IMG/VR virus record: IMGVR_UViG_3300037483_000299 | Location: 1 to 64,000 of that record | Source: a virus | Direction: 5' to 3' (one strand) | DNA length: 64,000 nucleotides | In this document: positions 1-64,000 of the stretch, piece after piece | Layout: each line of letters starts with the position of its first letter | Position numbering within the stretch: the first letter of the stretch is position 1 | Made by a program: the position numbers and the translations under genes | Notes under the pieces: generated by a model | Databases searched by the model: none | Told to the model about the DNA's origin: nothing | Seen by the model: the letters and a program-made list of their open reading frames with translations, nothing else

Positions 1-201
1 AGTGCCACCACGCATAGTGCCATCGTGCCGGGCACCAAGTTGACCGGTGGGGCGGCGGGAAGCGCGATGCCCTCGACCGCACTCGGGAGTTACATCCTCG
101 GCCGTTCACTCAGTATTCTGGCGGCCAACGCCACCGGCATCATCACGATGCTCATTACTCATCAGGGTGCCGGCTCCACGGGTGCCGGTCCGTCCGCGTA
201 A
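1..201 (+). CDS. Capsid cement/decoration protein, C-terminal part (truncated by window edge)
   Basis: Frame 1 is open to TAA at 199-201 (SATTHSAIVPGTKLTGGAAGSAMPST...GRSL...GIITMLI); directly upstream of the major capsid gene; DUF2190-like pattern. Confidence 0.6.
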   Translation, partial: SATTHSAIVPGTKLTGGAAGSAMPSTALGSYILGRSLSILAANATGIITMLITHQGAGSTGAGPSA

Positions 202-216
202 GGAGGCGCGACTACC

Positions 217-1197
217 ATGAAGCCACTCGTCATCCGCAAGTCGCAGCCGACCTATACGGAAGTGCATATCGACACGCCACTCACCACCATGTCGGTGGCG
301 TTCGCGCAGGCGGCTGATTCCTTCATCGCGGGCCAAGTATTCCCCCGCGTGCCGGTAGACAAGAAATCCAACAAGTACTTCACCTTCCCGCGTGAGTACT
401 TCCTAGCCAACCATGCCCAGAAATGGGCGATTGGGACGGCCGCCGCGCGGTCCGGCTATCAGATTTCCAACGACAGCTACGAGGTCGAGCGGGAAGGGCT
501 AGAGACAGCGATTCCTGACGAGAATCGGGACAACGCTGACGCTGGGCTCAACCTCGACCGTTCTGGAACGGAGTTCGTGACGGCCAACCTATTGGTTGCC
601 GTCGAGGTCAACTTCGTTTCCTCGTTCTTCGCGGCCAGCATCTGGGACAATTCGATCACGCTGTCCAATGGAAAGTGGAATGACGCCAACTCCGATCCCG
701 TGACCGATATCAAGGGCATGAAGCGGACGGTCCGGGAGAATACCGGCCAGGAGATGAATACCGGCGTCTTCGGCCGGCTCACCTTCGACCGCCTCACTGA
801 GCACCCAGACGTGATCGACCGGATCAAGTATTCGGCCGGTCCGGGGAATCCCGCCATCGTCAACCGCCAGACCTTGGCGCAGTTGTTCGAGCTTGAGCGG
901 GTATTCGTTGCCAATGCTACCCGGAACACGGCAGCGGAAGGTATCACGCCGAGTTACGACTTCGTGGCTGACGAGGATGCGGCCATGCTGGTGTACGCGG
1001 CTCCTCGGCCGGGCATAGAAGTTCCGTCTGCCGGGTACACGTTCACTTGGCGCGGCACCGGGAACAACATGGGCCTGGAGTTCGACCGCTACCGGGAGGA
1101 CAAGACCAGGTCTGATGTGATCCGGGGCGGCCTCTGGTATGACCACAAGGTCGTATCGGCCGCCCTCGGCTGCTTCAACGCCGACGTGGTGGACTAA
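217..1197 (+). CDS. Major capsid protein, module A (lambda gpE-like)
   Basis: 326 aa, RBS AAGGAGG; IDTPLT..SVAF, FIAGQVFPRVPV, W.DANSDPVTDI, PSAGYTF motifs typical of gpE-like capsids. Confidence 0.85.
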   Translation: MKPLVIRKSQPTYTEVHIDTPLTTMSVAFAQAADSFIAGQVFPRVPVDKKSNKYFTFPREYFLANHAQKWAIGTAAARSGYQISNDSYEVEREGLETAIPDENRDNADAGLNLDRSGTEFVTANLLVAVEVNFVSSFFAASIWDNSITLSNGKWNDANSDPVTDIKGMKRTVRENTGQEMNTGVFGRLTFDRLTEHPDVIDRIKYSAGPGNPAIVNRQTLAQLFELERVFVANATRNTAAEGITPSYDFVADEDAAMLVYAAPRPGIEVPSAGYTFTWRGTGNNMGLEFDRYREDKTRSDVIRGGLWYDHKVVSAALGCFNADVVD

Positions 1198-1449
1198 ATG
1201 GCCTTGCTGGCGACGCGGGCCATGCAGTTGGCTGGCCATGAGGTGCAGCCCGGTCAGGCCGTAGATGGGCTCTGGCCGGATCTGCGCGAACGGACCCGGC
1301 GGGCGCTGCTGAATACCCGTCGGGTTGTACAGGACGAAGGGGAAGCGGTGATGCCGGTCGGGGAACCCGCCCCGGCCGTGGTCGAGGTGGTCAAGCGCAA
1401 GCGCGGCCGGCCTCGGAAACACCCACTCCCGGAGGCCAGCAATGGCTAA
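1198..1449 (+). CDS. Small post-capsid protein with AT-hook-like KRGRPRK tail
   Basis: 83 aa, abuts the capsid stop; a common gene type after phage capsid genes. Confidence 0.6.
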   Translation: MALLATRAMQLAGHEVQPGQAVDGLWPDLRERTRRALLNTRRVVQDEGEAVMPVGEPAPAVVEVVKRKRGRPRKHPLPEASNG

Positions 1450-2116
1450 GGGTCGGTACGTCGGCAAAGGGGGCCTGTACGGGTACGGCTCCATCGTCCA
1501 GGTCCATTCGGTCACGTCCACGGCGACCGTCCTGCCCAACTGGGGGATGGTGTCGTTCGGGAACGTTGCGGCCAAGACCTGGCGGATGAAGGACCCGCTG
1601 CCCGGTCAGACTGTCGTGCTCTACTGCAACGACGCGGCTGGCGGGGCGCTCCAGACGGTCAAGACCTCCTCCACGCACAGCTTCATTTCTCCGGGCGGCA
1701 CCCGCACGAGCCTGATCTTCTCCGGGGACAACCAGACCGTGACGCTGATGGGCCGCACCACGGCGGTCTACGAGGTGCTGGCCTCGGCGCGGGATGGGGT
1801 GACCACGGTTACCTCCACCGCGGTCAAGTTCCCCACCGAGGGCGTGGTCTCCTTTGGCGCTACGGGTGCCAAGTCGTGGCGGATGCCGCCTCCGATGGCT
1901 GGTCAGCGGCTCACGCTCTACTGCAACGATGGGGCGACGGGCGCGATCCAGAAGGTGTTTGCCAGCACGTCGAACGCCACCAACTTTGCCACCACGGGTG
2001 GTCTCAAGAACGTGGCGCAGTTCGACCACGACCACGAAAGCCTGGTGTGCCACGCCCTGAGTTCGGCGGTTTGGGCCATCAGTCCCAACGCGAGCATCAC
2101 GTACAGCACCGCGTAA
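1442..2116 (+). CDS. Putative capsid decoration protein with internally duplicated beta domain
   Basis: Two ~95-aa repeats (VTST..P..G.VSFG...AK.WRM..P..GQ...LYCND). Confidence 0.6.
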   Translation: MAKGRYVGKGGLYGYGSIVQVHSVTSTATVLPNWGMVSFGNVAAKTWRMKDPLPGQTVVLYCNDAAGGALQTVKTSSTHSFISPGGTRTSLIFSGDNQTVTLMGRTTAVYEVLASARDGVTTVTSTAVKFPTEGVVSFGATGAKSWRMPPPMAGQRLTLYCNDGATGAIQKVFASTSNATNFATTGGLKNVAQFDHDHESLVCHALSSAVWAISPNASITYSTA

Positions 2117-2142
2117 CCCTTCACCCGAAAGGAGCAAGGCCG

Positions 2143-3159
2143 ATGCGAGGCCCTGTTCAGCCCGTAGTACCGGAAACCGTCGTGAGCGAAGCGGAGCCCA
2201 ACGGGGGTGGCGCATCCACCCCCAAGCGGCGCCGCGGCCCTAATCGGATCAAGAATCTCCTGCCCCCGGAACCCGTGACGCGGCGATCCAAGGTCGCCAT
2301 CATGGGCTACACGGAGCATCGGAAGTACGCCCCGTTCCTCCATCCAGACTGGGAAATCTGGGGCTTGAATGACTTGTACCACGAGTTGCCGGACGGCTTG
2401 ACGCTCGACCGGCTGCGCTGGTTCCAGATCCACGAATGGACGGAACAAGGACTCCGACCCGAGAGCCCGACGGACTTTCAGGCGGGGCCGCCACATCCGC
2501 GCGATCCGAACCACGTTCCCTGGCTCAAGGAATGGTCGGCCAAGGGGATGCGGCTCTACCTGCTGGATGCGCGCGCGGAACTTCCCAACGCTACCGTGAT
2601 GGACCGTGAGGCCATCTTCCGCTACTTCGAGGACGGGACCGGCCACCCGATTCGCTACTTCACCAATAGCATCTCCTGGATGCTGGCCGTTGCCATCATG
2701 GAACTCGCGCCCGATCATCAGGCGGTTGCGGGTGCCGAGATAGGCATCTTCGGCGTAGACATGATGATGGCCGGCGGCCCGGGCAGTGAATACGGGTGGC
2801 AGCGGCCCTCCTGCGAATGGCTCATCGGCTGGGCTCGGGGAGCGGGCATCACCATCCATCTGCCCAAGGAATCCGATCTCCTCAAGACGGCGTTCCAGTA
2901 CGGGGACAAGCAGGGCGAGTACTTCCGTAAGCGGGTCCAAGCTTACCGCAACGAGATGAGCCGGCGGCGCGGGGAAGCGGATGGGGCGATAGAGCAAGCC
3001 AAGGCTGCCCATCACGAGTTGACTGGGGCGATCAACTGCGCCGATTGGATACTCAAGAGCCACATGCCGAGCGATCCGGGGGAACCAGGACCGGGTCGGG
3101 TGCCGGTGCCGGATAGCCACAAGGGGTTGCCGACTGGGGTTACGACCCCGGAGGAGTAA
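2143..3159 (+). CDS. Maf/MptE-like (sialyltransferase-type fold) putative glycosyltransferase
   Basis: ATG 2143 after AAAGGAG; KVAIMG, WEIWGLN, RWFQIH, YFTNSISWMLAVA, IGIFGVDM, EY.WQRPSCEW motifs; C-terminal coiled coil. Confidence 0.55.
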   Translation: MRGPVQPVVPETVVSEAEPNGGGASTPKRRRGPNRIKNLLPPEPVTRRSKVAIMGYTEHRKYAPFLHPDWEIWGLNDLYHELPDGLTLDRLRWFQIHEWTEQGLRPESPTDFQAGPPHPRDPNHVPWLKEWSAKGMRLYLLDARAELPNATVMDREAIFRYFEDGTGHPIRYFTNSISWMLAVAIMELAPDHQAVAGAEIGIFGVDMMMAGGPGSEYGWQRPSCEWLIGWARGAGITIHLPKESDLLKTAFQYGDKQGEYFRKRVQAYRNEMSRRRGEADGAIEQAKAAHHELTGAINCADWILKSHMPSDPGEPGPGRVPVPDSHKGLPTGVTTPEE

Positions 3160-3160
3160 C

Positions 3161-3544
3161 ATGGCGAAGGATCGCGTCATCACGACCTGGGGGCCACATG
3201 CCCTCGCGACGCTGACCGGCACCACGGCGGCGGCGGAAACGGCCACCGCCTGGCATCATCTCGGGCCGGCCCTGGCCAACCGGATGTACTTCAAGGCCCG
3301 GTTTTCCGCGGCGGGGGTCATCAAGACGAGTGCGGGGAACCGGCTCACGGTGCGTGGGGCATTGGCCCCAACGAGCGGGGACATCTCGACGGCGCATACT
3401 ACGACGCTGGTGACCCGCACCAGTACGAATCAGGCCACGCAACTGGCTTCGACTGTGGCGCTCATGTTCAACTTCCTGCGGGTGGAGAGCACTGCCCTGG
3501 TCAGCGGGATCGCGGCGGACTGCTTTGTGTCGGCCATCCCATGA
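3161..3544 (+). CDS. Thr/Ser-rich putative virion protein
   Basis: 127 aa, RBS GGAG, within the head-neck operon. Confidence 0.55.
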   Translation: MAKDRVITTWGPHALATLTGTTAAAETATAWHHLGPALANRMYFKARFSAAGVIKTSAGNRLTVRGALAPTSGDISTAHTTTLVTRTSTNQATQLASTVALMFNFLRVESTALVSGIAADCFVSAIP

Positions 3545-3602
3545 CCTACTGCTGGGGTGGGGTCTGGGTCTGGCACGGGCCGCTAGTCGGGAGTGAAACC
3601 CG

Positions 3603-4040
3603 GTGAGCTGGACGTACAGCGGAGACCCGGCGTCGTCGAATACCGACGCGGTGCGCTTCCTCTGCGGTCAGACCTCGACTGCGGATTCGGTGCTCTTGGC
3701 GGACGAGGAACTGAGTTACCTCATTGCCCAGACGCCGACGGTCAACTATGCCGCCGCGCGGGCCTGCGAGAGTCTGGCGAACCAATACGCTACGCGGTTG
3801 GCCGAAGGCGAAGCGGTTGGACCGTTCAGCGCGGAATGGGGAGATCGGGCCCAGAAGCTCCAACAGCTCGCTAAGGCGTTGCGGACACAAGCAGGCTTCA
3901 GCGTCACGCCGTTTGTCGGTGGGAGTCGAGTAGCGGACCGGGATAGCCGGGTGGACGATACCGACCGCGTGGCCGATCAGTTTACGGTGGGCATGATGGA
4001 TGAACCGGGGAGTATCCAGACGGAGACGGAAAGCACATGA
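3603..4040 (+). CDS. Head-tail adaptor (connector) protein
   Basis: MSWTYSGDP..DAVRFL.G.T....LL.DEE motif; position. Confidence 0.75.
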   Translation: MSWTYSGDPASSNTDAVRFLCGQTSTADSVLLADEELSYLIAQTPTVNYAAARACESLANQYATRLAEGEAVGPFSAEWGDRAQKLQQLAKALRTQAGFSVTPFVGGSRVADRDSRVDDTDRVADQFTVGMMDEPGSIQTETEST

Positions 4041-4375
4041 CGCTCTGGCGCACGCTCGCTGGACAGTTGAGTCAGACGGCGACGCGGAACGCCTTTGCGG
4101 GCTACAACAGCCGGGGCGATCCGAGTTTCAGCACGTCGGCGACAACGTTCCCTGTGCGCGTGGCCGGCAAACAGGGGCTCACGAAGGGGCCGAGTGGGCG
4201 TGACGTGCTGTATCGGCAAGAGGTCTATGTCGGGCCGAGCAGCACGGGCGGGACGCCGAACTTCACCGTCCAGGATCGGGTCACGCTACCCGATGCCACG
4301 ACGCCCCCGATTGTGAACGTGGGGACATTCCCGGAACGCAGCGGGGTGAGTTTCCAGGTGCTCTACTGTGGCTGA
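4037..4375 (+). CDS. Head closure protein
   Basis: 112 aa, ATGA-coupled; DRVTLPD motif; synteny. Confidence 0.7.
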   Translation: MTLWRTLAGQLSQTATRNAFAGYNSRGDPSFSTSATTFPVRVAGKQGLTKGPSGRDVLYRQEVYVGPSSTGGTPNFTVQDRVTLPDATTPPIVNVGTFPERSGVSFQVLYCG

Positions 4376-4892
4376 GATCCTGAGTCTCACGATGACGGGC
4401 GATGCTGCCTTGCTGGCCAACTTGGAGAAGCTGGCCACCGGCCAGAACCTCGCTATCGAGCGCGGCTTATTCCGCTGGGGCGAGGAAGTCATGGCCGAGT
4501 CCAAGACTCAGTACGTGCCGGTGGATACCGGCGCCCTTCGCGCCTCAGGGTTCGTGATGACGCCAAGCCTGCGGGACGTTCCCCCAGGAGCCGTGCCGAG
4601 CCCGGAAGCGATGACGGCCATGCAGCCCCGGACTCAGGATGAAGTTGTCGCCGTGCTGGGCTACGGCGGCCCAGCGGCCCCCTACGCGCTGGCGGTGCAT
4701 GAGAACCCGCGCTCCGGCAAGACGGGCGGTGTCTCGCCCCAGGGTAAGCGATACAAGCACTTCGCCCGGGTGGGGCAGTGGAAATACCTAGCTATCCCGG
4801 TGCAGAACCATGCGAGCCGGTTAGCTGAAGTGGTGGCGACCGAAGTCCGGGCGTTCATCGCGGGGTTGGGGCAGCGTGGCCGAACTCGTTGA
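4368..4892 (+). CDS. HK97 gp10-like neck protein
   Basis: VPVDTGALRAS, YALAVHE, KYL motifs. Confidence 0.8.
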   Translation: MAEILSLTMTGDAALLANLEKLATGQNLAIERGLFRWGEEVMAESKTQYVPVDTGALRASGFVMTPSLRDVPPGAVPSPEAMTAMQPRTQDEVVAVLGYGGPAAPYALAVHENPRSGKTGGVSPQGKRYKHFARVGQWKYLAIPVQNHASRLAEVVATEVRAFIAGLGQRGRTR

Positions 4893-5298
4893 TGATGTCA
4901 TTCGACGCCTCAGTACGCAGGGCGTCGGGACCACGAGCAGCACGGCGACCTGGCGTATTGTGGCGCGGGATTTCTTGCCGGGAACCATCGGCTCGAGCAG
5001 TCAGGCGAAGATGATTGCCGTGACGGTGACCGGAGGATTCCCGCAGATGAGCGCCGAGGACCTGACCTATCCGACGTTCCAGGTCCGGGTCCGGGACTCC
5101 GCCACGAGTAGCACGGGACTGGAAGCGAAGATGACGGCGACGGTGACGGCACTGAATCTCACGGGCGGGCTGACGATCAACAGCCGGAAGTATCTGGATT
5201 TCCGGCTTGAGGGTGAGCCGTTCTTTCTGGGACGGGATGAGAACCAACGACCGCTGATGGCTGCGAACTTCGTGGCGTGGCGGTCCCGGACGACGTAA
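4876..5298 (+). CDS. Tail terminator/completion protein
   Basis: PTFQVRVR and LGRDENQRP...ANF motifs; precedes the tail tube gene. Confidence 0.75.
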   Translation: MAELVDDVIRRLSTQGVGTTSSTATWRIVARDFLPGTIGSSSQAKMIAVTVTGGFPQMSAEDLTYPTFQVRVRDSATSSTGLEAKMTATVTALNLTGGLTINSRKYLDFRLEGEPFFLGRDENQRPLMAANFVAWRSRTT

Positions 5299-5308
5299 GG
5301 GAGGCAAC

Positions 5309-5731
5309 ATGGCGACGAATGCGTTTAACGGCCGGCTCATCCGCTGTCAGGTAGCGGCCACGTCCAGTGGGTCGCTGGTGAGTTTCGGTGGGCTTCAGGG
5401 CGCAACCCTAACACTCGACCGACCGGAAATCTCGGTGGTGCACCAGGACACGTCCGGCTGGGAACAGACCTTGGCGGGGATTGCCAAGTGGACGGTACGG
5501 GCTCGGACGGTACATCTCTCGACGGCGGCGACTCAGGAACAGGACACGCTCCGGGCGGCGGCCCTCGCGGGCACGCGCAAGTGGTTTGCCTTCATCAGCA
5601 GCACGTCAGCCGGTGGGCAGACGTGGAAGGGGAATGGCTACGTCTCTGGGTTTGACCTCGACGGCGACCAGACCTCACCCGTGATGCACAACTTTAGTGT
5701 GGCCGGGGACGGCGCGATTACGGAGTCCTAA
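5309..5731 (+). CDS. Tail tube (major tail) protein
   Basis: 140 aa; D.SGWE..LAG...W and KGNGYVSGF...FSVAGDGAI sipho tail tube pattern. Confidence 0.8.
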   Translation: MATNAFNGRLIRCQVAATSSGSLVSFGGLQGATLTLDRPEISVVHQDTSGWEQTLAGIAKWTVRARTVHLSTAATQEQDTLRAAALAGTRKWFAFISSTSAGGQTWKGNGYVSGFDLDGDQTSPVMHNFSVAGDGAITES

Positions 5732-6051
5732 TGGCGACGCTGCAACTGAACGGGACGAGCTACACGCTGGCCTACAAGCCGTGGGGAGTGATCCGCCGGC
5801 TTCACAAAGAGCAGGGCGTCAATCTCCTCGACTTGCTGGGGGATGAGCAAGCCGCAGATCGGATGATGGACCCGACGACCTTGAGCGCCCTAGTCTGGGG
5901 GGGATTGATCCATGCCCACCCGGAGATGACCCTGGAACAGGTAGAGGGCTGGATGGGGTTGGACAATCTCGCAGTGGTCTCTCAAGCCGTGGCGGGCGCG
6001 ATCAAGGAAAGCCTGGAGGGAGCAGGGGTCGCCGCAAACCCTACGACCTGA
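5731..6051 (+). CDS. Tail assembly chaperone (gpG-like)
   Basis: Between tail tube and tape measure; slippery site near the 3' end. Confidence 0.75.
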   Translation: MATLQLNGTSYTLAYKPWGVIRRLHKEQGVNLLDLLGDEQAADRMMDPTTLSALVWGGLIHAHPEMTLEQVEGWMGLDNLAVVSQAVAGAIKESLEGAGVAANPTT

Positions 6052-6236
6052 TCCCACGGCTGGAACGCGCAGCGATGCGTGCGGGGCTGCGTCCGTGGGA
6101 GGTTGCGCGATGCAGCCCCGGTGACTTGCTCGGCTGGTGTCAAGCGCACTACGGGGAGGACGCCCCGGATGACGGGATGAGCCAGCAGGCGAAGGCGGAC
6201 GAACTGATGCGGAGGCTGCGTGGCCCAGGTCGGTGA
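6036..6236 (+). other. -1 programmed frameshift site A-AAC-CCT and gpT-like extension
   Basis: XXXYYYZ heptamer AAACCCT 6036-6042 in the correct phase; the -1 frame reads YDLIPRLERAAMRAGLRPWEV... to TGA 6234-6236. Confidence 0.75.
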
Positions 6237-7668
6237 TGTCTTGATGACGGCGCGGGCGGATGTCGGACAGGCGAAGCAAGCCTTCCGCTCCCTCCAAGCC
6301 GATGTCAAGCAAGCCAGCGCCGACTTCAAGGCCGGGGTCATCTCCATTGGGGATTACCAGACGGCTATTCGTACGGCCCGACAGGAAGCCATCAGCCTGC
6401 GATCCGCCGGCTTGGCTCCCGTCGGTCGGGAACTCTCGTCATTTAGTCAGGTCATGGTTGCTACGACACCGCGCATTGAAGGGGCGCGGCGTGGGTTGGG
6501 GACGCTCCGCGGTGCGATGGTCGGGCTGGCGGGTTCGATGGTTGGGGTCCGTGGCCCTCTCAATGCTCTCGTTTCTGGGCTGCTGTTGTTCGGCACGGGT
6601 GGGGCGATTGGGGCGGGTGTCGCCGCCGGGCTGGCGGCCTTGGCATTCGGCTTCAACAAACTTCGCCAGGGGGCCAAGGACGCAGCCGAAGCGGTGAAAA
6701 CGTATGCTGATGCGTGGCGAGCTTTGCCGGAACAACAGAAGGTACAGACGGCTGCGGATCTTGCCAAACTACAAGCACAACAAGCCGACATCAACTTGCG
6801 GCTAGCGCCGCTCCTTGAGAGTCAACGTCAAGCAAAGGCTGGCGGGATTGCTACGCCGGCCCTGAACAAGCAGATCGAAGAGCTCCAAAAGAAGTTTATT
6901 GAGGTTAGCACGGCTGTCGCTGGGGCGATGCAAAAACTCAGCGGCTTCCGAGAAGATGTTGCGAAGACCGGCACCACGGTGCGGGAAGCCCTCTTGCCGC
7001 CTCTGGAAGACATCCAACGGGACCTAGACCGTTGGAACGCGAATCTCCGGCAGCAGGCTGAGGCTGTGAAAGACGCGCTTTCACCCCTACGAGAATACGA
7101 ACGGGCACTAGAGAGCCTGCGTGAATTGGAAGCCTTAGGGCTCATCGGTCATGAGGAACGCCTTGCACGCGGGGATCAGTTACGCCGCGCCGCCTCGGAC
7201 GTCGGTAAGCCCATGTTTGCCAGTACCAAGGCACAGATCAAGGCTGAGTTTGATGACCTCGGCTTGACCGCAGCGGGCGCGTTTACCCGAGGCTTCATCC
7301 GCTCGGCCTTCGAGGGCTTCAAGGGATTCGGCTCGGTGCTCAAGAACGTCTTCGCCTCCCTGTTTGAGGACGCGTTGATGCAGGCGCTTCGACGGCTCGG
7401 TGGTGGTGGCGGGGGGAGTGGGATACTCGGATTCCTGTTCAATACCGGTGTTGGGTTCGCTACTGGTGGGCCAGCGGGCGCGGCCATTGGGGGAGCGGCC
7501 AGCATTGGTATTCGACCCCCGGGCCCGCCTGAGTTCAGCGGTATGAACATCAACGTCGGCCCGGCCCGTGATCCGATCAGCATTGCCCGGGATGCTCAAT
7601 GGTTGGCCGCTCTCGCCGCGTCGAATCTTCAGCTTGAGGCCGGCGGCTTCCGGTTGGCGAGGCGCTAA
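6220..7668 (+). CDS. Tape measure protein (short, 482 aa)
   Basis: Ala/Gly-rich helical protein with hydrophobic segments; follows the chaperone. Confidence 0.8.
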   Translation: MAQVGDVLMTARADVGQAKQAFRSLQADVKQASADFKAGVISIGDYQTAIRTARQEAISLRSAGLAPVGRELSSFSQVMVATTPRIEGARRGLGTLRGAMVGLAGSMVGVRGPLNALVSGLLLFGTGGAIGAGVAAGLAALAFGFNKLRQGAKDAAEAVKTYADAWRALPEQQKVQTAADLAKLQAQQADINLRLAPLLESQRQAKAGGIATPALNKQIEELQKKFIEVSTAVAGAMQKLSGFREDVAKTGTTVREALLPPLEDIQRDLDRWNANLRQQAEAVKDALSPLREYERALESLRELEALGLIGHEERLARGDQLRRAASDVGKPMFASTKAQIKAEFDDLGLTAAGAFTRGFIRSAFEGFKGFGSVLKNVFASLFEDALMQALRRLGGGGGGSGILGFLFNTGVGFATGGPAGAAIGGAASIGIRPPGPPEFSGMNINVGPARDPISIARDAQWLAALAASNLQLEAGGFRLARR

Positions 7669-8855
7669 TGGCCAAGTTCGGGAACGCCGCGATTCTCTGG
7701 ACCTCGACGGAAGATGCCAATACGTCGCGCGTCTTCCTATTGGATCAGCCGTTAGTGGAAGTGACACCGCACCACAATCAGACCGTCTACCGCCGGGAGT
7801 CGCTGGATCGCTCTGCCGTGGAGACGTACAGTGTCGGCAGTGGTGCCTATGAGCTGACCGGCACCATTCGCTACTCCGCTGACCCGGATGGCCTGACGGA
7901 GATGCTGAAGGCCGGAAGTCAGGGCAAGACACTGACCTACATTCCCAACCTGAACGACATGGCGTTGCAGAACAACGTGATCTTGATGGACCCCATGAGC
8001 CCCACGCAAGCGACCCTCGACGCGCAGCGGGGAGGCTATGCCGAACATCAGGTGTCGGTCCGGTTCCGCAAGACGGATGAAAGCCCGTTCACGGGACAGG
8101 TCAAGGGGACCGATGTGATCTTCGCCTATCGGGCAGGCGGGAGTCTCAAGCACGGCGTGGCGACGGCGACGTTCTCCCGCGTCACCAGCACGAGCGCCCC
8201 GGCGAGTTACGCCAGTATCTCGACCGGTGATCTCGGATTCGGCACAATCAGCACCGCGGCAACCAACAAGGCGCGGGTGAGCTGGATGGCGAATCCTACT
8301 AGCGTGGGGCCGCGCACCTTCCCGACGTTGCTATTGGAGCCCAGCCGAAAGAATCGGTTGCCCGAGTCAGAAGATTTCTCCGCGTGGACGCAGTCCGGGG
8401 CTGTGACGTTGACCACCGGACAAACGGACCCGATGGGGGGCAGCAGGGCGACTCTGATAGCCGACAACCTGACGACGGGTAGTGCGAGCGTCTACTACCC
8501 GCTCGGAGCGTCGGACATCCTCTCAACGTTTGCCGTCTACTCGCTCTTTGTCCGGCAGGGCACCACGGTATCCACCGCCGGATCGCGGCTCTCCATTGCT
8601 AATTCCACCGGGGGGAATCTCTCGGCCGTAGACCTGACCTGGAGTAGTGGTCTCCCCGTGACCTCGGTCGTGGTTGGGGCGCTGGCCGGGCCCGTTGAAC
8701 GGTGGCGCGGCGGATGGTATCGGGTGGCCCTCCGCCCCACGGCTGCGCTCACCACGGGCATTGGTGGCACCATCCGCTTTTTCATCAATCCGGCGATTGG
8801 ATCGGCAACGGATCGCGGGGATATCTACGCCTACGGCGGGCAGGTGGAACAATGA
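7668..8855 (+). CDS. Distal tail-like protein with C-terminal beta-sandwich domain (first half of a split domain)
   Basis: Follows the tape measure; LLLEPSRKNRL..SEDF, GGWYRV, DIYAYGGQVEQ motifs. Confidence 0.65.
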   Translation: MAKFGNAAILWTSTEDANTSRVFLLDQPLVEVTPHHNQTVYRRESLDRSAVETYSVGSGAYELTGTIRYSADPDGLTEMLKAGSQGKTLTYIPNLNDMALQNNVILMDPMSPTQATLDAQRGGYAEHQVSVRFRKTDESPFTGQVKGTDVIFAYRAGGSLKHGVATATFSRVTSTSAPASYASISTGDLGFGTISTAATNKARVSWMANPTSVGPRTFPTLLLEPSRKNRLPESEDFSAWTQSGAVTLTTGQTDPMGGSRATLIADNLTTGSASVYYPLGASDILSTFAVYSLFVRQGTTVSTAGSRLSIANSTGGNLSAVDLTWSSGLPVTSVVVGALAGPVERWRGGWYRVALRPTAALTTGIGGTIRFFINPAIGSATDRGDIYAYGGQVEQ

Positions 8856-9085
8856 CGCGCGTTCTCGGGTGCCTTGGGCTCCTACTCCTGACCGGGTGCT
8901 ATGTCCGTACCCTTCATGAGCCCGCGCTGTGCGGCGACGTGCGGATAGATACGGTGAGCACGATTTTCGTCAACGGTCAAGCGGCCGGGGTGGTCACACA
9001 AGAGACGTGTCTACTCTGGGTGGCGTTCAGTGATTCCACCCAATGTTGGAACCGCGACGGCGAACGGCTGGCGCAATGTCCCTGA
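8852..9085 (+). CDS. Small Cys-rich lipoprotein
   Basis: ATG 8852 overlaps the upstream TGA; signal peptide MTRVLGCLGLLLLTGC with lipobox. Confidence 0.7.
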   Translation: MTRVLGCLGLLLLTGCYVRTLHEPALCGDVRIDTVSTIFVNGQAAGVVTQETCLLWVAFSDSTQCWNRDGERLAQCP

Positions 9086-9099
9086 CCGTGGCGGAATAG

Positions 9100-9636
9100 A
9101 TGACCAAGGTCGCCAGTAGCTACATGCGGACCAACGGCGCGGCGCTGACCAGGGCGGCGGATGTGCTGTCTTGGACAAACGTAATGGGAAGACCACAGGC
9201 GCTCACTGTCTATCTTCGGTTTGTAGACTCTGGCGTTGTTCGGCAAACGGCTGGTGCGACCGTGCTTGCTATTGGTGTAGATCCAGCAATTAGCGTGCGC
9301 GAGGCTTCTGGGGTGTGGGCCGCGGTGCATTCTAACGGGACGGCGAACGTCACTGGGTCTGCATCTGTGGCAACGAATACCGGCGACCTTGTCGAGCTGG
9401 TCATCCAGGTGAGTACGACAGGGACCGTGACGGTGATTCAATCCCTCAATAGCGCGACGGCAACAACCGGATCAACCAGTGGTGCGCTCAAGTTCGGGAC
9501 TGCGTGGAGCGTACCAACACTGTCGCTAGGGTCTAATGTCAGCGGGGCAAACCAAGCCTTGGTTGCCATCCGCAATGTACTCGTTGCGCGTGGCGTCCAA
9601 ACCCTCGCTACCATGCGGCGGCTGGCGGGGACATGA
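9100..9636 (+). CDS. Tail protein, LamG/lectin-like (second half of the split domain)
   Basis: Begins ASSYMRTNGAALTRAADVL, the motif that normally follows GAQxE within one protein. Confidence 0.65.
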   Translation: MTKVASSYMRTNGAALTRAADVLSWTNVMGRPQALTVYLRFVDSGVVRQTAGATVLAIGVDPAISVREASGVWAAVHSNGTANVTGSASVATNTGDLVELVIQVSTTGTVTVIQSLNSATATTGSTSGALKFGTAWSVPTLSLGSNVSGANQALVAIRNVLVARGVQTLATMRRLAGT

Positions 9637-12038
9637 GCGCCAAAGCCTATACTGTCTACGTCTACAAAAGCACCGCGCCGGATACGAGTACCAGTCACGT
9701 CGCGTTCACGCTCACCAACTCCCGGCTCCTCGAAGCGCCGACGGTGCGGCGGCCCCTCATCCGTCCCCTCTATGGCCGGTCGGAATCCCAGCCGTGGTAT
9801 GTGGACGTGCTCGATGTGGGGTCCAGCTTCTCGGCCTTGCTCGCGTCGAGCGGCCGCTATGACAAGCTCGGCCGGCTGCTACAAGTCCGGGTTGCCAAAG
9901 ACTCGTCTACCGCCGTCAAGCTAGGCACGGGCCGCATCACCAACTACGAGTTGCTGTCGGACGTGGCCGGCTATCGGGTGACGGTGGAGGATGAGCGCAC
10001 CCTGGAACGGCAAACCAACATCTTTACCACCAACACGACCCGTCTCTATCCCGGTGGGGTCCACGCGGTCTATGGGCCGTTCAAGCCTCCGGCCGGGGTA
10101 CGTCATGATTTGCGGGCGAGCACAGCAAGTGCTCAATGGCGGCGCATCCAATGGACGATCTTCAACCAGGCGTTGAGCGAGTCGGTCTTCGCGGCCTTGG
10201 GTGAAGATCTCCAACCGGGGATTGACCAGCCCGAACAAGCGATCCGCACGGCCAGTACCGTCACCGGTCTCTTTCGGTACGCTCGTGTCCGCATTGGGGC
10301 GACGGATTACGTCATCCGCAACTTCCCAGCGCCCGATAAGACCAACTACGACGACTACAATCAAGACCCGCTCGCGGGGATTGACTACGCCCTCGGGCAA
10401 AGCGCCGGCAAACTCCCCCCGCTCCTCGCCTGGATTGCCGCAAGTTCGACGGTGAGTACGGGGGGGACCAATGCCTTCCTGCATATGATGGGCGCCCCGC
10501 CGTCACTCTTGACCCCGCTTCACATCGGGGGCAAGACCGGGCGTACGTTGCAGGACACCATCGCGGCGATCTACAACGGCGACTATTCCAGCTCGGGGGC
10601 AAAACTTCCCCGCTACTCGACGGCGGCCCTCGACGCCTTGCCGAAAGACGTACGAGTCCGGTATCGGATCACCGAACCGACGGACATGAGTCAGTGGCTT
10701 GAGGATCAGGTCTTCATGCCGCATGGCTTGGTGCCCAGCGTCAACACTGATGGCCAGATCATCGTCAAGCAAACCTTCTGGCCCGGCTCAACGTCTGCCA
10801 TCACCTACAGCTACACGGGGGCGAATCTCGCCGAGCATCCGACCTGGAATCACCAAGGCCGAGAGCAAGTAACGCGGGTCAAGGTCAGGTACACGGTGGA
10901 GTCCTTCATTCAGGCGAAGACCCGTATTCTCGGCTCGAACACAGTGAAGGCGGGTTTCCCCGGCGAACCTCTGAGCGACCTGAGCGGGGCGGCAGACCGG
11001 ATTCTAGCGAAGGAGCAGACCTTCTCCGTCACCCATGACATTTCCACCCGATTCCAACCGCGTGAAGTGGAACTCCTCGGGTTCGGATGGCATCGGTCTG
11101 TGACACCGAATCCCGTCAATGCGGATCAGGATCAGGTGGCGATCAAGAACGGCGTGAAGTATGGGCGCGAGTTGCTGAACCGCTTTGGGGACGGGCCGGT
11201 GTACGGTTCATTGATCGGCCTCACCTCAGCGGAATCAGTCGAGCAGGGCGATTGGGTCAAGGTAACGCTGGGTACGTATCCCAACGCCTCAGTGCCTGGC
11301 CGGGGTGGTAACCGATTCGTCCAGATCTTCGGCCGCACGGATCAACCCGACGGGCCCACGCATGACTACCTCGACGGTGGGCCCGCCAACAATCCGCTGA
11401 CGAGCCCGAGCATCACGCTCTCGACCAGTACGGCCGACAGTCGGCATCAGCTCCGGGCGACCATCGGCTCGATTACCGCGGGCGGCTATGCCGAGTGCCA
11501 ATTAGCCGCGAGCAGCACCACGCCCGCTGCCACATCCACCAAATGGACGGCCGCCTTCACCACGGATACCACGGGCATCACGTCGATCAATCAACGTGCG
11601 TCGGGAACCAAGTACTACGGCCGGGCCCGGAACCAACACATCAACCGGATCCCCTCGGCGTGGGTGGTCTCGACAGGCAAGACCACGGCGAGCCTCACGG
11701 CACCGTCTGGGCTGGGCTCCACGGGCATCAACGGGGCGGGCTTCACTGCGCTGTGGAGCATCGGCACGGTCGGCTACCCGTTAGAGATGTTCATTGACAC
11801 CAGCACATCGGCGGCGTTCAGCACGGCCAACCTACTGGCGCGGTTGCCGGTAGGCGCCACCCGGCATGTGGTGAGTGGGGGTCTGGCCTTGGACACGACA
11901 TATGCATGGGGCGTCCGGCACATTGATCTCTACGGTGGAGCCTCAACGGCTCCTCGGGTAACGTTCGCCACGTCTACCGTGGCACCGGTAGCACCGACCA
12001 TGCTCGGGCTGGAAGCTCTTTTGGTCGGACCATACTAA
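9633..12038 (+). CDS. Large tail tip/hub protein with C-terminal FN3-like domains
   Basis: 801 aa; GTKYYGRARN and DTTYAWGVRH FN3-like strands; position. Confidence 0.7.
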   Translation: MSAKAYTVYVYKSTAPDTSTSHVAFTLTNSRLLEAPTVRRPLIRPLYGRSESQPWYVDVLDVGSSFSALLASSGRYDKLGRLLQVRVAKDSSTAVKLGTGRITNYELLSDVAGYRVTVEDERTLERQTNIFTTNTTRLYPGGVHAVYGPFKPPAGVRHDLRASTASAQWRRIQWTIFNQALSESVFAALGEDLQPGIDQPEQAIRTASTVTGLFRYARVRIGATDYVIRNFPAPDKTNYDDYNQDPLAGIDYALGQSAGKLPPLLAWIAASSTVSTGGTNAFLHMMGAPPSLLTPLHIGGKTGRTLQDTIAAIYNGDYSSSGAKLPRYSTAALDALPKDVRVRYRITEPTDMSQWLEDQVFMPHGLVPSVNTDGQIIVKQTFWPGSTSAITYSYTGANLAEHPTWNHQGREQVTRVKVRYTVESFIQAKTRILGSNTVKAGFPGEPLSDLSGAADRILAKEQTFSVTHDISTRFQPREVELLGFGWHRSVTPNPVNADQDQVAIKNGVKYGRELLNRFGDGPVYGSLIGLTSAESVEQGDWVKVTLGTYPNASVPGRGGNRFVQIFGRTDQPDGPTHDYLDGGPANNPLTSPSITLSTSTADSRHQLRATIGSITAGGYAECQLAASSTTPAATSTKWTAAFTTDTTGITSINQRASGTKYYGRARNQHINRIPSAWVVSTGKTTASLTAPSGLGSTGINGAGFTALWSIGTVGYPLEMFIDTSTSAAFSTANLLARLPVGATRHVVSGGLALDTTYAWGVRHIDLYGGASTAPRVTFATSTVAPVAPTMLGLEALLVGPY

Positions 12039-12508
12039 TGGCCTTCCCAACTGGCCTCGTTCAATCGGACGGCTTCGCCGAATCCGGGATCATCTTGGGG
12101 CTCAATCCGTCGAGCGACCGGAGCTTTGACATTCGGTTGCAGCGGCAGGATACGGGGACGACGTGGGGGAGCATTCAAGTCTGGCAGGGTAATAGTTACA
12201 ATGGCGCCTTCCAGTATCGGGATCTTCTGAAAAACGATGGGCTCCGCCGCGACTATCGGGCCCGCCATGAGAAGTCCGGCTACACCGCAGGGGCGTGGAC
12301 GGATACGGTCAGCGGGGGGCCGATTCTGTTATCGGATGGGGATGCACCACAGATGCCCTTGAGTCGCCGGCCGATTAGCCTCCCGATTCTCTTGTCCACG
12401 GCGGCATCGGTACGCTTTGGGAATACGACCGGGGCGGGCCTGTCCGTCTCTGGTGGACAGCTTGTCGGGCGGAGTGCCACGGGCAGCGAAACGACGCTGA
12501 CCACCTAG
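12038..12508 (+). CDS. Tail protein, FN3-like
   Basis: DYRARH..GYT.GAWT FN3 end motif; last gene of operon A. Confidence 0.55.
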   Translation: MAFPTGLVQSDGFAESGIILGLNPSSDRSFDIRLQRQDTGTTWGSIQVWQGNSYNGAFQYRDLLKNDGLRRDYRARHEKSGYTAGAWTDTVSGGPILLSDGDAPQMPLSRRPISLPILLSTAASVRFGNTTGAGLSVSGGQLVGRSATGSETTLTT

Positions 12509-12519
12509 CTTGGGATATT

Positions 12520-12951
12520 CTACCAGCCGACATATACCACGATCCATCGGGAGCCGGCATTCATGGGGTAGCCGCCCCTTATGGAATCTGCTTTAGGTAG
12601 AGGAGGTATGCGTTGTTCGAGGGTAAGTAGATGCGCTTCGCTCACTCCATACTGATCGTAGTCGTAGTACCACCAGCTCATGGTCCGCCCATGTCCGCTT
12701 TCCTGGATCTCGACTTTTTCGGGTGTCCCGTTGTGAGCAAGAACATCGCAGGCGTCCCAGTGGACGCGGGGGATGAACCGTTCGTATGGGCCCAGGGTCG
12801 CCTTGAGGCTATCCGCCCGCGCTCGAACAGTAGACTCCACACATCCCAACCACATGAATGCTTGCGGAGGAATTACTCCCAGGCCATCACCGGGCCGGGC
12901 GGTAGGGGCACAGGCGGTAAGTAGGACCAGGAGCGTGAGCGCGTACCGCAT
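12520..12951 (-). CDS. Lipoprotein, BamE/SmpA-like fold (candidate superinfection exclusion)
   Basis: ATG 12951 coupled to the methyltransferase stop; MRYALTLLVLLTAC lipobox; VLAHNGTP...SWWYY motif. Confidence 0.65.
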   Translation of the reverse strand: MRYALTLLVLLTACAPTARPGDGLGVIPPQAFMWLGCVESTVRARADSLKATLGPYERFIPRVHWDACDVLAHNGTPEKVEIQESGHGRTMSWWYYDYDQYGVSEAHLLTLEQRIPPLPKADSIRGGYPMNAGSRWIVVYVGW

Positions 12952-13679
12952 CAGGTTGTCTTCTGGAAGACCCAGGTCGGGTAGGGATCGCAGAGCGAAG
13001 CCGGAAGCCCGACGGCGGTCAGTAGTCGGTGCCGGAGATGGGTCCGCTCTGGCACCAACATCGCCCCGGGAAGGTGCCGGCGCAGTTCGTAGTACCCGAC
13101 GCCTCGCCAGCCGCTTGAGGCCCACGGCCGATCCTGCCGGAACCGCAACCGCCAGATCGCGTGGCGCCGCGCCAGGCCCGACGGAAGCCAGTGGTTGAAC
13201 CACAGACCCGTCGTATGTAGGTCCCTGGGGTAGTACTTGTTCGGTGTCTCGTTGATGATGAGATGCCCGCCCGGACCCACGACCCGCCAGATTTCCCGTA
13301 TCCACAGTGCCCGTGGCTGGGGGATGTGCTCAAAGACCGCGTTGGCGAGGACGACGGGGAAGCGTCCATCGGAGAACGGGAGGGCTCGGGTGTCCGGGAC
13401 GTGGAGTAACTGAACAACCCCACGCTCCACGACGTCACGGAGTAATTCATCTCTGCGGGCCACCCGGCGTTCATCGACTTCCACTCCGATGACCTGGGCG
13501 GCGCCGTGCTCTAACAGGACGGCGGCCGAGAGGCCGGAAGCGGCCCCGTAGTCGAGGACGATCTGCCCCCTGAACAGGTGTGCCCAGTGACGCAGCGTCT
13601 CCCGGAGAATGTGATAACGATTCTCCTCAGTAGGGTCCGGTGCGGCATAGCGCAGTCGCGGGCTAACGACTGTCGGCAT
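12951..13679 (-). CDS. Class I SAM-dependent methyltransferase (Methyltransf_11-like)
   Basis: VLDYGAASG, LPFSDGRF, AVFEHI, RVVGPGG.LII.ETPN; likely start MPTVV at 13679. Confidence 0.85.
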   Translation of the reverse strand: MPTVVSPRLRYAAPDPTEENRYHILRETLRHWAHLFRGQIVLDYGAASGLSAAVLLEHGAAQVIGVEVDERRVARRDELLRDVVERGVVQLLHVPDTRALPFSDGRFPVVLANAVFEHIPQPRALWIREIWRVVGPGGHLIINETPNKYYPRDLHTTGLWFNHWLPSGLARRHAIWRLRFRQDRPWASSGWRGVGYYELRRHLPGAMLVPERTHLRHRLLTAVGLPASLCDPYPTWVFQKTT

Positions 13680-13782
13680 TGTTCCGGTACGAATCAACGA
13701 GGACCCGTCCAGCAATGCCGGCGAGGCTGTAGAGGACGAGACCGAGAGCCAGAACAACGCCAGCGCCGATGAGGTATTCCAT
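13663..13782 (-). CDS. 39-aa single-TM protein (not in the ORF track)
   Basis: MEYLIGAGVVLALGLVLYSLAGIAGRVLVDSYRNNADSR*, with RBS AGGAG upstream. Confidence 0.6.
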   Translation of the reverse strand: MEYLIGAGVVLALGLVLYSLAGIAGRVLVDSYRNNADSR

Positions 13783-13810
13783 GAGGTGCTCCTGGTGTCA
13801 GGTACTAGAT

Positions 13811-13899
13811 ATGATGCGCGATTCCCGTGCCCGGAACAACTACCACTAGTGGTAGTGCGTAGACGCCACACTACCAAGCGGCCGGCTGACGGGTAGAAT
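13811..13899. promoter_or_regulatory. Divergent promoters with an 18-bp palindromic operator
   Basis: Minus strand TTGTTC-17-CATCAT; palindrome ACTACCACTAGTGGTAGT 13839-13856; plus strand -10 TAGAAT 13894-13899; conserved at 59799-59910. Confidence 0.65.
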
Positions 13900-13941
13900 G
13901 CCGGGACCGGGGGGCCGGACGAATACGGAAGGGAGTCGCCG

Positions 13942-14301
13942 ATGGAGTCGTCGCGTGGTGTGTGGCTGGACCCCGGGATGGGGCCGAACGGAGAGTTTGC
14001 CGTCTCCATCGTGGACAGCCGCGGTGACCGGCTGTTGGCGGGGTTCATCCCGAACGGGCGGGACAAGGACTTCTTCATCCGGGAGTACTACGCGCTCCTG
14101 GACCGCATTGACCCCGTTCGTGGCCAACGGTCAAGCCTTCCGCTTCTTACGGGGCTTCTCCGCCGGCCCGCTGGCCCGACCGCGCGGCTGCTTCAGCTCC
14201 ATCCGTGCCGCGGCGTCGGTGAGCCGGTCCACCAGGAAGACGGCATCTCGCCTCTGCCGGAACCGCCGGGCTTGCTCCAGGAGGGCCACGGCCCCGGCTA
14301 G
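13942..14301 (+). CDS. Hypothetical protein converging on and overlapping the repressor gene
   Basis: RBS GGAAGGGAG; first 11 codons (MESSRGVWLDP) conserved at 59953. Confidence 0.5.
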   Translation: MESSRGVWLDPGMGPNGEFAVSIVDSRGDRLLAGFIPNGRDKDFFIREYYALLDRIDPVRGQRSSLPLLTGLLRRPAGPTARLLQLHPCRGVGEPVHQEDGISPLPEPPGLLQEGHGPG

Positions 14302-14598
14302 CATGGTGTCGGCCGGGTCCGCCCCGGACTGAGTCGCGCTGACCGTTTTAAGCACCTTAAGCAGTATCTCCCACTGCTCCTCGTCCCACTCGAACGCCCC
14401 GCGGGGTAGGCCAAGCGCCAGTTCGAGGTGACGGAGGCTGGGGGCGGTCGTTCCCCCGTCTTTCTTCCAGCGGCTCAGGGTGTCCGAGCGGATGCCCCAG
14501 GGCTCCAGCGTCACAGCCTTCAGCTGCAACACCTCGAGCGCGGCATCCAGTCGGGCCGCGAAATCCCCCGCCATCCCGGCAGTCTTGGCTCCTGCCAT
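14131..14598 (-). CDS. Putative cI-like XRE/HTH repressor
   Basis: FAARLDAAL...GIRSDTLSRWKK...PSLRHLELALGL HTH pattern; divergent from the early operon. Confidence 0.6.
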   Translation of the reverse strand: MAGAKTAGMAGDFAARLDAALEVLQLKAVTLEPWGIRSDTLSRWKKDGGTTAPSLRHLELALGLPRGAFEWDEEQWEILLKVLKTVSATQSGADPADTMLAGAVALLEQARRFRQRRDAVFLVDRLTDAAARMELKQPRGRASGPAEKPRKKRKA

Positions 14599-14606
14599 CT
14601 TGTCGC

Positions 14607-14662
14607 TTGACAGACTAACGCCCCTTCCCCCATACTTGGCAAGCGCAAACGGATTCGTTTGC
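14607..14662 (+). promoter_or_regulatory. Rightward early promoter and candidate operator
   Basis: TTGACA 14607-14612, 18-nt spacer, CATACT 14631-14636; inverted repeat GCAAACG-N4-CGTTTGC 14645-14662. Confidence 0.6.
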
Positions 14663-14692
14663 CGATGCCAACACCACCGGGGGCCTAAGTCA

Positions 14693-14947
14693 GTGTCAGA
14701 CAACGATATAAGCCCGCCCAACACTACGTCATCGCTCGACAAGCGGCAAGAAGCCCCGCGGCGGGACATCGTGGGCGGCTCGGTAACGTCGGACGAGCGG
14801 ACCCGCATCCTGGGTGCCTTCGAGCAAGCCGGGTTCCGGACCATCTCTGAGGGCGTCCGGGTGATCTGTCTCGCCCACGCCGACTCGGCCGCAGTCCGTG
14901 ATGCCGTCGCCGCGTGGCGCCGTGCCAACCCTGCTGAAGCTGCCTGA
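14693..14947 (+). CDS. Cro-position small DNA-binding protein
   Basis: First gene after the promoter (GTG 14693); short beta-helix-helix pattern. Confidence 0.4.
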   Translation: MSDNDISPPNTTSSLDKRQEAPRRDIVGGSVTSDERTRILGAFEQAGFRTISEGVRVICLAHADSAAVRDAVAAWRRANPAEAA

Positions 14948-14951
14948 CGCC

Positions 14952-15404
14952 ATGTCCCACCCTTTCCCTGCACGCAGCGTGGGGCGCCGAGTCGCCCGCA
15001 TCAACTACCCCCGGGGCAATCCGGTAGAGGCGTGCGCCCTGGCGTGGGGGATTCAGCCCTCGAGCGCGGCGCAGCGGTTGAAGCTCACGGCCCCGGAATG
15101 CCCGTGGAGTCAGGCGGCGCTCGGGACCGAGGCGTTGATCCGGGCCGGCCATCCGGTACGAGCTGAGGCGTTGTGCCTGCCGCTCGATCTGGTGCGGGTA
15201 ACGCTCGGCGAGCCCGCAACGGTGGAGGCGTTCGACCGGGCGCGGGAGACGGAAGCGATCCGGGACGGCGAAGAAGATGTGGCCCAGCAGTTCATCCGGG
15301 ACCGGGCGTCGTTCGAGACGTGGGAGAAGCGGACGCTGGCACATATCGCGGCGGCGCTCCGGGCGGTGAAGCTCGGCCGGGCCGTGTACGGGCGGGTCGC
15401 ATGA
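14952..15404 (+). CDS. cII-position regulatory protein (hypothetical)
   Basis: ATG 14952; its last ~20 codons survive as a remnant at 60829-60888. Confidence 0.45.
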   Translation: MSHPFPARSVGRRVARINYPRGNPVEACALAWGIQPSSAAQRLKLTAPECPWSQAALGTEALIRAGHPVRAEALCLPLDLVRVTLGEPATVEAFDRARETEAIRDGEEDVAQQFIRDRASFETWEKRTLAHIAAALRAVKLGRAVYGRVA

Positions 15405-17163
15405 AGCCCGACGGTTACCGGTTCATTCGTGGATACCGGACGCGCGCTGGCGTGACGCGATACGCCCTATGGGAGCGACAGGCTGGCCGCAATCGTCGCG
15501 TGGGGACCGCACACAGTGAAGCCGACTACCTCCGGTTCCTCGGATTCTCAGAAGAACGCATCGCCCGGTGGCGGGTCGCATGAATTGGCTCATGCTCTAC
15601 GTCCTGCTAGGGCTTGCTGTGGGGTTAGGCAACAGTCACCACGGAGCTTAAGATGACCCGCCCGATCAACATCTATCGCCTGGGCTGTCTCCAGGAGGCC
15701 GTCACGGAAGCCTGTCGTGAGGATGAGTCCATGTCTCTCGCGGGCATCGGGCCGGAGGAGCTAGTCGAGGATGGCAAGGAGGCGCCACTGATCGGCCTAG
15801 AAGCGTTGGAGGCCGAGTTGCAGGAAGCCCTCACTCAAGTGCGTGCGCTGCGCGCCCATACCCACGCGTGGGATGAGCGCGGTTTCTGTGAGGTCTGCGG
15901 TGCGGACGGCAACGCATGAACGTCGTCCTCTGCGTCCTGCTGGTCCTCCCGGCCCTCACCGACTGGGCGCACGACTGGTTCACCCAGGTCTGTCTCGTGG
16001 GCTGCGCGGTCGCGGCGCTGTGGCTGCCGGCGAATCCACGGGCCTGGGTGACGTGGGTCCGGCGGCGGAGCGGGAGGGGCGCATGACTGTAACCGGTTCT
16101 TACACCTGTGCAATGTGCAAGGCGACTGTCATGAATGGCCAAACGCACATCTGCGGCGGTTCGTCACCTTGGTTGGGCGTGCCGGGGCCTGATGCGCTCA
16201 CTCGTATCGCCAACGCCCTGGATCGAATCGCCGCCGCGCTGGAGAAGTCCCGATGATCCCCTGGCTCGTGGTGCTCGGTCTCCTGTGGCTCGGTGCGGCT
16301 TACCTGCTTGGCGTCCGGCATGGCGAAGCATCGGGCGCGAGGGAGCGGGAAACGTTGCGGGATGGCTTGGACGCGGCACTCCGGCGGGAAGCGGAAATCC
16401 CGCCGTTCCAGCCGCCGGTATTCGTGCAGCCGGGCCGGATTCACCAGTGGTACCGGCGTCCGATGGGGACGCCACGGAGGGCGTCGTGAGCGATGACCGA
16501 GTGATGAACCTGATAGAGCTGGCGGCGCTCACGTTCGCGATTGTGGTTGGGGTGCTGGCGATGTTCCAGTCACTCCCTCGTGTCGCGCAGATCATTTGGC
16601 CTTTCTTGACCGCCGTCTGGGTCATCCTAGCACGAGTGCATCGCAAGGCGGCCCGGTGACCCCGCCTCGCGTCGTGCTCCATCGCTCCTGGCTCTCGGCG
16701 GCTTACTACTACGCGCTCCTGTGGGCCCGCGACTGCCGCGAGCCGGCGGCAAGAAAGAACTGATGGCCACACGTCAAGATCACGTCGCCGACTGCGGCTG
16801 TGAGTGGGAGGAAGGCTGCTGGTATCCCTGCGCGAGCTGTATGGCGCAGACGCAATTCGTCCCGGATGGCCTGCCCGGCTATCCCGGAATGCCGTTGCCG
16901 CAGTACGACGTGGCCTGGATCGACAAGCTCCCCGACTTCCCGATGGGACGATGATGGGCTGCTCGCCCGATCTGGACCGCTCGGTGGAGGAACTGACGGA
17001 CGCCGGATACCGTGTCCTCACCAAGTTGGAATGTGCGGCGCTGCTGCTGAATGTGAATCTCTGCCGGAACCTGCTGGCCTACCAGCGGAGTGCGGAGACG
17101 GACGAAATGAACCAGGCGCTGAAGTGGGTGGCTGACAGTCTCGAAGGTAGCACGCACACCTAA
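15401..17163 (+). other. Cluster of small overlapping early genes (e.g. 15401-15583, 15653-15919, 16253-16489, 16763-16954, 16951-17163)
   Basis: ATGA/GTGA-coupled short ORFs; several have homologues at 61.2-62.05 kb. Confidence 0.6.
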
Positions 17164-17888
17164 CCCCGGAACGCCGGAGAGCCCGGCGGGAGGATGTAGG
17201 ACCATGAGTCAGAAACCGGACAGCACGACCGCGAAGGATAGCGGGACCAGTTTCGCCGCGCATCCCGAAGGCCAGTACGCGATGGTCTGCGTGGACGTGG
17301 TGAACCTGGGCACGAACATCGAACAGTTCCCCGGTCAGGACGCCAAGGAAGTGGACAAGGCGGCGCTGGTGTTCGCCTCGGGGGAGCGGCAAGAGGACAA
17401 GACGTTGACCGTGGTCACCGTCGAAATGACGCTCTCCATGAACGAGAAGGCGAACATGCGGAAGTTCTTGGAGAGCTGGCGTGGGAAGTCGTACACGCCG
17501 GAGCAGGCGGCGTCCGGTGTGCCGCTCCACAAGGTCCAGGGCCAGACGGCGCTCGTGAGTGTCGAGCACATTTTGACCAAGCGGGGCCGGAAGTTCGCCA
17601 AGGTACGGAGCATCGCGCCCCTGCCCAAGAAGATGGACGCCCCCGACGCTGGCGTGTTGGAGGAATACGAGCGGCCGAAGTTCTTGGAAGACAAGAAGGC
17701 CGAATACGCCAAGGCGCTGGCGAAGTACCGGCAGGACGTGCATGCCGACGTGGATCAGTCCGTTGGGGAGTATCCCGACGACTTCGATCAGACCGACGAC
17801 ACAGACGATCTGCCGTTCTGATGCAGACACCTGACCATGCGGTTGCGCGGTCACCGATGGCGGAGATTGAAGGCCGTCTCGGGATTGA
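17107..17888 (+). repeat. 782-bp identical direct repeat, copy 1
   Basis: Matches 61996-62777 (offset 44,889); translations in three frames are identical; flanks carry substitutions. Confidence 0.9.
17204..17821 (+). CDS. SSB-like phage replication protein (NGO0469-like family)
   Basis: HPEG.Y...CVDVVNLGT, TLSMNEKANMRKFLESWRGK; acidic DDLPF C-terminus. Confidence 0.7.
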   Translation: MSQKPDSTTAKDSGTSFAAHPEGQYAMVCVDVVNLGTNIEQFPGQDAKEVDKAALVFASGERQEDKTLTVVTVEMTLSMNEKANMRKFLESWRGKSYTPEQAASGVPLHKVQGQTALVSVEHILTKRGRKFAKVRSIAPLPKKMDAPDAGVLEEYERPKFLEDKKAEYAKALAKYRQDVHADVDQSVGEYPDDFDQTDDTDDLPF

Positions 17889-18234
17889 CCCGATTCACGT
17901 CCTGAACGCGCAACGGTTGGCGCTCATCAACGAGGGCTGTGACCTGCGGGCGGTACATGGCGCGTTCGGCACGTTTGACCCGCAGCGGAAAAGCCAACTC
18001 GCGGTCATCAAGATGGCGCTCCGGGCACGGGCGCAGCTCGACAAGGTGAAAGTCACCGAGGCCAGCCTGGACGATCAGGCCCATGCGGACCCCCGGTATG
18101 TGGCGTTCGTGACCGAGGCGACGAAACAACGGGCCCGGCTGGCGCAGATCGAGGGCAAGATCGAGGCGATTGACCAGACGATCAGGAGAGCCAATGTGGT
18201 GGCCCGCTACGTGTGCGATGAGACGCGGCTGTGA
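17821..18234 (+). CDS. Coiled-coil protein, UvsY-like recombination mediator candidate
   Basis: KVTEASLDDQAHADPRY motif; next to the SSB-like gene. Confidence 0.4.
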   Translation: MQTPDHAVARSPMAEIEGRLGIDPIHVLNAQRLALINEGCDLRAVHGAFGTFDPQRKSQLAVIKMALRARAQLDKVKVTEASLDDQAHADPRYVAFVTEATKQRARLAQIEGKIEAIDQTIRRANVVARYVCDETRL

Positions 18235-20475
18235 GGAAGCCTCGGGCTCGGCCGGCATGGGCACATCCCCAAGCTGATACGTGGTGCCGGGTGCATCGCT
18301 GGTGGGGTATGGCCGCGGGGCAATGTCCTGAGTGTCATCCCCGACCGGACGTGACGATGCCCACGGGCGTGAGCGAGCAAGGGGATCCCTACCTGAATGA
18401 GGCGGTGCAGCCCATGACTACGGGTATCCGCGAGGAGCGGATCGAGAAAGGCGGGACACGATGAGCGACGCGACGCGGTACCAACACGACCTGGAGCAGA
18501 TCGAGCGCGAGGCGAATGAGTATGCCGACCGCAAGGACTGTCCGCAGGTGTACGCGACGCTGGCCGTCGCCGAGCGGTTGGAGCGTATCGCTGTACTACT
18601 GGAAGAGCTGGTCAACAACGCGGTGAACCGATGAGCGGCGCGACGCGGAAGCCCCAGGTGGGCGACGTGGTGGTGATTCTTCGGCCACCGCAAGGCGTGA
18701 TGATGCCTTGGAGTAATGGCACACGGCGGCTCGGCGGCGCGCTTGGTGTGGTGCATTACGTCGGAATGGATGGCGACCTCGGGGTGCAGCACAGCGAAAG
18801 ACTGAATGATCGTTGGTGGTACGCACGGAACGAAGTTGCCATCGTGGGTGATACCCGATGACCCCGCCCCGTGAGGCCGCGCCGACCCCGCGCCCGTGGA
18901 AAGCCGGAGCACGTTACGGAAGCCTCCACACGGAGATTGTCAGCGCGGACGGTGGCCGCGCAGTCGCCTACTGCTGGACGTATCGCCGTCCCAACGCGGC
19001 GAAGGACCGCAAAGACATCGAAGCGGACCCGGAAGGGAAAGCGAACCTCGCACTGATCGTGGCCGCCGCGAACGCCTATGACCCCGAGGCCCTGGCCCGG
19101 GTGACGGCTGCGCTGGAGTTAGCAGCGACCCGTCTTGAGATTCTGACCGACCGGATGCGTGGGTGCCACGAAATCACCGGGAGACACGAGTTGCTGTCCG
19201 AGGCAGAGGCGTTCTGCACTGAGGCCCGCGCGGCGCTGGCGGGGACCCCATGACTGACGACATCCTGCGGCGCATCAGGTGGCGCCTGTGGGCCGTAACA
19301 GTGGCGGTGATTCTGCTGGCACTCGTGCTGGCGAAGGCGGTATCCCCATGACCGACCCCCGTCTCCTCGATACCCCGATGGGCCATCCCATCGTGTCCCG
19401 TCATGCCGACGACGTGGCGATGCGCCGGGAGCCCCTGGTCAGCCAGCGACACGCGACCTGCGTCTGCGGCCAGCCGGTGAGTGTTGGGCTGGTCTGGTGG
19501 GGCTTCTGCGGAGACTGCGTTGAGCAGCTCCCCGAGAGTATCCGGGAGCGGCTGTACCGGACCTATCAGATGGGCGCCCCACGGCAATCAATGGTGTGGC
19601 AGGCGGCGCATGATGAGGCGCTGGCGTTGCTCACAGAGAGGGGAAATACATGAGCGCGGTCACGATGCCAGATGTCGGTGTCCTTGTAGTGGCGTCCTGT
19701 GCGGTGTGTGGCACACGCCACGCCTTCGACCAGGCCATCAACGACCGGGCCCTCAACTCCCGAGGGCTGAATGGGCGGCAAATCTACTGCCCGAACGGCC
19801 ACTCTTGGCACTATCTCGGCAAGACGGAGGCCCAGGTCGAGCGCGAGCGGGCCGAGCGGGCCGAGCGCGACCGGGATGCCGCCCGTCAGAGCCGGGACTA
19901 CGAGACGCAGCGGGCGGACCGGGAAACGCGGCGAGCGGTAGCCATGAAGGGCGTTGTCACTCGCACCAAGCGGCGCATCGCCGCGGGGAAGTGCCCGTGC
20001 TGCCACAAGCGATTCGGTGATGTTGCGGAACACATGACCGCCGAGCATCCGGGTTACGGGACTGACGCGTGACTCCCGTGACGCGGGACCCGCTGGCCCG
20101 AGCCGCGCGACGGCTGCTCAAGGCGCTGGATCGTGAGGATAGGGCGCGCTTATTGTGGGTAGTGACGCGCTCTGAGGAGGGTACGCGCGCTGCCAGGGCA
20201 TCCAAGGCGTACATGGCGGCGAAACGGGTACGGCAAGAGTCCACTACGGCCGTCGAGCGGGCCCTGGCCCACCGGAGGAAACGATGAAACGCAAGATTCG
20301 CGGCAAGGCGTGGCATGGTTGGGCCTACTACTCGCCAGAGTGGAGCGGGGACGGCCTTTCGCACTTCGCGGAAGCGGAACGGCCAAAGGCAACGGCGCCG
20401 ATGAAACCCGGCCGGTGGGTGCGTGTCAAGTTCGTCGTTGTGGACGGCGTGGCCCACCGGAGGAAGGGGAAATGA
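18231..20475 (+). other. Cluster of small early genes (18231-18464, 18461-18634, 18631-18861, 18858-19253, 19250-19351, 19348-19653, 19650-20072 Zn-finger/coiled coil, 20069-20287, 20284-20475)
   Basis: Chain of ATGA/GTGA-coupled ORFs; partial homologues at 63.1-64 kb. Confidence 0.6.
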
Positions 20476-20563
20476 TCGCCCGGCTTCTCTGGCTCGCGTG
20501 CGTGCTCCTGGCGTGTGGCTGCTGCCTGCCGCTCCTGGGGGCGCGCCCGCCGGACGGTGAGGC

Positions 20564-21493
20564 ATGACGGCCTTCCAGCTTATCCGCTATGACGCGGCTC
20601 GGGCCGCACTTGCCGGGCTATGTAGCGTGGACGAAGTGAAGGAGATGCGCGATCAAGCCCAGGCGTTGGCGGCCTATGCTCGACAGGCGAAGGACACCGA
20701 CCTGATTGAGTGGGCGACCGAGATCAAGGTGCGGGCCGAGCGGCGGGCTGGTGAGCTGCTGCGGGAGATGGCCGAGACGGGACAACGGGAGAGTAAGGGG
20801 GGTGACAGAAAATCAAAGTCGCAGCCTGCGACTTTGATGCAACTAGATGATCTCGGCCTCAACAGGTCGCAGTCCTCTCGCTGGCAGAAACTCGCCGCCA
20901 TCCCCGACGACAAGTTCGAGCAGGCTGTTGAGGCCGCCAAGGAAGTAGCTCGTGAGGTTACGACGGCTGGCATTCTCCGCACGAGTACCGCGCACGTCGC
21001 GCACAACGCGGGTGACAATGAGTGGTATACCCCCAAGGACTACATCGAGCGGGCCGTTGCTGTCATGGGGGCCATCGATCTAGACCCGGCCTCGTCTGAA
21101 GCTGCCAACGCCGTCGTAGGTGCAAAGCGGTTCTACGATGCCGAGCGCGACGGCTTGAAAGAACAGTGGAAGGGGCGTGTGTGGATGAACCCGCCCTATG
21201 CTTCCGATCTCATTAATCTGTTCACGCGCAAACTGGTGGCCGCCACGGAGTCGGGGACTGTTTCTGAGGCCGTCGTGCTCGTGAACAACGCAACCGAAAC
21301 GCGGTGGTTTCAGGATCTCGCCCACACCGCTTCGGCGATCTGTTTCCCATCCGGCCGCGTCCGGTTCTGGCATCCCGCTAAGGAATCTGCTGCTCCGCTC
21401 CAGGGCCAGGCCGTTCTCTATCTCGGAAAGCCACACCTGCCGCTCTTCGTGAATCGCTTTGCGGAGTGCGGCCTTGTACTGGTGAAACCCTGA
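20564..21493 (+). CDS. Phage DNA N6-adenine methyltransferase (Dam-type) with N-terminal helical domain
   Basis: NEWYTP, IDLDPAS, VWMNPPY catalytic motif, NNATETRWFQ. Confidence 0.9.
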   Translation: MTAFQLIRYDAARAALAGLCSVDEVKEMRDQAQALAAYARQAKDTDLIEWATEIKVRAERRAGELLREMAETGQRESKGGDRKSKSQPATLMQLDDLGLNRSQSSRWQKLAAIPDDKFEQAVEAAKEVAREVTTAGILRTSTAHVAHNAGDNEWYTPKDYIERAVAVMGAIDLDPASSEAANAVVGAKRFYDAERDGLKEQWKGRVWMNPPYASDLINLFTRKLVAATESGTVSEAVVLVNNATETRWFQDLAHTASAICFPSGRVRFWHPAKESAAPLQGQAVLYLGKPHLPLFVNRFAECGLVLVKP

Positions 21494-21888
21494 TGGCGCG
21501 CGGCGACCAGCGGTGCGAATGCCAATGCCACTGGAACTGGGGCTGGTTAGCAGGTGCTTTCGGGCAGACTCGGATCAGTCCGATGTACGCCGACGTGTTT
21601 GTGTTGATCGAGCGGAAAGAGGCTTTTCTCTTAATCGAGACCAAGCACCGCGAAGAGGAGATGGCGGCCGGCCAGCGTTTTCTACTTGAAGCGTTCTCTC
21701 GAAAGCGTGGCTGTGTCGCCGCCATCGTCTGGGGAGAAGAGAGTCAACCGGAGCGGTATCAGTTTTGTAAACGTGGTGTGTGGTATCAAGAGAAGAGAAC
21801 AGACCGAAATCGTTTCCGCGGGGTGGTTGCAAAGTGGTTCAAGTCTGCCAACACTGGGGACCTCCTATTCTGGGAGAAGGCCTCGTGA
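21493..21888 (+). CDS. PD-(D/E)XK nuclease-like protein
   Basis: D.FVLIERK.AFLLIETK motif; TGATG-coupled to the methylase. Confidence 0.5.
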   Translation: MARGDQRCECQCHWNWGWLAGAFGQTRISPMYADVFVLIERKEAFLLIETKHREEEMAAGQRFLLEAFSRKRGCVAAIVWGEESQPERYQFCKRGVWYQEKRTDRNRFRGVVAKWFKSANTGDLLFWEKAS

Positions 21889-22932
21889 GTCGGTACGCCC
21901 GGCTGCTGGTGGAGAAGCGGCCGGAGCTGAAGGGCTGGATCACCATGCGGGAGCTGAAGGCGTGACTGAACCGATTTCCGACGCCGAGCTGCGTGAGTAC
22001 GTGGCCATGCGCCTGAAGGTGTCCCAGGAGAGTTGGGCGGCTGGTGGCGCGGCCCACCGGTGGGCGGCAATCCTCAAAGCCCTGGACCGGCTGAAAGCAG
22101 CGGAGCGCACTGTGGCACGACAGCGGCGGCGGCGGGCCTAGGCGGATGCCAACCTGGGGGGTGGCCCTTGCCAACCGGATTGGGGAGCCCCATTTTGTAG
22201 GAGTCGGCATGACTCTCAGCGTGGCGACGACACAAGCGAAGCGGTTTCGCGCCGTAAGTGCCCTGTTCTTGTCTGGCTACCCGCCGGCTTGGACGACTGA
22301 GAGAGGGCGGCTGCGGCGCGATTCGTTTGGTGGTCAGTGCAAAAGTTCCCGGGTCCCCACGGCAGAGCGTGGGTGTGTCTTGCGAGTAGTGGCGGGCAAA
22401 AGCCACCAGAAGGGAACGGGTCTTTGCTGCGGAGGGGCGTCCTTCATGTGGATTACCCCTCGCTCGCTAGGGCAAATCCGGAACCGGCCCTCGAAAGCCG
22501 GACGGGAATTGGCAGGGACGGTCATGCGGTTTCAGCTCATCCGGCGTTTCCGCAAGGGCACCGATATCCTAGGAATAGTGGATTCGCGCTCATTGCGATT
22601 TCACGCCCTGCCACCTCTGTTTTCAGGCGGCCTCTGCCACCGTCCCCGCCTCGACGCGAGCAACCCGCGTCCCAACCAACCGACGGGAAGTCCCCCGACG
22701 CACAACAGTTCCCAAATCCCCGCTCTCGCTGGCGAGCAACGGGGTCCGCGAGGCTGCGCGTCGGTGGGTGACGGCCGCACGCAGCGGCCCAATAAAGGTG
22801 GACCCTGGGGCATCCTCGGGCCGGCTATCCGTGGCGGGACGCCGCGACAAGCTCAAAGCCCATCACTGCGGACACGGTTGTCGAGTACACAGCAGACGGC
22901 CCTGAGGTCTCCCTCGCGGCTAAACGCTCGCC

Positions 22933-23484
22933 ATGTCTGACCAAAATGGATGGAACGTGAGCGCGGCGGGTGTGCTCCGGCAGGTCTGCAAACTGGACGG
23001 CGGCGAGTTGGCGAAGGCCCTGTCCTGGTGGGGCAAGCTCCGGGTGCGCGGCCCGAGCGATGGGGACATTCAGGCGGCGATCAAAGGGCTCCCGCATGTG
23101 GTCCGGGTCACGCCACCGTGGCGTCCCTACTGCATGTTCAAGAAGGCCAACCGTGCCCTGTTCTTGGAGGCGATGAGTGCGGGACGGAAACGCGAGACGG
23201 GGAGCGCCAAGCGGCTGGGGGCGATCATGGCTGAGCTAACGAAGCCCGCCTGTCTCCGGTGCGGCAACGAGCTGGTGGCGGGTCACTGTATCGCCACGCC
23301 GGGCTGGTGCCGGGATCATCCCCTGAAGGGCTGCGAGCGGGAGCGGAGTAGCGCCATGCTGAACGCGGACTGGAACCTCTGGCGGGCAGACGGGCGGCCG
23401 GAGACGTGGGAGCGGCGGTATCCGCTGAACGGGCGACCGGAGCGGGCGGACCATCAACTCCGCGCTGCGGGAGACGCGACATGA
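22933..23484 (+). CDS. Hypothetical protein (possible replication protein) with Cys cluster
   Basis: 183 aa; position only. Confidence 0.4.
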   Translation: MSDQNGWNVSAAGVLRQVCKLDGGELAKALSWWGKLRVRGPSDGDIQAAIKGLPHVVRVTPPWRPYCMFKKANRALFLEAMSAGRKRETGSAKRLGAIMAELTKPACLRCGNELVAGHCIATPGWCRDHPLKGCERERSSAMLNADWNLWRADGRPETWERRYPLNGRPERADHQLRAAGDAT

Positions 23485-23888
23485 AAGTTTCCGAGATGCC
23501 GGCTGGCCAAGCACTGGACATACTGGTGGCCGAGCGCGTCATGGGGTACAAGGACGATGGGTCGTGGCCGCACCAAGTCACGGATGAAGATGGGGGCACG
23601 GGGGACCGGCTGCCCGAGTATTCCACCAGCATCGCCGCCGCGTGGGAAGTGGTGGAGAAGATGGCGACTCGGGGTATCTGGATGGCCGTCAGTGACATGA
23701 GACACGGTAGGTACACCATTGAGCACGCCGCGCCGTGGTCGGGCTGGTGGGCAACGTGGATGCGCACCGACCGCTCGACTGACCTAACCGAGGTAGAGGG
23801 TGACCACGATTGGGCGGCGACGGGTGACACCGCTCCACTCGCTCTCTGTCGCGCTGCCCTTCTCGCCGTGGGGATCACTGACGCATGA
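23481..23888 (+). CDS. Phage ABA-sandwich domain (BC1872-like) protein
   Basis: LDILVAERVMG, PEYSTSIAAAWEVVEK, TAPLALCRAAL. Confidence 0.75.
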   Translation: MKVSEMPAGQALDILVAERVMGYKDDGSWPHQVTDEDGGTGDRLPEYSTSIAAAWEVVEKMATRGIWMAVSDMRHGRYTIEHAAPWSGWWATWMRTDRSTDLTEVEGDHDWAATGDTAPLALCRAALLAVGITDA

Positions 23889-24655
23889 GCGACTACGGGT
23901 GGACCTCTCCTGAAGCCCGGGCCAAGAGTGTGGCGGCCCTGTACGGTCGCCCGAAAGGCCATCCCCGGGACCGCAAGTTCGGGGTGCATGACCTCGACCG
24001 AGTAGACGGGCCGGTGTCCACCCAGACGGCGACGCGGTGCGCGTGTGGGCGGGATCGGGTGATCGCCGGGCGGTGCGTCCGGTGCGGTCAGGACCGGGCC
24101 AAGCTCCAGGGGACGCCATGAGTGTCACACTGAGTCGGAGGAAGGACCGTGAAGGCCATTCCACGCTGCGTTCCTATGATGTGCTCCGCGACGGTGAGGT
24201 AGTCGGAGTTGTGGAACGCGTATCTTGGTATGCAGAGCGACGGACCCCAGGCCGCATGTACGTCAATGCTCGCTGGAAAGCAAAGTCCCCGCGTTGGGAA
24301 GCGCGCCGCGTTGGTGATCATGGCGGGTCTCCGGGGTATGATCGTCGCCAATGGGCGGTGGATGCACTACTGCGCTGGTTGGAGACAGCATGACCCTGCC
24401 TCCCGTCCTCTGGCGGCTGATCGGCCCCTGCTGTGTGCTCGGCGCCGCGCTGGGCTTCCTCGCCTTTTTCTGGGCTGCGGCCGGTCCCGAGGAATGGGAG
24501 ATTGAGGCTGAACGGCGGCAGTTGGTGGCCGAGTTCTGCACGGTGGAGCTGGTGACGATTCCCGCCCTGACGTGGACGCGGGACAGCGGGACGGTGGCGC
24601 TGAACAGTTTTCTGGACAGCAACGCGACGCGGCAGGCGATTCGCCGGAGGGGACG

Positions 24656-25384
24656 ATGAGCGCCAAGACGGGGATTAGCTGGACCGATTCCTCTTGGAAC
24701 CCGTGGCGCGGGTGCCGGAAGGTGAGCCCGGGCTGCAAGGCGTGTTACATGTACCGGGACCAGGAACGCTACGGGCGCGATCCGCGCGAGGTGGTGCGGT
24801 CCAAGACGACGTTCCGTGACCCGCTCAAGTGGGCTGACGGGCGTAAGGTCTTCACCTGTTCGTGGTCCGACTTCTTCATCGAGGACGCTGACCCCTGGCG
24901 GGCTGAGGCGTGGGACATTATCCGGCAGACGCCTCAGCACACCTACCAGATCCTGACGAAGCGGCCGGAGTTGATCCGCGAGCGGCTACCCGAGGACTGG
25001 GGCGCCGGGTGGCCGCACGTCTGGCTGGGGGTCTCGGTCGAGACGCAGCAATACGCTTCCGAGCGTATCCCGGTGTTGTTGGCCACGCCCGCTGCCCTGC
25101 GCTTCCTCTCCTGTGAGCCCCTGTTGGGCCGGATCACTTTCCCGTTGCCGTGCCGGGAGTCGGTGTTCTGGGGTGGCGTCCGCTGGATCATCGTAGGCGG
25201 CGAGAGCGGTTCCCCGCATCGGGTGATGGACATGCGATCACTTGGCGAGGTGGTCACCGCCTGCCGAGATGCGCGGTGCCCGGTCTGGGTGAAGCAAGAC
25301 AGCGGCGATAAGCCGGGCCGGCAGGGGCGCATCCCCGATGACCTGTGGATTCAGGAGTTCCCGGCCGCGAAAGGGGACCGATGA
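24656..25384 (+). CDS. DUF5131 (phage Gp37/Gp68) radical-SAM-like protein
   Basis: WNPWRGCRKVSPGCKACY, LTKRP, SCEPLLG, WIIVGGESG. Confidence 0.9.
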   Translation: MSAKTGISWTDSSWNPWRGCRKVSPGCKACYMYRDQERYGRDPREVVRSKTTFRDPLKWADGRKVFTCSWSDFFIEDADPWRAEAWDIIRQTPQHTYQILTKRPELIRERLPEDWGAGWPHVWLGVSVETQQYASERIPVLLATPAALRFLSCEPLLGRITFPLPCRESVFWGGVRWIIVGGESGSPHRVMDMRSLGEVVTACRDARCPVWVKQDSGDKPGRQGRIPDDLWIQEFPAAKGDR

Positions 25385-25821
25385 GCACCGGACGGACTAA
25401 CCAAGCCAAGGGCGAAGCCGAGCGCCGGGCCGTTGCTGACTGGTACCGGAAGGCCGGGCTGATCGTGCTGAACCTCAGTCAGCCGGGACTTCCCCGGGGG
25501 AAGCATGGGAGACGTGGGACCTTCACGTCGGCCGGGATTCCGGATCTCTTGGTGATTCATCCCGTTCGCGGCTACGGGGCGTGGTTCCATGAGGTGAAGT
25601 CCGGGCGGGCGAAGTTGTCGGCGGATCAGCACCGGGTCTGCGACCAACTCACGGCGGCGCAAATGCGCGTCGTGGTTGGTGGTGTGGCGGCGGCGAAGGC
25701 TCAACTTCGGTGGTGGGGCTTGCTGGTGTCGACTGATGCCGGCGACGTGTTGCGGCCTGTGACGGTGACGTGCACTGATGCCCCTGCGTTATGCGCGCAT
25801 ACGACTGAGGTAGCGGGATGA
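25381..25821 (+). CDS. VRR-NUC domain nuclease
   Basis: AGIPDLLV...FHEVKS...KLSADQ. Confidence 0.75.
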   Translation: MSTGRTNQAKGEAERRAVADWYRKAGLIVLNLSQPGLPRGKHGRRGTFTSAGIPDLLVIHPVRGYGAWFHEVKSGRAKLSADQHRVCDQLTAAQMRVVVGGVAAAKAQLRWWGLLVSTDAGDVLRPVTVTCTDAPALCAHTTEVAG

Positions 25822-26602
25822 GCGACGAGACGGCGGTGACGCGGATTGGCGCGGCGTTGGTCAAAGCCATCCATGAGGCACAAGTGCCGTGGGGCATTCT
25901 GGATTCTGAGGCGCGACTGGTCGCCCGCGCCCTGCTGGCGTCCGGTGTCGTGGTGGGGCTGCCGCTGACGGAGGATGAAGTCCAGCGCGCGGGATTCTAC
26001 AACTTCGACCTCAACTCCGCGTTCGCCCTCATCGCCCGGCGTCAGGCATCGGAAGGAGCGGGAACGTGATTCAAAGCAACGATGATCCCTCTATGTGGGA
26101 TGAGGCAACCGACCGTGTAGAAGCGGCCGAATCCCAGCGCGCCACGGTCGCGGCCTTCCTGCGGGATGCGCGGGCGCATTGGGAGGCGTTCTCAATCGCA
26201 CCGGGCTACTATCCGACGCTCGGCTGGCTGGATGAGTTTGCCCAGCGGTGGCCCGGCGTGGGGAGCGAGGGGAAATGAGCGACGGTCTGTTTCGTGTCAC
26301 GACTTCCTACCTCTGCGCTGGGTTCGTGGTTGAAGGCGGCAGGGTGACGCGCTGTGCTCCCATTCTTCGGAAGCGGTTGGCCTACTGGATGGCCGTTGCG
26401 GAAAGGATTTCAGGATGACCGACGACCTCCGCCGCGTGGTGGCGCGTACCCGCCGCTGGCTTTCCCGCGACTGGCGCTGCGGGTTGCTCGGGCATCGGCT
26501 GCCGTATGCCGAGCAGATCATCAGCGGCTTGGGCCTCATGTACCGCTGTCGCCGTTGTTATCGAGGCGTCGTATTCGTGCCGTTTCCCTCGTGAGGTTTC
26601 TG

Positions 26603-28009
26603 ATGACCGATGCTGACCAGGCCCCACCCGAGGGCGAGCGGCCGCTGACGTGGGCCGAAGTGCGCGACTATCTGCTGGCACGGTGTGCAGAGACTTGCGA
26701 CGGTGTATACGATGAGCGGGATCGCCATGCACCGAATTGCCCCGTGGCAGACCTCGGTGGCGTGAACGCGCTCGCCCGGGTGGCGGCTCCCGCGCCGGCG
26801 GCAGATGCAGCCTACGACCAAGGCTACGCGGATGGTGAGTCATCCGGCTCGGCTGATTGGGTCGGAGCCCTAATGGACGTGCTTCCCGAAGGGGTGGAAC
26901 TGACTCCATTCAAGGTCGCCGCGTACTTGACCCGCGTGGCGGCTCCCGCGCCTCCGGCAGCGGGTGGGCTGGATGGCCTCGCCGTGATTCATGATAGCGG
27001 CGATGCGAACCAACCGGACGGATGGATCGTGACGTTGAACGGGCACACGATCTACACGGCCGAGACCGAGGACGAAGCCGACGGATTCCGACGAGTACTT
27101 CGCGCCGCTGTGGAGGCCGCCCGGCCCGCGCCGCTCTGTCCAATACATGGTGCTTTTATCGTCGGGCCGGAGGGCGGCTGTCCTAAATGCGTAGAGTATC
27201 CTATCTCACATGGCCCGGCAGATAGGTTGGAGCGGTCGCCTTCGTGCGTAAACGTTCCCCCGACCGACAAGGACCCCATCGGTCCTTCTGCCGGTGCCGC
27301 CCCTGGGCCGGAGCCGAGCGAGGCGGCGGTGCGAATCATCGCTGAGACGATGGCGGCGGTGGCTAGCGCCGCGCGATCCGAGTCGTGGAATGCCTTTGGC
27401 GCGCGAGCCCACATCCAAAAGGCCGCTAAGGCGCTCACCGCCGCCTATGCCGTGGATCACGTCGCGCCCGCCGCTGCGGGAGAGCCGACGGTCGGCGCGA
27501 ATCTCGATGCGCTGCCTGCGACGCTGCCCGTTGCCCCGTCGGCCGAGCGGGAGGGGCTGGCACAGGTAGACCGCTCTACGGTGAAGCGTCTCGTGCAAGC
27601 TCTCCGTGATAACGCCAATGCAGAACGTGGCGCCATGAAGGGTAGAAGCGCGGGGACCAAGAACCGGCGTCGCGCTGCTGCACGCCGATTCGAGGAAACT
27701 GCTTTACTGATTGAGACGTTGGCAGCCGCCGCCCTCCGCGCGCGGCCTGGGGAGCCCGACGGCGCGGCGCTGACGCTCAAAGACGTGGAGCCGCCCGAAG
27801 TACTGGAACACTGTGGAGCCATGCGCGTCGCCACCCGAGAGACCTGCGCGCTCCAGAATGACCATGAGGGCGATCATTGGTTCGGGAGTGAGCAGGACGG
27901 CGCGGCGCTGGTGCGGGTGTTCGCTCGTGATCTTGACAACAACGGCCACGATGGAATGCACCGAGACGCGGCCGAGCGGTTCCTGGCCACGCGCCAGAGG
28001 GGAGGGTGA
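26603..28009 (+). CDS. Mosaic Ala/Pro-linker hypothetical protein
   Basis: ATG 26603; repeated linkers RVAAPAP and DGAAL. Confidence 0.55.
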   Translation: MTDADQAPPEGERPLTWAEVRDYLLARCAETCDGVYDERDRHAPNCPVADLGGVNALARVAAPAPAADAAYDQGYADGESSGSADWVGALMDVLPEGVELTPFKVAAYLTRVAAPAPPAAGGLDGLAVIHDSGDANQPDGWIVTLNGHTIYTAETEDEADGFRRVLRAAVEAARPAPLCPIHGAFIVGPEGGCPKCVEYPISHGPADRLERSPSCVNVPPTDKDPIGPSAGAAPGPEPSEAAVRIIAETMAAVASAARSESWNAFGARAHIQKAAKALTAAYAVDHVAPAAAGEPTVGANLDALPATLPVAPSAEREGLAQVDRSTVKRLVQALRDNANAERGAMKGRSAGTKNRRRAAARRFEETALLIETLAAAALRARPGEPDGAALTLKDVEPPEVLEHCGAMRVATRETCALQNDHEGDHWFGSEQDGAALVRVFARDLDNNGHDGMHRDAAERFLATRQRGG

Positions 28010-29652
28010 GCCGTATGGAACTCATTGGTAGCGGATCTCAGCGACCGGATGCGCCTGAAGAAGCAGCGGCCTGGGATGAGGTTGTTTGGCTTGCCTCCAT
28101 CGCGGGTGACTGTCGTCTGCCGACAACGCCTTTCGTCCTCAACAACATCGGCCTCGTCTTGGAAGCGGCGCGCACCAGGAAGATCGTAGCGTGGGCCGCC
28201 CGTCCTCCCGTGGCGTTCCCGGAGGAGAAGCGATGAGCCCCCCCTTCCCTGAGAACTGCGCGATTCTAGAGCGCACGGGCGACGGTAGGGCTGTAGGCCG
28301 CTGTTGGTTTCGGGTGGTTGAGGGTCAATGCCCTCGCCACGGTGATGTGCGTGAAGTCCAAGCACGATTCATAGAGACTGGTGACCTCACGGACGAAGAT
28401 GTGTGGCGCCACACGCGGCCTGCGGCCGGGACGGACGGCCCGCCATGAGCGTTCTCTTGCGCCGCTTCCGATGCTGGATCGTCGGGTGCCGATGGAACAG
28501 CGACACCGTACCCGTCTGGTGTGAACGCTGCGAGCGAGATTCGCCACCGTGGGCACCGTACCATCGGCGGGCGCGCCCCGCAGGAGGGAGCCGGTGAGCG
28601 ACGACGTGTTCCAGGATAGGGGGTTTGCTGACCACGCCGAGTTCAGTCGCATGGTCGCATCGGTCCAACTCACCACGGTTGGCTGGTACGAGGCATTCCG
28701 GCGGTGGCAGTTCGATGACGGCACGCGCAAGGGGCTTCAGGCGCTTCTGGATCGACAGGCTAAAGCGGCAGGAGGGAGCCGGTGAGCCGCCGTGACCAAG
28801 CAAACCAACAGTCTCCACTCTTTGTCTGCGGTGAACGTCATTGTGACGTGAGTGTTGAGGACGAACACGACATAGCGGGGACTGAGTACGCCGAGGGAAG
28901 GCGAGTGGCTGAGTTCCGAGAATGGCACGCTCGCTATCGCAAAGCGGTAGCGGAAGGACGCGAATTGCCGGAGGAAGAAACGAGCGAGGCACGCCTGGAC
29001 AAGTACATCTCTTGGAAAGAGGAAGGTACCCGCGCTTCCCGCCGCCGCGTCGCCATGCAAGAGTCGCAGGCGATTGACGCGGCGCTCGAACTTCTCGCGC
29101 GCCATAGATACAGAGTGACTGGTGGTCCAGAGCTGGAGCCACCCCAGGAGGGGAGCCGGTGAGCCGGAAACAAGACCCCGAGCCTGAGCAGGCCGATCGC
29201 TGCGCGCTGGAAATCCTCTGCCGCGTGTTCCATGACGGGGCCGATGACGCGTTCGCGGAGTGGCGCGCGTTCGACCGGAGCGGCTGGTTTCACTGGTCCC
29301 GCGCGCTGGGAGCCTTCATCGCCGGACGTCTGGCACGGGAGCCCGCCTATCAGGCCGGTGTGCGTGAGGGGTTGCAGCAGGCCATCCGGCTCATCAACGG
29401 CGCGCAGCAGCCGACTCCCCCGGTGTCTCGGTGAGCCGGGTTGACCAGTGTCTAGCGTGCGTTGCGGCCGTGAATCTCCTGCGGTATTTCCGGGGTGAAA
29501 CGTCACGATGGGAAGGGAGTGCCTGGGCTGACCATCCGCATCGGCCAGATTGTCCTAACATCGTGGCTCGCCAGCATCCTGGGCCGGACGTGATCGCGGC
29601 CATCAGCTCTAGCGTGGTCCGACGAACGCAACCCCGGGACGTGGGGCAGTGA
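28006..29652 (+). other. Array of small genes with repeated junction sequences
   Basis: ORFs 28006-28236, 28233-28448, 28445-28597, 28594-28785, 28782-29162, 29159-29434, 29431-29652. Confidence 0.6.
28580..29164 (+). repeat. Gene-junction repeat GCAGGAGGGAGCCGGTGAGC (3 copies)
   Basis: 28580-28599 and 28768-28787 identical; 29145-29164 near-identical; each contains RBS plus GTGA stop/start. Confidence 0.85.
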
Positions 29653-30025
29653 GCCTCCCCTGGGTGCTCCCCCGGAGGGTGGGCCGGTGACCACGCGGGA
29701 CCCTGCGGCTGGATTCGGTTCCGGAGCGGTTCCTGAACCGGGACCTCGGCTTGCCGCGGTATCCTGGGGCGCGCGGTGGCTTGTACGTGTGGGAAACGGA
29801 GGGCGTCGTGATCAAGTTGGCCGAGCAAATGCGGCGCGCGGGCGGGGCCTTTTGGGCAGCGGATCTCTCTCTGGCGCGACTGGCTGAAGGGTTGGTGCGA
29901 TTGCGACTCGCGCATCGGTCAACCCCAGCGTATCGCGCATGGTCGTGTCGGCAGGACGGGTCCGCGCGGGCGGCTCGCGCCCGTCGCGCCTCGCACAAGT
30001 GGCCTGAACGGTGGCGGAGTCAGGC

Positions 30026-30321
30026 GTGAGTGCCTGGAAGCGCGTCCCCGATGGGCCGTACTACCTCGACTGGCAGCGGCGAGGCATCGGGCGGATCTGC
30101 GTGTCCTCCGGCACGCGACGCCTCAAGGTCTTCCGTCGCATCGAAGGGCCATCAAAGAGCAGACGCATTCCGTCATGACCGTGTTCGATGCGCACCGCCG
30201 GGGCCGGCTCGACCTGCTCCCGCTTTCTGAATCCCTGACCCCGCTCCGGCCGGCGGTAGACGCCTGGATTGCGCGAGCGGGGGACACTGGCCGGCGCGCG
30301 GCGAAGCAAGGTTTCGCATGA
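30026..30321 (+). pseudogene. Possible frameshifted N-terminal remnant of a tyrosine integrase
   Basis: GPYYLDWQRRGIGRICVSSGTRRLKVFRRIE, then a frame change near 30145-30150 to AIKEQTHSVMTVFDAHRRGRLDLLP...LRPAVDAWI; no catalytic domain follows. Confidence 0.4.
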
Positions 30322-30704
30322 CTCCTCACCCCAAGCCCCCGCTCCGCGCTCCCCGGGAGCCGAAGCCCCTGAAACGCTCCACCTGGCTCTCCCGCGGGAA
30401 GCGGCCGAAGGCCCGGAAGGTCACCAAGGGCGGCCGGAACACGATGCCGGCGAAGCTGGCCTGGCTGCGGTGGCTCGGATGCGCTGTGTGTCCGGCCTGG
30501 CCGGCGGAAGCCCACCACGAACGCCAGGGCGGAGCCCGGGCGGATGACCGGAAGACGGTCCCGCTGTGCGCCGCGCATCATCGGTTGCCGGGGCCGGAAT
30601 CCCGGGAAGCGTTGGGCCGGGAAGGCTTTGAGCGGTGCCACGGCGTGAACCTGGACACCCTCTGCGCGGACTACCAGCGACGATGGGAGAACGCTGGTGG
30701 CTAA
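30318..30704 (+). CDS. DUF968/Ref-like HNH nuclease
   Basis: LGCAVC..AEAHH..DDRKTVPLCAAHHR. Confidence 0.75.
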   Translation: MTPHPKPPLRAPREPKPLKRSTWLSRGKRPKARKVTKGGRNTMPAKLAWLRWLGCAVCPAWPAEAHHERQGGARADDRKTVPLCAAHHRLPGPESREALGREGFERCHGVNLDTLCADYQRRWENAGG

Positions 30705-30952
30705 CCGCCGCGGTACTTTCGTTCCTGGGCCGCGATCCCAAGCCATCGGGCGGCTGGCGTCTGAGCACAAGAGAGCGGCCAAACTCGCCCAGCCGTTGAC
30801 CCTCTCGACCCGCTGTCCACGCTGTCACCATCCGCTCCACTTCCAGACTGACTTCATAGGGCACAGTCTTGATTCCTGCTCCGGGTGCGGGTATCGGGCA
30901 CGACCCAGCCGCTTGCGCGCACCGGTAGGGCCGTCCTAGCCTACCAGGTAGG

Positions 30953-31318
30953 ATGGCTGAAACCGCCAAAAAGATGGTCAAATCCGGGAACAAAACCGGG
31001 AATGGCACTATGCTGTCCCCGAGAAACGGTGCTGTCTGCCCCACCGGTGCGCATCCGGGAAACACTGGGGGAAAGCCAGGGCGGTCCGGGCGGAAGGCGA
31101 AGGATTTCCGCCAGCTCTGTGGCGAGGCGGTGGACAAGTACGCCCGTCCGAAGGCCGCCAAAGTGCTCAAGACGCAAGAGCCGGGGGATGGGGAGAAGGC
31201 CAACCCGACGTGGTGGGCAGCCGCGGCGTACCTCGCCCGGTACGGCCAGCCGGAGCCGCCGAAGGAAGTCAACGCCAAGATTGGCGGGACGGTCATCCTG
31301 AAGGCCGTCCGTGAGTGA
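30953..31318 (+). CDS. terS: Terminase small subunit
   Basis: PGNTGGKPGRSGRK motif; overlaps the large terminase start. Confidence 0.65.
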   Translation: MAETAKKMVKSGNKTGNGTMLSPRNGAVCPTGAHPGNTGGKPGRSGRKAKDFRQLCGEAVDKYARPKAAKVLKTQEPGDGEKANPTWWAAAAYLARYGQPEPPKEVNAKIGGTVILKAVRE

Positions 31319-32852
31319 AGAGTACGTCGTCCCGATCCCGGATCTTCTGGCCCACCAACACGAAAGCGCCTACCATCCCGCCCGGTTCAAGCTCCTCTGT
31401 AAAGGCCGGCGGTCCGGCAAGGACATCGAAGCGTTCAACGTCTCGTGGTTTGGGCATGGACCGGACCGGAAATGGCCGGGCATCGTAGACGGCTGGGATG
31501 TGGCGTGGCTGGCCCCGGATTACCCTCAGGCTAAGAGCGTGTGGCTCCAAGAGATTCAACCCCGGTTTGAGGGCATTCCTGGGGTCAACCTGAACGAGAC
31601 CGAGCACCGGGTGACTATCGAGGGTCACGGGTCGCTGGTCCTCCGGTCCGCTGAGAACGTGACGAGCCTCCGGGGATTAGGGAAGCGGCTGATTGGCGTC
31701 GTGGTGAATGAGGCGGCGCACCTCGATCTCGCCGATGCGTGGCGCCGAGTCATCAGGCCAATCCTCATGGACAACAAGGGCTGGGCCTACATCATGTCCA
31801 CCCCGAACCGTGGCGCCGACGGCGGGGTGGATGAGGAGGGAATCCGCCGGGTCCCGAGCTACTTCAACACGCTGTGCGAGGAAGTCCGGGCGGGGAAACG
31901 GGGCACGGACTGGGCCGTGTGGTTTGGGGATGCCCGCGAGAACCCCAAGATCCCAGCGGACGAGTTCCAGGCGTTGCTCGCCGAGTATCCCGAGGGATCG
32001 GTGGCGATGCAGGAGGAAGTCTACGCCCTCCTGCTGCCTCCGGGAACGGGGCTGGCGTTCAGCGAGTGGCGGGACGACGTGCATGTCTTGGACACGTTTA
32101 CGGTCCCGCGACACTGGCGCTATGCCGGTGGGTACGACTGGGGCTACTGGAGCCCGAGCGCCTTTATCCTGTTCGCGCAGGGGGATGATGGGGCGACGGT
32201 GGCGGTGGCCGAGAAGAAGTGGACGCAGAAACTCGCCTTTGAAATGGGTCAGGACATCGCCCGGATGTGCCAGGCGGTCGCCCCCATGCCGGTTGAGTAC
32301 ATCGCGGCGGATTCGTCCATGTGGGGCGTCCAAGCCCAGAAGGGCTTTCCGAACATCGCTGAGGAGCTACAAGCCGGGATCAACGCGGAGTGGGATCGGG
32401 CTCGGGAGGCTGGCTGGAAAGGCCCACTGCGAGCGCCGATGCTTGTAGCCATCGCGAAGGGCCACGACTCGCGCATCGCCGGCGCGACGCTGTTCCACCG
32501 CTACCTCAAGTGGACGGCGGAAAAGGATGGGACCATTCTCCCGTTCAACCTGCCGCGCTTGCGATTCACGAAAGCGTGTCCCTACCTTGTGGCGTCCATT
32601 CCCCGACTGCCGCCGAGCCCGACGGACAACGAGGACGTGGATACGGACGCCGACGATCACGGGTACGATGCGGCCCGATACTACCTGATGAGCCGGCCGC
32701 CGTTGCCGGAGGCGCCGAGAGCGGCCAAGTCGGCGGACGATCATCCCGGGCTGACGGAGCGGTATCCGGGGCTCGTGGAAGGGACGAAACGGGAGCCGGT
32801 AGGGCTCAACAAGTACACGCCCAGCAAGGTGCGAACGGAGGCGGGATGGTGA
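31311..32852 (+). CDS. terL: Terminase large subunit
   Basis: Walker A GRRSGK, Walker B VVVNEAA, STP motif, nuclease GYDWG and DHGYDAARY. Confidence 0.92.
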   Translation: MSEEYVVPIPDLLAHQHESAYHPARFKLLCKGRRSGKDIEAFNVSWFGHGPDRKWPGIVDGWDVAWLAPDYPQAKSVWLQEIQPRFEGIPGVNLNETEHRVTIEGHGSLVLRSAENVTSLRGLGKRLIGVVVNEAAHLDLADAWRRVIRPILMDNKGWAYIMSTPNRGADGGVDEEGIRRVPSYFNTLCEEVRAGKRGTDWAVWFGDARENPKIPADEFQALLAEYPEGSVAMQEEVYALLLPPGTGLAFSEWRDDVHVLDTFTVPRHWRYAGGYDWGYWSPSAFILFAQGDDGATVAVAEKKWTQKLAFEMGQDIARMCQAVAPMPVEYIAADSSMWGVQAQKGFPNIAEELQAGINAEWDRAREAGWKGPLRAPMLVAIAKGHDSRIAGATLFHRYLKWTAEKDGTILPFNLPRLRFTKACPYLVASIPRLPPSPTDNEDVDTDADDHGYDAARYYLMSRPPLPEAPRAAKSADDHPGLTERYPGLVEGTKREPVGLNKYTPSKVRTEAGW

Positions 32853-32988
32853 GGTCATGGCAGAAGGCTGATGACGCTGCGTACAACGCGGCGCTGTTGA
32901 AGGCCACACGGAAGATCATGCGTGCTATGATCCGGCGGACAGCCGCACAGTTCGCGGCACAATACTACCCGCCATTGAAGCGGAAGCC

Positions 32989-33438
32989 ATGATCCGCCTT
33001 CCCTGGGTGAGCCGAGCCCGGTACGAGGCGGCTGCGGCTGCTGCGGAAACCGAGCATCAGTTGGCCGAAATGGGAAGCAAGTCCACGCTCGCCGCACTTG
33101 AAGGGATGCAGAGGGCTTGCGACGGCGTGGTTGCCGATATCCGACGAGAAGCGGCCCAGGAACGTGCCGAGTGGGCCAGTCGCTATGAGGCCCTAGTGGA
33201 CAAGCTCGCCGCGCTCAAACACGAGGGCTACGGCCCGCCCGTCACCCTGCCCACCCCTGAGCCGGAGCCAGTTGAGCCACTTCCTGCTGCGGTGCGGAAA
33301 GCCATCAACGACCGGGCGAGCAAGGGGTCCGTAGCGTGGCGGCATCTGGAACGGCAGGCACGGGAGAAGATCGGACTGGGGGTGGATGTGTCCGAAGTGG
33401 CGGCGCTGATCCTGAACGGGGAGCCGGTCGAATGGTAA
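32989..33438 (+). CDS. Coiled-coil hypothetical protein
   Basis: 149 aa between terL and portal. Confidence 0.55.
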   Translation: MIRLPWVSRARYEAAAAAAETEHQLAEMGSKSTLAALEGMQRACDGVVADIRREAAQERAEWASRYEALVDKLAALKHEGYGPPVTLPTPEPEPVEPLPAAVRKAINDRASKGSVAWRHLERQAREKIGLGVDVSEVAALILNGEPVEW

Positions 33439-33791
33439 CGATCCCGACAGAAGCCTCGGTGGCATTGGACCATTTCGAGTATCGGGTCAAACGGATGGTG
33501 CCGCTTGCGCTGATGGGCCGAACGTCAGCCGAGGCCATTCTTGACCAGCAGGCGCGCTCCTGCATCCTGCTCATCACGCACGTCGTACTCGGGAAACGGG
33601 GGGCGGTGCTGCGGGTGCCAGACACATGGTGGGACCACACGAAGGAACGGTGGTTTCCAGCTTGGGCCCTTCGCCGCTGGCCGGTGCAGTATCGGGAGCA
33701 TGAAGCGCGTCTGCTGCTGCCGTATCTGCCGTTGCCGACGACGCGGGAGTGGGAATCGGTGGCGGTGTTCGCACAGGACCCAAAGGCATGA
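33432..33791 (+). CDS. Hypothetical protein
   Basis: PDTWWDH.K.RWFP.W.LRRWPV motif seen in phage proteins. Confidence 0.5.
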   Translation: MVTIPTEASVALDHFEYRVKRMVPLALMGRTSAEAILDQQARSCILLITHVVLGKRGAVLRVPDTWWDHTKERWFPAWALRRWPVQYREHEARLLLPYLPLPTTREWESVAVFAQDPKA

Positions 33792-34469
33792 CAGCAACCC
33801 ATGACGACCGGAAGTGGCAGCACGTCAAGATTGCCTTTCGTGCCATGCCGTGGCGGCATCGGCTGACGCTGTTGTGGGGCGGGACGCTGCATCTTCTGGT
33901 GCGGCGCAAAGGGGACGGGATCGAGATTCGCGGCGTGAAGGTAGCCTGATGAACGCGAGAACGTGCCTAGAGCACGGCATTCCGTATCCCTGCCCGGTAT
34001 CTATCGTGGGTCACTGGGCCATTGAGGATGGGACCGATGGATGGTACGTTGTGCGGCCGTGGGACCAAGGACGATGCGGTCCCTTCACGGAGGCAGAAGC
34101 GGCCGCGCAATTGCCTATCCTCCAGCGGCTCTACGGGGTGGCCTGATGGACATTCGCTACCCGGGGATGCACGAAGTAGACCGACTCCTGCACCGACGGG
34201 ATGATCGGCCACCGTCATGGCGACCAGTAGAGTACCTACCCGACGTGTACAGGATGACGATGGCTCCGTGGTGGATTGTATGGCTTTATCGGTGGCTCCC
34301 GTCACACGTTGGCTGGTGCAACCGTCCCGAACACCGTCGGTGCCAGGAGGTAGCGTTCTACTTGTGGAATCTGTCGGCGCCCCGATGGCGTATTGGATGG
34401 CTTCCACGCAGTCGCACTACGTACCGGACGCGTCGGCTGATCGCCGCGCGGTTCTAGCAGGAGGGTGGG

Positions 34470-36842
34470 GTGGCGGATCAATTCGACGGCTTAGAGGATC
34501 AGGGCAACTTCACGCCCGGCTCCACGGCATCCGACGACGTGGCGCGGGAGAACCTACTCACGCTCGCGCAATCGGACCCGGAAGGCTGCGCCCGCCGGCT
34601 GCTAGCCGATTGGGACGCCTCAAACAAGCACGTCAAGAGTCTCAAGGCGCAATGGAAGGTGAACCGCGCACGCGCGAAGGGGTTTACCGGCGTCTCCCTC
34701 ATCAAGCAGCAGGACGAGAACAAGGCATACATCCCCATCGGGGCCCGGCAGTCTGTTGCCGGCATGAACAAGGCCGCGCGGCTCAAGCGGCGTCTCCGGG
34801 CCCAGATGTTCGCCGATCCCGCCAAGCCAGAAGCGACCCCGAGTACAGATGAGGACCAGGACCGGGACGCGGCTGAGCTGGCGACGCGGGTCCTCGAGGA
34901 TCTGTGCTCAGAGGGCAATCTCGATTTCAACTTGAAGGCTGGCGATGCCTTTGACCTCGGGTCGGATTACGGGTCCGGGTTCATCCGGTTCTGGGTTGAT
35001 CCCTACGGTGGCGGGAATAAGCCGAAGGACATCTACGCCTCGCCGTTCGCGGTCACTGAGCAGGAGCCGTTTGCGCTGGGGCCGGCCGGGGAGAAGGCCC
35101 CGCCCCGGCTCCGGTACGTGACCGTCAAGGGCCAGATCGTGGACGATCCCAAGCAGGCGGCGCGGGTCTGGCTGCCCAAGCTCCGGGACGAACTCCTCAC
35201 CGGGCGGCAGGTGCGCTTCCTGCCCCATACGGCCCGGGATCTCTGGGATGCAGACGCGGTGATGGTGGGGGCGATGGTGCCGCTGGGGGTGGTGAAGGCC
35301 ATGTTCCCCGAGCTGGCCAAGAAGCCCGATGTGGAGATCCAGAAACTCACCGGCTATCGGCCGCAGGAATCGGCCGACCTGTTACCCTCCGGCAAGAAGG
35401 ATCATCGCGGCTCGGGGGATGTGGACGCGCAGTACGTCTTCGTGCTCTCCCGCTATCACAAACAGTGTGCCGACTACCCGCAGGGCGCGTATCTCGTGCT
35501 GGTGGGCGAGTCGTATCTGGCCCATACCGGTGAGTGGTACGATACCGAGGCCGATCAGCCGCTCGACATTCCCCTGACGCAGTTCGGGCACTACCACGAG
35601 GAGGACAATCCCTACAAGCAGGGGACGATGGAGCTGCTGGGGCCGGGGAATGAAGTGCGGGCCATGATGCTCGGCGCGATGCTGGAACATCTCGACAAGT
35701 TCCTCAACCGCCGCATCTTCGTCCCGCTCACCTCCGTCCTCAAGCCGGAACAACTCCAGTCCGAGACCGCGAGTGTCATTCAAATCAACCCCGGCGGAGA
35801 GCCGTTCTACGAGCAGCTACCGGATTTCCCGGTCTCGGCCGAGAAGATGTATGCCATGACCGGGGACGACATGGACGATGAATCCGGGTTGCAGGAGAGC
35901 GGGCAGGGCGGCGAAGTCCCCAGCGTCACGTCGGGCAAGCAGTTGACTCAGATCATCGAGCAGGTGGTGGCCGGGCTGTCGGAGCTACGGGAGAACACGA
36001 TCCGGGGCTTCGTCCGCGGCTGGCGCATCATGCTCCAACTCACCCGGGCCTATTACTCGATGCCCCAGAAGATCAAGTGGATGGGAGAGGATGGGGGCTA
36101 CAAGGTCAAGGAATGGACCGGCTCGGACCTGGGGGGCACTCGGGACGTGCGGATGTTGAAGGGCAGCTTTACGCAGTTGACCCCCGTCCACAAGGCGAAC
36201 CTCGCGCTGACCTATTTCGGGGTCCGGGATGCTCAGGGCCAGCCGTTGCTCGGGCTCCAAGATGTGCGGCACCTGATTACCGGGGAAGTCGGGCCCTGGC
36301 TCGGGATGCGGGACGATCCCCACCGGATGCGGGTCAAGCGGCAGATCAGCCAGTGGTCCGAGGGTCCCCCGGAGGGCTGGCAACCGCCACAGGCGCCGAC
36401 CGACCCATTCACCGGCCAGCCGGCGGTTGATCCCAATACCGGGCAGCCGGCCCAACCGCCCCCCGATCCGACGTTGACCAGCATCTTCGCCCCTGTTCCG
36501 GTGGACGAGGAACAAGCGGTGGCGGTGATTCGGACGGAGGAGCTGGGCCGAGCGATGGCGGGCGGTCGGTATGCTAGGATGCCCCCACCGTGGCAGGCTG
36601 GGCTCCAGATGGCCTATCAGACGGCCCGGCAGGCGGCAGGGCAGGCCACGGTCCGGGAACAGCAGCAGGCCGCCCAGGCTCAACAACAGCAGGCCGTCCA
36701 GGTGGAGAAGGAGAAAGAAGCGGCCAAGGTGGAGGGGAAGATCGCGGTCGAGCGGGCGGTGACGCAGATGGGGGGCATGGGTGGGGGAATGATGAGCAAG
36801 CCGGGAGACGGGCGGCCGGTGATGGGTGGGATGACGCGCTAG
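34470..36842 (+). CDS. Portal protein (P22-like, Gln-rich C-terminal barrel)
   Basis: 790 aa; DEDQDRDAAELATRVL, GSGFIRFW, TSGK..., Q-rich tail; between terL and scaffold. Confidence 0.85.
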   Translation: MADQFDGLEDQGNFTPGSTASDDVARENLLTLAQSDPEGCARRLLADWDASNKHVKSLKAQWKVNRARAKGFTGVSLIKQQDENKAYIPIGARQSVAGMNKAARLKRRLRAQMFADPAKPEATPSTDEDQDRDAAELATRVLEDLCSEGNLDFNLKAGDAFDLGSDYGSGFIRFWVDPYGGGNKPKDIYASPFAVTEQEPFALGPAGEKAPPRLRYVTVKGQIVDDPKQAARVWLPKLRDELLTGRQVRFLPHTARDLWDADAVMVGAMVPLGVVKAMFPELAKKPDVEIQKLTGYRPQESADLLPSGKKDHRGSGDVDAQYVFVLSRYHKQCADYPQGAYLVLVGESYLAHTGEWYDTEADQPLDIPLTQFGHYHEEDNPYKQGTMELLGPGNEVRAMMLGAMLEHLDKFLNRRIFVPLTSVLKPEQLQSETASVIQINPGGEPFYEQLPDFPVSAEKMYAMTGDDMDDESGLQESGQGGEVPSVTSGKQLTQIIEQVVAGLSELRENTIRGFVRGWRIMLQLTRAYYSMPQKIKWMGEDGGYKVKEWTGSDLGGTRDVRMLKGSFTQLTPVHKANLALTYFGVRDAQGQPLLGLQDVRHLITGEVGPWLGMRDDPHRMRVKRQISQWSEGPPEGWQPPQAPTDPFTGQPAVDPNTGQPAQPPPDPTLTSIFAPVPVDEEQAVAVIRTEELGRAMAGGRYARMPPPWQAGLQMAYQTARQAAGQATVREQQQAAQAQQQQAVQVEKEKEAAKVEGKIAVERAVTQMGGMGGGMMSKPGDGRPVMGGMTR

Positions 36843-36948
36843 ATGACGTAAGCCAGTATGGCTACGCGGGATACCTCGTGTGGCCAACAAGTGACAGTGA
36901 CGCGACAGTGAGCAGGCATCTTGACACCACCTTATCAGGAGCCCTAGT

Positions 36949-38118
36949 ATGGCTGACGACACGCTGACCAGCGCCGAAGATGCGACCCTCGATGGTGAGT
37001 TGGATCGCGTATTCTCCGCCGCGTCAGCCCCCGAGCCGGACCCCGCAGCTTCGACGGCAGGCGCCCCAAGCGCCGAACCCGCCCCCGCTGAAGGTTCCCA
37101 ACCCCGGGATGACGCTGGACGGTTCGCCCCGAAGTCGGCGGACACCGCCCCGGCCGTAGCCGAACCGGCTCTCCAAGAGCCCCAGGCCAAGCCGAGCGAG
37201 TCCCCCGCACCCCAGGCGGAACCCACACCGGAACCGGCACCTGATCTGCAAGCGCAGATCGATGCGCTTCCTGCGTTCCAGTATCGAGCGGACGGGGAGC
37301 CTGTTGAGATCCCCGGCTCGAAGGTGGGACCCGACGGGGCGTTCATCCCCAAAGCCGCCTTCCTCGATCTGCAACGCACGCTCTCGGCCGGCCGGTTGTA
37401 TCCCAAGCGTCATCAGGAATGGCGCCGGGAAACGGATGCCGCGAACGAAGAAGCCGCTGCCCAGAAAGACGCTTGGGAGTTCGTCATCGGCTTTTTCGAC
37501 AAGAAAGCGGCAGAAGGTGGCCTAGTTGACTGGGCCCAGAAGGCTGAGCTGGAATATCCGATCCTGCGGGAACAGGCGCAGGCGCGGTACTGGGAACGGA
37601 AGGCAAAGGCAGCCGAAAAGGGCCTGTCCTCCGTTACCCAGCAGCAGCAAGCGGCACTCCTCCGGCCGCAGATGGATGCGGCACTCGAAGGGGCGTTACA
37701 GGAGTTCGGGACGGGGCTGGACGCCGGGGACGTGAAAGAGCTGTTCGACACGTTGCGGCGGCCGGACTACGAAGCTGCCCTGTTCCCGACGGCGCCGGAG
37801 GATATGCCCGAGTACGGGATTCGGAAGGGCGAGCGGATCATCAACCGCCAGTTGGTGCGGGATGAAGCCGAGCGGTTGCGGCGGATCGTCGGGCGCTACA
37901 AGCCCAACGGCCAACCGACCGCGAGCCCGGCGGAAACGAAAGCAGCGGCCCACAACGCGGCCGTGCAGGCAGGAGCAAAGAAGCAGCCGCCTCCGACGGT
38001 GGGGGCGACCCGGGGACCGGCGCCGAGCGGCAAGCCCGTGACGCGGCCGGTGTTCACGAATACCGAGGATGCGGACGAGTACTACTTCGGCCGTGGATTC
38101 AACCCGGACACTGACTAA
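36949..38118 (+). CDS. Scaffolding protein
   Basis: Acidic Pro-rich N-terminus with RDDAGRFAPK; precedes the capsid gene. Confidence 0.75.
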   Translation: MADDTLTSAEDATLDGELDRVFSAASAPEPDPAASTAGAPSAEPAPAEGSQPRDDAGRFAPKSADTAPAVAEPALQEPQAKPSESPAPQAEPTPEPAPDLQAQIDALPAFQYRADGEPVEIPGSKVGPDGAFIPKAAFLDLQRTLSAGRLYPKRHQEWRRETDAANEEAAAQKDAWEFVIGFFDKKAAEGGLVDWAQKAELEYPILREQAQARYWERKAKAAEKGLSSVTQQQQAALLRPQMDAALEGALQEFGTGLDAGDVKELFDTLRRPDYEAALFPTAPEDMPEYGIRKGERIINRQLVRDEAERLRRIVGRYKPNGQPTASPAETKAAAHNAAVQAGAKKQPPPTVGATRGPAPSGKPVTRPVFTNTEDADEYYFGRGFNPDTD

Positions 38119-38176
38119 CAAGCCCGCTGCACCATTGGGGTGTAGGGGCGGGGGAATGTGAGGGGGCGTAACTCCA

Positions 38177-39448
38177 ATGGCGACAGCCACATACGCAGTA
38201 ACGCGCTCGGACACCGATCTTGAGCAACTTTGGCGCAAGGTGCAGGCCGGCGTGGTCGAGGCGTTCAACTTCGGAGTTGAGGAATGGAACCTCCTCAACA
38301 AGCTCACCAACTTCGACGTGGATTGGTCCGCTCGGGAAATCACCCTGGAGCTGGACGTGCTGGACGACTACGGGACCGCCTCGATCATCGAAGGCGGGAA
38401 GGAATCCCGGCCGTCCTCGCCCGCTCCGGTGACGGCGACCATTACCTGGATTCTGCTCAACAAGCGGTTCACCATCAGCAAGACCGCCCAGTACATCAGC
38501 GAGCAGACGCCGAAGGCGATGCTCGAAAACCAGCTCAAGTTCCAGAGCAAGAAAGCCGTCCAGGGCATCCGCCGGAAAGTCGGCGACATGTTCTATGGCT
38601 TCTCGACGGGGACGGTGGCCATCGTCACCGGCATCTCGACCGACGCCGTGACGCTTCAGGATCTCTACGGCATCAGCGGCCTCGGGGCGACCACGGACGA
38701 CCGGCAGGTGATCGACCTGTTCCGGGCGGGCGACTATGTGGCCTTCCTCAATCCGTCCGGCCCGGCGCTGCGGACCAGCGGTATCGCGCTGATCGACTCG
38801 GTGACCGAGGCCACGAACGTCATCAACGGGACCACGTTCTCGGATGTCTCGACGGTCACCGCCTCGGACTTGGTGGTGTTCGCCAACAACCTGGAAAACA
38901 CCACGATGGCCTCCGGCACTGAGCGGTCCCAGAACCTCGTCGGATTGCTGGACGCCATGACCAGTGTGTCGGTGCATGGCGTGTCCAACTCCTCGACCCC
39001 GCGCTGGAACGTCGCCGGCTCGGATACCGCGGGCGGCCGGTTCACCGGCATCAAGCTGCGGAAGATGAAGCAGGCGATTGCCAACAACGGCGGCGTCGAG
39101 CTGGACACCGTGATTTGGTCCAACGGCGTCGAGAACGACGTGGTGGCGCAGTTGCAGGCGGGCCTTCGGTTCTCCGATGCGTTCAACATGGAGCTGGACG
39201 GCAAGCCCACCAGCAAGGGCGTGACCTTCTTCACCAGTCGGCGGGTGCCGGATGGCTACGTGTTCGGGTTCGCCAAGAAGGCAATCAACAAGATGACCCT
39301 ACTCCCGGAACCCGGGAAGCAGGCATTCGACGACGGCCACAAGCTGCAGGACGACAGCGGGCTGGTGTTCAGTCTCGACTATCCCTGCGCGATGGTCTAC
39401 AAGAACCGCGCGGCGATGTACTACCTGAGCGGCGTGACCGAGCAGTAG
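38177..39448 (+). CDS. Major capsid protein, module B
   Basis: 423 aa after the scaffold; high codon bias; GLLDA..., VFSLDYPCAMVYKNRAA HK97-fold end. Confidence 0.8.
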   Translation: MATATYAVTRSDTDLEQLWRKVQAGVVEAFNFGVEEWNLLNKLTNFDVDWSAREITLELDVLDDYGTASIIEGGKESRPSSPAPVTATITWILLNKRFTISKTAQYISEQTPKAMLENQLKFQSKKAVQGIRRKVGDMFYGFSTGTVAIVTGISTDAVTLQDLYGISGLGATTDDRQVIDLFRAGDYVAFLNPSGPALRTSGIALIDSVTEATNVINGTTFSDVSTVTASDLVVFANNLENTTMASGTERSQNLVGLLDAMTSVSVHGVSNSSTPRWNVAGSDTAGGRFTGIKLRKMKQAIANNGGVELDTVIWSNGVENDVVAQLQAGLRFSDAFNMELDGKPTSKGVTFFTSRRVPDGYVFGFAKKAINKMTLLPEPGKQAFDDGHKLQDDSGLVFSLDYPCAMVYKNRAAMYYLSGVTEQ

Positions 39449-39460
39449 GCCGACGTAGTG

Positions 39461-39500
39461 GCGGCGGGGTGAACGTGGGCCCCGCCGCGCACCCTTTCCT
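39461..39500 (+). terminator. Hairpin after the capsid gene (possible terminator)
   Basis: GCGGCGGGG...CCCCGCCGC stem followed by a weak CCCTTTCCT tract. Confidence 0.4.
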
Positions 39501-39515
39501 CTGGAGTGTCTGACC

Positions 39516-40394
39516 ATGATTAGCAAGAGTCTCGCCGCGGCGAATGCCGATGTCATCATCACGGTCTCGAGCGACGTGCCGCAGGCGTATAGCCAGCACC
39601 CCGAACTGGCGTCCACCGTGTCGTGTTACGTCACGGGGACCTTCGTCGGGACGATCACGTTTGCCGGGACAGTGGACGGCACCAACTGGGTGACGCTGCC
39701 CGGCTACGTCCGCCATGCCTCCGGCATGTTCGCGGGTCCGCAGTTGAGCACGACCACCGGGACCGGCACGTTCCTCATCCCCGCCTACGGCTTCAACAAG
39801 GTCCGGGCCCGGATGACCTCCTATACGTCCGGCACCGCGACCGTCTCCCTCGACAAGGGCTTGGGCGGTGTCCCGGTCCAGCATGTGAGCACCGAAGGCT
39901 TGAAGGCGTCCTACGGCTGCGCCACGCAGTCGCTCGCCACCGTCACATCGGGCACGGACGTAGCGCGCCTCAGTGGATCGGCTACGACAACCGTTCGGGT
40001 GACACGAATCACTGTGAGCGGCACGATTGACACCGCCGCCCAGTACGTGAACGTCGGCATCTTCAAGCGCACCGCCGCCGCTTCTGGCGGTACGGCCTCC
40101 CAGCCGTCCATCGGGCTCTATGACTCGACGAACGCTGCGGTCACGGCGGTGGTCGATCTCTACACCGGCAACCCGACCACGGGCGCCGGTATCCTCGTCA
40201 AGGCACAACGGGTCTGGTGCGCGCTGTCAGGCACCGCCGCCGCCTCGCCGGGGTTGGCCGTGTTCGAGTTCGGCACCCGGAACAGTCAGTCGCTCGTCCT
40301 GCGGGGTGTGGCCCAGGGCGCCGCCGTGAACTTGGGGACGACCGGCAACGCCGGCGTGTTCGACATCGACTTCGAGTGGACTGAGGAGATATAA
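39516..40394 (+). CDS. Virion (decoration/spike) protein
   Basis: Thr/Gly-rich beta protein; GTITFAGTVDGTNW motif. Confidence 0.6.
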   Translation: MISKSLAAANADVIITVSSDVPQAYSQHPELASTVSCYVTGTFVGTITFAGTVDGTNWVTLPGYVRHASGMFAGPQLSTTTGTGTFLIPAYGFNKVRARMTSYTSGTATVSLDKGLGGVPVQHVSTEGLKASYGCATQSLATVTSGTDVARLSGSATTTVRVTRITVSGTIDTAAQYVNVGIFKRTAAASGGTASQPSIGLYDSTNAAVTAVVDLYTGNPTTGAGILVKAQRVWCALSGTAAASPGLAVFEFGTRNSQSLVLRGVAQGAAVNLGTTGNAGVFDIDFEWTEEI

Positions 40395-40395
40395 A

Positions 40396-40839
40396 GTGCC
40401 ACGGGGTAAGTACTTGAAAATTCCCCGACCCAAGGCACGCACGAGCGCGGTAGGTGGTGGCAAACGGTGCTCCTCCTGTCGCACGGTCTACGAACGGCCG
40501 GAGGAGCATTTTGCCAAACACCGGGCGACGTGGGACGGTTTCCAAAGCGTCTGTAACTCCTGTAAGCGTATCACGCACCGCAACTGGGTTCATGGTCTCA
40601 AGAGTGGGGAACGAGATCGAATGCTTGCCGAGCAGGATGGGCGGTGCGCGATCTGTCAGGAAAAGTGTGAGAAACTGGTGATCGACCATTGTCACCAGCA
40701 CGGGAACATCCGGGGTCTGCTCTGTCGGCCCTGTAACGCGTTACTTGGTATGTGTCAGGACGATGAGGCCATACTACGGCGGGCAATTGACTATCTCCGC
40801 ATCCATGCCCGTCGGGCTGGGATTGCGTTGGAGGGTTAA
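40396..40839 (+). CDS. Endonuclease VII-family homing endonuclease
   Basis: QDGRCAIC..LVIDHCH..G.IRGLLCRPCNALLG. Confidence 0.9.
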   Translation: MPRGKYLKIPRPKARTSAVGGGKRCSSCRTVYERPEEHFAKHRATWDGFQSVCNSCKRITHRNWVHGLKSGERDRMLAEQDGRCAICQEKCEKLVIDHCHQHGNIRGLLCRPCNALLGMCQDDEAILRRAIDYLRIHARRAGIALEG

Positions 40840-40841
40840 GA

Positions 40842-42107
40842 ATGGCGGGGACTCAGCGGTCGGTTGATGCGTTCAAGCCGGAACTGGTGCAACCCGAAAT
40901 CCTCCGGCAGCTCATCAACCTCGTGACGGACTTGGAGACGCTGCGGAATGCCCTCGATGTTGGGGGCATTACCGCCGTCACCGAGTTGATGGCGGATCAT
41001 GCGACGTTCCTGACGTGGGGGACGGAAGTAGACGCGGACGAGAACAACATCGCCAATCAGGTGGACTACCTCCTCACCCCGGATGGGGTGACCGGTGGGA
41101 GTTACGCCTTTTCCGCCGGAGCCGCGCCCACCCTCGCGGCGACGGGCTGGGTGAAGTACCAGATTGATAGGGCGGAGTACACGGCCGAGATGCCGGCCAC
41201 CATCACGCTTGAGGACCTGGGCGATGTCACGCAGGGGAACTTCTCGGCGTGGCGGATTGAGATTGACAAGCTCGGCGCGGTGACGGCGAAAGCCTCGCCC
41301 ACGGTGGGGGGCTACGCCACGGCCCAGATCGCACTCCTGGCGCTCGGCGGCCTCGCTCCCACCGCGAGCACGGTCACGCTCGGCTATCTCACCCTCACCG
41401 ATGCGGATTCCGTCATCAACGTCGGGACCGACAACCTCAACGCCGCTGGCGTCACGTCGGCCATCTACTACGAACGCGGGCCCCGGAAGCGCATCAGTGG
41501 GCTTAACGCCGCATTGGGAGCGGCTTCGACGCTCACCGCGGCCTCGACGACCTACGGGCACGGCACGATCAACGCCAACATGAACGGGCTCAAGAAAGCC
41601 GAGATCACGGCCGGGGCGACGCAAGCCCTGACCGATGCGGATACGATCAGCACGCTCAAGTTTGGGAACGTGCTCATCTGTACCGATCTCGCGGGAACAG
41701 GGAAGGTCAGCATCAATGCCGCCGGGACGCCCGGCGTGACGGCGATGGCCTATGCCTCGGCCGCTGCGGCGCTGACAGCTTCCGATCTGGTTGTGGATCG
41801 GTTGCCGTCGATGTTCGTGCCCATCGCACTCATCAAGGTCAGCAACCAGTCCGGGGGCACGTTCACTTTCAAGACGACCAACTGGGATGCCGCTAGCGTC
41901 ACCAGCACGATTACCGACGCCACGTCGGCGCCCTGGGATCGCACGGTGGCGAGTGGGTTCAACTCGCATCAGGTGAGCCGCGATCCGATTCCGGCTGATG
42001 TCACCGCGCCCTTGCCCTCTACGCTTTCGGCCACGGTGCCGAGCGCCACGGCGGTCAACGAAGCCGGCGACCTCGTGGCGGCGTCTATCGCGCTGAGTGA
42101 AACCTGA
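40842..42107 (+). CDS. Virion structural protein with internal repeat
   Basis: Ala/Thr-rich; YATAQIAL / YASAAAAL repeat. Confidence 0.55.
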   Translation: MAGTQRSVDAFKPELVQPEILRQLINLVTDLETLRNALDVGGITAVTELMADHATFLTWGTEVDADENNIANQVDYLLTPDGVTGGSYAFSAGAAPTLAATGWVKYQIDRAEYTAEMPATITLEDLGDVTQGNFSAWRIEIDKLGAVTAKASPTVGGYATAQIALLALGGLAPTASTVTLGYLTLTDADSVINVGTDNLNAAGVTSAIYYERGPRKRISGLNAALGAASTLTAASTTYGHGTINANMNGLKKAEITAGATQALTDADTISTLKFGNVLICTDLAGTGKVSINAAGTPGVTAMAYASAAAALTASDLVVDRLPSMFVPIALIKVSNQSGGTFTFKTTNWDAASVTSTITDATSAPWDRTVASGFNSHQVSRDPIPADVTAPLPSTLSATVPSATAVNEAGDLVAASIALSET

Positions 42108-42883
42108 TGATGTACCGGGAAACCTGGGACGCTGATCCGGCGTGGCAGGCTGACCTCGAGCGCCTGGCGCCTCGGAGTGACCGGGTCAACTGGCTCCTGA
42201 TCCATTGGGAGCCTGGGGTCGCGTGGGAGCCGGTGCAACGCTGGGAAATCCGCGAGATGATCCCGGCCCTCGATACCGTGCCGGGGGAGATGATCGAGGA
42301 GTACCAGGGACCCGACCCGCGGACCAGGGGACGGTGGCTGGAGGAGAAAGAGGAGAACGGGACGCTCACGAAGTCCTGGCACTCGGATAGTCTCGTCTCC
42401 CATCGGCAATGGCAACTGTTCCACCTGACCCGGTGCCACTCGCAACGCTTCTGGGTCATCCAAGGTTCGTACGGGGGCCATCGGGTACATCTCCCCTTTG
42501 ACCAGCGGCGCATCCTCGCGGGTCAAGGTCGGGTCGCGGATACCCCGGCGCCCGGGGCCCTGCCCTACGCCGAGTATTCCAGCCGCACGTTCACCCGGAT
42601 TGCGGAGTGCGACCGGTTGCAGAAGTGGAAGCACGCGCTCGCCTGGGATCAGCGGCAGGAACGGAAAACCGACGCCGGGCTTTGGGTCAAGCAGGACCGG
42701 CGGAATGATGCGGCCGCGTGGAATACCGAGTTTCTGAAGTGGTGGGACGATCAGGTGGAAGGCTGGGTGCGGGATCTGCCGCAGTCCGCCATCCCGGCGT
42801 TCTCGGATATGCCCCGAGGGGATACACAGTACAACCGTGACGAGGACGCGCTGGACGCGAGCCTTGTCCATGAGGAGGACTAA
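42107..42883 (+). CDS. Hypothetical protein
   Basis: 258 aa, coupled to neighbours. Confidence 0.6.
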   Translation: MMYRETWDADPAWQADLERLAPRSDRVNWLLIHWEPGVAWEPVQRWEIREMIPALDTVPGEMIEEYQGPDPRTRGRWLEEKEENGTLTKSWHSDSLVSHRQWQLFHLTRCHSQRFWVIQGSYGGHRVHLPFDQRRILAGQGRVADTPAPGALPYAEYSSRTFTRIAECDRLQKWKHALAWDQRQERKTDAGLWVKQDRRNDAAAWNTEFLKWWDDQVEGWVRDLPQSAIPAFSDMPRGDTQYNRDEDALDASLVHEED

Positions 42884-43617
42884 TGGCGAGGCCCAAGACA
42901 CAGCGGGATCAGCGGCGGGACGTGATGGCGGAAGATCAGTTCGGGCGGCCCTGGAGCTACCAGATCGAGATTGCGACGGGCGATCCGACGGGGCTCATCA
43001 ATGCGGCCGGCTGGCACGATCCGCTCCGCACGCCGCAGAAGTACTTGAAGCCGAAGAACGCGTTCGGGATGCAGGCGGGGTCCTTCATGGTGGATTTCCC
43101 GACGTGGATTACCGACCACGTGCGGGCAATGGGTGACTGGCAGCAGCAGCTCATGCGCGTCGCCCAGCTCAAGTACCCCGGAGGCATCAGTCCCGAGGAC
43201 GCGGAACAGAACCCGTGGCTGGCGATTCTCACCGGCCCGAAACCGTGGCCGTCCGTCGAAGCCCTGAAGGCCGCGATGCAGGGGAGTACCGCCTTGCTGG
43301 GCTGGGATCGGGCGCGGAAGTGTCCGGCCCAGACGGTCCAGCGGCATGATGGCCGCATGGTGCCGGCGGATCGAGGCGCGCGGAAGCTGTTGGGCGTGGA
43401 GACGGTCGAGGACACACTGGCGGCGGCGTCCGGGGAAACCTCACGGGAACGGGTGGGGACAGAAGCACCGGGGGAGGACACGGCACCGGACACGCCGCCT
43501 TCGCATGAGCCACCGAAGACGTGGCCGGAGTTCGTGAAGTGGGCGCGCCAGACGGGTCAGGCCATGAACACGACCGAGGCCGGCAAGCTCTGGGCGGCCC
43601 GGAAAGCGGGGGTCTAA
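42883..43617 (+). CDS. Hypothetical protein
   Basis: 244 aa, coupled to neighbours. Confidence 0.6.
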   Translation: MARPKTQRDQRRDVMAEDQFGRPWSYQIEIATGDPTGLINAAGWHDPLRTPQKYLKPKNAFGMQAGSFMVDFPTWITDHVRAMGDWQQQLMRVAQLKYPGGISPEDAEQNPWLAILTGPKPWPSVEALKAAMQGSTALLGWDRARKCPAQTVQRHDGRMVPADRGARKLLGVETVEDTLAAASGETSRERVGTEAPGEDTAPDTPPSHEPPKTWPEFVKWARQTGQAMNTTEAGKLWAARKAGV

Positions 43618-43989
43618 ATGGCCGTCGTCCAGATCGGGCACAACACCCAATACGGCGTCTCGCATACGCTGGACGCGACGGATGAGCATACCCCGCTGGC
43701 GGATACCGGGGCGGCGGCGGGCCTCATCAACTACCACATCGTCTTCAACGGGACCTGGGACGGGACGCTCACCTTCGAGGCGGGGACGAAGATCAACGGG
43801 ACGCTCGTCTGGGACCCGATCCTCGCCACCAATCTGGTGAGTGCCGCGACCGCGACCACGACGGTAGGGGCGACGACCACGGATGAAATCTGGCGCATCG
43901 ATGCCACCGGCTTGTCCGGCATCCGGGTGTACGCCACCCTCGTCACCGCCGGCTCTTGTACCGTCACGCCCACCTGGGCGATGGGGTAA
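43618..43989 (+). CDS. Small virion beta protein
   Basis: GTWDGTLTFEA motif similar to the 39516 protein. Confidence 0.55.
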   Translation: MAVVQIGHNTQYGVSHTLDATDEHTPLADTGAAAGLINYHIVFNGTWDGTLTFEAGTKINGTLVWDPILATNLVSAATATTTVGATTTDEIWRIDATGLSGIRVYATLVTAGSCTVTPTWAMG

Positions 43990-43995
43990 GTCCAA

Positions 43996-44628
43996 ATGCT
44001 CACCACTTCAGGTCGTGATGAAATCCTGGCGCTGTACGCGACGGGTCACTACGTCGGGCTGATCTCGGCCGAGACGGATTGGCGCGCCGGGTCTGTGACC
44101 GAACTGTCCTACAGCGGATACGCCCGACTGGCCTTGGCCCTCGATGCCGCGGCGAATGGCTCACCGGCCACCTTCCGGCGTCGGGCCAACAGCGGGCAGT
44201 TGACCTTTGCCGCCGTCGCGGGGGGCGCGGTCGCCCCACTGCTCTACGGCGTCTGGGATGCGCTGACCGTCGGGACGCTCAAGGCCATCGGGCCCTTTAG
44301 TGCCGACGTGCCTGTTGTGGCGTCGGTCGTGGATACGACCGCTGACGATTTCGTAGCGGTGGCGCATGGACTGGTCGCCGACCAACGGGTGTATCTCCTG
44401 GCAAGCGCCGGGATGCCGATGCCGACGGGAGTAGTCGACGATACGCTCTATTACATCGGAACCGTCGCGGATGCCGACCACTTCACCCTCTCGACTACGG
44501 CGTCGAACGCCAACCCGGTGGCGATTACCACCCTGGGGGCGGTACAGGTGATCCCGACAGCCGCGACGACCGTCAACAACGACGAGTCGCCGCAGATCGC
44601 CATTGGTGGCGTGCTCCTGGCAATCTAG
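43996..44628 (+). CDS. Fibre-attachment/tail fibre-associated protein
   Basis: ELSYSGYARLA...GVWDALTVG and an AHGLVADQRV insertion domain. Confidence 0.55.
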   Translation: MLTTSGRDEILALYATGHYVGLISAETDWRAGSVTELSYSGYARLALALDAAANGSPATFRRRANSGQLTFAAVAGGAVAPLLYGVWDALTVGTLKAIGPFSADVPVVASVVDTTADDFVAVAHGLVADQRVYLLASAGMPMPTGVVDDTLYYIGTVADADHFTLSTTASNANPVAITTLGAVQVIPTAATTVNNDESPQIAIGGVLLAI

Positions 44629-44630
44629 CC

Positions 44631-45611
44631 GTGGCCCGTTACGTCCGGTTCCAACGGGAGCCTATTTCGGCTGGCGGTGGGCTTGCGCTTACCCTTGGCC
44701 CTTCCCATCTCGGGCTCTTTCGTGCTAGCGGAGCGGTGAGTGCGGTTGCGGGGGCTGATGAGGATGCCGAACCGACTTATTCCGCCGGGGCGGGTGATGT
44801 CTCGCTGTTGACCGAGGACTTCGACGCCTGGGCAAGCGTGGATCAATCGGCGGTCGCCGCGCCCAAGATGCGCGTCTTTGGGGATGCAGAGAACGGGGGT
44901 GGCAATCCGGTTGCGACGGCAACGCTCGTCAGCCCAGGTCGTGGGGGTGCCGGGAAGTGTCTCCGGCTGACCTACCCCCAGGCCCAGAGTGCCGTCGATT
45001 CGCGGCACTTCCTTCAGACGGTAGGTATCTCGGTCAGCACCGCGTTCACCAGCTACCAAACGATCTGGATTCGGCCGAGTACGAATGCGTGTTCCTTGGG
45101 CAGCGTGAAGGGTACCACGCCAAAGTTCATCCAGCACTACCACACGGCCCAGGGAGCCGCACAGCGGGTCCAGATCAGCTCGTTCAAGTTCGCTTCTGGC
45201 TCGCCCTCCCTCGGTGGGCTACCCGCCAGGGAATACTTCCACGTCAATAGTCAGGCGAACTCTTTGGCCTTACAGCGGGGCGACCCGCACTGGCTCACGA
45301 GCGGGGGCCTCGCGGATCTCGCCGACAACGATTGGCACCGCTTCACGACCGGGGTCAAGGCCAACACGAGTCAGGGGTCCCGCGATGGCATGGCGAAGTT
45401 GTGGGTTGATGGGACGCTGGTCGTCGATCTGTCGGCCCGGGGGGTACTGCTGGGTCGCACCGATAACACTGAACTTGATCAGTTGGTGTGGGATCGTGGC
45501 ATCGGAGACATTCACTACGGCGACGTGCTCTTCGCCGCCGCCGCGCAAGCGACCGCGACCTTTACGTTCGATTATGACGACTTCCAACGCTGGCGGAAGG
45601 TGAGCGGCTAA
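44631..45611 (+). CDS. Polysaccharide-lyase/LamG-like jelly-roll protein (virion module copy)
   Basis: EDFD, LRLTYP, WHR...KANT..GSRDG.AKLWVDG, YDDF; paralogue of 57534. Confidence 0.6.
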   Translation: MARYVRFQREPISAGGGLALTLGPSHLGLFRASGAVSAVAGADEDAEPTYSAGAGDVSLLTEDFDAWASVDQSAVAAPKMRVFGDAENGGGNPVATATLVSPGRGGAGKCLRLTYPQAQSAVDSRHFLQTVGISVSTAFTSYQTIWIRPSTNACSLGSVKGTTPKFIQHYHTAQGAAQRVQISSFKFASGSPSLGGLPAREYFHVNSQANSLALQRGDPHWLTSGGLADLADNDWHRFTTGVKANTSQGSRDGMAKLWVDGTLVVDLSARGVLLGRTDNTELDQLVWDRGIGDIHYGDVLFAAAAQATATFTFDYDDFQRWRKVSG

Positions 45612-46813
45612 TGCCGGCGGGAACTCCGGTCGTCCTCGGGACGGACGTTGCGCTTGATACCAGCAGTGATCTGGTCGTCACGATTACGGCGGTGACGGCA
45701 AACCGGAAGGTGCTCTGCTTCATCCACAAGGTCCGGGCGACTTCGACGCCGGCGGCCTCAACGCCTACTGGGGGGCTCGGGGCGGATACTTGGGCTCTCG
45801 TCACCGCTGGAGCGGGCGGCACGCTGTCCTACGACGTGGCTGGGGGGTCGCGCGGCGTGGGATGGGTCTACGAGGCGAAACCGTCGTCCCCGAGCGGAAC
45901 CGAGGTCACGATCCCGACCGACGGCATCACCTATGAAGTGGTCCGCGCAACGGTCGTGAGCGTTCCTGATACGAGTACCGTTGTGCAGTGTGTCCAAGAC
46001 ATCGGCGGCACGAATCCGGTGAGCTGCGCGCTCTTGGAGATGGCGGACACGACTAATAACATCTTCATCATGATGGCGTGCCACAACGGGACGGCTAGCC
46101 GGACGTGGGACCCAGACGCCGCCGATGGCTTCACGGAGCTGACCGACACCAACGATATTAGTGCGAGCACTGACCGCGGTGTCACTGAGATACAGTACAA
46201 CATAGCAGCGGCGGGCGCGGTGACGGCGGATGCAACACTCAGTGCGGCGTCCAGCATCATCGGCGGGGTAGCACTGGAGCTGGCCTATGCGGCAGAGAGT
46301 ACCCCGGTCGCGCTGGCCGGCGCCCCTTCCCATCTTGGCGTATTCCATGCAACGGGCGAATTGGACCGACTGGCAAGCATCGGGCCGGTTTACCTTGGGG
46401 TGTTTCATGCACAAGGCGCAATCTCCGCCTTCAGCGCCGCCACGGTGCCCGACGCGCCAACGGGCTTGGCTGTCCAGATACTCGATCTTCAGGGACCTAA
46501 GGCCCGCCTGACGTGGACGGACAACGCCGATGATGAGACCTCGTACCATGTGGAGCGGGCCAGCGATTGGAATGGCGCCACCGGCACGTTCGCCGAAGTG
46601 GAGAGCCTTGCGCCCGACGTGGAAACGGCTGACGATGACGGCTCTTTTCAGCCGGGCCAAGAATATGCGTGGCGCGTCTTTGCTCGGAATGCGGCGGGTG
46701 ACAGTGACGACAGCAACGTGGTAACGGCAACGCCGAGCCCGGCGACAGACTGGACGATGGGGCCGATAGGCCGGACGCTACGCATGGGCCGCCGTCGGGC
46801 CTTGTTGATGTGA
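45611..46813 (+). CDS. Virion adhesin with C-terminal FN3 domain
   Basis: [38 protein letters not shown]. Confidence 0.75.
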
Positions 46814-46823
46814 GGAGCGACTA

Positions 46824-47348
46824 GTGGCAAGCTGTCAATGCGGGTGCGGCCGCGAGGTGAAGAACCGCTTCGTCAAGGGGCATCATGTGCGCGTGATGCG
46901 TATTCGGCGTGGAACGTCGGAGTCACGGTTCCTCATGAAGATTCGCAAGGAACCTACCGGTTGCTGGTCGTGGATAGGGGCGCGAGCCGTAGTGGGGTAC
47001 GGGAAGTTCTGGTACGAAGGCCGGCTTATGGAGGCCCACCGAGCGGCCTTCCTGCTCTTCCGTGGGGAGATTCCCCTTGGACATCATGTATGCCATACCT
47101 GTGACTGCCCGTCATGCGTCAACCCAGAGCACTTGTTCACAGGAACGCGAAGCGAAAACATGATGGACGCTAGCCGGAAGGGGCGGACGTCGAACCAGAA
47201 CCGTGGCAAGACACATTGTATTAGAGGGCACAATCTCGCGGATGCCTACGTACATCCCCGCGGGAATCGGGTCTGTCGCCACTGTGGCCCGATTTGGAGA
47301 GACCGGTATCTCGCTAAACGCCAGAGGGTGACACATGGCGAGCTATGA
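46824..47348 (+). CDS. HNH homing endonuclease
   Basis: [42 protein letters not shown]. Confidence 0.9.
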
Positions 47349-48027
47349 TTCCAGCGACCTTCTCGCCCTGTTCCTGCGCGATGCGGGCATTCCGAGCACG
47401 ACGGAGTTCCCGACCACGGCGCAAGCGTACACCTATCTCCGGGACGGGCAGTCCTACTACTACGGCGTGTTTGCGACGCATTGCCCGTGGTACCTGATGG
47501 CGGCGCCGACGCTGCTCACATCGAGCGATAGCGGCGTGACGTACGTCATGCCCAGCTCGACGCACGTCCTCGCGGTCGAAGTCTACGACAGCCTGAACGG
47601 CCGGCTTCTACGGCCCTGTAGCTACTGGGATCGGGGCGGCGATTACGTCTGGGAAGGGAACCGGATTCGGATGCCGGGCAGCGTCGCCAAGACGTTCAGC
47701 GGTGGGCCGTACGTGCGGTACATCGCCGAGCCCACTGACCTCGATGGTTCTACGGCTCCTACACTGATGCCGGACCATGCCCGGGTGCTGATCGTGGCCC
47801 ACGCGGTGACGACTTGGGCCGGCCGGGGCGGGATGCGGGATGCGCGGCCCTTCAAGGAAGCGGAAAAGAGTCTGGCGTGGGGCGACCCCGACCGCCCGGG
47901 CGACATCGGGATCATCGGGGCCTTGAAGCTCCAGAACCCCTTCTTGGGTGCGACGGCAAGCGCGAGCCGGGCCTTGGTGAGCGGGCTGCAAGCCATTGAT
48001 ACCGGCTCGGGGTACTCGGCGCTATGA
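47335..48027 (+). CDS. Head-to-tail adaptor (podo-type)
   Basis: [23 protein letters not shown] pattern; precedes the nozzle. Confidence 0.65.
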
Positions 48028-48347
48028 GATACGTGCTGGCGGGTTTCATCCTGTTGGGTTGTACCGGCGAGTTGGTTGCGCCCGTTCCCGTGACTCAGCC
48101 CGTGTCAGTCCTGTGGTTTGTCGGGGTGTGCGACCGCCCCGTGGTCTGGTGGCTCCGGACCGACCCGGCTATCCGGCCTCCCGTCATGGTATACATGGCT
48201 CGCACTGATTCTCTTGCACTCCTCACAGACTCAGTCGTCATGGGACTCCGATGGATGGAATTGGATGGAGCGGCGCAGATCGTGGCTGCCGGTGAGTTTT
48301 CTACTGGCCCTGTGGGACGGCTCACAGCTACCTGCAGGAGTTTGTGA
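48024..48347 (+). CDS. Lipoprotein
   Basis: [13 protein letters not shown] lipobox. Confidence 0.6.
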   Translation: MRYVLAGFILLGCTGELVAPVPVTQPVSVLWFVGVCDRPVVWWLRTDPAIRPPVMVYMARTDSLALLTDSVVMGLRWMELDGAAQIVAAGEFSTGPVGRLTATCRSL

Positions 48348-48350
48348 ACA

Positions 48351-49982
48351 ATGCCAGCGCGCCGCTCAGTCACGTCTTGTGAGGGGGTAACGGGTATTCG
48401 GATCACGTCCTCGCTAGGGACCTTTCGGCCGGATGACGCGACGGTGTTAACCAACTGCCTGCCTGCGTCCACTGTGCGGGATATCCCTCAGCCGATTATC
48501 CCTCGGTACGGATTAGTCGGCTTGCCTGCAACACCGGCGGCGGTGACGAGTGGATCACATAACAACCAACTGATGTATGAGTTCCGGAAACTCGACGGGA
48601 CGCTCACCATCATCGGGGTCTGGAACGGTATCATTCATACCTACAATCCGACCACTGATGCCTGGACGGCAGTGGTGACAGCGGCCAATTTCGCCACGGC
48701 GAGTATCACCCGTGCAACGTCCGGTCGGTGGTTTGCCGCTACCTTCAACAACACGGTCGTATTCTCGGACAGCACGAACCTCCCGTTTACTTGGGACGGG
48801 ACGAGCGGGGCGGGAGGATTGGTTTCACTAACCAACGCGGCCGTGGCCTATGGTCGGCCCTTTGTCCATGCAGGCAAACTCGGGTTCATTCAGAACGCTG
48901 ACCGCTCAACGTTTATCTGGTCGGAAGAACTCGCAGCCAATACGGGCTATGAAGCGGGTGGCTACAACAACGCTTGGACCCTGAAACAGAACGGCTCTAA
49001 TCCGCTTGTGGGAATACAAGGGAGCAACGCCGGGTTGTTCTATTTTCGGACCCAGGGGATCGGAATCATCACAGGAGACGTGACCCCGGACTTTGCGACT
49101 ACTGCTACTGATGATGCGATTGCCGAATCAGTAGGGCTCGGAGGGCCGGACGCATTTCTGTTGCATGAAAAGCGTTTCTGGTTTCTTGACGAGGCTGGGC
49201 GCCCGTGGTCCCTAGAACTTGGCGGTGGCCTCACGCCGCTCTGGGCGGACCTAGAGGCAACGCAGGTAGCGGAAGCCAACCCCGGCGCCCCGGTCGTTGT
49301 GTACAGCTTTCCGAGGTCCACGGCGACAGCGCAAGTGTCGTGGAATCCGGTGTATGACCTTATCATGATGCGGGCGAGCGCCACAAGCGGGTTTGCACCG
49401 TACTGGTTCGGCTTTAGTCCCTATACGGGGCGGCTCGTGACCGCGTGGCAGTTTGATTCCGGTGAGGAGTTCTACAGTTCTGTTAGCACCACCTTCACAT
49501 CGGTTCCCGCGTGGGTCGTCGGGCTTAACGGGTCCTTCGCTGCTGCCGTCGTAGCCGGTCAATGGGAAGATTTGGATGTGTCGGCGGTAGACTATCGGTC
49601 GTACAGTTGTCAGTACCGGAGTGGGCCGCAAGCGTGGACAACTGGCCTCGCTTTACACTTTAGCCGCTTGGATCTTGTCGCACAGTCTGTAGCAACCAGT
49701 TTTGTGACGGCGGGAAGTGCGTACAGTCTCCGCGTGCTGACCTCTGACAATCCGGTGACCACTCAATCGGCGCAGACCGTCAACTATCTCACGCCAGCCG
49801 CACTCAACTTGCAGCGGTACGCGCAACATGAGGCGATTGGACTCAATGTTGGTGGCCGATGGGCGGCAGTGGATATCCAATTCACACCGGAAGAACTGAC
49901 CGGTGTGGCATTCGCCCCCCACGCTATTTATGGTTGGGCCCTGCACCATTACCCGATTGGGAATGAGCCGGAGGTCCGATGA
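48351..49982 (+). CDS. Tail nozzle/stabilisation protein (P22 gp10-like beta-propeller)
   Basis: 543 aa; IIPRYG, FIWSE, SVGLGGPD motifs; synteny. Confidence 0.7.
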   Translation: MPARRSVTSCEGVTGIRITSSLGTFRPDDATVLTNCLPASTVRDIPQPIIPRYGLVGLPATPAAVTSGSHNNQLMYEFRKLDGTLTIIGVWNGIIHTYNPTTDAWTAVVTAANFATASITRATSGRWFAATFNNTVVFSDSTNLPFTWDGTSGAGGLVSLTNAAVAYGRPFVHAGKLGFIQNADRSTFIWSEELAANTGYEAGGYNNAWTLKQNGSNPLVGIQGSNAGLFYFRTQGIGIITGDVTPDFATTATDDAIAESVGLGGPDAFLLHEKRFWFLDEAGRPWSLELGGGLTPLWADLEATQVAEANPGAPVVVYSFPRSTATAQVSWNPVYDLIMMRASATSGFAPYWFGFSPYTGRLVTAWQFDSGEEFYSSVSTTFTSVPAWVVGLNGSFAAAVVAGQWEDLDVSAVDYRSYSCQYRSGPQAWTTGLALHFSRLDLVAQSVATSFVTAGSAYSLRVLTSDNPVTTQSAQTVNYLTPAALNLQRYAQHEAIGLNVGGRWAAVDIQFTPEELTGVAFAPHAIYGWALHHYPIGNEPEVR

Positions 49983-50374
49983 CGCCGCCCTTCAAGCCGG
50001 AGTTGGATCGGTCGGTTGGCACACAAGACCGTCAAGTCACGGTGAAAATCAGGGATCGTGCTGCGCTCTATCAGACAGCAGACGCCGACCCCGCTGTCGC
50101 GCTCTACACCGTCCCGGTCAACTACACGGCGACAGGCCGCGTCTATGTGACGGAACGGTCGGGCACGGCGCGAACCTTCGGGATCGCGCTACGGAAATCC
50201 GGGGCGGCGATTGATAACGCGCACTACGTTGCGGGCCCGACGGCCCCGCTCGCAGCGAACGAGGACGCGCATACGGAGGAGTTCAAGAAACTGCCGGTGA
50301 ATACCATCGTCCAGGTCGTCGCGTCGTCGGCCGATGTCTCCTTTTCCTGGGTTGGGATTGAGGAGCCGGTATGA
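49979..50374 (+). CDS. Tail-associated hypothetical protein
   Basis: ALYTVP...VQVVASSADVSF pattern. Confidence 0.5.
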   Translation: MTPPFKPELDRSVGTQDRQVTVKIRDRAALYQTADADPAVALYTVPVNYTATGRVYVTERSGTARTFGIALRKSGAAIDNAHYVAGPTAPLAANEDAHTEEFKKLPVNTIVQVVASSADVSFSWVGIEEPV

Positions 50375-50610
50375 CGATGATCCGGCGGTATGTGCGGCAA
50401 ACGGCGCCCGTAAACATCGGGGACGTGTCCGGGCGGCTCAGGATACAGCGGGCAGCGGCAGAGCAGATGAATGTGCTAGGGGAGAGTAACAGCTACGCCA
50501 CGGTTCGCCTTATGGGCCTGACGGTAGACGGATTAGTCGGTGTCGGATCTCGCGCAGTCGTGGCGGATGCGAACGGCGTGTTGAGCGCGCCCTAGGAAGG
50601 AACGAGACGC

Positions 50611-51426
50611 ATGGCGAACAATCCCCTGAGCCTGGGGCCGCGGTTCAACATTCTCCTGCAAGAAGCAGTGGGGCAGGGGATCGACCGAGCGGCGTTGATC
50701 CAGGCACTCCAGAACCTGCCCCCGGATCAGTTCCGGGCTTTGCAGTCCTCACAGGCTACCGGCTTCGAGGCGTTGAACCAAGCGATGGGCGGGCAGCTCG
50801 ATCCCGCGAAAACGAGCACGACGTTGGGGGGCGAACGCAAGCCGTCAAGCGCATGGAAGGGCCTGACCGATCCCCGCACGTTGGCCTTTCTTGCCGCTCC
50901 GCTCGCCGTAGCGGCTGCACCTGCGGTCGCTGGCGCGGTAGGAGCCGCGGGAGCGGCTGGTTCTGCTGCGTCCGGTGCTGGCGCACTCAGCACGCTCGGC
51001 CAAATCGGCAACATCGCCCGCACCGCCGCCCCGATCATTGGTGGAGTAGCCAATGCCATCGGGGGTGCCCAGAGTGGTGGGCAGGCGGACAAGTACGCGG
51101 AAGCGGCCGGTGAAGCGGGGCTGCGAGAGACGGCCGACCGGGAGCGGATTCGCGCGGCGCTCTTGCAGCGGATGGTGAGTAGCCCCGGCGGAGCCCGGCC
51201 TGACCTGTCGGCCACGTTCGCCGGCAGTCAGAACCCCTTTGGGTCGGTCGCCCCTCGGATGCCCAGTGCGCCGATTCCCGGCGCGTTGGCCCCATCAGGC
51301 GGCGGTGTCCCTCCGGGCCGGGATCTGGGGACGGTAAATGTCCAGCCCGGCACTGCCGCACCGATGACGCCAGAGGAGCGGCGGCGAAAAGGGTTGATGC
51401 AGTCTCTTGTGCTGGGAGGACGCTAA
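50611..51426 (+). CDS. DNA ejection/pilot protein
   Basis: Gly/Ala-rich hydrophobic segment; position after tail genes. Confidence 0.6.
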   Translation: MANNPLSLGPRFNILLQEAVGQGIDRAALIQALQNLPPDQFRALQSSQATGFEALNQAMGGQLDPAKTSTTLGGERKPSSAWKGLTDPRTLAFLAAPLAVAAAPAVAGAVGAAGAAGSAASGAGALSTLGQIGNIARTAAPIIGGVANAIGGAQSGGQADKYAEAAGEAGLRETADRERIRAALLQRMVSSPGGARPDLSATFAGSQNPFGSVAPRMPSAPIPGALAPSGGGVPPGRDLGTVNVQPGTAAPMTPEERRRKGLMQSLVLGGR

Positions 51427-51427
51427 C

Positions 51428-52540
51428 ATGGCGAGTGTGGCCTACGCCCCGCTGATGGAGGAGAACCCGGTCCTCAAGCGGAAGCCGAGTATCCCGCCCG
51501 CCCCGATTAGCGGGCCCGTGCCGATTCAACCGTACCCGCCCCGGGATGATACGCGGGATGCGACGATTGGACCGCAGGTGCCTCAAGTGCCTCCGGTGGG
51601 GGCAACGCCTTCCCCCACAATGACGCCGGACACCTTCGGGCCACCGCCGATTACGCTTGCGCCGCCGGTCGCCCCGCCATCGCCGACCATCGGGTCCCAA
51701 CTCGTGCCCGACACGTTCCGGCCGAACATCCCTAGTCCCATCTCGCCCCGGATACCGGAGGGGCCGATCACCCCATATCAGCCGCAGACCCCACCGGGGC
51801 CGATCAACCAGTTCGGCCCAGGCGACAACCTGATCGCGTCGCAGGTGAACCCGGTGAACCGGGGAGACACCGAATCCGTCCGGTCCGCCGTCATGGCGCT
51901 CCTGGGTCAGACTTCCGGCGGGGCAAGTCGGGGAGATATCGCGGCGGATACACTCAAGCGATTTGATGAGCAGCAGGCGGAATCTGATCGCATCGCCCAG
52001 CAGGAGATCGGCCGGTCGGCGGCGAAGTTCGGGCGCTTGGGGTCTGGGGTCACCACCACCCAGGTCGGCGACTATGGTGAACGCTCGGCCATCGCCCGCG
52101 AACGGGAACGCGCACGGCTGGCCGGAGAAGTGGCGGACCAGGATATCGGGGACCGCTTTGCCCGGGTGGGCGCCGCGCAAGACGTGTATGGCCAGTTCTC
52201 CGGTGCCGATGTCGGGGCGCGGAATGAAGTCCGCGGGGAGCGCGGGTATCAGGCGGGCTTGGATCAACAGGCGCTCCAGAACCGGATTCAGCAGACCGGG
52301 CTTGAGGAGGACTTGTATGGGAATCAGTTCACCCGGGATCAGATGTACAATCAGTGGCTCTCGCAGCTCGGCTTCCCGGGGAGCCAGAACATGTTGCCGG
52401 GGACGGCGGACTACTACAACGAGCAGGCAGAAGGCTCGAATCAATCAGCGGCCGATTTCTTCCGGCTCCTGGCGGCGCAGGGTGGGAACAGGGGTGCCCA
52501 GACCAGCGGGGCGGGCTACTACGGGCAGTACGGAGGATAG
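51428..52540 (+). CDS. DNA ejection protein
   Basis: Pro-rich N-terminus, AAKFGRLGSG motif, Gln-rich coiled coil. Confidence 0.6.
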   Translation: MASVAYAPLMEENPVLKRKPSIPPAPISGPVPIQPYPPRDDTRDATIGPQVPQVPPVGATPSPTMTPDTFGPPPITLAPPVAPPSPTIGSQLVPDTFRPNIPSPISPRIPEGPITPYQPQTPPGPINQFGPGDNLIASQVNPVNRGDTESVRSAVMALLGQTSGGASRGDIAADTLKRFDEQQAESDRIAQQEIGRSAAKFGRLGSGVTTTQVGDYGERSAIARERERARLAGEVADQDIGDRFARVGAAQDVYGQFSGADVGARNEVRGERGYQAGLDQQALQNRIQQTGLEEDLYGNQFTRDQMYNQWLSQLGFPGSQNMLPGTADYYNEQAEGSNQSAADFFRLLAAQGGNRGAQTSGAGYYGQYGG

Positions 52541-52543
52541 GCC

Positions 52544-53479
52544 ATGCCGAGTTTCGCACGGATCGCGTCGGCCTTCAGCGCCCCGGTCATGGGGCTGCTC
52601 TTGGGGCAGGAGGACAAGCGGAAGCGCGAGAAGGAGGACGCCGACCGCGCCCGGGCCGAACGCTTGGACTTGATCCGTCAACGGCTACTAGAGACGCAGA
52701 TCGCTGGCTTGCAGACTCAGCAGGCGGAGGCCAGTAAGACGAAGGAGCTGGCGGGCTTGCAGGCCAACCGAGATGAGGCGTTGCAGAACGAGCGAGCGGC
52801 GGACTTCCAACAGCGGTATGGAGCTGAAGCGGTGCCGAGCGGGCTGCATCCCGAGATTGCGATTGAGCGGGGCGAAGCTGCGGAGAAACGCGAGACGGAG
52901 GAACGGGGACGGGAGCACGCCTTGAAGGTGGCCGGGATGCGGACCGAGGCGTCCGCAGCGACGCAAGAGGGCGTTGAATATCAACGTCAGTTCCAGCGGG
53001 AGAACGCCCTGGCCGATGACTACGCCCGAACGGTGAAGCCGTGGGAGATCCCGTATAACGCGCTCGTGCGCGGGAAAGGGAGCATGGCCGAGGCGAAGGC
53101 GGGGAACTCGGCGGCGCAACTCCAGATGCTCTACGCCTTCATCCAAACGCTGGATAACTCGGTCGTGAAGGAAGGCGAAGCGGCGATGTTCGCCCGAGCG
53201 GCCCCCTATCTCTCGCGGGCGCAGATGTACGCAGATCGTATCAATAACAAAGGGGCGGTGATGACGGCGACGCAGGTTCAAGAAATCGCCGACATCTTGA
53301 CTCAGGTGGAACAGCAATTCGCGGATCGGTTCGCGTCCTACAAGCGGTACTATCAGAACCGGGCGAAGAAGTGGGGGATTGATCCCTCCTCCTTCATGGA
53401 CATCCCGGAGACGTTTGGGGCTGGGAAAGATGAGGAACCAGAGGATGAGATGACCCCCTATCTCCAGCCGGGGCTCTAA
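52544..53479 (+). CDS. DNA ejection protein
   Basis: Coiled coil; YAFIQTLDNSVVKEGE motif. Confidence 0.6.
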   Translation: MPSFARIASAFSAPVMGLLLGQEDKRKREKEDADRARAERLDLIRQRLLETQIAGLQTQQAEASKTKELAGLQANRDEALQNERAADFQQRYGAEAVPSGLHPEIAIERGEAAEKRETEERGREHALKVAGMRTEASAATQEGVEYQRQFQRENALADDYARTVKPWEIPYNALVRGKGSMAEAKAGNSAAQLQMLYAFIQTLDNSVVKEGEAAMFARAAPYLSRAQMYADRINNKGAVMTATQVQEIADILTQVEQQFADRFASYKRYYQNRAKKWGIDPSSFMDIPETFGAGKDEEPEDEMTPYLQPGL

Positions 53480-55128
53480 TGGATGAGCAAGCGATTCTCG
53501 ACGCTGCCGCCCGGATGCTCGGAGACGGGATTGATCCGGCGAAAGTCGATGCGGCCGTGCGGCGCCGGACGGGCATGAGCCTGTCGGAACTCGGGGCGAA
53601 ACTTGGCAACGTGCCACGCGATACCCCCGAAGCGCCGAAGCCATCAGCCGGTGAGCAGCGGCAAGAGCGATTCCTGCGGGCGACCGGCGTCACTCCGGCT
53701 GGCTCCGAGGGTGCGGAGAACGCCCAGGATCAGACCCGGCTCATGGCGCATGGCGCGGCCTTCGGGCTTACGGATGAACTGCGGGGCGCGATGGCAGGTG
53801 TGATCCCCGGGGGTGAGGGGTACACCGAGGCCCGGGATACCGAACGCGAAGCTCTTGCGGAAGCCCGGGGCCGTCGGTCCCCGTTGGCGGCTGGTGGGCT
53901 GGAAGCGATGGGCGGGCTTGCTGCGCCCGGCATGGGCGCGGCGCGCTTCATCGGGAAAGGTGTTGGCACGGGGGCCAAGATGCTCCGCGGGGCTGCGGCC
54001 GGCGGGACTGCGGCGGCAGCCTATGGAGCTGGTGGGGAAGGCGGGCCTACTGAACGGGGCGTGGAAGCCCTCAAGATGTTTCCCATTGGGGCGACGTTGG
54101 GGGGCGTGGCCTCAGGGGCGGTCCCGCTCGCCAAAGCCGTAGGCCGTGGGGCGTATCATGGTATGGGGTTCATCGGTCGGGCTACTAGGGAAGTGAGTCG
54201 GGAACTCCGGGGCCCCCTCCGAAATGCCGAGTCTTGGGTCCGGGAACAGGCTCGGGAGGCCGGAACTAAACTGACCCCCGCGCAAGTCACCCGTCGGGCG
54301 GAAATCCGGTTAGCCCAGCTTGAGGGAGACCTGATGGCCCCGATGCGGCCCAAGCCGCCCCAGAAGCCCCCAGAGGCCCGGCCAGACACCTACGAGGGGT
54401 TGGTGGCGGCTCAGGCGAAGATTGAGCGGGAGCTGGGGACGACGGAGGCCGCCCGGCCCGCCCAGACCGGCCAGTCCGCCCATCCCCAACCGCCCCGCCG
54501 ACCGAGTGACTTACGGATGGAGCCCGTCGCGTCCGCCACGCCGGCCGGAACTGTGCGGATGGCCAAGCCGCCGCTGCGGCTGGAGTCCTCCTTGCCGCCT
54601 CAACTGGCCGAGAGTCCTATCGGGCGGGCGCTTGATCCGGTGGCGCTGACTCGCCAGCAGCCGCACGCGACGCAAGCCCAGATGGCGGTCCGCAGCGCGC
54701 CCATTCTCTCCCGGGTGAGTGGCCTAGACGAGATTCGGGCGGTGGGGTTGAAGGCGTTTCAGGAGGGCGATCAGGCCACGCTCGACGCGGTGAACAGCGT
54801 GCTCAAAGAGCGGGGCATGGCGTTTGACTGGACCACGATCGCCGAGGAAGCGGCGAAACAAGGAAGGCGGGGACGCGTGCCAAACCCTAAGCCGGGGGGC
54901 GCCCCAGAAGTTTCACGCCCCGTTCCGTCGGTAGGCCGCACAATGACGGCGACGGTGGAGGGGCGAAGCTACGAAATCCCTGAACGGTGGATGCAGGGTG
55001 CCACACTTGGTGGTCGGCGTTCTCAGCAAGAAGCAGTACAGCTATGGCACGAGCAGGCATTGGCCGAAGAGGCGGTGACTGGAGTACCAACATCTATCCC
55101 ATCGCGACAATCCCGGAACCGCCGATGA
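53479..55128 (+). CDS. Large DNA ejection protein
   Basis: GAAFGLTDEL motif and Gly/Ala-rich hydrophobic region. Confidence 0.6.
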   Translation: MDEQAILDAAARMLGDGIDPAKVDAAVRRRTGMSLSELGAKLGNVPRDTPEAPKPSAGEQRQERFLRATGVTPAGSEGAENAQDQTRLMAHGAAFGLTDELRGAMAGVIPGGEGYTEARDTEREALAEARGRRSPLAAGGLEAMGGLAAPGMGAARFIGKGVGTGAKMLRGAAAGGTAAAAYGAGGEGGPTERGVEALKMFPIGATLGGVASGAVPLAKAVGRGAYHGMGFIGRATREVSRELRGPLRNAESWVREQAREAGTKLTPAQVTRRAEIRLAQLEGDLMAPMRPKPPQKPPEARPDTYEGLVAAQAKIERELGTTEAARPAQTGQSAHPQPPRRPSDLRMEPVASATPAGTVRMAKPPLRLESSLPPQLAESPIGRALDPVALTRQQPHATQAQMAVRSAPILSRVSGLDEIRAVGLKAFQEGDQATLDAVNSVLKERGMAFDWTTIAEEAAKQGRRGRVPNPKPGGAPEVSRPVPSVGRTMTATVEGRSYEIPERWMQGATLGGRRSQQEAVQLWHEQALAEEAVTGVPTSIPSRQSRNRR

Positions 55129-55463
55129 TCCCCCGCCTCGTGGCCCTTGCCCTGCTGGCTGTGGTCGTGCTGATCGCCGCCGGCCCGCTGCGCCCGCTCT
55201 ACCAGCGGGTCGAGGCGTGGACGTGGGCGCAGGACGAACGGACCTGGGTGGCGCACGGCCTGATCCTGCTGATGGTCGGATTCAGTAGCGCCGTACTGAT
55301 CGGGTGGTTCGGTCTCGGGTTCACCGGCTGGGGCATGGGGTGGTACGCGCGGCGGGAGAACGTGTTCACCGGCGAGCCGATGAGCACCGACAACTGGATG
55401 GACTTCCTGGCCCCTCAACTCGGGGGCCTGCTGGGGTTCGCCCTGGGGCTGGTGGTCCGGTGA
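55125..55463 (+). CDS. Multi-TM membrane protein
   Basis: ATG 55125; three to four hydrophobic segments. Confidence 0.6.
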   Translation: MIPRLVALALLAVVVLIAAGPLRPLYQRVEAWTWAQDERTWVAHGLILLMVGFSSAVLIGWFGLGFTGWGMGWYARRENVFTGEPMSTDNWMDFLAPQLGGLLGFALGLVVR

Positions 55464-55747
55464 CGCCGGCCGAACTGACGGCGATCACGGCCGGCGTCGG
55501 CCTGTTGGGTGGCGTCGGCGGCTGGTTTCTCAAGGCCAAGACGGAGCCGAAGGCCCGGAACGGGAACGGACTGGGGAAGGAGCTTGCTCTAGCCATCACG
55601 GCCGATGGGGAACGGACCCGCCAGACGATGAAAGACGAGGGGGAGCGGACGCGGGAAAACACGGTGAGCCTCATCACGGCACTCCAAGCGCAAACGGAAC
55701 TCGCGATGATCCGGGCGGCACAGATGAGCCGGCAGGGGGCGGCGTGA
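55460..55747 (+). CDS. Single-TM coiled-coil protein (holin-like)
   Basis: GTG 55460; N-terminal TM. Confidence 0.5.
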   Translation: MTPAELTAITAGVGLLGGVGGWFLKAKTEPKARNGNGLGKELALAITADGERTRQTMKDEGERTRENTVSLITALQAQTELAMIRAAQMSRQGAA

Positions 55748-56073
55748 TGGCCCGTATCCTGATTGTCGAGGATGAGGCCAGCCTGTTGCGGGTGTTGCTC
55801 ACCTACTTGACGGAGATCGAGCAGCACGAGGCGGTGGGCGTGAGCACGGCCGACGATGCCCGGGACGCGGCCCAGCTGGGTCCCTGGGACATGGTGGTCA
55901 CGGATCGGATGTTGCCGGAGGGGGAGGACGGGGAACGGCTCCGGAGCGCCTTTCCCGGGACGCGGTTCCTGACCATGACCGGGGTGGACCAGTGGGAGGC
56001 GGATGTGCGGAAGCCCTTCAGTCTCGAAGAAATTGGCGCCGTCATTCGGGCGCGCCTCGCGGTGGCGCCATGA
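55747..56073 (+). CDS. Stand-alone response regulator receiver (CheY-like)
   Basis: ILIVEDE, DMVVTD (phosphoacceptor), MTG, KPF all present. Confidence 0.85.
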   Translation: MARILIVEDEASLLRVLLTYLTEIEQHEAVGVSTADDARDAAQLGPWDMVVTDRMLPEGEDGERLRSAFPGTRFLTMTGVDQWEADVRKPFSLEEIGAVIRARLAVAP

Positions 56074-56240
56074 GTGTCGAGCTATGGGCGGGCCTGATCG
56101 TGCTGCTTCAGGTGGTGGGCCTCCTCTTGAAGCTGGAGGAGCGGGCGCAGCGACGGAAGTTCCAGGTAGATCTTGAGGAGTGGCGACAGACGATGCGACG
56201 GGTCCGGCAACCAGACCCCAACATGTGCGCGGAGGAGTGA
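56070..56240 (+). CDS. Small single-TM/coiled-coil protein
   Basis: MSVELWAGLIVLLQVVGLLLKLEERAQRR; ATGA-coupled. Confidence 0.6.
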   Translation: MSVELWAGLIVLLQVVGLLLKLEERAQRRKFQVDLEEWRQTMRRVRQPDPNMCAEE

Positions 56241-56241
56241 C

Positions 56242-56523
56242 GTGAATCCGAAACTGGAAGCGGCGAAAGAGCGGCGGCGGCTCGCGCTCACCACGCCGGA
56301 CGTGCAGAAGTTCGAGAAGTCGCTGCCCGCGATCATCGCCGCGGTGGTGCGGTTCGGCGGGCCGGAGCACTGCTTCCTGAACATTCACAGCACCGTGGCC
56401 GAGACCGGCGCGCCCGACGCGTGGTGGGAAGTGGTGCCCACGGATCGGGCGAAGCTCGCTGATGGCGAGGACCCGCCGAGCGGGGACGAGAGCCATCCGT
56501 GCCCACCCTTCCTGGACTGCTGA
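56242..56523 (+). CDS. Small protein ending DESHPCPPFLDC
   Basis: GTG 56242 after GGAGGA. Confidence 0.6.
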   Translation: MNPKLEAAKERRRLALTTPDVQKFEKSLPAIIAAVVRFGGPEHCFLNIHSTVAETGAPDAWWEVVPTDRAKLADGEDPPSGDESHPCPPFLDC

Positions 56524-57075
56524 GTGCCGCCAGCATGGCAGGAAGTCTTTCACCTGGCCGGCCTACTCCCGCTCCTGATCCTGGGCGGGCTACACCTCTG
56601 GGGCGTCCGTCGGGATTCTCGGGACTGGTGGCTGGCCTCTGGCTTTGCCGTCTCCTGGGTGGCGGACTTGGCAGCACATTGGGCCGATCCCTGGCTCGTG
56701 TCGCACGTCTATTCCGTGGGGCAGGCGGGATGCCTGTACGGGGCGCTCACGACGCCACGCCGCGCCTCCTGGCTGCTTGGACTGACGGGCCTCGTGGCCG
56801 CGTGGTCGCTGTCTGCCGGACCCGTGACCGCGCCGGCCGTGGCGGTGTGGGTGGTGAGCGCCGGGGTGATCTTGTCCCTGATCTGGAAACGTCGGGATCT
56901 CGGGCTCCGCTGGTGGGGGCTGCTCGCGTACTTCGGGCTCGGGCTCGCGTTCCGCGTGTGGTTCCCGCTGGCCTTGGACGATGCGGAGACGTTCCGGGTG
57001 GCCTGGCTCGGCTATCAGGCGTGTCGGATGGCGGGCCTGTCGCTGGTGAGCTGGGCCCTCTTGAGAGGACCGTGA
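56524..57075 (+). CDS. Polytopic membrane protein (about 6-7 TM)
   Basis: 183 aa, almost entirely hydrophobic helices. Confidence 0.7.
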   Translation: MPPAWQEVFHLAGLLPLLILGGLHLWGVRRDSRDWWLASGFAVSWVADLAAHWADPWLVSHVYSVGQAGCLYGALTTPRRASWLLGLTGLVAAWSLSAGPVTAPAVAVWVVSAGVILSLIWKRRDLGLRWWGLLAYFGLGLAFRVWFPLALDDAETFRVAWLGYQACRMAGLSLVSWALLRGP

Positions 57076-57076
57076 C

Positions 57077-57364
57077 ATGGCGCGCCTGAGCGAAGCCACC
57101 AAGCAGACCATCGGCACCGCGCTCACGCTGCTCGGCAAGGTGCCGACCACGCCCGCGCGCATCATGGTGACGCTGTTGCTGGGATTCGGGACGGCGGTCC
57201 GCTACTGGCTGGCCGCTCCCGGTGGCTGGTCGCCGTCCTGGGAATGGCTGGGCTTCCTGTCGGTGTGGGCGGGAATCGACGCGGCGCAGTTCTACGGGAA
57301 ACGGATGACTCACATTCCCCCTGCGGCGGAGACGCCTGGGGCACCGGAGGCGACACCTGGATGA
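57077..57364 (+). CDS. Two-TM holin-like protein
   Basis: Two hydrophobic helices and a basic C-terminal patch. Confidence 0.45.
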   Translation: MARLSEATKQTIGTALTLLGKVPTTPARIMVTLLLGFGTAVRYWLAAPGGWSPSWEWLGFLSVWAGIDAAQFYGKRMTHIPPAAETPGAPEATPG

Positions 57365-57533
57365 CGCCAAATGTAGTGCTGTCGCTACGGTTTCTGTCCG
57401 TCAGGGTCGGACCAGCCCGAGCGTCCGTCCGAGCCAGAGAAGCGCCACGATGGGGGCGAGGTGAGGCTTCCGGGCAAGCCAGCGAAGGATCTGCATCGAG
57501 ACTCTCATGATCAATGGAAAAGGACGCCGCTGC

Positions 57534-58619
57534 ATGAAAAGTGCCACCGTATTACTCGCCACGATGTTGGCGCTCACCAGTCCCCTGCACGCCCAGGATA
57601 CCGTCCAGGTCAGGCCAGGAGCGATGGTCTGCGGCGGCTGGGTGGTGCCTGACACCACGCCCGGGACGGTGTTCCGCTGCCAGGTGAACGGGCCGAACGA
57701 TATGCGCCGGGTGCGCGCAGTTGTCGTTGTGGTCGTGGTGGACAGCGTGCCGGTGCTGCTGCCGCCACCTCCTCCACCCCCGGTAGACACGCTGCCGCCC
57801 CCGCCACCACCGGACACCGTGTCAGCAGGGACCGCGCCAACCTACGATCCGGCGCGGGACCTCCTCTTGGTGGCCGACAACTTCGACATGTGGGACGGCT
57901 TCAATCGGCGGAACGTGCCTGGGGCGCATCTGCGGGTCTATCGGGACTCGGCCATCGGCGGCGGAAACCCGGCGGCGACGGTCAGTTTCACGCCGGGCCG
58001 GACGGGTCAGGCCGTCCGGATCACGTATCCGCAGCAGGTGGGGACGGCGCAAGGCCGGCAGTATGTCGGGACGGTCAATGTCTCCACGCCGGCGGGCGTC
58101 TCGAGCTTCCAAGAGTTCTGGGTGCGGCTCTCGTCTGGCGCCTCGCCCACCGGGACCGGGCCTAAGTGGGTGCAACACTACCACGCGACCCTCGGCACCG
58201 CGCAGCGCATCCAGATCGGGTCCTTCAAGTTCCCTTCTGGGTCAGCCTCACTCGACGGGATGCCAGCTCGCGATTACTGGCACGTCAACAGCCTCGCCAA
58301 CTCGCTCGCGCTCTCGCGGGGCGGGCCGCGGTGGCGGGACATCGCGGATGGCGCGTGGCATCAAGTCACGACGGAGGTCCGGGCGCACACCGCGCGCGGG
58401 TCCGGCGATGGCGTCGCTCGGATGTGGATCGACGGGACGCTCGTAGTAGACCTATCGGCGACGGGTGTGCGGGCGGGCTGGACGGACGCGAGCGAACTGG
58501 CCCAGCTCGTCGCTGGCGTGGCCATCACCGACATCCACCTGGGCGACCTGCTCTATCTCGGGACGGTGCCCACCTGGACGCTGGACGTGGATGACTTCCG
58601 ACGGTGGCGGGCGCGGTGA
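57534..58619 (+). CDS. Secreted polysaccharide-lyase/LamG-like protein with Pro-rich linker
   Basis: Signal peptide MKSATVLLATMLALTSPLHA-Q, poly-Pro linker, domain paralogous to 44631. Confidence 0.7.
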   Translation: MKSATVLLATMLALTSPLHAQDTVQVRPGAMVCGGWVVPDTTPGTVFRCQVNGPNDMRRVRAVVVVVVVDSVPVLLPPPPPPPVDTLPPPPPPDTVSAGTAPTYDPARDLLLVADNFDMWDGFNRRNVPGAHLRVYRDSAIGGGNPAATVSFTPGRTGQAVRITYPQQVGTAQGRQYVGTVNVSTPAGVSSFQEFWVRLSSGASPTGTGPKWVQHYHATLGTAQRIQIGSFKFPSGSASLDGMPARDYWHVNSLANSLALSRGGPRWRDIADGAWHQVTTEVRAHTARGSGDGVARMWIDGTLVVDLSATGVRAGWTDASELAQLVAGVAITDIHLGDLLYLGTVPTWTLDVDDFRRWRAR

Positions 58620-58725
58620 AGCGTCCCCGAGTGCTCTGCGTGCGGGCCATCCCCGTCCTGCCCTCGCCTGCTGGAGTCCAGCGGCGGGGACTGATGGGGC
58701 TGGAAGCGGGCTTGATGGTCCGCCG

Positions 58726-58896
58726 TTACCGCTCCTGGATGATGGCCTCCCGCAACTGTTGCTCGGCCGCCTCATCTTCGATAAGGCGTATGACGCCAAG
58801 CGTCAACAAGATGAGCAGCGTGACGAGGATACCGGGGAAAATGTACCAACGCCACGAAACCGGGCGAGGCGGGCGGGAGATCATGAGGAGTTGCAT
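58726..58896 (-). CDS. Small single-TM protein
   Basis: WYIFPGILVTLLILLTLGVI; downstream of the FkbM gene. Confidence 0.5.
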   Translation of the reverse strand: MQLLMISRPPRPVSWRWYIFPGILVTLLILLTLGVIRLIEDEAAEQQLREAIIQER

Positions 58897-58955
58897 CGGT
58901 GCTCCAAGCTCAGGGGGATGGTTACAGCGCAAGAATCGTACACCAAGGATAGCCG

Positions 58956-59792
58956 CTACACCGCATGAATCGCCTTCAGGAACCCGCAGTCGTGTCCGTG
59001 AAAGTCGGTGAACTCCACGATCTGGAATCCTACCGCGAGCAGGCGCGCGGCGAGATGCCGGGCCCGGTCCCGTTTCTCAGCCGGCGGGGCGTGCCATTCG
59101 ATGGCGAGCTGGCGGATCTGGCCGAGCAAGAGATCGGGCGCCGCATCGAGAATCCCGTACTCCGCCCCCTCGCAGTCGAGCTTCAGGAAGTCCACCCGGT
59201 CGAGCTGATGCCGGGCGAACAGGGAGGCGAGTGAGGCCACCGGCACGGTCATCGTTCCGGTGGGGTGCGCGAGGCGGGCCGGGTCAGTGGTGTGCAACGC
59301 CCCCTGTGCGCCCTGGTAGAGCGTGAGCTGGCCATCGGTGTCGCCGACGGCGGAGGCCACGATGGAAGCCGCGAACCCGTTCCGTCGCAGATTGTGGGTA
59401 AGCAGCGCGAAGTTCTCCGGGTCGGGCTCGTAGGCGATCACCCGCGCGTCCAGCGAAGCGGCGAGGACGGAGAACGCCCCGATGTTCGCCCCGATGTCCA
59501 CCACGACATCCCCCGGTGCGATGGTGAGCCCGTGGGTCAAATACTCTCGATCTGCGGCGATCTTCCGGACAATCCCGGCGTCCCAGGTTTCGCGGCGCAC
59601 ACGGAAGCGCAGACCGCCCGCCGTCACGGTGCGATACGTGAGGCCGGCCCGCTTCAGGCCGCGCTCCAAGCGCACCGCGACGGCATGGGGCAGTTCGCCA
59701 CGCGCCACGGCCCGGAGCCCACGCCAGGTCGCAGAGCCGTCGGGCTTGGGCTGTACCGGCTCCACCACACGGACAGGATCAGGGATCGTCAT
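58956..59792 (-). CDS. FkbM-family methyltransferase
   Basis: VVDIGANIGAFS, AYEPDPENF, LKLDCEGAEY, IEWH; likely start ATG 59792. Confidence 0.9.
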   Translation of the reverse strand: MTIPDPVRVVEPVQPKPDGSATWRGLRAVARGELPHAVAVRLERGLKRAGLTYRTVTAGGLRFRVRRETWDAGIVRKIAADREYLTHGLTIAPGDVVVDIGANIGAFSVLAASLDARVIAYEPDPENFALLTHNLRRNGFAASIVASAVGDTDGQLTLYQGAQGALHTTDPARLAHPTGTMTVPVASLASLFARHQLDRVDFLKLDCEGAEYGILDAAPDLLLGQIRQLAIEWHAPPAEKRDRARHLAARLLAVGFQIVEFTDFHGHDCGFLKAIHAV

Positions 59793-59798
59793 GCCGAC

Positions 59799-59910
59799 AG
59801 GATGCGCGATTCTCGTGCCCGGAACAACTACCACTAGTGGTAGCCGTAGACCTACCACTAGTGGTAGGGCAAAATGCGAGACTTCCGAGCCCCGCGTTCC
59901 GGGGTAGAAT
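59799..59910. promoter_or_regulatory. Second copy of the divergent promoter region, with two palindromic operators
   Basis: Minus strand TTGTTC-17-CATCCT; CTACCACTAGTGGTAG at 59828-59843 and 59852-59867; plus strand TAGAAT 59905-59910. Confidence 0.65.
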
Positions 59911-60616
59911 GGCGGAGCCGGGGGGCCGGACGAATACGGAAGGGAGCCGCCTATGGAGTCGTCGCGTGGTGTGTGGCTGGACCCCTCTTGCTGCGCCCGT
60001 AGGAAGTGGTAGGTTGGGAGACGTTCAACCGGGCGTTGTGCCACCGTTCACCCGGGGTGTCGTGGGATTCGGCGCCGCTCACTCAACGGGATGGCTTGTC
60101 CCTGGCGGGATATTCAAGAAATCCGGGCGCTGACCCACCTCCGTCAACCCGGTCCCGTGCCACCATGCTAGCGACAAGTGCAGGCCGCCTCGTACGGCCG
60201 AAAGAACAAGCTCGACCCTGGGGTCCCTGGTACGGGCCACACCCAAAGCCGAGCTTGCGAGCCACAGTCCCTGGCGGGGTAAAGCGGCACCCCCAACCTA
60301 CTAACCCGGGGCCTCAGTGTAAAGGCACGGGATAGGGAGGAAGCGCCCTAGGTAGCCGGTTGCTGGGGGCATTCCGGGGGCTCTGGGTCGCCGAGAGTGG
60401 CCCTTCCCGCCACATGCAAGTTCTTGCAGTCTAGGGGTGCAAAACCTGTCACTTGCGTTTGCAATGTGAGGGCCTAGATTGCCTCCACCATGACATGCCC
60501 ACGTTGCAAACGACCCATCGCCCCCTGGCCGCTCAGGCGACCCAATCTCTGTAGCCCGGCCCATTGGGTTCGGTGCATCCGGTCGGACCTCCACACTACC
60601 CCACAGTAGCGTTGCA

Positions 60617-60814
60617 ATGGCTTCCAGGCCCATGACTAATAGCGTGGCCAAGCTTGGCCGGTCCCCAGGGGTGAAGGTGGCCCTGTGTGCCTCCTGCGGT
60701 AAACGGTTCGAGCCGCGCCGCGCCAATCAACGGTTCTGTTCGGCAAAGTGCCGGTGGCGGGCCTGGGACGTGGCCCACCCCCGCATCAGGCCCCGAGATG
60801 GGGGGGCCACATGA
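60617..60814 (+). CDS. Small Zn-finger protein
   Basis: CASCGKRFEPRRANQRFCSAKCR. Confidence 0.6.
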   Translation: MASRPMTNSVAKLGRSPGVKVALCASCGKRFEPRRANQRFCSAKCRWRAWDVAHPRIRPRDGGAT

Positions 60815-61633
60815 TCTGGCCTGCCGGCATCGCGGCGGCGTTGCGGGCGGTGAAGATCGGCCGGGCCGTGTACGGGCGGGTCGCATGACCCGGCTCAATT
60901 GGGCAACGCTCTACGCCTCGTGGTGGGTCATCATCCCGCTCGGCTATGGCGTGTGGCTGCTGGGGAAGTGGGTCCGGCGGCGGGGCGGGAGGGGGCAATG
61001 AACTCGCCTCACAGCCGACGCGCGATCGTCCGGCATTACGGCAAACGGCTGGTCGTATTGTGCGACCTCGGGCATGTCATCGAGACCCATGAGATCGACC
61101 GGAGCTACGGCGGGTCTGCTCTCCACGTCACGCTGATGCAGCACCAGAACGGTGAGCCGAACCGGTTTGATCGGCTAGCGATGGTCTGTCAGGGCCACGG
61201 CCACGAGGCGGTGGCACGATCCCCTGGCTCGTGGCGCTCGGTCTCCTGCTGCTCTACCTGGGCTACTCCATCGGGGTGCGGCATGGCTGTTCGCTCGGCA
61301 AAACAGAGCGGGAGACGTTGCGGGATGGCCTGGACGCGGCACTCCGGCAGGTGGCGGAAATCCCGCCGTTTGAGGGACCGTACATCATCGGACCACCGAC
61401 CTACACGGCGAGCCATGTCTACCAGTACCGGCGTCCGATGGGGCCGCCACGGAGGATAGGATGAGCGACCACCAGGCAATCAAGCGGATACTCCTGAGCG
61501 AGTTGTCCTCCGGTTGGAGCGACGGGGAACGCCACCGGCGGGCCTGTCTCCTAGCCGAGCGTATTGAGCGCGCCCTTACCTTGGCGCACCGCAATCGGGG
61601 CAAGGCCGTGAAGTTGCTGCTCACGGTGGCCCG

Positions 61634-62052
61634 ATGACCCCGCCTCGCGTCGTGCTCACACGTCAAGATCACCTTGCCGACTGCGGCTGCGAGTGGGAGG
61701 AAGGCTGCTGGTATCCCTGCGCGAGCTGCATGGCGTACGCGCAGTACGTCCCGGACGGCTTGCCCGGCTATCCCGGAATGCCGTTGCCGCAGTACGACGC
61801 GGCGTGGATTGACAAGCTGCCTGACTTCCCGATGGGGCGCTGATGGGGTGCTCGCCTGATCTGGACCGCTCGGTGGAGGAGCTGACGGACGCCGGATACC
61901 GCGTCCTCACTCCACTGGAACGCGCGGCGCTGCTGCTGAATGTGAATCTCTGCCGGAACCTGCTGGCGTACCAGCGGAGTGCGGAGACAGACGAGATGAA
62001 CCAGGCGCTGAAGTGGGTGGCTGACAGTCTCGAAGGTAGCACGCACACCTAA
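61634..62052 (+). other. Two small early genes homologous to 16656-17163
   Basis: 61634-61843 and 61843-62052 are near-identical proteins to the first copy. Confidence 0.65.
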
Positions 62053-62777
62053 CCCCGGAACGCCGGAGAGCCCGGCGGGAGGATGTAGGACCATGAGTCA
62101 GAAACCGGACAGCACGACCGCGAAGGATAGCGGGACCAGTTTCGCCGCGCATCCCGAAGGCCAGTACGCGATGGTCTGCGTGGACGTGGTGAACCTGGGC
62201 ACGAACATCGAACAGTTCCCCGGTCAGGACGCCAAGGAAGTGGACAAGGCGGCGCTGGTGTTCGCCTCGGGGGAGCGGCAAGAGGACAAGACGTTGACCG
62301 TGGTCACCGTCGAAATGACGCTCTCCATGAACGAGAAGGCGAACATGCGGAAGTTCTTGGAGAGCTGGCGTGGGAAGTCGTACACGCCGGAGCAGGCGGC
62401 GTCCGGTGTGCCGCTCCACAAGGTCCAGGGCCAGACGGCGCTCGTGAGTGTCGAGCACATTTTGACCAAGCGGGGCCGGAAGTTCGCCAAGGTACGGAGC
62501 ATCGCGCCCCTGCCCAAGAAGATGGACGCCCCCGACGCTGGCGTGTTGGAGGAATACGAGCGGCCGAAGTTCTTGGAAGACAAGAAGGCCGAATACGCCA
62601 AGGCGCTGGCGAAGTACCGGCAGGACGTGCATGCCGACGTGGATCAGTCCGTTGGGGAGTATCCCGACGACTTCGATCAGACCGACGACACAGACGATCT
62701 GCCGTTCTGATGCAGACACCTGACCATGCGGTTGCGCGGTCACCGATGGCGGAGATTGAAGGCCGTCTCGGGATTGA
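61996..62777 (+). repeat. 782-bp identical direct repeat, copy 2
   Basis: Matches 17107-17888. Confidence 0.9.
62093..62710 (+). CDS. SSB-like phage replication protein, copy 2
   Basis: Identical to 17204-17821. Confidence 0.7.
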   Translation: MSQKPDSTTAKDSGTSFAAHPEGQYAMVCVDVVNLGTNIEQFPGQDAKEVDKAALVFASGERQEDKTLTVVTVEMTLSMNEKANMRKFLESWRGKSYTPEQAASGVPLHKVQGQTALVSVEHILTKRGRKFAKVRSIAPLPKKMDAPDAGVLEEYERPKFLEDKKAEYAKALAKYRQDVHADVDQSVGEYPDDFDQTDDTDDLPF

Positions 62778-63123
62778 TCCGATTCACGTCCTGAACGCCC
62801 AGCGGTTGGCGCTCATCAACGAGGGCTGTGACTTGCGGGCGGTGCATGGCGCGTTCGGCACGTTTGACCCGCAGCGCAAAAGCCAGCTCGCGGTCATCAA
62901 GATGGCGCTCCGGGCCCGGGCGCAACTCGACAAGGTGAAAGTCACCGAGGCCAGCCTGGACGATCAGGCCCATGCGGACCCCCGGTATGTCGAGTTCGTG
63001 ACCGAGGCGACGAAGCAGCGGGCCCGGCTGGCGCAGATCGAGGGCAAGATCGAGGCGATAGACCAGACGATCAGGAGAGCCAACGTGGTGGCCCGCTACG
63101 TGTGTGATGAGACGCGGCTGTGA
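62710..63123 (+). CDS. UvsY-like coiled-coil protein, copy 2
   Basis: One amino acid difference (A to E) from 17821-18234, plus many synonymous changes. Confidence 0.45.
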   Translation: MQTPDHAVARSPMAEIEGRLGIDPIHVLNAQRLALINEGCDLRAVHGAFGTFDPQRKSQLAVIKMALRARAQLDKVKVTEASLDDQAHADPRYVEFVTEATKQRARLAQIEGKIEAIDQTIRRANVVARYVCDETRL

Positions 63124-64000
63124 GGAACCGGAAGCGGTGCCCGCCCTTTGTGCCGCCCGATCTCTGGGCGCAATGCCAGAAGACGATGCAAGTCTGCTGG
63201 AAACATCAGTGGTACGGGCTCGCGGCGGGCGCATGTCCGGGCTGTCATCCCCGACCGGACGTGACGATGCCTACGGGCGTATACGACCCGGGCGACGTGT
63301 ACGGGGACGGCCCGATGCCGCCGCATACGACGGGAATCCGCGAGGAGCGGATCGAGAAAGGCGGGACCCCATGAGCGGCGCGACGCGGAAGCCCCAGGTG
63401 GGCGACGTGGTGATGGTGAATGGACGGGTCCCGCGCCACCTCTGGGACGATGTACCACCTGGCACGATTGGCATGGTTCAAGGGCGGACCGGTAGCGGCG
63501 TCATGTGGTGGGTTCAACTCAGCGACGTAGGAGCACATGCCCGGCGTTGGTTCTTCGCGCGCGAACTGTCGGTCTTGGGAGATATCCGATGACCCCGCCC
63601 CGTGAGGCCGCGCCGACCTCGCGCCCGTGGTACGTAGATGAGGGGACCAACGTCTACGATGCCAACCACAGGTTCGTCGCGGAGTGTGACCAGTCGGAAT
63701 TCGCCGAGCTGATTGTGTCCGCCGTGAACGCCTACGACCCCGAGGCCCTGGCCCGGCTGACGGCCGAGAACGTGCGGCTCCGGGCGGCGCTGGATGAATG
63801 TCTCAACGTACTCATCGGCTGTGTAGTCCCAGGCCCCGGCGTTGACGACCGGGCCGCAATGCTTGGGGCTCAAGCTATGGCCCGTGCGGCGCTGGCGGGG
63901 ACCCCATGACCGACCCCCGTCCCCTCGATACCCCGATGGGCCATCCCATCGTCTCCCGTCATGCCGACGACGTGGCCATGCGCCGGGAGCCCCTGGTCAG
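63120..64000 (+). other. Small early genes, mosaic homologues of 18231-19440 (63120-63374, 63371-63592, 63589-63909, 63906 to window end)
   Basis: Shared termini with different middles. Confidence 0.6.

Follow-up and report, generated by a model that had tools for sequence, protein, structure and literature searches.

Gene organization of the virion module

The DNA analyzed here, which we call the window, comprises positions 1 to 64,000 (64,000 nucleotides) of the viral record IMGVR_UViG_3300037483_000299, the whole of which is 94 kb long. Positions 1-12508 hold head, neck and tail genes, all on the plus strand, beginning with the 3' end of a gene for a small decoration-like head protein (1..201) that contains the strings 'PSTA' and 'GSTG' and whose 5' end lies beyond the start of the record. 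A longer version of this frame, running off the contig end, is found in a 49.9-kb relative (G001), where it comes after protease- and scaffold-like frames, as judged from frames read by eye. The 1..201 product also resembles, at 50% identity, that of a small gene immediately 5' of the capsid gene in locus L004. In many loci the slot 5' of the capsid gene is occupied by family c8, in which STA is 5.4-fold enriched; the slot is shared, but the 1..201 product is only a candidate member of c8. The major capsid protein gene (217..1197) encodes a lambda gpE-like protein (phrog_1005, E 1.4e-80; PF03864, weak) with zero ST dipeptides. It is followed by a gene for a small protein of 83 aa (1198..1449), which has a counterpart at the same place in L003 and matches no Pfam or PHROG family, and by the gene for protein X (1442..2116; c3 family profile, hmmsearch E 3.2e-24), a candidate capsid fibre or spike.

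Next lies the gene for a candidate CMP-nonulosonate:protein O-glycosyltransferase of 338 aa (2143..3159), so designated from its fold and its linkage to NeuB and a CMP-synthetase. This gene starts with ATG preceded by AAGGAG and is flanked by the major capsid gene on one side and the adaptor, terminator and tube genes on the other, bearing out an earlier sequence-only reading that had placed an enzyme gene within a head-neck operon. Downstream are genes for a 127-aa protein that matches no Pfam or PHROG family (3161..3544; Ser+Thr 24%, with four ST dipeptides including 'ISTA' and 'ESTA'), a head-tail adaptor-like protein with 'QTSTA' close to its N terminus (3603..4040; phrog_1732), a 112-aa neck protein of family c4 with 'PSSTG' (4037..4375), a tail-completion or Neck1-like protein whose zero ST dipeptides make it an internal control (4368..4892; phrog_5) and a tail terminator of family c2 with 'SSTAT' and 'SSTGL' (4876..5298; PF12691, E 7e-9). 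The tail tube protein contains 'LSTAA' (5309..5731; PF06199, phrog_1407), the tail assembly chaperone-like protein has zero ST dipeptides (5731..6051; phrog_2115) and the tape measure protein has two (6220..7668; phrog_167). Seven ST dipeptides, four of them ST[AG], occur in the 395-aa distal-tail protein (7668..8855). A 178-aa tail protein (9100..9636) has orthologues at the same place in L002, L004, L007 and L014, and the 801-aa tail tip/central fibre protein (9633..12038) carries 20 ST dipeptides, of which seven are STA and three STG. The final gene of the tail block (12038..12508) encodes a 156-aa protein with 'LSTAA' and has orthologues in L002 and L007.

Protein X is a tandem duplication of a beta-sandwich domain of ~110 aa, and 'VTSTA' opens each repeat. 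Alignment of its family reveals two conserved motifs, [ST][ST][AG] where the domain begins and ST[AST]xW close to where it ends. In the structure model the C-terminal domain (pLDDT >80) matches XD-type domains of phage tailspikes (Z 9.6-10.8) and the capsid spike of Pa223 (Z 7.8). Protein X is a prime candidate acceptor; its STA signal comes partly from the conserved ST[AST]xW, which could be structural.

A phage enzyme family with a Maf/GT42/MptE-type fold

The modeled product of gene 2143-3159 (pLDDT 77.5) has a Rossmann-type core of Maf/GT42/MptE fold at residues ~48-250, followed by a long C-terminal helix at 259-307; its tail is a conserved Pro/His one. The best three of 48,161 chains in VIA-align were CstI (GT42, 2p56; Z 8.8, 158 aa aligned, rmsd 3.7), residues 271-499 of Maf 5mu5 (Z 8.3, 155 aa aligned, rmsd 3.4) and MptE (8sd5; Z 8.0), with thiamine pyrophosphokinases at Z 6-6.5; values of 8-9 are barely over the usual background of this aligner, and the pyrophosphokinases share the same fold. 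Foldseek ranked CstII first (2x61; E 1.2e-2, probability 0.93), and DUF115 and MptE-like proteins were among the weak matches in a library of viral structures.

Sequence comparisons gave a different picture. The product matched no Pfam or PHROG family, PF01973 and PF06002 included, and had no match in a sequence search of the PDB. Among 38 homologues, just two reached E 0.042 with the PF01973 profile and just one reached E 0.006 with PF06002, and hhalign of the family against 12 Campylobacterales Maf domains returned a probability of 0.15. Thus, the Maf/sialyltransferase-like character proposed from sequence stands as far as the predicted structure is concerned, in that a Maf/GT42 fold was found and CstII heads the Foldseek ranking, whereas placement among Maf or CstII proteins does not follow from sequence profiles. 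On the evidence of the model, the likeness is one of fold only.

The family comprises 407 unannotated homologues of 190-420 aa. Residues H97, H124, Y172, N175, E216, R221, S223 and E225 are invariant and D206 nearly so, as a matter of family conservation only. The enzyme is found on more than 556 viral contigs; bacterial genomes hardly ever encode it, with 16 MAG contigs among 185,579 species.

Linkage to a nonulosonic-acid pathway and conserved gene order

Beyond the window, at record coordinates 85.1-92.7 kb, the portal and MuF genes flank an island for a pseudaminic/legionaminic-like pathway. Its components include NeuB (E 1e-55) and a protein of the CMP-synthetase family (E 1e-21), together with PseB-like, ATP-grasp, DegT, PIG-L, GNAT and formyltransferase genes; no other recognizable glycosyltransferase was found among the scanned proteins of the record. 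Because G001 matches the record in colinear order, first over positions 609-15405 and next over 74829-94089, and because its last 127 nt are identical to the first 127 of the record (1-127), the sugar island and the enzyme gene belong to one phage genome of ~50 kb. A second virion module, unrelated to the first and termed module B, also lies in the window at 38-58.7 kb.

Pathway linkage was examined in 15 long contigs with the enzyme. Fourteen of the 15 encode NeuB and 14 of the 15 a CMP-synthetase; in 16 contigs whose capsid gene is related but which lack the enzyme, both counts are zero. The order capsid, small protein, enzyme, adaptor is kept with capsids of phrog_1005, phrog_10, phrog_267 and phrog_371, and the protein encoded between capsid gene and enzyme is usually a single small Ser/Thr-rich one. 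Protein X is likewise missing from 49 capsid relatives that lack the enzyme, and there the adaptor homologue, where detected, mostly lies within a few hundred bases after the capsid gene. A distant homologue in a Microcystis phage precedes the small terminase gene and is not beside the capsid gene.

S-T-A/G enrichment in virion proteins

Recounting found all Ser-Thr strings listed in the sequence-only reading and agreed with its ST tallies, which are about 20 in the 801-aa tail tip, two in the tape measure and none in the capsid protein or chaperone. Its proposal that Ser-Thr clusters serve as acceptor sites fared less uniformly. In per-protein shuffles, the tail tip alone was clearly over composition (20 ST seen versus 7.4 expected, p<0.0005); the 3161 gene product and the terminator were marginal, and the others were at expectation. 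Pooled over 16 structural proteins, ST was in excess (52 seen versus 30.9 expected, z 4.3), whereas TS, SS and TT were at expectation. STA was the top-ranked of 8000 tripeptides in this module (20 seen versus 3.55 expected, Poisson 1.5e-9), and ST[AG] reached 28 against 6.6 expected. Generic Ser-Thr clusters are thus mostly explained by composition, but S-T-A is not. The STA codons are many and different, and the signal is therefore not a DNA motif. Module B is not enriched (three STA seen versus 3.9 expected).

The same signal is present elsewhere. STA was enriched 3.2-fold in 70 other loci with the enzyme versus 0.56-fold in 37 without it (Mann-Whitney p 2e-15), on counts that rest on simple longest-ORF gene calls and with enzyme-less loci that, forming a single fairly tight clade (36-42% identity), are not a phylogenetically independent control. 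Among 608 distinct neighbor proteins in other loci, STA ranked first (271 occurrences against 81 expected, p 1e-61), with STG in second place (219 against 69 expected). Motif enrichment was 2.9- to 4.1-fold in each of four capsid lineages; in genomes ranging from 43 to 64% GC it did not extend beyond the structural region. Among the neighbor-protein families, the motif is missing from portal, scaffold and Neck1-like proteins and from the enzyme itself; 26 homologues of the Neck1-like family (phrog_5) hold no STA, versus 1.1 expected.

Comparison with enzyme-less orthologues points the same way. Adaptors from phages with the enzyme carry 21 ST[AG] in 3355 aa and those from phages without it none in 3679 aa, at similar Ser+Thr content, and the corresponding counts for the neck family c4 are 12 and zero. 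In the terminator family c2, STA is 10-fold enriched and occupies three recurrent loop-like positions. More generally, motifs in the family alignments fall at variable loop-like positions and termini, not in fixed structural columns, which speaks against an objection raised with the original proposal, namely that such sites might be buried. G, N, Y or A is preferred before the motif and A/N or T/W after it.

Discussion

Because a sialyltransferase-shaped enzyme is encoded beside the capsid gene, the phage has its own sugar pathway and S-T-A/G is enriched in its structural proteins, we infer that this uncultured tailed phage probably attaches a nonulosonic acid, one of the nine-carbon relatives of sialic acid, to proteins of its own virion. 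The sugar-coated virion of the sequence-only reading is thereby supported and sharpened, with S-T-A/G in place of generic clusters and a dedicated pathway outside the window. The three refuting checks set out with that reading, on enzyme fold, on motif frequency relative to composition and enzyme-less phages, and on site position, were each decided for it. Late in infection, the phage would make a modified sugar of the pseudaminic or legionaminic type and activate it as a CMP-sugar. The 338-aa enzyme, a member of a phage-specific Maf/GT42/MptE-fold family, would then move the sugar onto the Ser or Thr of exposed S-T-A/G sites in protein X, the decoration-like head protein, adaptor, terminator, tube and distal tail proteins. 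Head and tail would come to lie under an acidic sugar coat, whose benefit could be shielding, stability or adhesion.

One alternative is that the enzyme and pathway act on the surface of the host, altering its flagellin, pili, LPS or capsule (for example against superinfection), and leave the virion unmodified. Flagellin is the substrate of Maf enzymes and lipooligosaccharide that of GT42 enzymes, which is in keeping with such a role, as is the location of the Microcystis phage homologue away from the capsid gene. In Acinetobacter, capsule nonulosonic acids are reported to be tailored by prophage-borne genes (PMC12053666, PMC6586298). We nevertheless regard host-surface remodeling as improbable, given an enzyme gene in the late head-neck operon by the capsid gene in four capsid lineages, S-T-A/G enrichment in the phage's own exposed virion proteins but not in orthologues from enzyme-less phages, and the near absence of the family from bacteria. 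It is also unlikely, though it deserves a little more weight, that the protein is not a glycosyltransferase and is instead an MptE/thiamine-pyrophosphokinase-type enzyme, a sugar-tailoring enzyme or a head-assembly factor, with any transfer performed by another protein. CMP-nonulosonate transferases take the top two places among the fold matches, but the MptE pyrophosphokinase and the thiamine pyrophosphokinases fit nearly as well, and no profile-level link to Maf or CstII was found. Against a non-transferase role, the gene co-occurs with NeuB and CMP-synthetase genes yet sits by the capsid gene, apart from the pathway, and the scanned proteins of the record offer no other recognizable glycosyltransferase.

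The S-T-A/G excess could also be a lineage or structural trait, such as a beta-sandwich or fibre motif, with the link to the enzyme a phylogenetic coincidence. The conserved ST[AST]xW of protein X, the single clade of enzyme-less controls and the simple ORF calls are compatible with such a trait, which appears very unlikely when set against enrichment in each of four unrelated capsid lineages and in many unrelated protein families, motifs that shift among loop-like positions, the adaptor counts at similar Ser+Thr content and an unenriched module B in the same record. Returning to virion glycosylation, we lean slightly towards the broader proposition that S-T-[A/G] is a true O-glycosylation sequon. 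Its readers would be small CMP-nonulosonate:protein transferases of a new family specific to phages, and uncultured phages in their hundreds, belonging to four or more unrelated capsid lineages, would use a self-encoded pathway to cover their head fibres, neck and tail with an acidic sugar resembling sialic acid.

To our knowledge, glycosylation of phage virions has been demonstrated for only a few mycobacteriophages and with ordinary sugars, and we found no account in the literature on phages of a phage coating its own particle with nonulosonic acid. If correct, our proposal would describe the first sequon-directed nonulosonic-acid protein glycosylation in any virus of bacteria and would give a functional annotation to a large protein family that lacks a Pfam model. 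A compact transferase of ~250-340 aa with a three-residue acceptor motif would be useful in glycoengineering. More broadly, such a system, if widespread and self-contained, would change views of phage surfaces: the charge they bear, how stable they are, how they adhere to mucus or biofilm and how they escape recognition by hosts or animals.

The phage enzyme has some parallels with Maf (Magnetospirillum 5mu5; PF01973, MptE-like/DUF115). The central Rossmann-type folds are alike, the genes of both proteins are linked to those for a Pse/Leg-type synthase and a CMP-synthetase, and each protein is presumed to attach its sugar by O-linkage to Ser/Thr of a surface protein that self-assembles. In contrast to the three-domain Maf architecture (~600-700 aa), the phage enzyme is about half the size of Maf (338 versus ~640 aa; Campylobacterales Maf frames are 590-700 aa), has no flanking Maf domains and lacks HMM or profile-profile similarity to Maf. 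It is phage-specific, with virion proteins as presumed acceptors and a short S-T-A/G motif in evidence, whereas Maf is not known to have a strict sequon. CstI/CstII of C. jejuni (GT42, PF06002; catalytic residue His188) provide the best structural match, and the CstII motif order, 'TSG...GIDF', has a look-alike in the phage enzyme ('TNS...GVDM'). GT42 enzymes, however, sialylate glycans and not proteins, the presumed acceptors here. The fold also matches 6-hydroxymethylpterin pyrophosphokinase of the MptE type, but the genomic context is one of nonulosonic-acid pathway and virion genes, with no pterin genes among the ORFs scanned.

The O-glycosylation sequon of Bacteroidota, D-(S/T)-(A/I/L/V/M/T), is enriched in exposed proteins and, like S-T-A/G, is short and Ser/Thr-centered, with a small residue after the Ser/Thr; the two systems differ in enzyme class, sugar and compartment, and no Asp precedes the S-T-A/G site. 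Mycobacteriophage transferases are conventional enzymes that use host sugar nucleotides. The system proposed here differs in its sialyltransferase/Maf fold, in a complete phage pathway for a nine-carbon acidic sugar and in internal S-T-A/G sites on many proteins, whereas the virion glycans of mycobacteriophages are reported at the C-termini of the subunits that form capsid and tail tube (Freeman et al. 2023, summarized in PMC12619734). As in mycobacteriophages, the phage itself would encode the glycosylation of its capsid and tail proteins.

A candidate three-part glycosylation system

The simplest account of our observations is a three-part phage-encoded system comprising sugar synthesis, a dedicated transferase and acceptor motifs. 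A tailored nonulosonic acid would be synthesized and then CMP-activated by a phage-encoded pathway, a dedicated small transferase would constitute the second part of the system, and S-T-A/G tripeptides (ST[AG]) on exposed virion proteins would act as acceptor motifs. We infer which sugar is donated, that the enzyme catalyses the transfer, which residue accepts the sugar and how the phage benefits. Such a system would work like Maf-dependent flagellin glycosylation, but the phage enzyme falls outside the Maf family in both sequence and architecture. Self-glycosylation has also been described for mycobacteriophages (Freeman et al. 2023, as summarised in PMC12619734), and this idea is common to both; the candidate system here departs from theirs in the fold of its enzyme, in its sugar and pathway, and in its motif. 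In the literature searched, no paper described phage virions glycosylated with a nonulosonic acid.

An S-T-A/G signal in the virion module

Positions 1–12508 hold a siphovirus-type virion module whose genes all run in one direction, with no close relatives detected by megablast among 50,697 deposited phages. The 3′ end of a gene for a small decoration-like protein (1–201) and a lambda-gpE-like major capsid gene (217–1197; phrog_1005, E 1.4e-80) are followed by genes for an 83-aa protein, a 224-aa protein called X here (1442–2116) and the 338-aa candidate CMP-nonulosonate:protein O-glycosyltransferase, hereafter the enzyme (2143–3159; ATG start, AAGGAG upstream). Neck proteins and then the tail terminator (PF12691) are encoded 3′ of the enzyme, followed by a tube protein (PF06199), a chaperone-like protein and the tape measure, and the module ends with distal tail proteins, an 801-aa tip protein among them.

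The sequence-only reading had linked a Maf/sialyltransferase-like enzyme to Ser-Thr clusters on virion proteins as a virion O-glycosylation system. Protein by protein, composition accounts for most of the ST dipeptides, but pooled over the module an excess stands (52 seen versus 30.9 expected), with TS, SS and TT pooled in the same way at expectation. Among all tripeptides in the module, STA ranks first (20 seen versus 3.55 expected, Poisson 1.5e-9), the runner-up reaching only ~3e-4. The 28 ST[AG] sites are encoded by 23 different codon strings, and the signal therefore lies at the protein level. A second, unrelated virion module of the same record (module beta, 38177–58619), in which no enzyme homologue was detected, served as an internal control for the excess and contains three STA versus 3.9 expected.

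The motif accompanies the enzyme in other phages

The pattern recurs in independent data. In other loci, with genes called crudely as longest ORFs, STA is enriched 3.2-fold in the 70 that bear the enzyme (361 seen versus 112.5 expected), whereas the 37 enzyme-less loci, which form a single clade, stand at 0.56-fold (28 versus 50.1; Mann-Whitney p 2e-15). An unbiased tripeptide scan of 608 distinct neighbour proteins returned STA (271 seen versus 81 expected, p 1e-61) and STG (219 versus 69, p 7e-47) as the two most enriched. By neighbour family, STA enrichment is 10-fold in the terminator, 5.4-fold in the decoration-like protein and 5- to 20-fold in several tail families. Neither the enzyme itself nor the portal, the Neck1-like protein and the scaffold or protease family shows any. 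Across four complete genomes and the close relative G001 (43–64% GC), the motif excess occurs in the virion-gene region with the enzyme gene, accompanied by scattered smaller excesses elsewhere.

Comparison of orthologues supports the association. Where the enzyme is present, adaptors carry 21 ST[AG] in 3355 aa, versus none in 3679 aa where it is not, and the family of the neck protein encoded at 4037–4375 carries 12 versus none. Adaptor Ser+Thr content is 16.6% with the enzyme versus 19.0% without it; generic Ser-Thr richness is ruled out as the acceptor mark because Ser+Thr content is alike in the presence and absence of the enzyme. Capsid proteins contain 0.25 ST[AG] per 100 aa with the enzyme versus 0.07 without it, and the motif excess is 2.9- to 4.1-fold in every one of four capsid lineages. 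The diversity of one capsid-protein alignment (A2) precluded pattern searching. For the tail-tip protein, searching found one close relative and no enzyme-less orthologue. When homologues are aligned, the motifs lie at termini or in a small number of variable, loop-like places, and they shift from one homologue to the next.

Fold and distribution of the enzyme

The enzyme gene has no match in Pfam or PHROG, PF01973 and PF06002 being likewise unmatched, and every one of its 407 metagenome homologues is without a name or Pfam domain. A 38-homologue alignment reveals enzyme-typical blocks (KVAIxGF, WEIWGLN, WFQIH, YFTNSISWM, GVDM, SEYGxQRPSCE and SDLLK) and the invariant residues H97, H124, Y172, N175, E216, R221, S223 and E225, with D206 nearly invariant. 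Single-sequence search of the PDB gave no match, and the profile-search matches (OprM, tektin) were discarded as coiled-coil noise from the C-terminal helix. Matches in the ESM Atlas are unnamed viral clusters only, the nearest named cluster being MptE-like (score 0.80).

With the AlphaFold model (mean pLDDT 77.5; most of the core >90), Foldseek placed CstII and CstI on top in the PDB (E 1.2e-2, probability 0.93). The best three of 48,161 chains in a Foldseek-independent structure search were the GT42 enzyme CstI (2p56; Z 8.8, 158 residues aligned), Maf (5mu5; Z 8.3, 155 residues) and the MptE HPPK (8sd5; Z 8.0, 139 residues); next in rank came SteA, thiamine pyrophosphokinases and GT29 sialyltransferases. 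These listed matches all belong to a single fold class, and the fold originally guessed for the enzyme is therefore borne out. Judged from the predicted model, the similarity is moderate, and kinases have the same fold. Membership of the Maf family by sequence was rejected, as hhalign of the enzyme family against 12 Maf domains from Campylobacterales genomes was not significant (probability 0.15).

The family occurs in >556 IMG/VR contigs versus 16 MAG contigs among 185,579 prokaryote species and is essentially phage-specific. Among deposited phages, tblastn found a single distant match, in Microcystis phage Mvi-Yong1342-1 (PP496355.1, locus L082 7902–8705; 30% identity), whose ‘type 11 methyltransferase’ annotation is probably wrong; this homologue directly precedes the small terminase gene and is not beside the capsid gene. 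Two terminal features of the enzyme may also be recorded. A disordered basic N-terminal extension (2143–2280, ‘PKRRRGPNR’) is present only in the closest relatives, and at the C-terminal end (3040–3159) a long helix leads into a conserved ‘MPGD...G..P.P..HK’ tail, possibly used for procapsid docking or oligomerization.

A conserved slot next to the capsid gene

In genomic contexts drawn from IMG/VR loci, the order capsid, one small protein (X), enzyme, adaptor/neck recurs under four unrelated capsid families (phrog_1005, phrog_10, phrog_267 and phrog_371). Protein X was found in none of 49 enzyme-less capsid relatives, in which an adaptor homologue, when detected, mostly lies no more than a few hundred bases after the capsid gene. 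Several families hold the X slot, the commonest (c3) in 28 loci with three capsid families; the window protein is a c3 member (E 3.2e-24) with a tandem duplication of a ~110-aa domain. By hhalign, most of these families show no shared ancestry: c3 matches none of c20, c22, c27, c44 and c25, and c22 and c27 are the only related pair among those compared. Because most X families are not detectably related, ‘X plus enzyme’ is, as far as sequence can tell, a conserved slot and not a single conserved cassette.

The C-terminal domain of X (model pLDDT >80) resembles XD-type domains of phage tailspikes and fibres (Z 9.6–10.8) and, at Z 7.8, the Pseudomonas phage Pa223 capsid spike, a likeness consistent with X being a fibre or spike on the capsid. 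STA enrichment in X families is 4.8-fold in c3, 4.6-fold in c22, 8.2-fold in c20 and 1.0-fold in c27, with no STA in c44. In the X model, S-T-A/G motifs lie at strand ends and in coil, and part of the S-T-A signal in this protein may be a structural motif.

Sugar genes and the genome that carries them

NeuB and a CMP-synthetase were each present in 14 of 15 enzyme-bearing contigs of at least 35 kb, and in all four of those rated 100% complete. By comparison, both were missing from all 16 enzyme-less contigs (24 kb or longer) whose capsid gene is related (36–42% identity), and from all six enzyme-less contigs at least 90% complete.

The whole record is 94,089 bp, the window being its first 64 kb, and the sugar genes lie beyond it. 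Downstream of the large terminase (record 74638–76032, +) and Mu-type portal (76017–77756, +) are genes for a GNAT acetyltransferase (85113–85595, −), a CMP-sugar synthetase family protein (PF02348; 85824–86495, −), a PIG-L deacetylase (86752–87309, −), an ATP-grasp protein (87860–88780, −), a DegT aminotransferase (88669–89649, −), a PseB-type dehydratase (89610–90488, −), a formyltransferase (90541–91233, +) and a NeuB-type synthase (91799–92650, +), with a MuF-like head protein (92969–94021, +) following. This island, which lies amid morphogenesis genes, looks like a complete pseudaminic/legionaminic-type pathway, tailoring enzymes included. No exact copy of the DNA motif AACGTCAACA occurs anywhere in the window, nor does one lie close to the enzyme.

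Either the record joins two related phage genomes in tandem or its assembly is chimeric, because it contains two unrelated virion modules (beta including a 326-aa capsid-size gene at 44631–45611) and two early/regulatory regions (13813–30689 and record 59801–73990) that are colinear at 78–100% identity. Only one of the two early regions and virion modules is present in G001 (49,908 bp), whose reverse complement is colinear with record 609–15405 and then jumps to 74829–94089. Record positions 1–127 are identical to the last 127 nt of G001. By sequence comparison, this colinearity and end identity settle that the island and the enzyme belong to one phage genome of ~50 kb. The gap from record end to record start is ~1.4 kb and contains the 5′ part of the decoration-like gene as well as frames whose translations, inspected by eye, look protease- and scaffold-like.

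Several smaller features accompany these regions. Beside the island, record 84134–84478 (locus L086 134–478) encodes a 114-aa protein with 28% Ser+Thr, three ST[AG] and six ST versus 2.1 expected, which may be a further acceptor or fibre piece. The enzyme-bearing contig G015 (loci L098 and L101) has two NeuB-like genes side by side, one with an in-frame TGA, and NeuB of contig G014 is interrupted by TAA; decay or recoding may explain these copies. Finally, 55121–55461 and 57565–57808 match record 77750–78089 and 79641–79884 at 89% identity, linking the tail end of module beta with the post-portal region of the other phage; the segments take in the start of a polysaccharide-lyase-like gene (79613–80638) and may represent an exchanged receptor-binding or depolymerase module.

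Follow-up and report, generated by a model that had tools for sequence, protein, structure and literature searches.

We identified a compact set of three genes in the late region of a soil phage genome, encoding in order a stub with a single transmembrane (TM) helix, a small protein with a cysteine-containing C-terminal tail and a seven-helix membrane protein (7TM protein). The window analysed comprises 64,000 nucleotides of a 94-kb viral record. The conserved unit is the succession stub, Cys-tail protein and 7TM protein, and this gene set, which recurs in lysis regions of many phages without cultured representatives, is previously undescribed. The module is apparently native to phages and not a two-component system that was captured and reduced. 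Our best explanation, which we advance tentatively and with somewhat less than even confidence, is a lysis-timing membrane complex with an optional phospho-input.

The four open reading frames of the initial annotation were confirmed at their positions, and they belong to a larger cluster of eight coupled genes on the plus strand (55125-57364), in which stops and starts overlap or abut. The conserved left flank of a variable cassette is formed by a gene for a holin-like, polytopic small membrane protein of 112 aa (55125..55463), whose stop overlaps the next start. That next gene (55460..55747, its GTG overlapping the previous TGA) encodes 95 aa that comprise a TM helix at the N-terminus and a long charged helix, and lies directly 5' of a stand-alone short CheY-like receiver of 109 aa (55744/55747..56073). 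The receiver stop forms an ATGA overlap with the stub gene (56070..56240), which specifies 56 aa, with one TM helix at the N-terminus and a charged helix at the C-terminus. The soluble 93-aa Cys-tail protein (56242..56523) is preceded by a GGAGGAG-like site and begins 1 nt past the stub stop; the GTG of the 183-aa 7TM protein (56524..57075) comes straight after its TGA. The cluster closes with a 95-aa membrane protein (57077..57364) that starts 1 nt past the 7TM stop, and the right flank on the same strand encodes a Sec-signal protein with a poly-Pro linker and a jelly-roll/lyase-like domain (57507..58619).

The four ORFs look like real genes, given a GC3 of 0.84-0.86 against a GC2 of 0.44-0.55. 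Module genes and their neighbours share the same GC3, and translational coupling extends to the neighbours as well; no promoter-like sites were found, and terminator-like sites did not exceed the shuffle background. Neither the three core proteins nor the flanking TM proteins were matched in searches of Pfam, PHROGs, NCBIfam and PADLOC; the negatives include the 112-aa left-flank protein (Pfam and PHROGs), the 95-aa protein upstream of the receiver (no family) and the 95-aa protein at 57077..57364 (Pfam, PHROGs and NCBIfam). ESM Atlas look-ups yielded unnamed clusters only. Among 50,697 deposited phage genomes we detected no relatives of the region (blastn) or of the 7TM protein (tblastn), and only generic matches to the receiver.

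The small Cys-ended protein and the polytopic protein form a genuine, co-inherited pair, as their genes are adjacent in 15 of 15 loci, with coupled junctions in relatives too; neighbourhoods were read for a minority of the 403 7TM clusters and 72 tail-protein homologues. The relatives that carry a name are affiliated with Gemmatimonadota and Acidobacteriota only, consistent with phages of uncultured soil diderms. The 7TM profile matched 1 of 401 Acidobacteriota genomes, and scanning one genome per GTDB species for the motif yielded one match, on a 5.4-kb phage-like contig. A first metagenome scan confirmed no locus, and a search with a degenerate DNA pattern recovered seven true and eight false loci. 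Every informative locus lies in a phage late region, after tail or structural genes and among small TM proteins, and the trio accompanies holin-like genes across phages with different structural modules and endolysin types.

The 93-aa protein ends in DESHPCPPFLDC, with the C-terminal tail D-E-S-H-P-C-P-P-F-L-D-C in the window copy, and consists of a small beta-alpha-beta-beta domain, an acidic linker and the Cys tail. The motif is conserved and not a product of chance: in the form (P/D)-I-N-D-S-(H/R)-x-C-P-P-x-C it recurs at the C-termini of 72 homologues (E down to 4e-26), most family members being 66-93 aa long, and the window protein matches the family profile at E 5e-12. Among the 72 homologues listed, the motif forms the final 5-7 residues or has no more than about six non-hydrophobic residues after it, and none has the TM helix and basic cluster after the motif that mark C-terminal sorting signals of the exosortase, rhombosortase or MYXO-CTERM type. 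By reading, the protein has neither a signal peptide nor an N-terminal hydrophobic signal. No result marks the protein as a secreted peptide signal. An AlphaFold2 model of a typical member (pLDDT 83) places the tail as a strand against its own domain, with low confidence for the acidic linker before it. No family or fold match was obtained for the protein (Z of 3.2 or less in fold searches with the small-protein model, nothing meaningful in a PDB profile search). We also considered and rejected N-glycosylation of the N-D-S sequon, which is missing from the window copy, and metal binding through the tail His, which is Arg in about half of the members.

The 7TM protein, counted as six or seven helices by the initial annotation, has seven in its AlphaFold2 model (pLDDT 90) and belongs to a family of 403 clusters at 50% identity. 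Across 150 representatives with a median identity of 31%, conservation reaches 99% at S44, 97% at D48, 100% at Q67 and 92% at R168. These residues form a buried polar cluster with Y63 and Q165, and an F-G-x-G motif is conserved in addition. The invariant positions are Ser, Asp, Tyr, Gln, Phe, Gly and Arg, and no Cys or His column is at least 80% conserved among the same representatives. Lys and Arg are concentrated in loops 1, 3 and 5 and at the C-terminus; the probable topology is N-out/C-in, and the positive-inside rule would place the conserved pocket of the model in the outer half of the membrane. Fold searches retrieved GPCR-like bundles (VIA-align Z 10-13.4, best 180 residues at 3.5 A), scores that lie within helical-bundle noise; the best Foldseek E was 0.03, and a PDB profile search of the family gave nothing relevant. 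Longer fused forms were not found, in a search that is weak evidence on this point. With some 180 aa, seven helices and a polar core that hardly varies, the protein resembles an enzyme, transporter or receptor more closely than it does a hole-former.

The stub position is filled by an equally built protein in 10 other aligned loci (11 of 11 with the window). Six of the 11 stubs carry an LV-x-x-FG-x-Y motif, which is absent from the window stub. Comparison with kinase N-termini had been suggested for this protein, and we found no kinase features in it. A degenerate kinase phosphotransfer helix was likewise considered for the stub or the TM/coiled-coil protein and rejected: the His of L013 and L022, two related loci of a second lineage, aligns with Asp, and the window protein has no His.

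The CheY-like receiver is real and retains all phospho-acceptor residues (E9-D10, D54, T79 and K90-P-F, read directly), but it is divergent, scoring 27.1 bits against Pfam Response_reg (PF00072; cut-off 30.2) with profile positions 1-68 of 111 matched. It matches phrog_731 at 6e-10 and, weakly, many NCBIfam response regulators, CpdR among the best. The alpha4 region is shortened (11 residues separate the conserved Thr from the Lys, compared with about 22 in CheY), and there is no output domain, hence no LytTR. The gene at 55744..56073 is the sole receiver in this record, and six of the seven module-bearing viral records, including one complete genome, have none. A related short receiver lies beside the pair in L013 and L022, again with a TM/coiled-coil gene 5' of it. 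The L013 receiver has the same phospho-acceptor residues, is 38% identical to the window receiver (E 5e-15) and passes Pfam at 37.4 bits, and the TM/coiled-coil protein that precedes it is weakly similar (E 0.002) to the protein at 55460..55747. The position of the receiver relative to the pair differs between the two lineages. This recurrence identifies the receiver as a repeated accessory of the module, to which it is probably tied in function.

The lysis timing proposed by the initial annotation on the basis of flanking holin-like genes is a reasonable link, since the module lies among such genes and, in relatives, by endolysins; the part of this picture that is missing is an endolysin in the present record, where Amidase_2, Phage_lysozyme, SLT and PF08924, four common families, were searched and not found. 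Five related loci encode an endolysin a short distance downstream (PF08924 in L004 and L009, Amidase_2 in L010 and L011, an endolysin PHROG in L017). No component of the cluster matches known holin, antiholin, spanin or endolysin families in Pfam, PHROGs or NCBIfam. By reading, the stub and the flanking TM proteins have holin-like traits (small size, at least one TM helix, a charged C-terminus and, in those five loci, endolysin adjacency), and the 7TM protein is atypical for a holin.

The record contains a second copy of the module (unit B), and the alleles of unit B and of the window copy (unit A) are strongly diverged (29-39% aa identity), although the flanks on either side share about 89% nucleotide identity. 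The 112-aa left-flank protein is 93% identical in amino acids and 89% in nucleotides to its unit B copy (77753-78089), and the N-terminal part of the right-flank Sec-signal protein is 86% and 88% identical, respectively. The C-terminal domain of the latter, which gives a weak Polysacc_lyase match (E 0.05), is 49% identical to 44772-45596 and 28% to the gene downstream of the module in L013. A secreted lyase-like protein, in place of an endolysin, follows the cluster in unit A, unit B and L013. Unit B encodes a 73-aa membrane protein at the position of the 57077..57364 protein.

We suggest that the locus is a phage-native, late-expressed inner-membrane module, the core of which would be three translationally coupled genes for a single-TM stub, a cytoplasmic Cys-tail protein and a compact seven-helix protein. 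The acidic, Cys-looped tail may dock onto the arginine-rich cytoplasmic face of the 7TM protein, and the complex, together with the stub and the holin-like neighbours, would set or gate the time of holin triggering, in an antiholin-like or lysis-clock function. The TM/coiled-coil protein and the short stand-alone receiver would be an addition in this phage and in the L013/L022 lineage. As there is no phage kinase, phosphorylation of the receiver would need host kinases or acetyl phosphate, and it could couple the membrane module to the physiological state of the host. Cytoplasmic docking leaves the conserved pocket unexplained, given its predicted place in the outer membrane half and a small protein devoid of an export signal. 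A role in lysis is not separable from other late membrane functions by gene position alone.

Such other functions include superinfection exclusion, envelope remodelling or inner-membrane counter-defence, exerted by a late or constitutive module that is a swappable cassette beside the lysis genes. In favour of this rather unlikely alternative, accessory genes often lie beside tail-fibre and lysis genes, units A and B show a cassette swapped between conserved flanks, the protein that follows the cluster in three loci is lyase-like, and no endolysin of the four common families was found in the present record. The coupling and uniform GC3 across the cluster, the lack of promoter-like sites and of terminator-like sites above background argue against this reading, as does the fact that the trio travels with holin-like genes despite differing structural modules and endolysin types. 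Nor did the module proteins match PADLOC, where the receiver had one weak match (PDC-M60C, E 8e-4). The captured two-component system of the initial annotation, a reduced peptide-sensing system that would tap or jam host signalling, we regard as very improbable. An intact receiver does lie inside the cluster, and a related one accompanies the pair again in L013 and L022. The histidine kinase that was missing from the window is, however, missing from the whole 94-kb record and from six other module-bearing viral records (no HATPase_c, PF02518, at E<=0.1; all controls matched), and the receiver from most loci. The co-occurrence foreseen for such a system holds for the tail and 7TM proteins, and in L013 and L022 for a receiver, but not for kinases. 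Bacterial chromosomal loci with a single-TM kinase and a regulator, which the initial annotation had invoked, were not found in the GTDB motif scan or in the Acidobacteriota genomes, where the single 7TM-bearing genome likewise speaks against capture; no fused longer 7TM forms turned up, and all loci with enough flank to judge are phage-like.

Two further readings give the conserved tail a direct partner in the 7TM protein. Ligand-receptor signalling, which we consider unlikely, would have the tail form a disulfide loop extracellularly, for instance when neighbouring cells have lysed, and be sensed by the periplasm-facing 7TM pocket; the signal would pass to the membrane partners and, if present, the receiver, so that infected or lysogenic cells sense lysis by kin phage nearby. 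The predicted polar pocket in the outer half of an N-out/C-in bundle, the likeness of the fold to 7TM bundles of the receptor type (Z 11-13.4, about 180 residues aligned), the recurrent link of the receiver to the pair and the diverged alleles of the co-resident units all fit, but the Z-scores are within helical-bundle noise and most loci lack a receiver or other transducer. In addition, periplasmic loop 2 is longer in the 7TM partners of all three C-x5-C CPGSP tails, a correlation that is confounded by phylogeny and broken by window copy A. The small protein, moreover, has no signal peptide or processing motif and at 66-93 aa is mostly not a short peptide. The full version of this idea, a new phage sensory pathway in which a receptor of GPCR topology reads the looped tail from lysing kin-infected cells and retimes lysis via small membrane partners and, in some phages, the CheY-like receiver, while diverged tail/receptor alleles prevent cross-talk between co-resident phages, is in our judgement a little less likely again. 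Alternatively, the 7TM protein may be an integral-membrane enzyme that cyclises, lipidates or cleaves the Cys motif, as in AgrB/AgrD or RiPP maturation. We find this improbable. Strict gene pairing, a precursor-like layout (structured N-domain, linker, short invariant C-terminal core) and an active-site-like, near-invariant polar cluster are in its favour; the 7TM family, though, has no conserved Cys or His for an AgrB-type catalytic pair and no likeness to an enzyme family or solved structure, the motif lies at or a few residues from the C-terminus and so leaves no long recognition tail for removal, the surroundings encode no exporter, protease or other RiPP enzyme, and the modelled tail packs on its own domain.

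The lysis-timing complex remains our preferred reading. The analysis defines two protein families with no annotation or detectable relatives of known function (one comprising at least 72 members, the other 403 clusters at 50% identity), which are always adjacent, hold a fixed genomic position, show sharply invariant residues and share a positionally conserved third component. Lysis cassettes of phages infecting uncultured soil diderms are essentially uncharacterised. Should the module time lysis, it would be a lysis regulator of a new type, built on a seven-helix core, and some phages would provide the first lysis module connected to a receiver that can be phosphorylated; should the proteins be ligand and receptor, they would represent a form of phage sensing that is new. 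The tail cysteines, D48 and R168 of the 7TM protein and D54 of the receiver are concrete targets.

The module can be compared with several known systems. The 7TM model recalls class C GPCR TM domains, GPR155/LYCHOS, microbial rhodopsins and ACER3 in having seven helices and a putative N-out/C-in topology (about 180 residues at 3.4-3.9 A, Z 10-13.4), but at 7-12% identity and a Foldseek E of 0.03 or worse the scores are in the range of unrelated bundles, and a retinal Lys, a CREST His/Asp metal site and G-protein machinery are all lacking. Like CheY, DivK and CpdR, the receiver is a stand-alone domain with the acidic pair, phospho-Asp, Thr and Lys-Pro-Phe and would act by protein contact; unlike them it has only 109 aa, a shortened alpha4 output face and a score below the Pfam cut-off, and it is phage-encoded, always with a TM/coiled-coil gene 5' and no cognate kinase in the element. 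In contrast to arbitrium, there is no secreted propeptide signal sequence, and the partner is a 7TM protein instead of a cytoplasmic TPR receptor.

The agr cassette comprises the AgrD propeptide, the polytopic peptidase AgrB, the kinase AgrC and the regulator AgrA. Shared with it are a small protein with a Cys-containing C-terminal core whose gene neighbours that of a polytopic membrane protein (about 180-190 aa), the occasional presence of a receiver nearby, and a pair whose alleles diverge while the elements that carry them are otherwise alike. The phage module differs in its membrane protein without a conserved His/Cys pair, the absence of a kinase and of a LytTR output domain, the reversed gene order (small-protein gene first), a small protein that is a folded domain of 66-93 aa with the motif at or near the C-terminus, and its setting in phage late regions of diderm-associated metagenomes. 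In the T4 lysis-inhibition complex, the holin T, which has a single TM helix, acts with the periplasmic antiholin RI and the cytoplasmic RIII. We detected no sequence or fold similarity to these proteins; the membrane partner in the present module has seven helices and a polar core that hardly varies, and the invariant Cys-Pro-Pro-x-Cys tail is without counterpart in T4. As in T4, the module is a late set in which a small soluble, apparently cytoplasmic protein and small membrane proteins would control lysis timing through a membrane partner; it lies among lysis genes and carries no enzymatic domains.

The four open reading frames of the initial annotation were all found where it had placed them, encoding a CheY-like receiver (55744-56073), a 56-aa single-TM stub (56070-56240), a 93-aa Cys-ended small protein (56242-56523) and a 183-aa seven-helix membrane protein (7TM; 56524-57075). 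They belong to an eight-gene run (55125-57364) in which stops and starts overlap or abut, with + strand junctions GTGA at 55460, GTGATG at 55744, ATGA at 56070, TGA-C-GTG at 56242, TGA-GTG at 56524 and TGA-C-ATG at 57077. GC3 exceeds GC2 in the cluster genes (0.82-0.86 versus 0.44-0.61), supporting the view that they are coding. No promoter-like sites were found at the cluster, and terminator-like sites there showed no excess over the shuffle background. The 94,089-bp IMG/VR viral record, whose first 64 kb form the window, is classed as linear with an estimated completeness of 88%; the GC content is ~65%. A large terminase (31311-32852) and a portal (34470-36842) are encoded, and the cluster lies at the far end of the array of late genes on the + strand, past large unannotated virion-like genes. 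Directly past the array, on the - strand, is a gene for an FkbM-type methyltransferase (PF05050, 5e-18; 58956-60044).

Fetching loci and scanning with a degenerate DNA pattern gave 15 loci at which the small protein is genuine, and at 15/15 the next gene encodes a 7TM homologue, bearing out the co-occurrence of these two that the initial annotation proposed. The junctions between these two genes are coupled in the relatives. In all 11 aligned loci, the gene before that of the small protein encodes a protein with one TM segment and a charged helix; six of these 11 stubs have an LV-x-x-FG-x-Y motif in common, which is absent from the window stub. Pairing and upstream stub together define the conserved unit as stub, tail (small) protein and 7TM protein. 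In one locus (L023) the 7TM homologue (5-235) matches over only ~77 residues before an opposite-strand gene, and may be a truncated copy. In a relative (L007), an HNH_3 endonuclease gene (5594-6133) interrupts the lysis-region cluster directly past the 7TM gene.

A profile built from six small proteins identified 72 relatives, nearly all 66-93 aa long, among which the PCPP-Cys motif noted at the outset is conserved. The C-terminal consensus is (P/D)-I-N-D-S-(H/R)-x-C-P-P-x-C, in some members with a P after it, and L/I-N-D-S-H-V-C-P-G-S-P-G-C occurs as an alternative. In an alignment of 41 sequences, the Pro-Pro and both Cys never vary; conservation of the Asn and Ser is 90% or higher. A model made for one typical member (pLDDT 83) has a strand-helix-strand-strand arrangement and a low-confidence acidic linker, after which the tail comes back as a short strand; fold searches returned no match for it. 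We detected no signal peptide. A 134-aa metagenome homologue (P0083) carries the beta-alpha-beta-beta domain duplicated in tandem, with the Cys tail on the second copy only. At one related locus, L013, the small-protein gene (478-712) is split over two frames (478-621 and 560-712), through a frameshift or an error in the sequence; the 7TM gene and receiver that follow are both intact.

The 7TM protein is predicted to adopt a seven-helix fold (pLDDT 90). A word-indexed search found 14 relatives, and an exhaustive profile search extended this to 403 clusters (50% identity), of which 133 score E<=1e-30. Lengths are 115-233 aa throughout the best 150 of the 403 clusters, and a search for longer fused forms found none. 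Over 150 representatives, with a median identity of 31% to the window protein, the conserved residues are P16 (98%), W35 (91%), S44 (99%), D48 (97%), Y63 (93%), Q67 (100%), F137 (95%), G138 (91%), G140 (89%), Q165 (91%) and R168 (92%). K+R per sequence average 2.4 in loop 1, 1.3 in loop 3, 1.5 in loop 5 and 0.8 in the C-terminus; the N-terminus and the even-numbered loops (2, 4 and 6) have 0.2-0.5, a distribution that indicates an N-out/C-in topology. On this predicted topology the polar cluster would occupy the middle-to-outer half of the bundle.

All loci with enough flank are phage late regions, in which the trio is surrounded by several small TM proteins and preceded by tail genes or other large structural genes. 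The module is seldom seen on non-viral contigs: a scan of one genome per GTDB species gave a single match, on a 5.4-kb, phage-like Vicinamibacterales MAG contig, and the same MAG was the only match of the 7TM profile among 401 Acidobacteriota genomes. One relative pair with adjacent locus tags is labelled as a Gemmatimonadaceae MAG, and we infer host identity solely from these two labels. No deposited phage genome carries the module. The 94,089-bp record holds a second copy (unit B), with a diverged 7TM gene (78633-79112; 39% identity to the window protein) preceded by a 77-aa small protein ending D-N-S-T-V-C-P-P-I-C, and without a receiver. Nucleotide matches between the window copy (unit A) and unit B are confined to a 112-aa membrane-protein gene (55125-55461 versus 77753-78089, 89%) and the signal-peptide part of a secreted protein (57565-57811 versus 79641-79887, 88%). 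Between these anchors, 1.5-2.1 kb comprising the entire membrane-gene cassette have been exchanged.

The window receiver scores 27.1 bits against Pfam Response_reg, under the 30.2 cut-off and covering only profile positions 1-68; it matches phrog_731 at 6e-10 and, weakly, many response-regulator NCBIfam models. It retains E9-D10, D54, T79 and K90-P-F. Between the conserved Thr and Lys there are only 11 residues, roughly half the number in CheY, so the receiver's alpha4 region is shortened. The L013 receiver (38% identical, E 5e-15) has the same short spacing and, at 37.4 bits, passes the Pfam cut-off; that of locus L022 is its close relative. In both loci the receiver is encoded downstream of the 7TM gene, right after a TM/coiled-coil gene; in the window the TM/coiled-coil gene (55460-55747) and receiver, in the same order, are both upstream of the stub. 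The window and L013 TM/coiled-coil proteins are weakly alike (E 0.002). The His of the L013 and L022 proteins is Asp in the window counterpart, which has no His at all, ruling this protein out as phosphodonor. The trio has thus acquired the sub-module of TM/coiled-coil protein and receiver in two lineages and two arrangements; the receiver is not a one-off, and its recurrence points to a functional link.

What the data show is a membrane module that is native to phages, inherited together and situated in the lysis region. We tentatively prefer a lysis-timing (antiholin-like) complex, a role that rests on position and coupling. Five loci encode an endolysin a short way past the module (PF08924 in L004 and L009, Amidase_2 in L010 and L011, an endolysin PHROG in L017); four common endolysin families were searched for in the 94-kb record and none was found. 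Instead, units A and B and L013 have a gene for a lyase-like protein after the cluster, with a Sec signal in A and B. The window example (57507-58619; Sec signal, poly-Pro, jelly-roll/lyase-like) has a domain 49% identical to a virion-module gene of the same phage (44772-45596) and 28% identical to the gene after the L013 module (2520-3410). A membrane function apart from lysis, such as superinfection exclusion, is a less probable alternative. In the preferred lysis-timing complex, the 7TM protein would offer its basic cytoplasmic face as a docking site for the acidic, Cys-looped tail, and the receiver would supply an optional phospho-input.

Partners of the three C-x5-C CPGSP tails have a 7TM loop 2 longer by 3 residues, a correlation confounded by relatedness and to which the window copy is an exception. 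The fold-search matches of the 7TM protein are seven-helix bundles of receptor type, with Z up to 13.4 and Foldseek E-values of 0.03 or worse, scores within the range of helical-bundle noise, and a ligand-receptor signalling pair is unlikely. Maturation of the tail by a membrane enzyme seems more doubtful still; the 150 7TM representatives share no conserved Cys or His. The absence of a kinase, initially noted for the window, extends to the whole record: neither it nor six further module-carrying viral records contain a HATPase_c domain. Those six, one a complete genome with terminal repeats, also lack a receiver. The lack of a kinase argues for host-derived phosphoryl input, and the captured two-component system first proposed is very improbable. 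A C-terminal sorting signal was ruled out, as no TM helix follows the motif. The analogy with agr was likewise rejected: the module differs from that system in catalytic residues, kinase and type of regulator.
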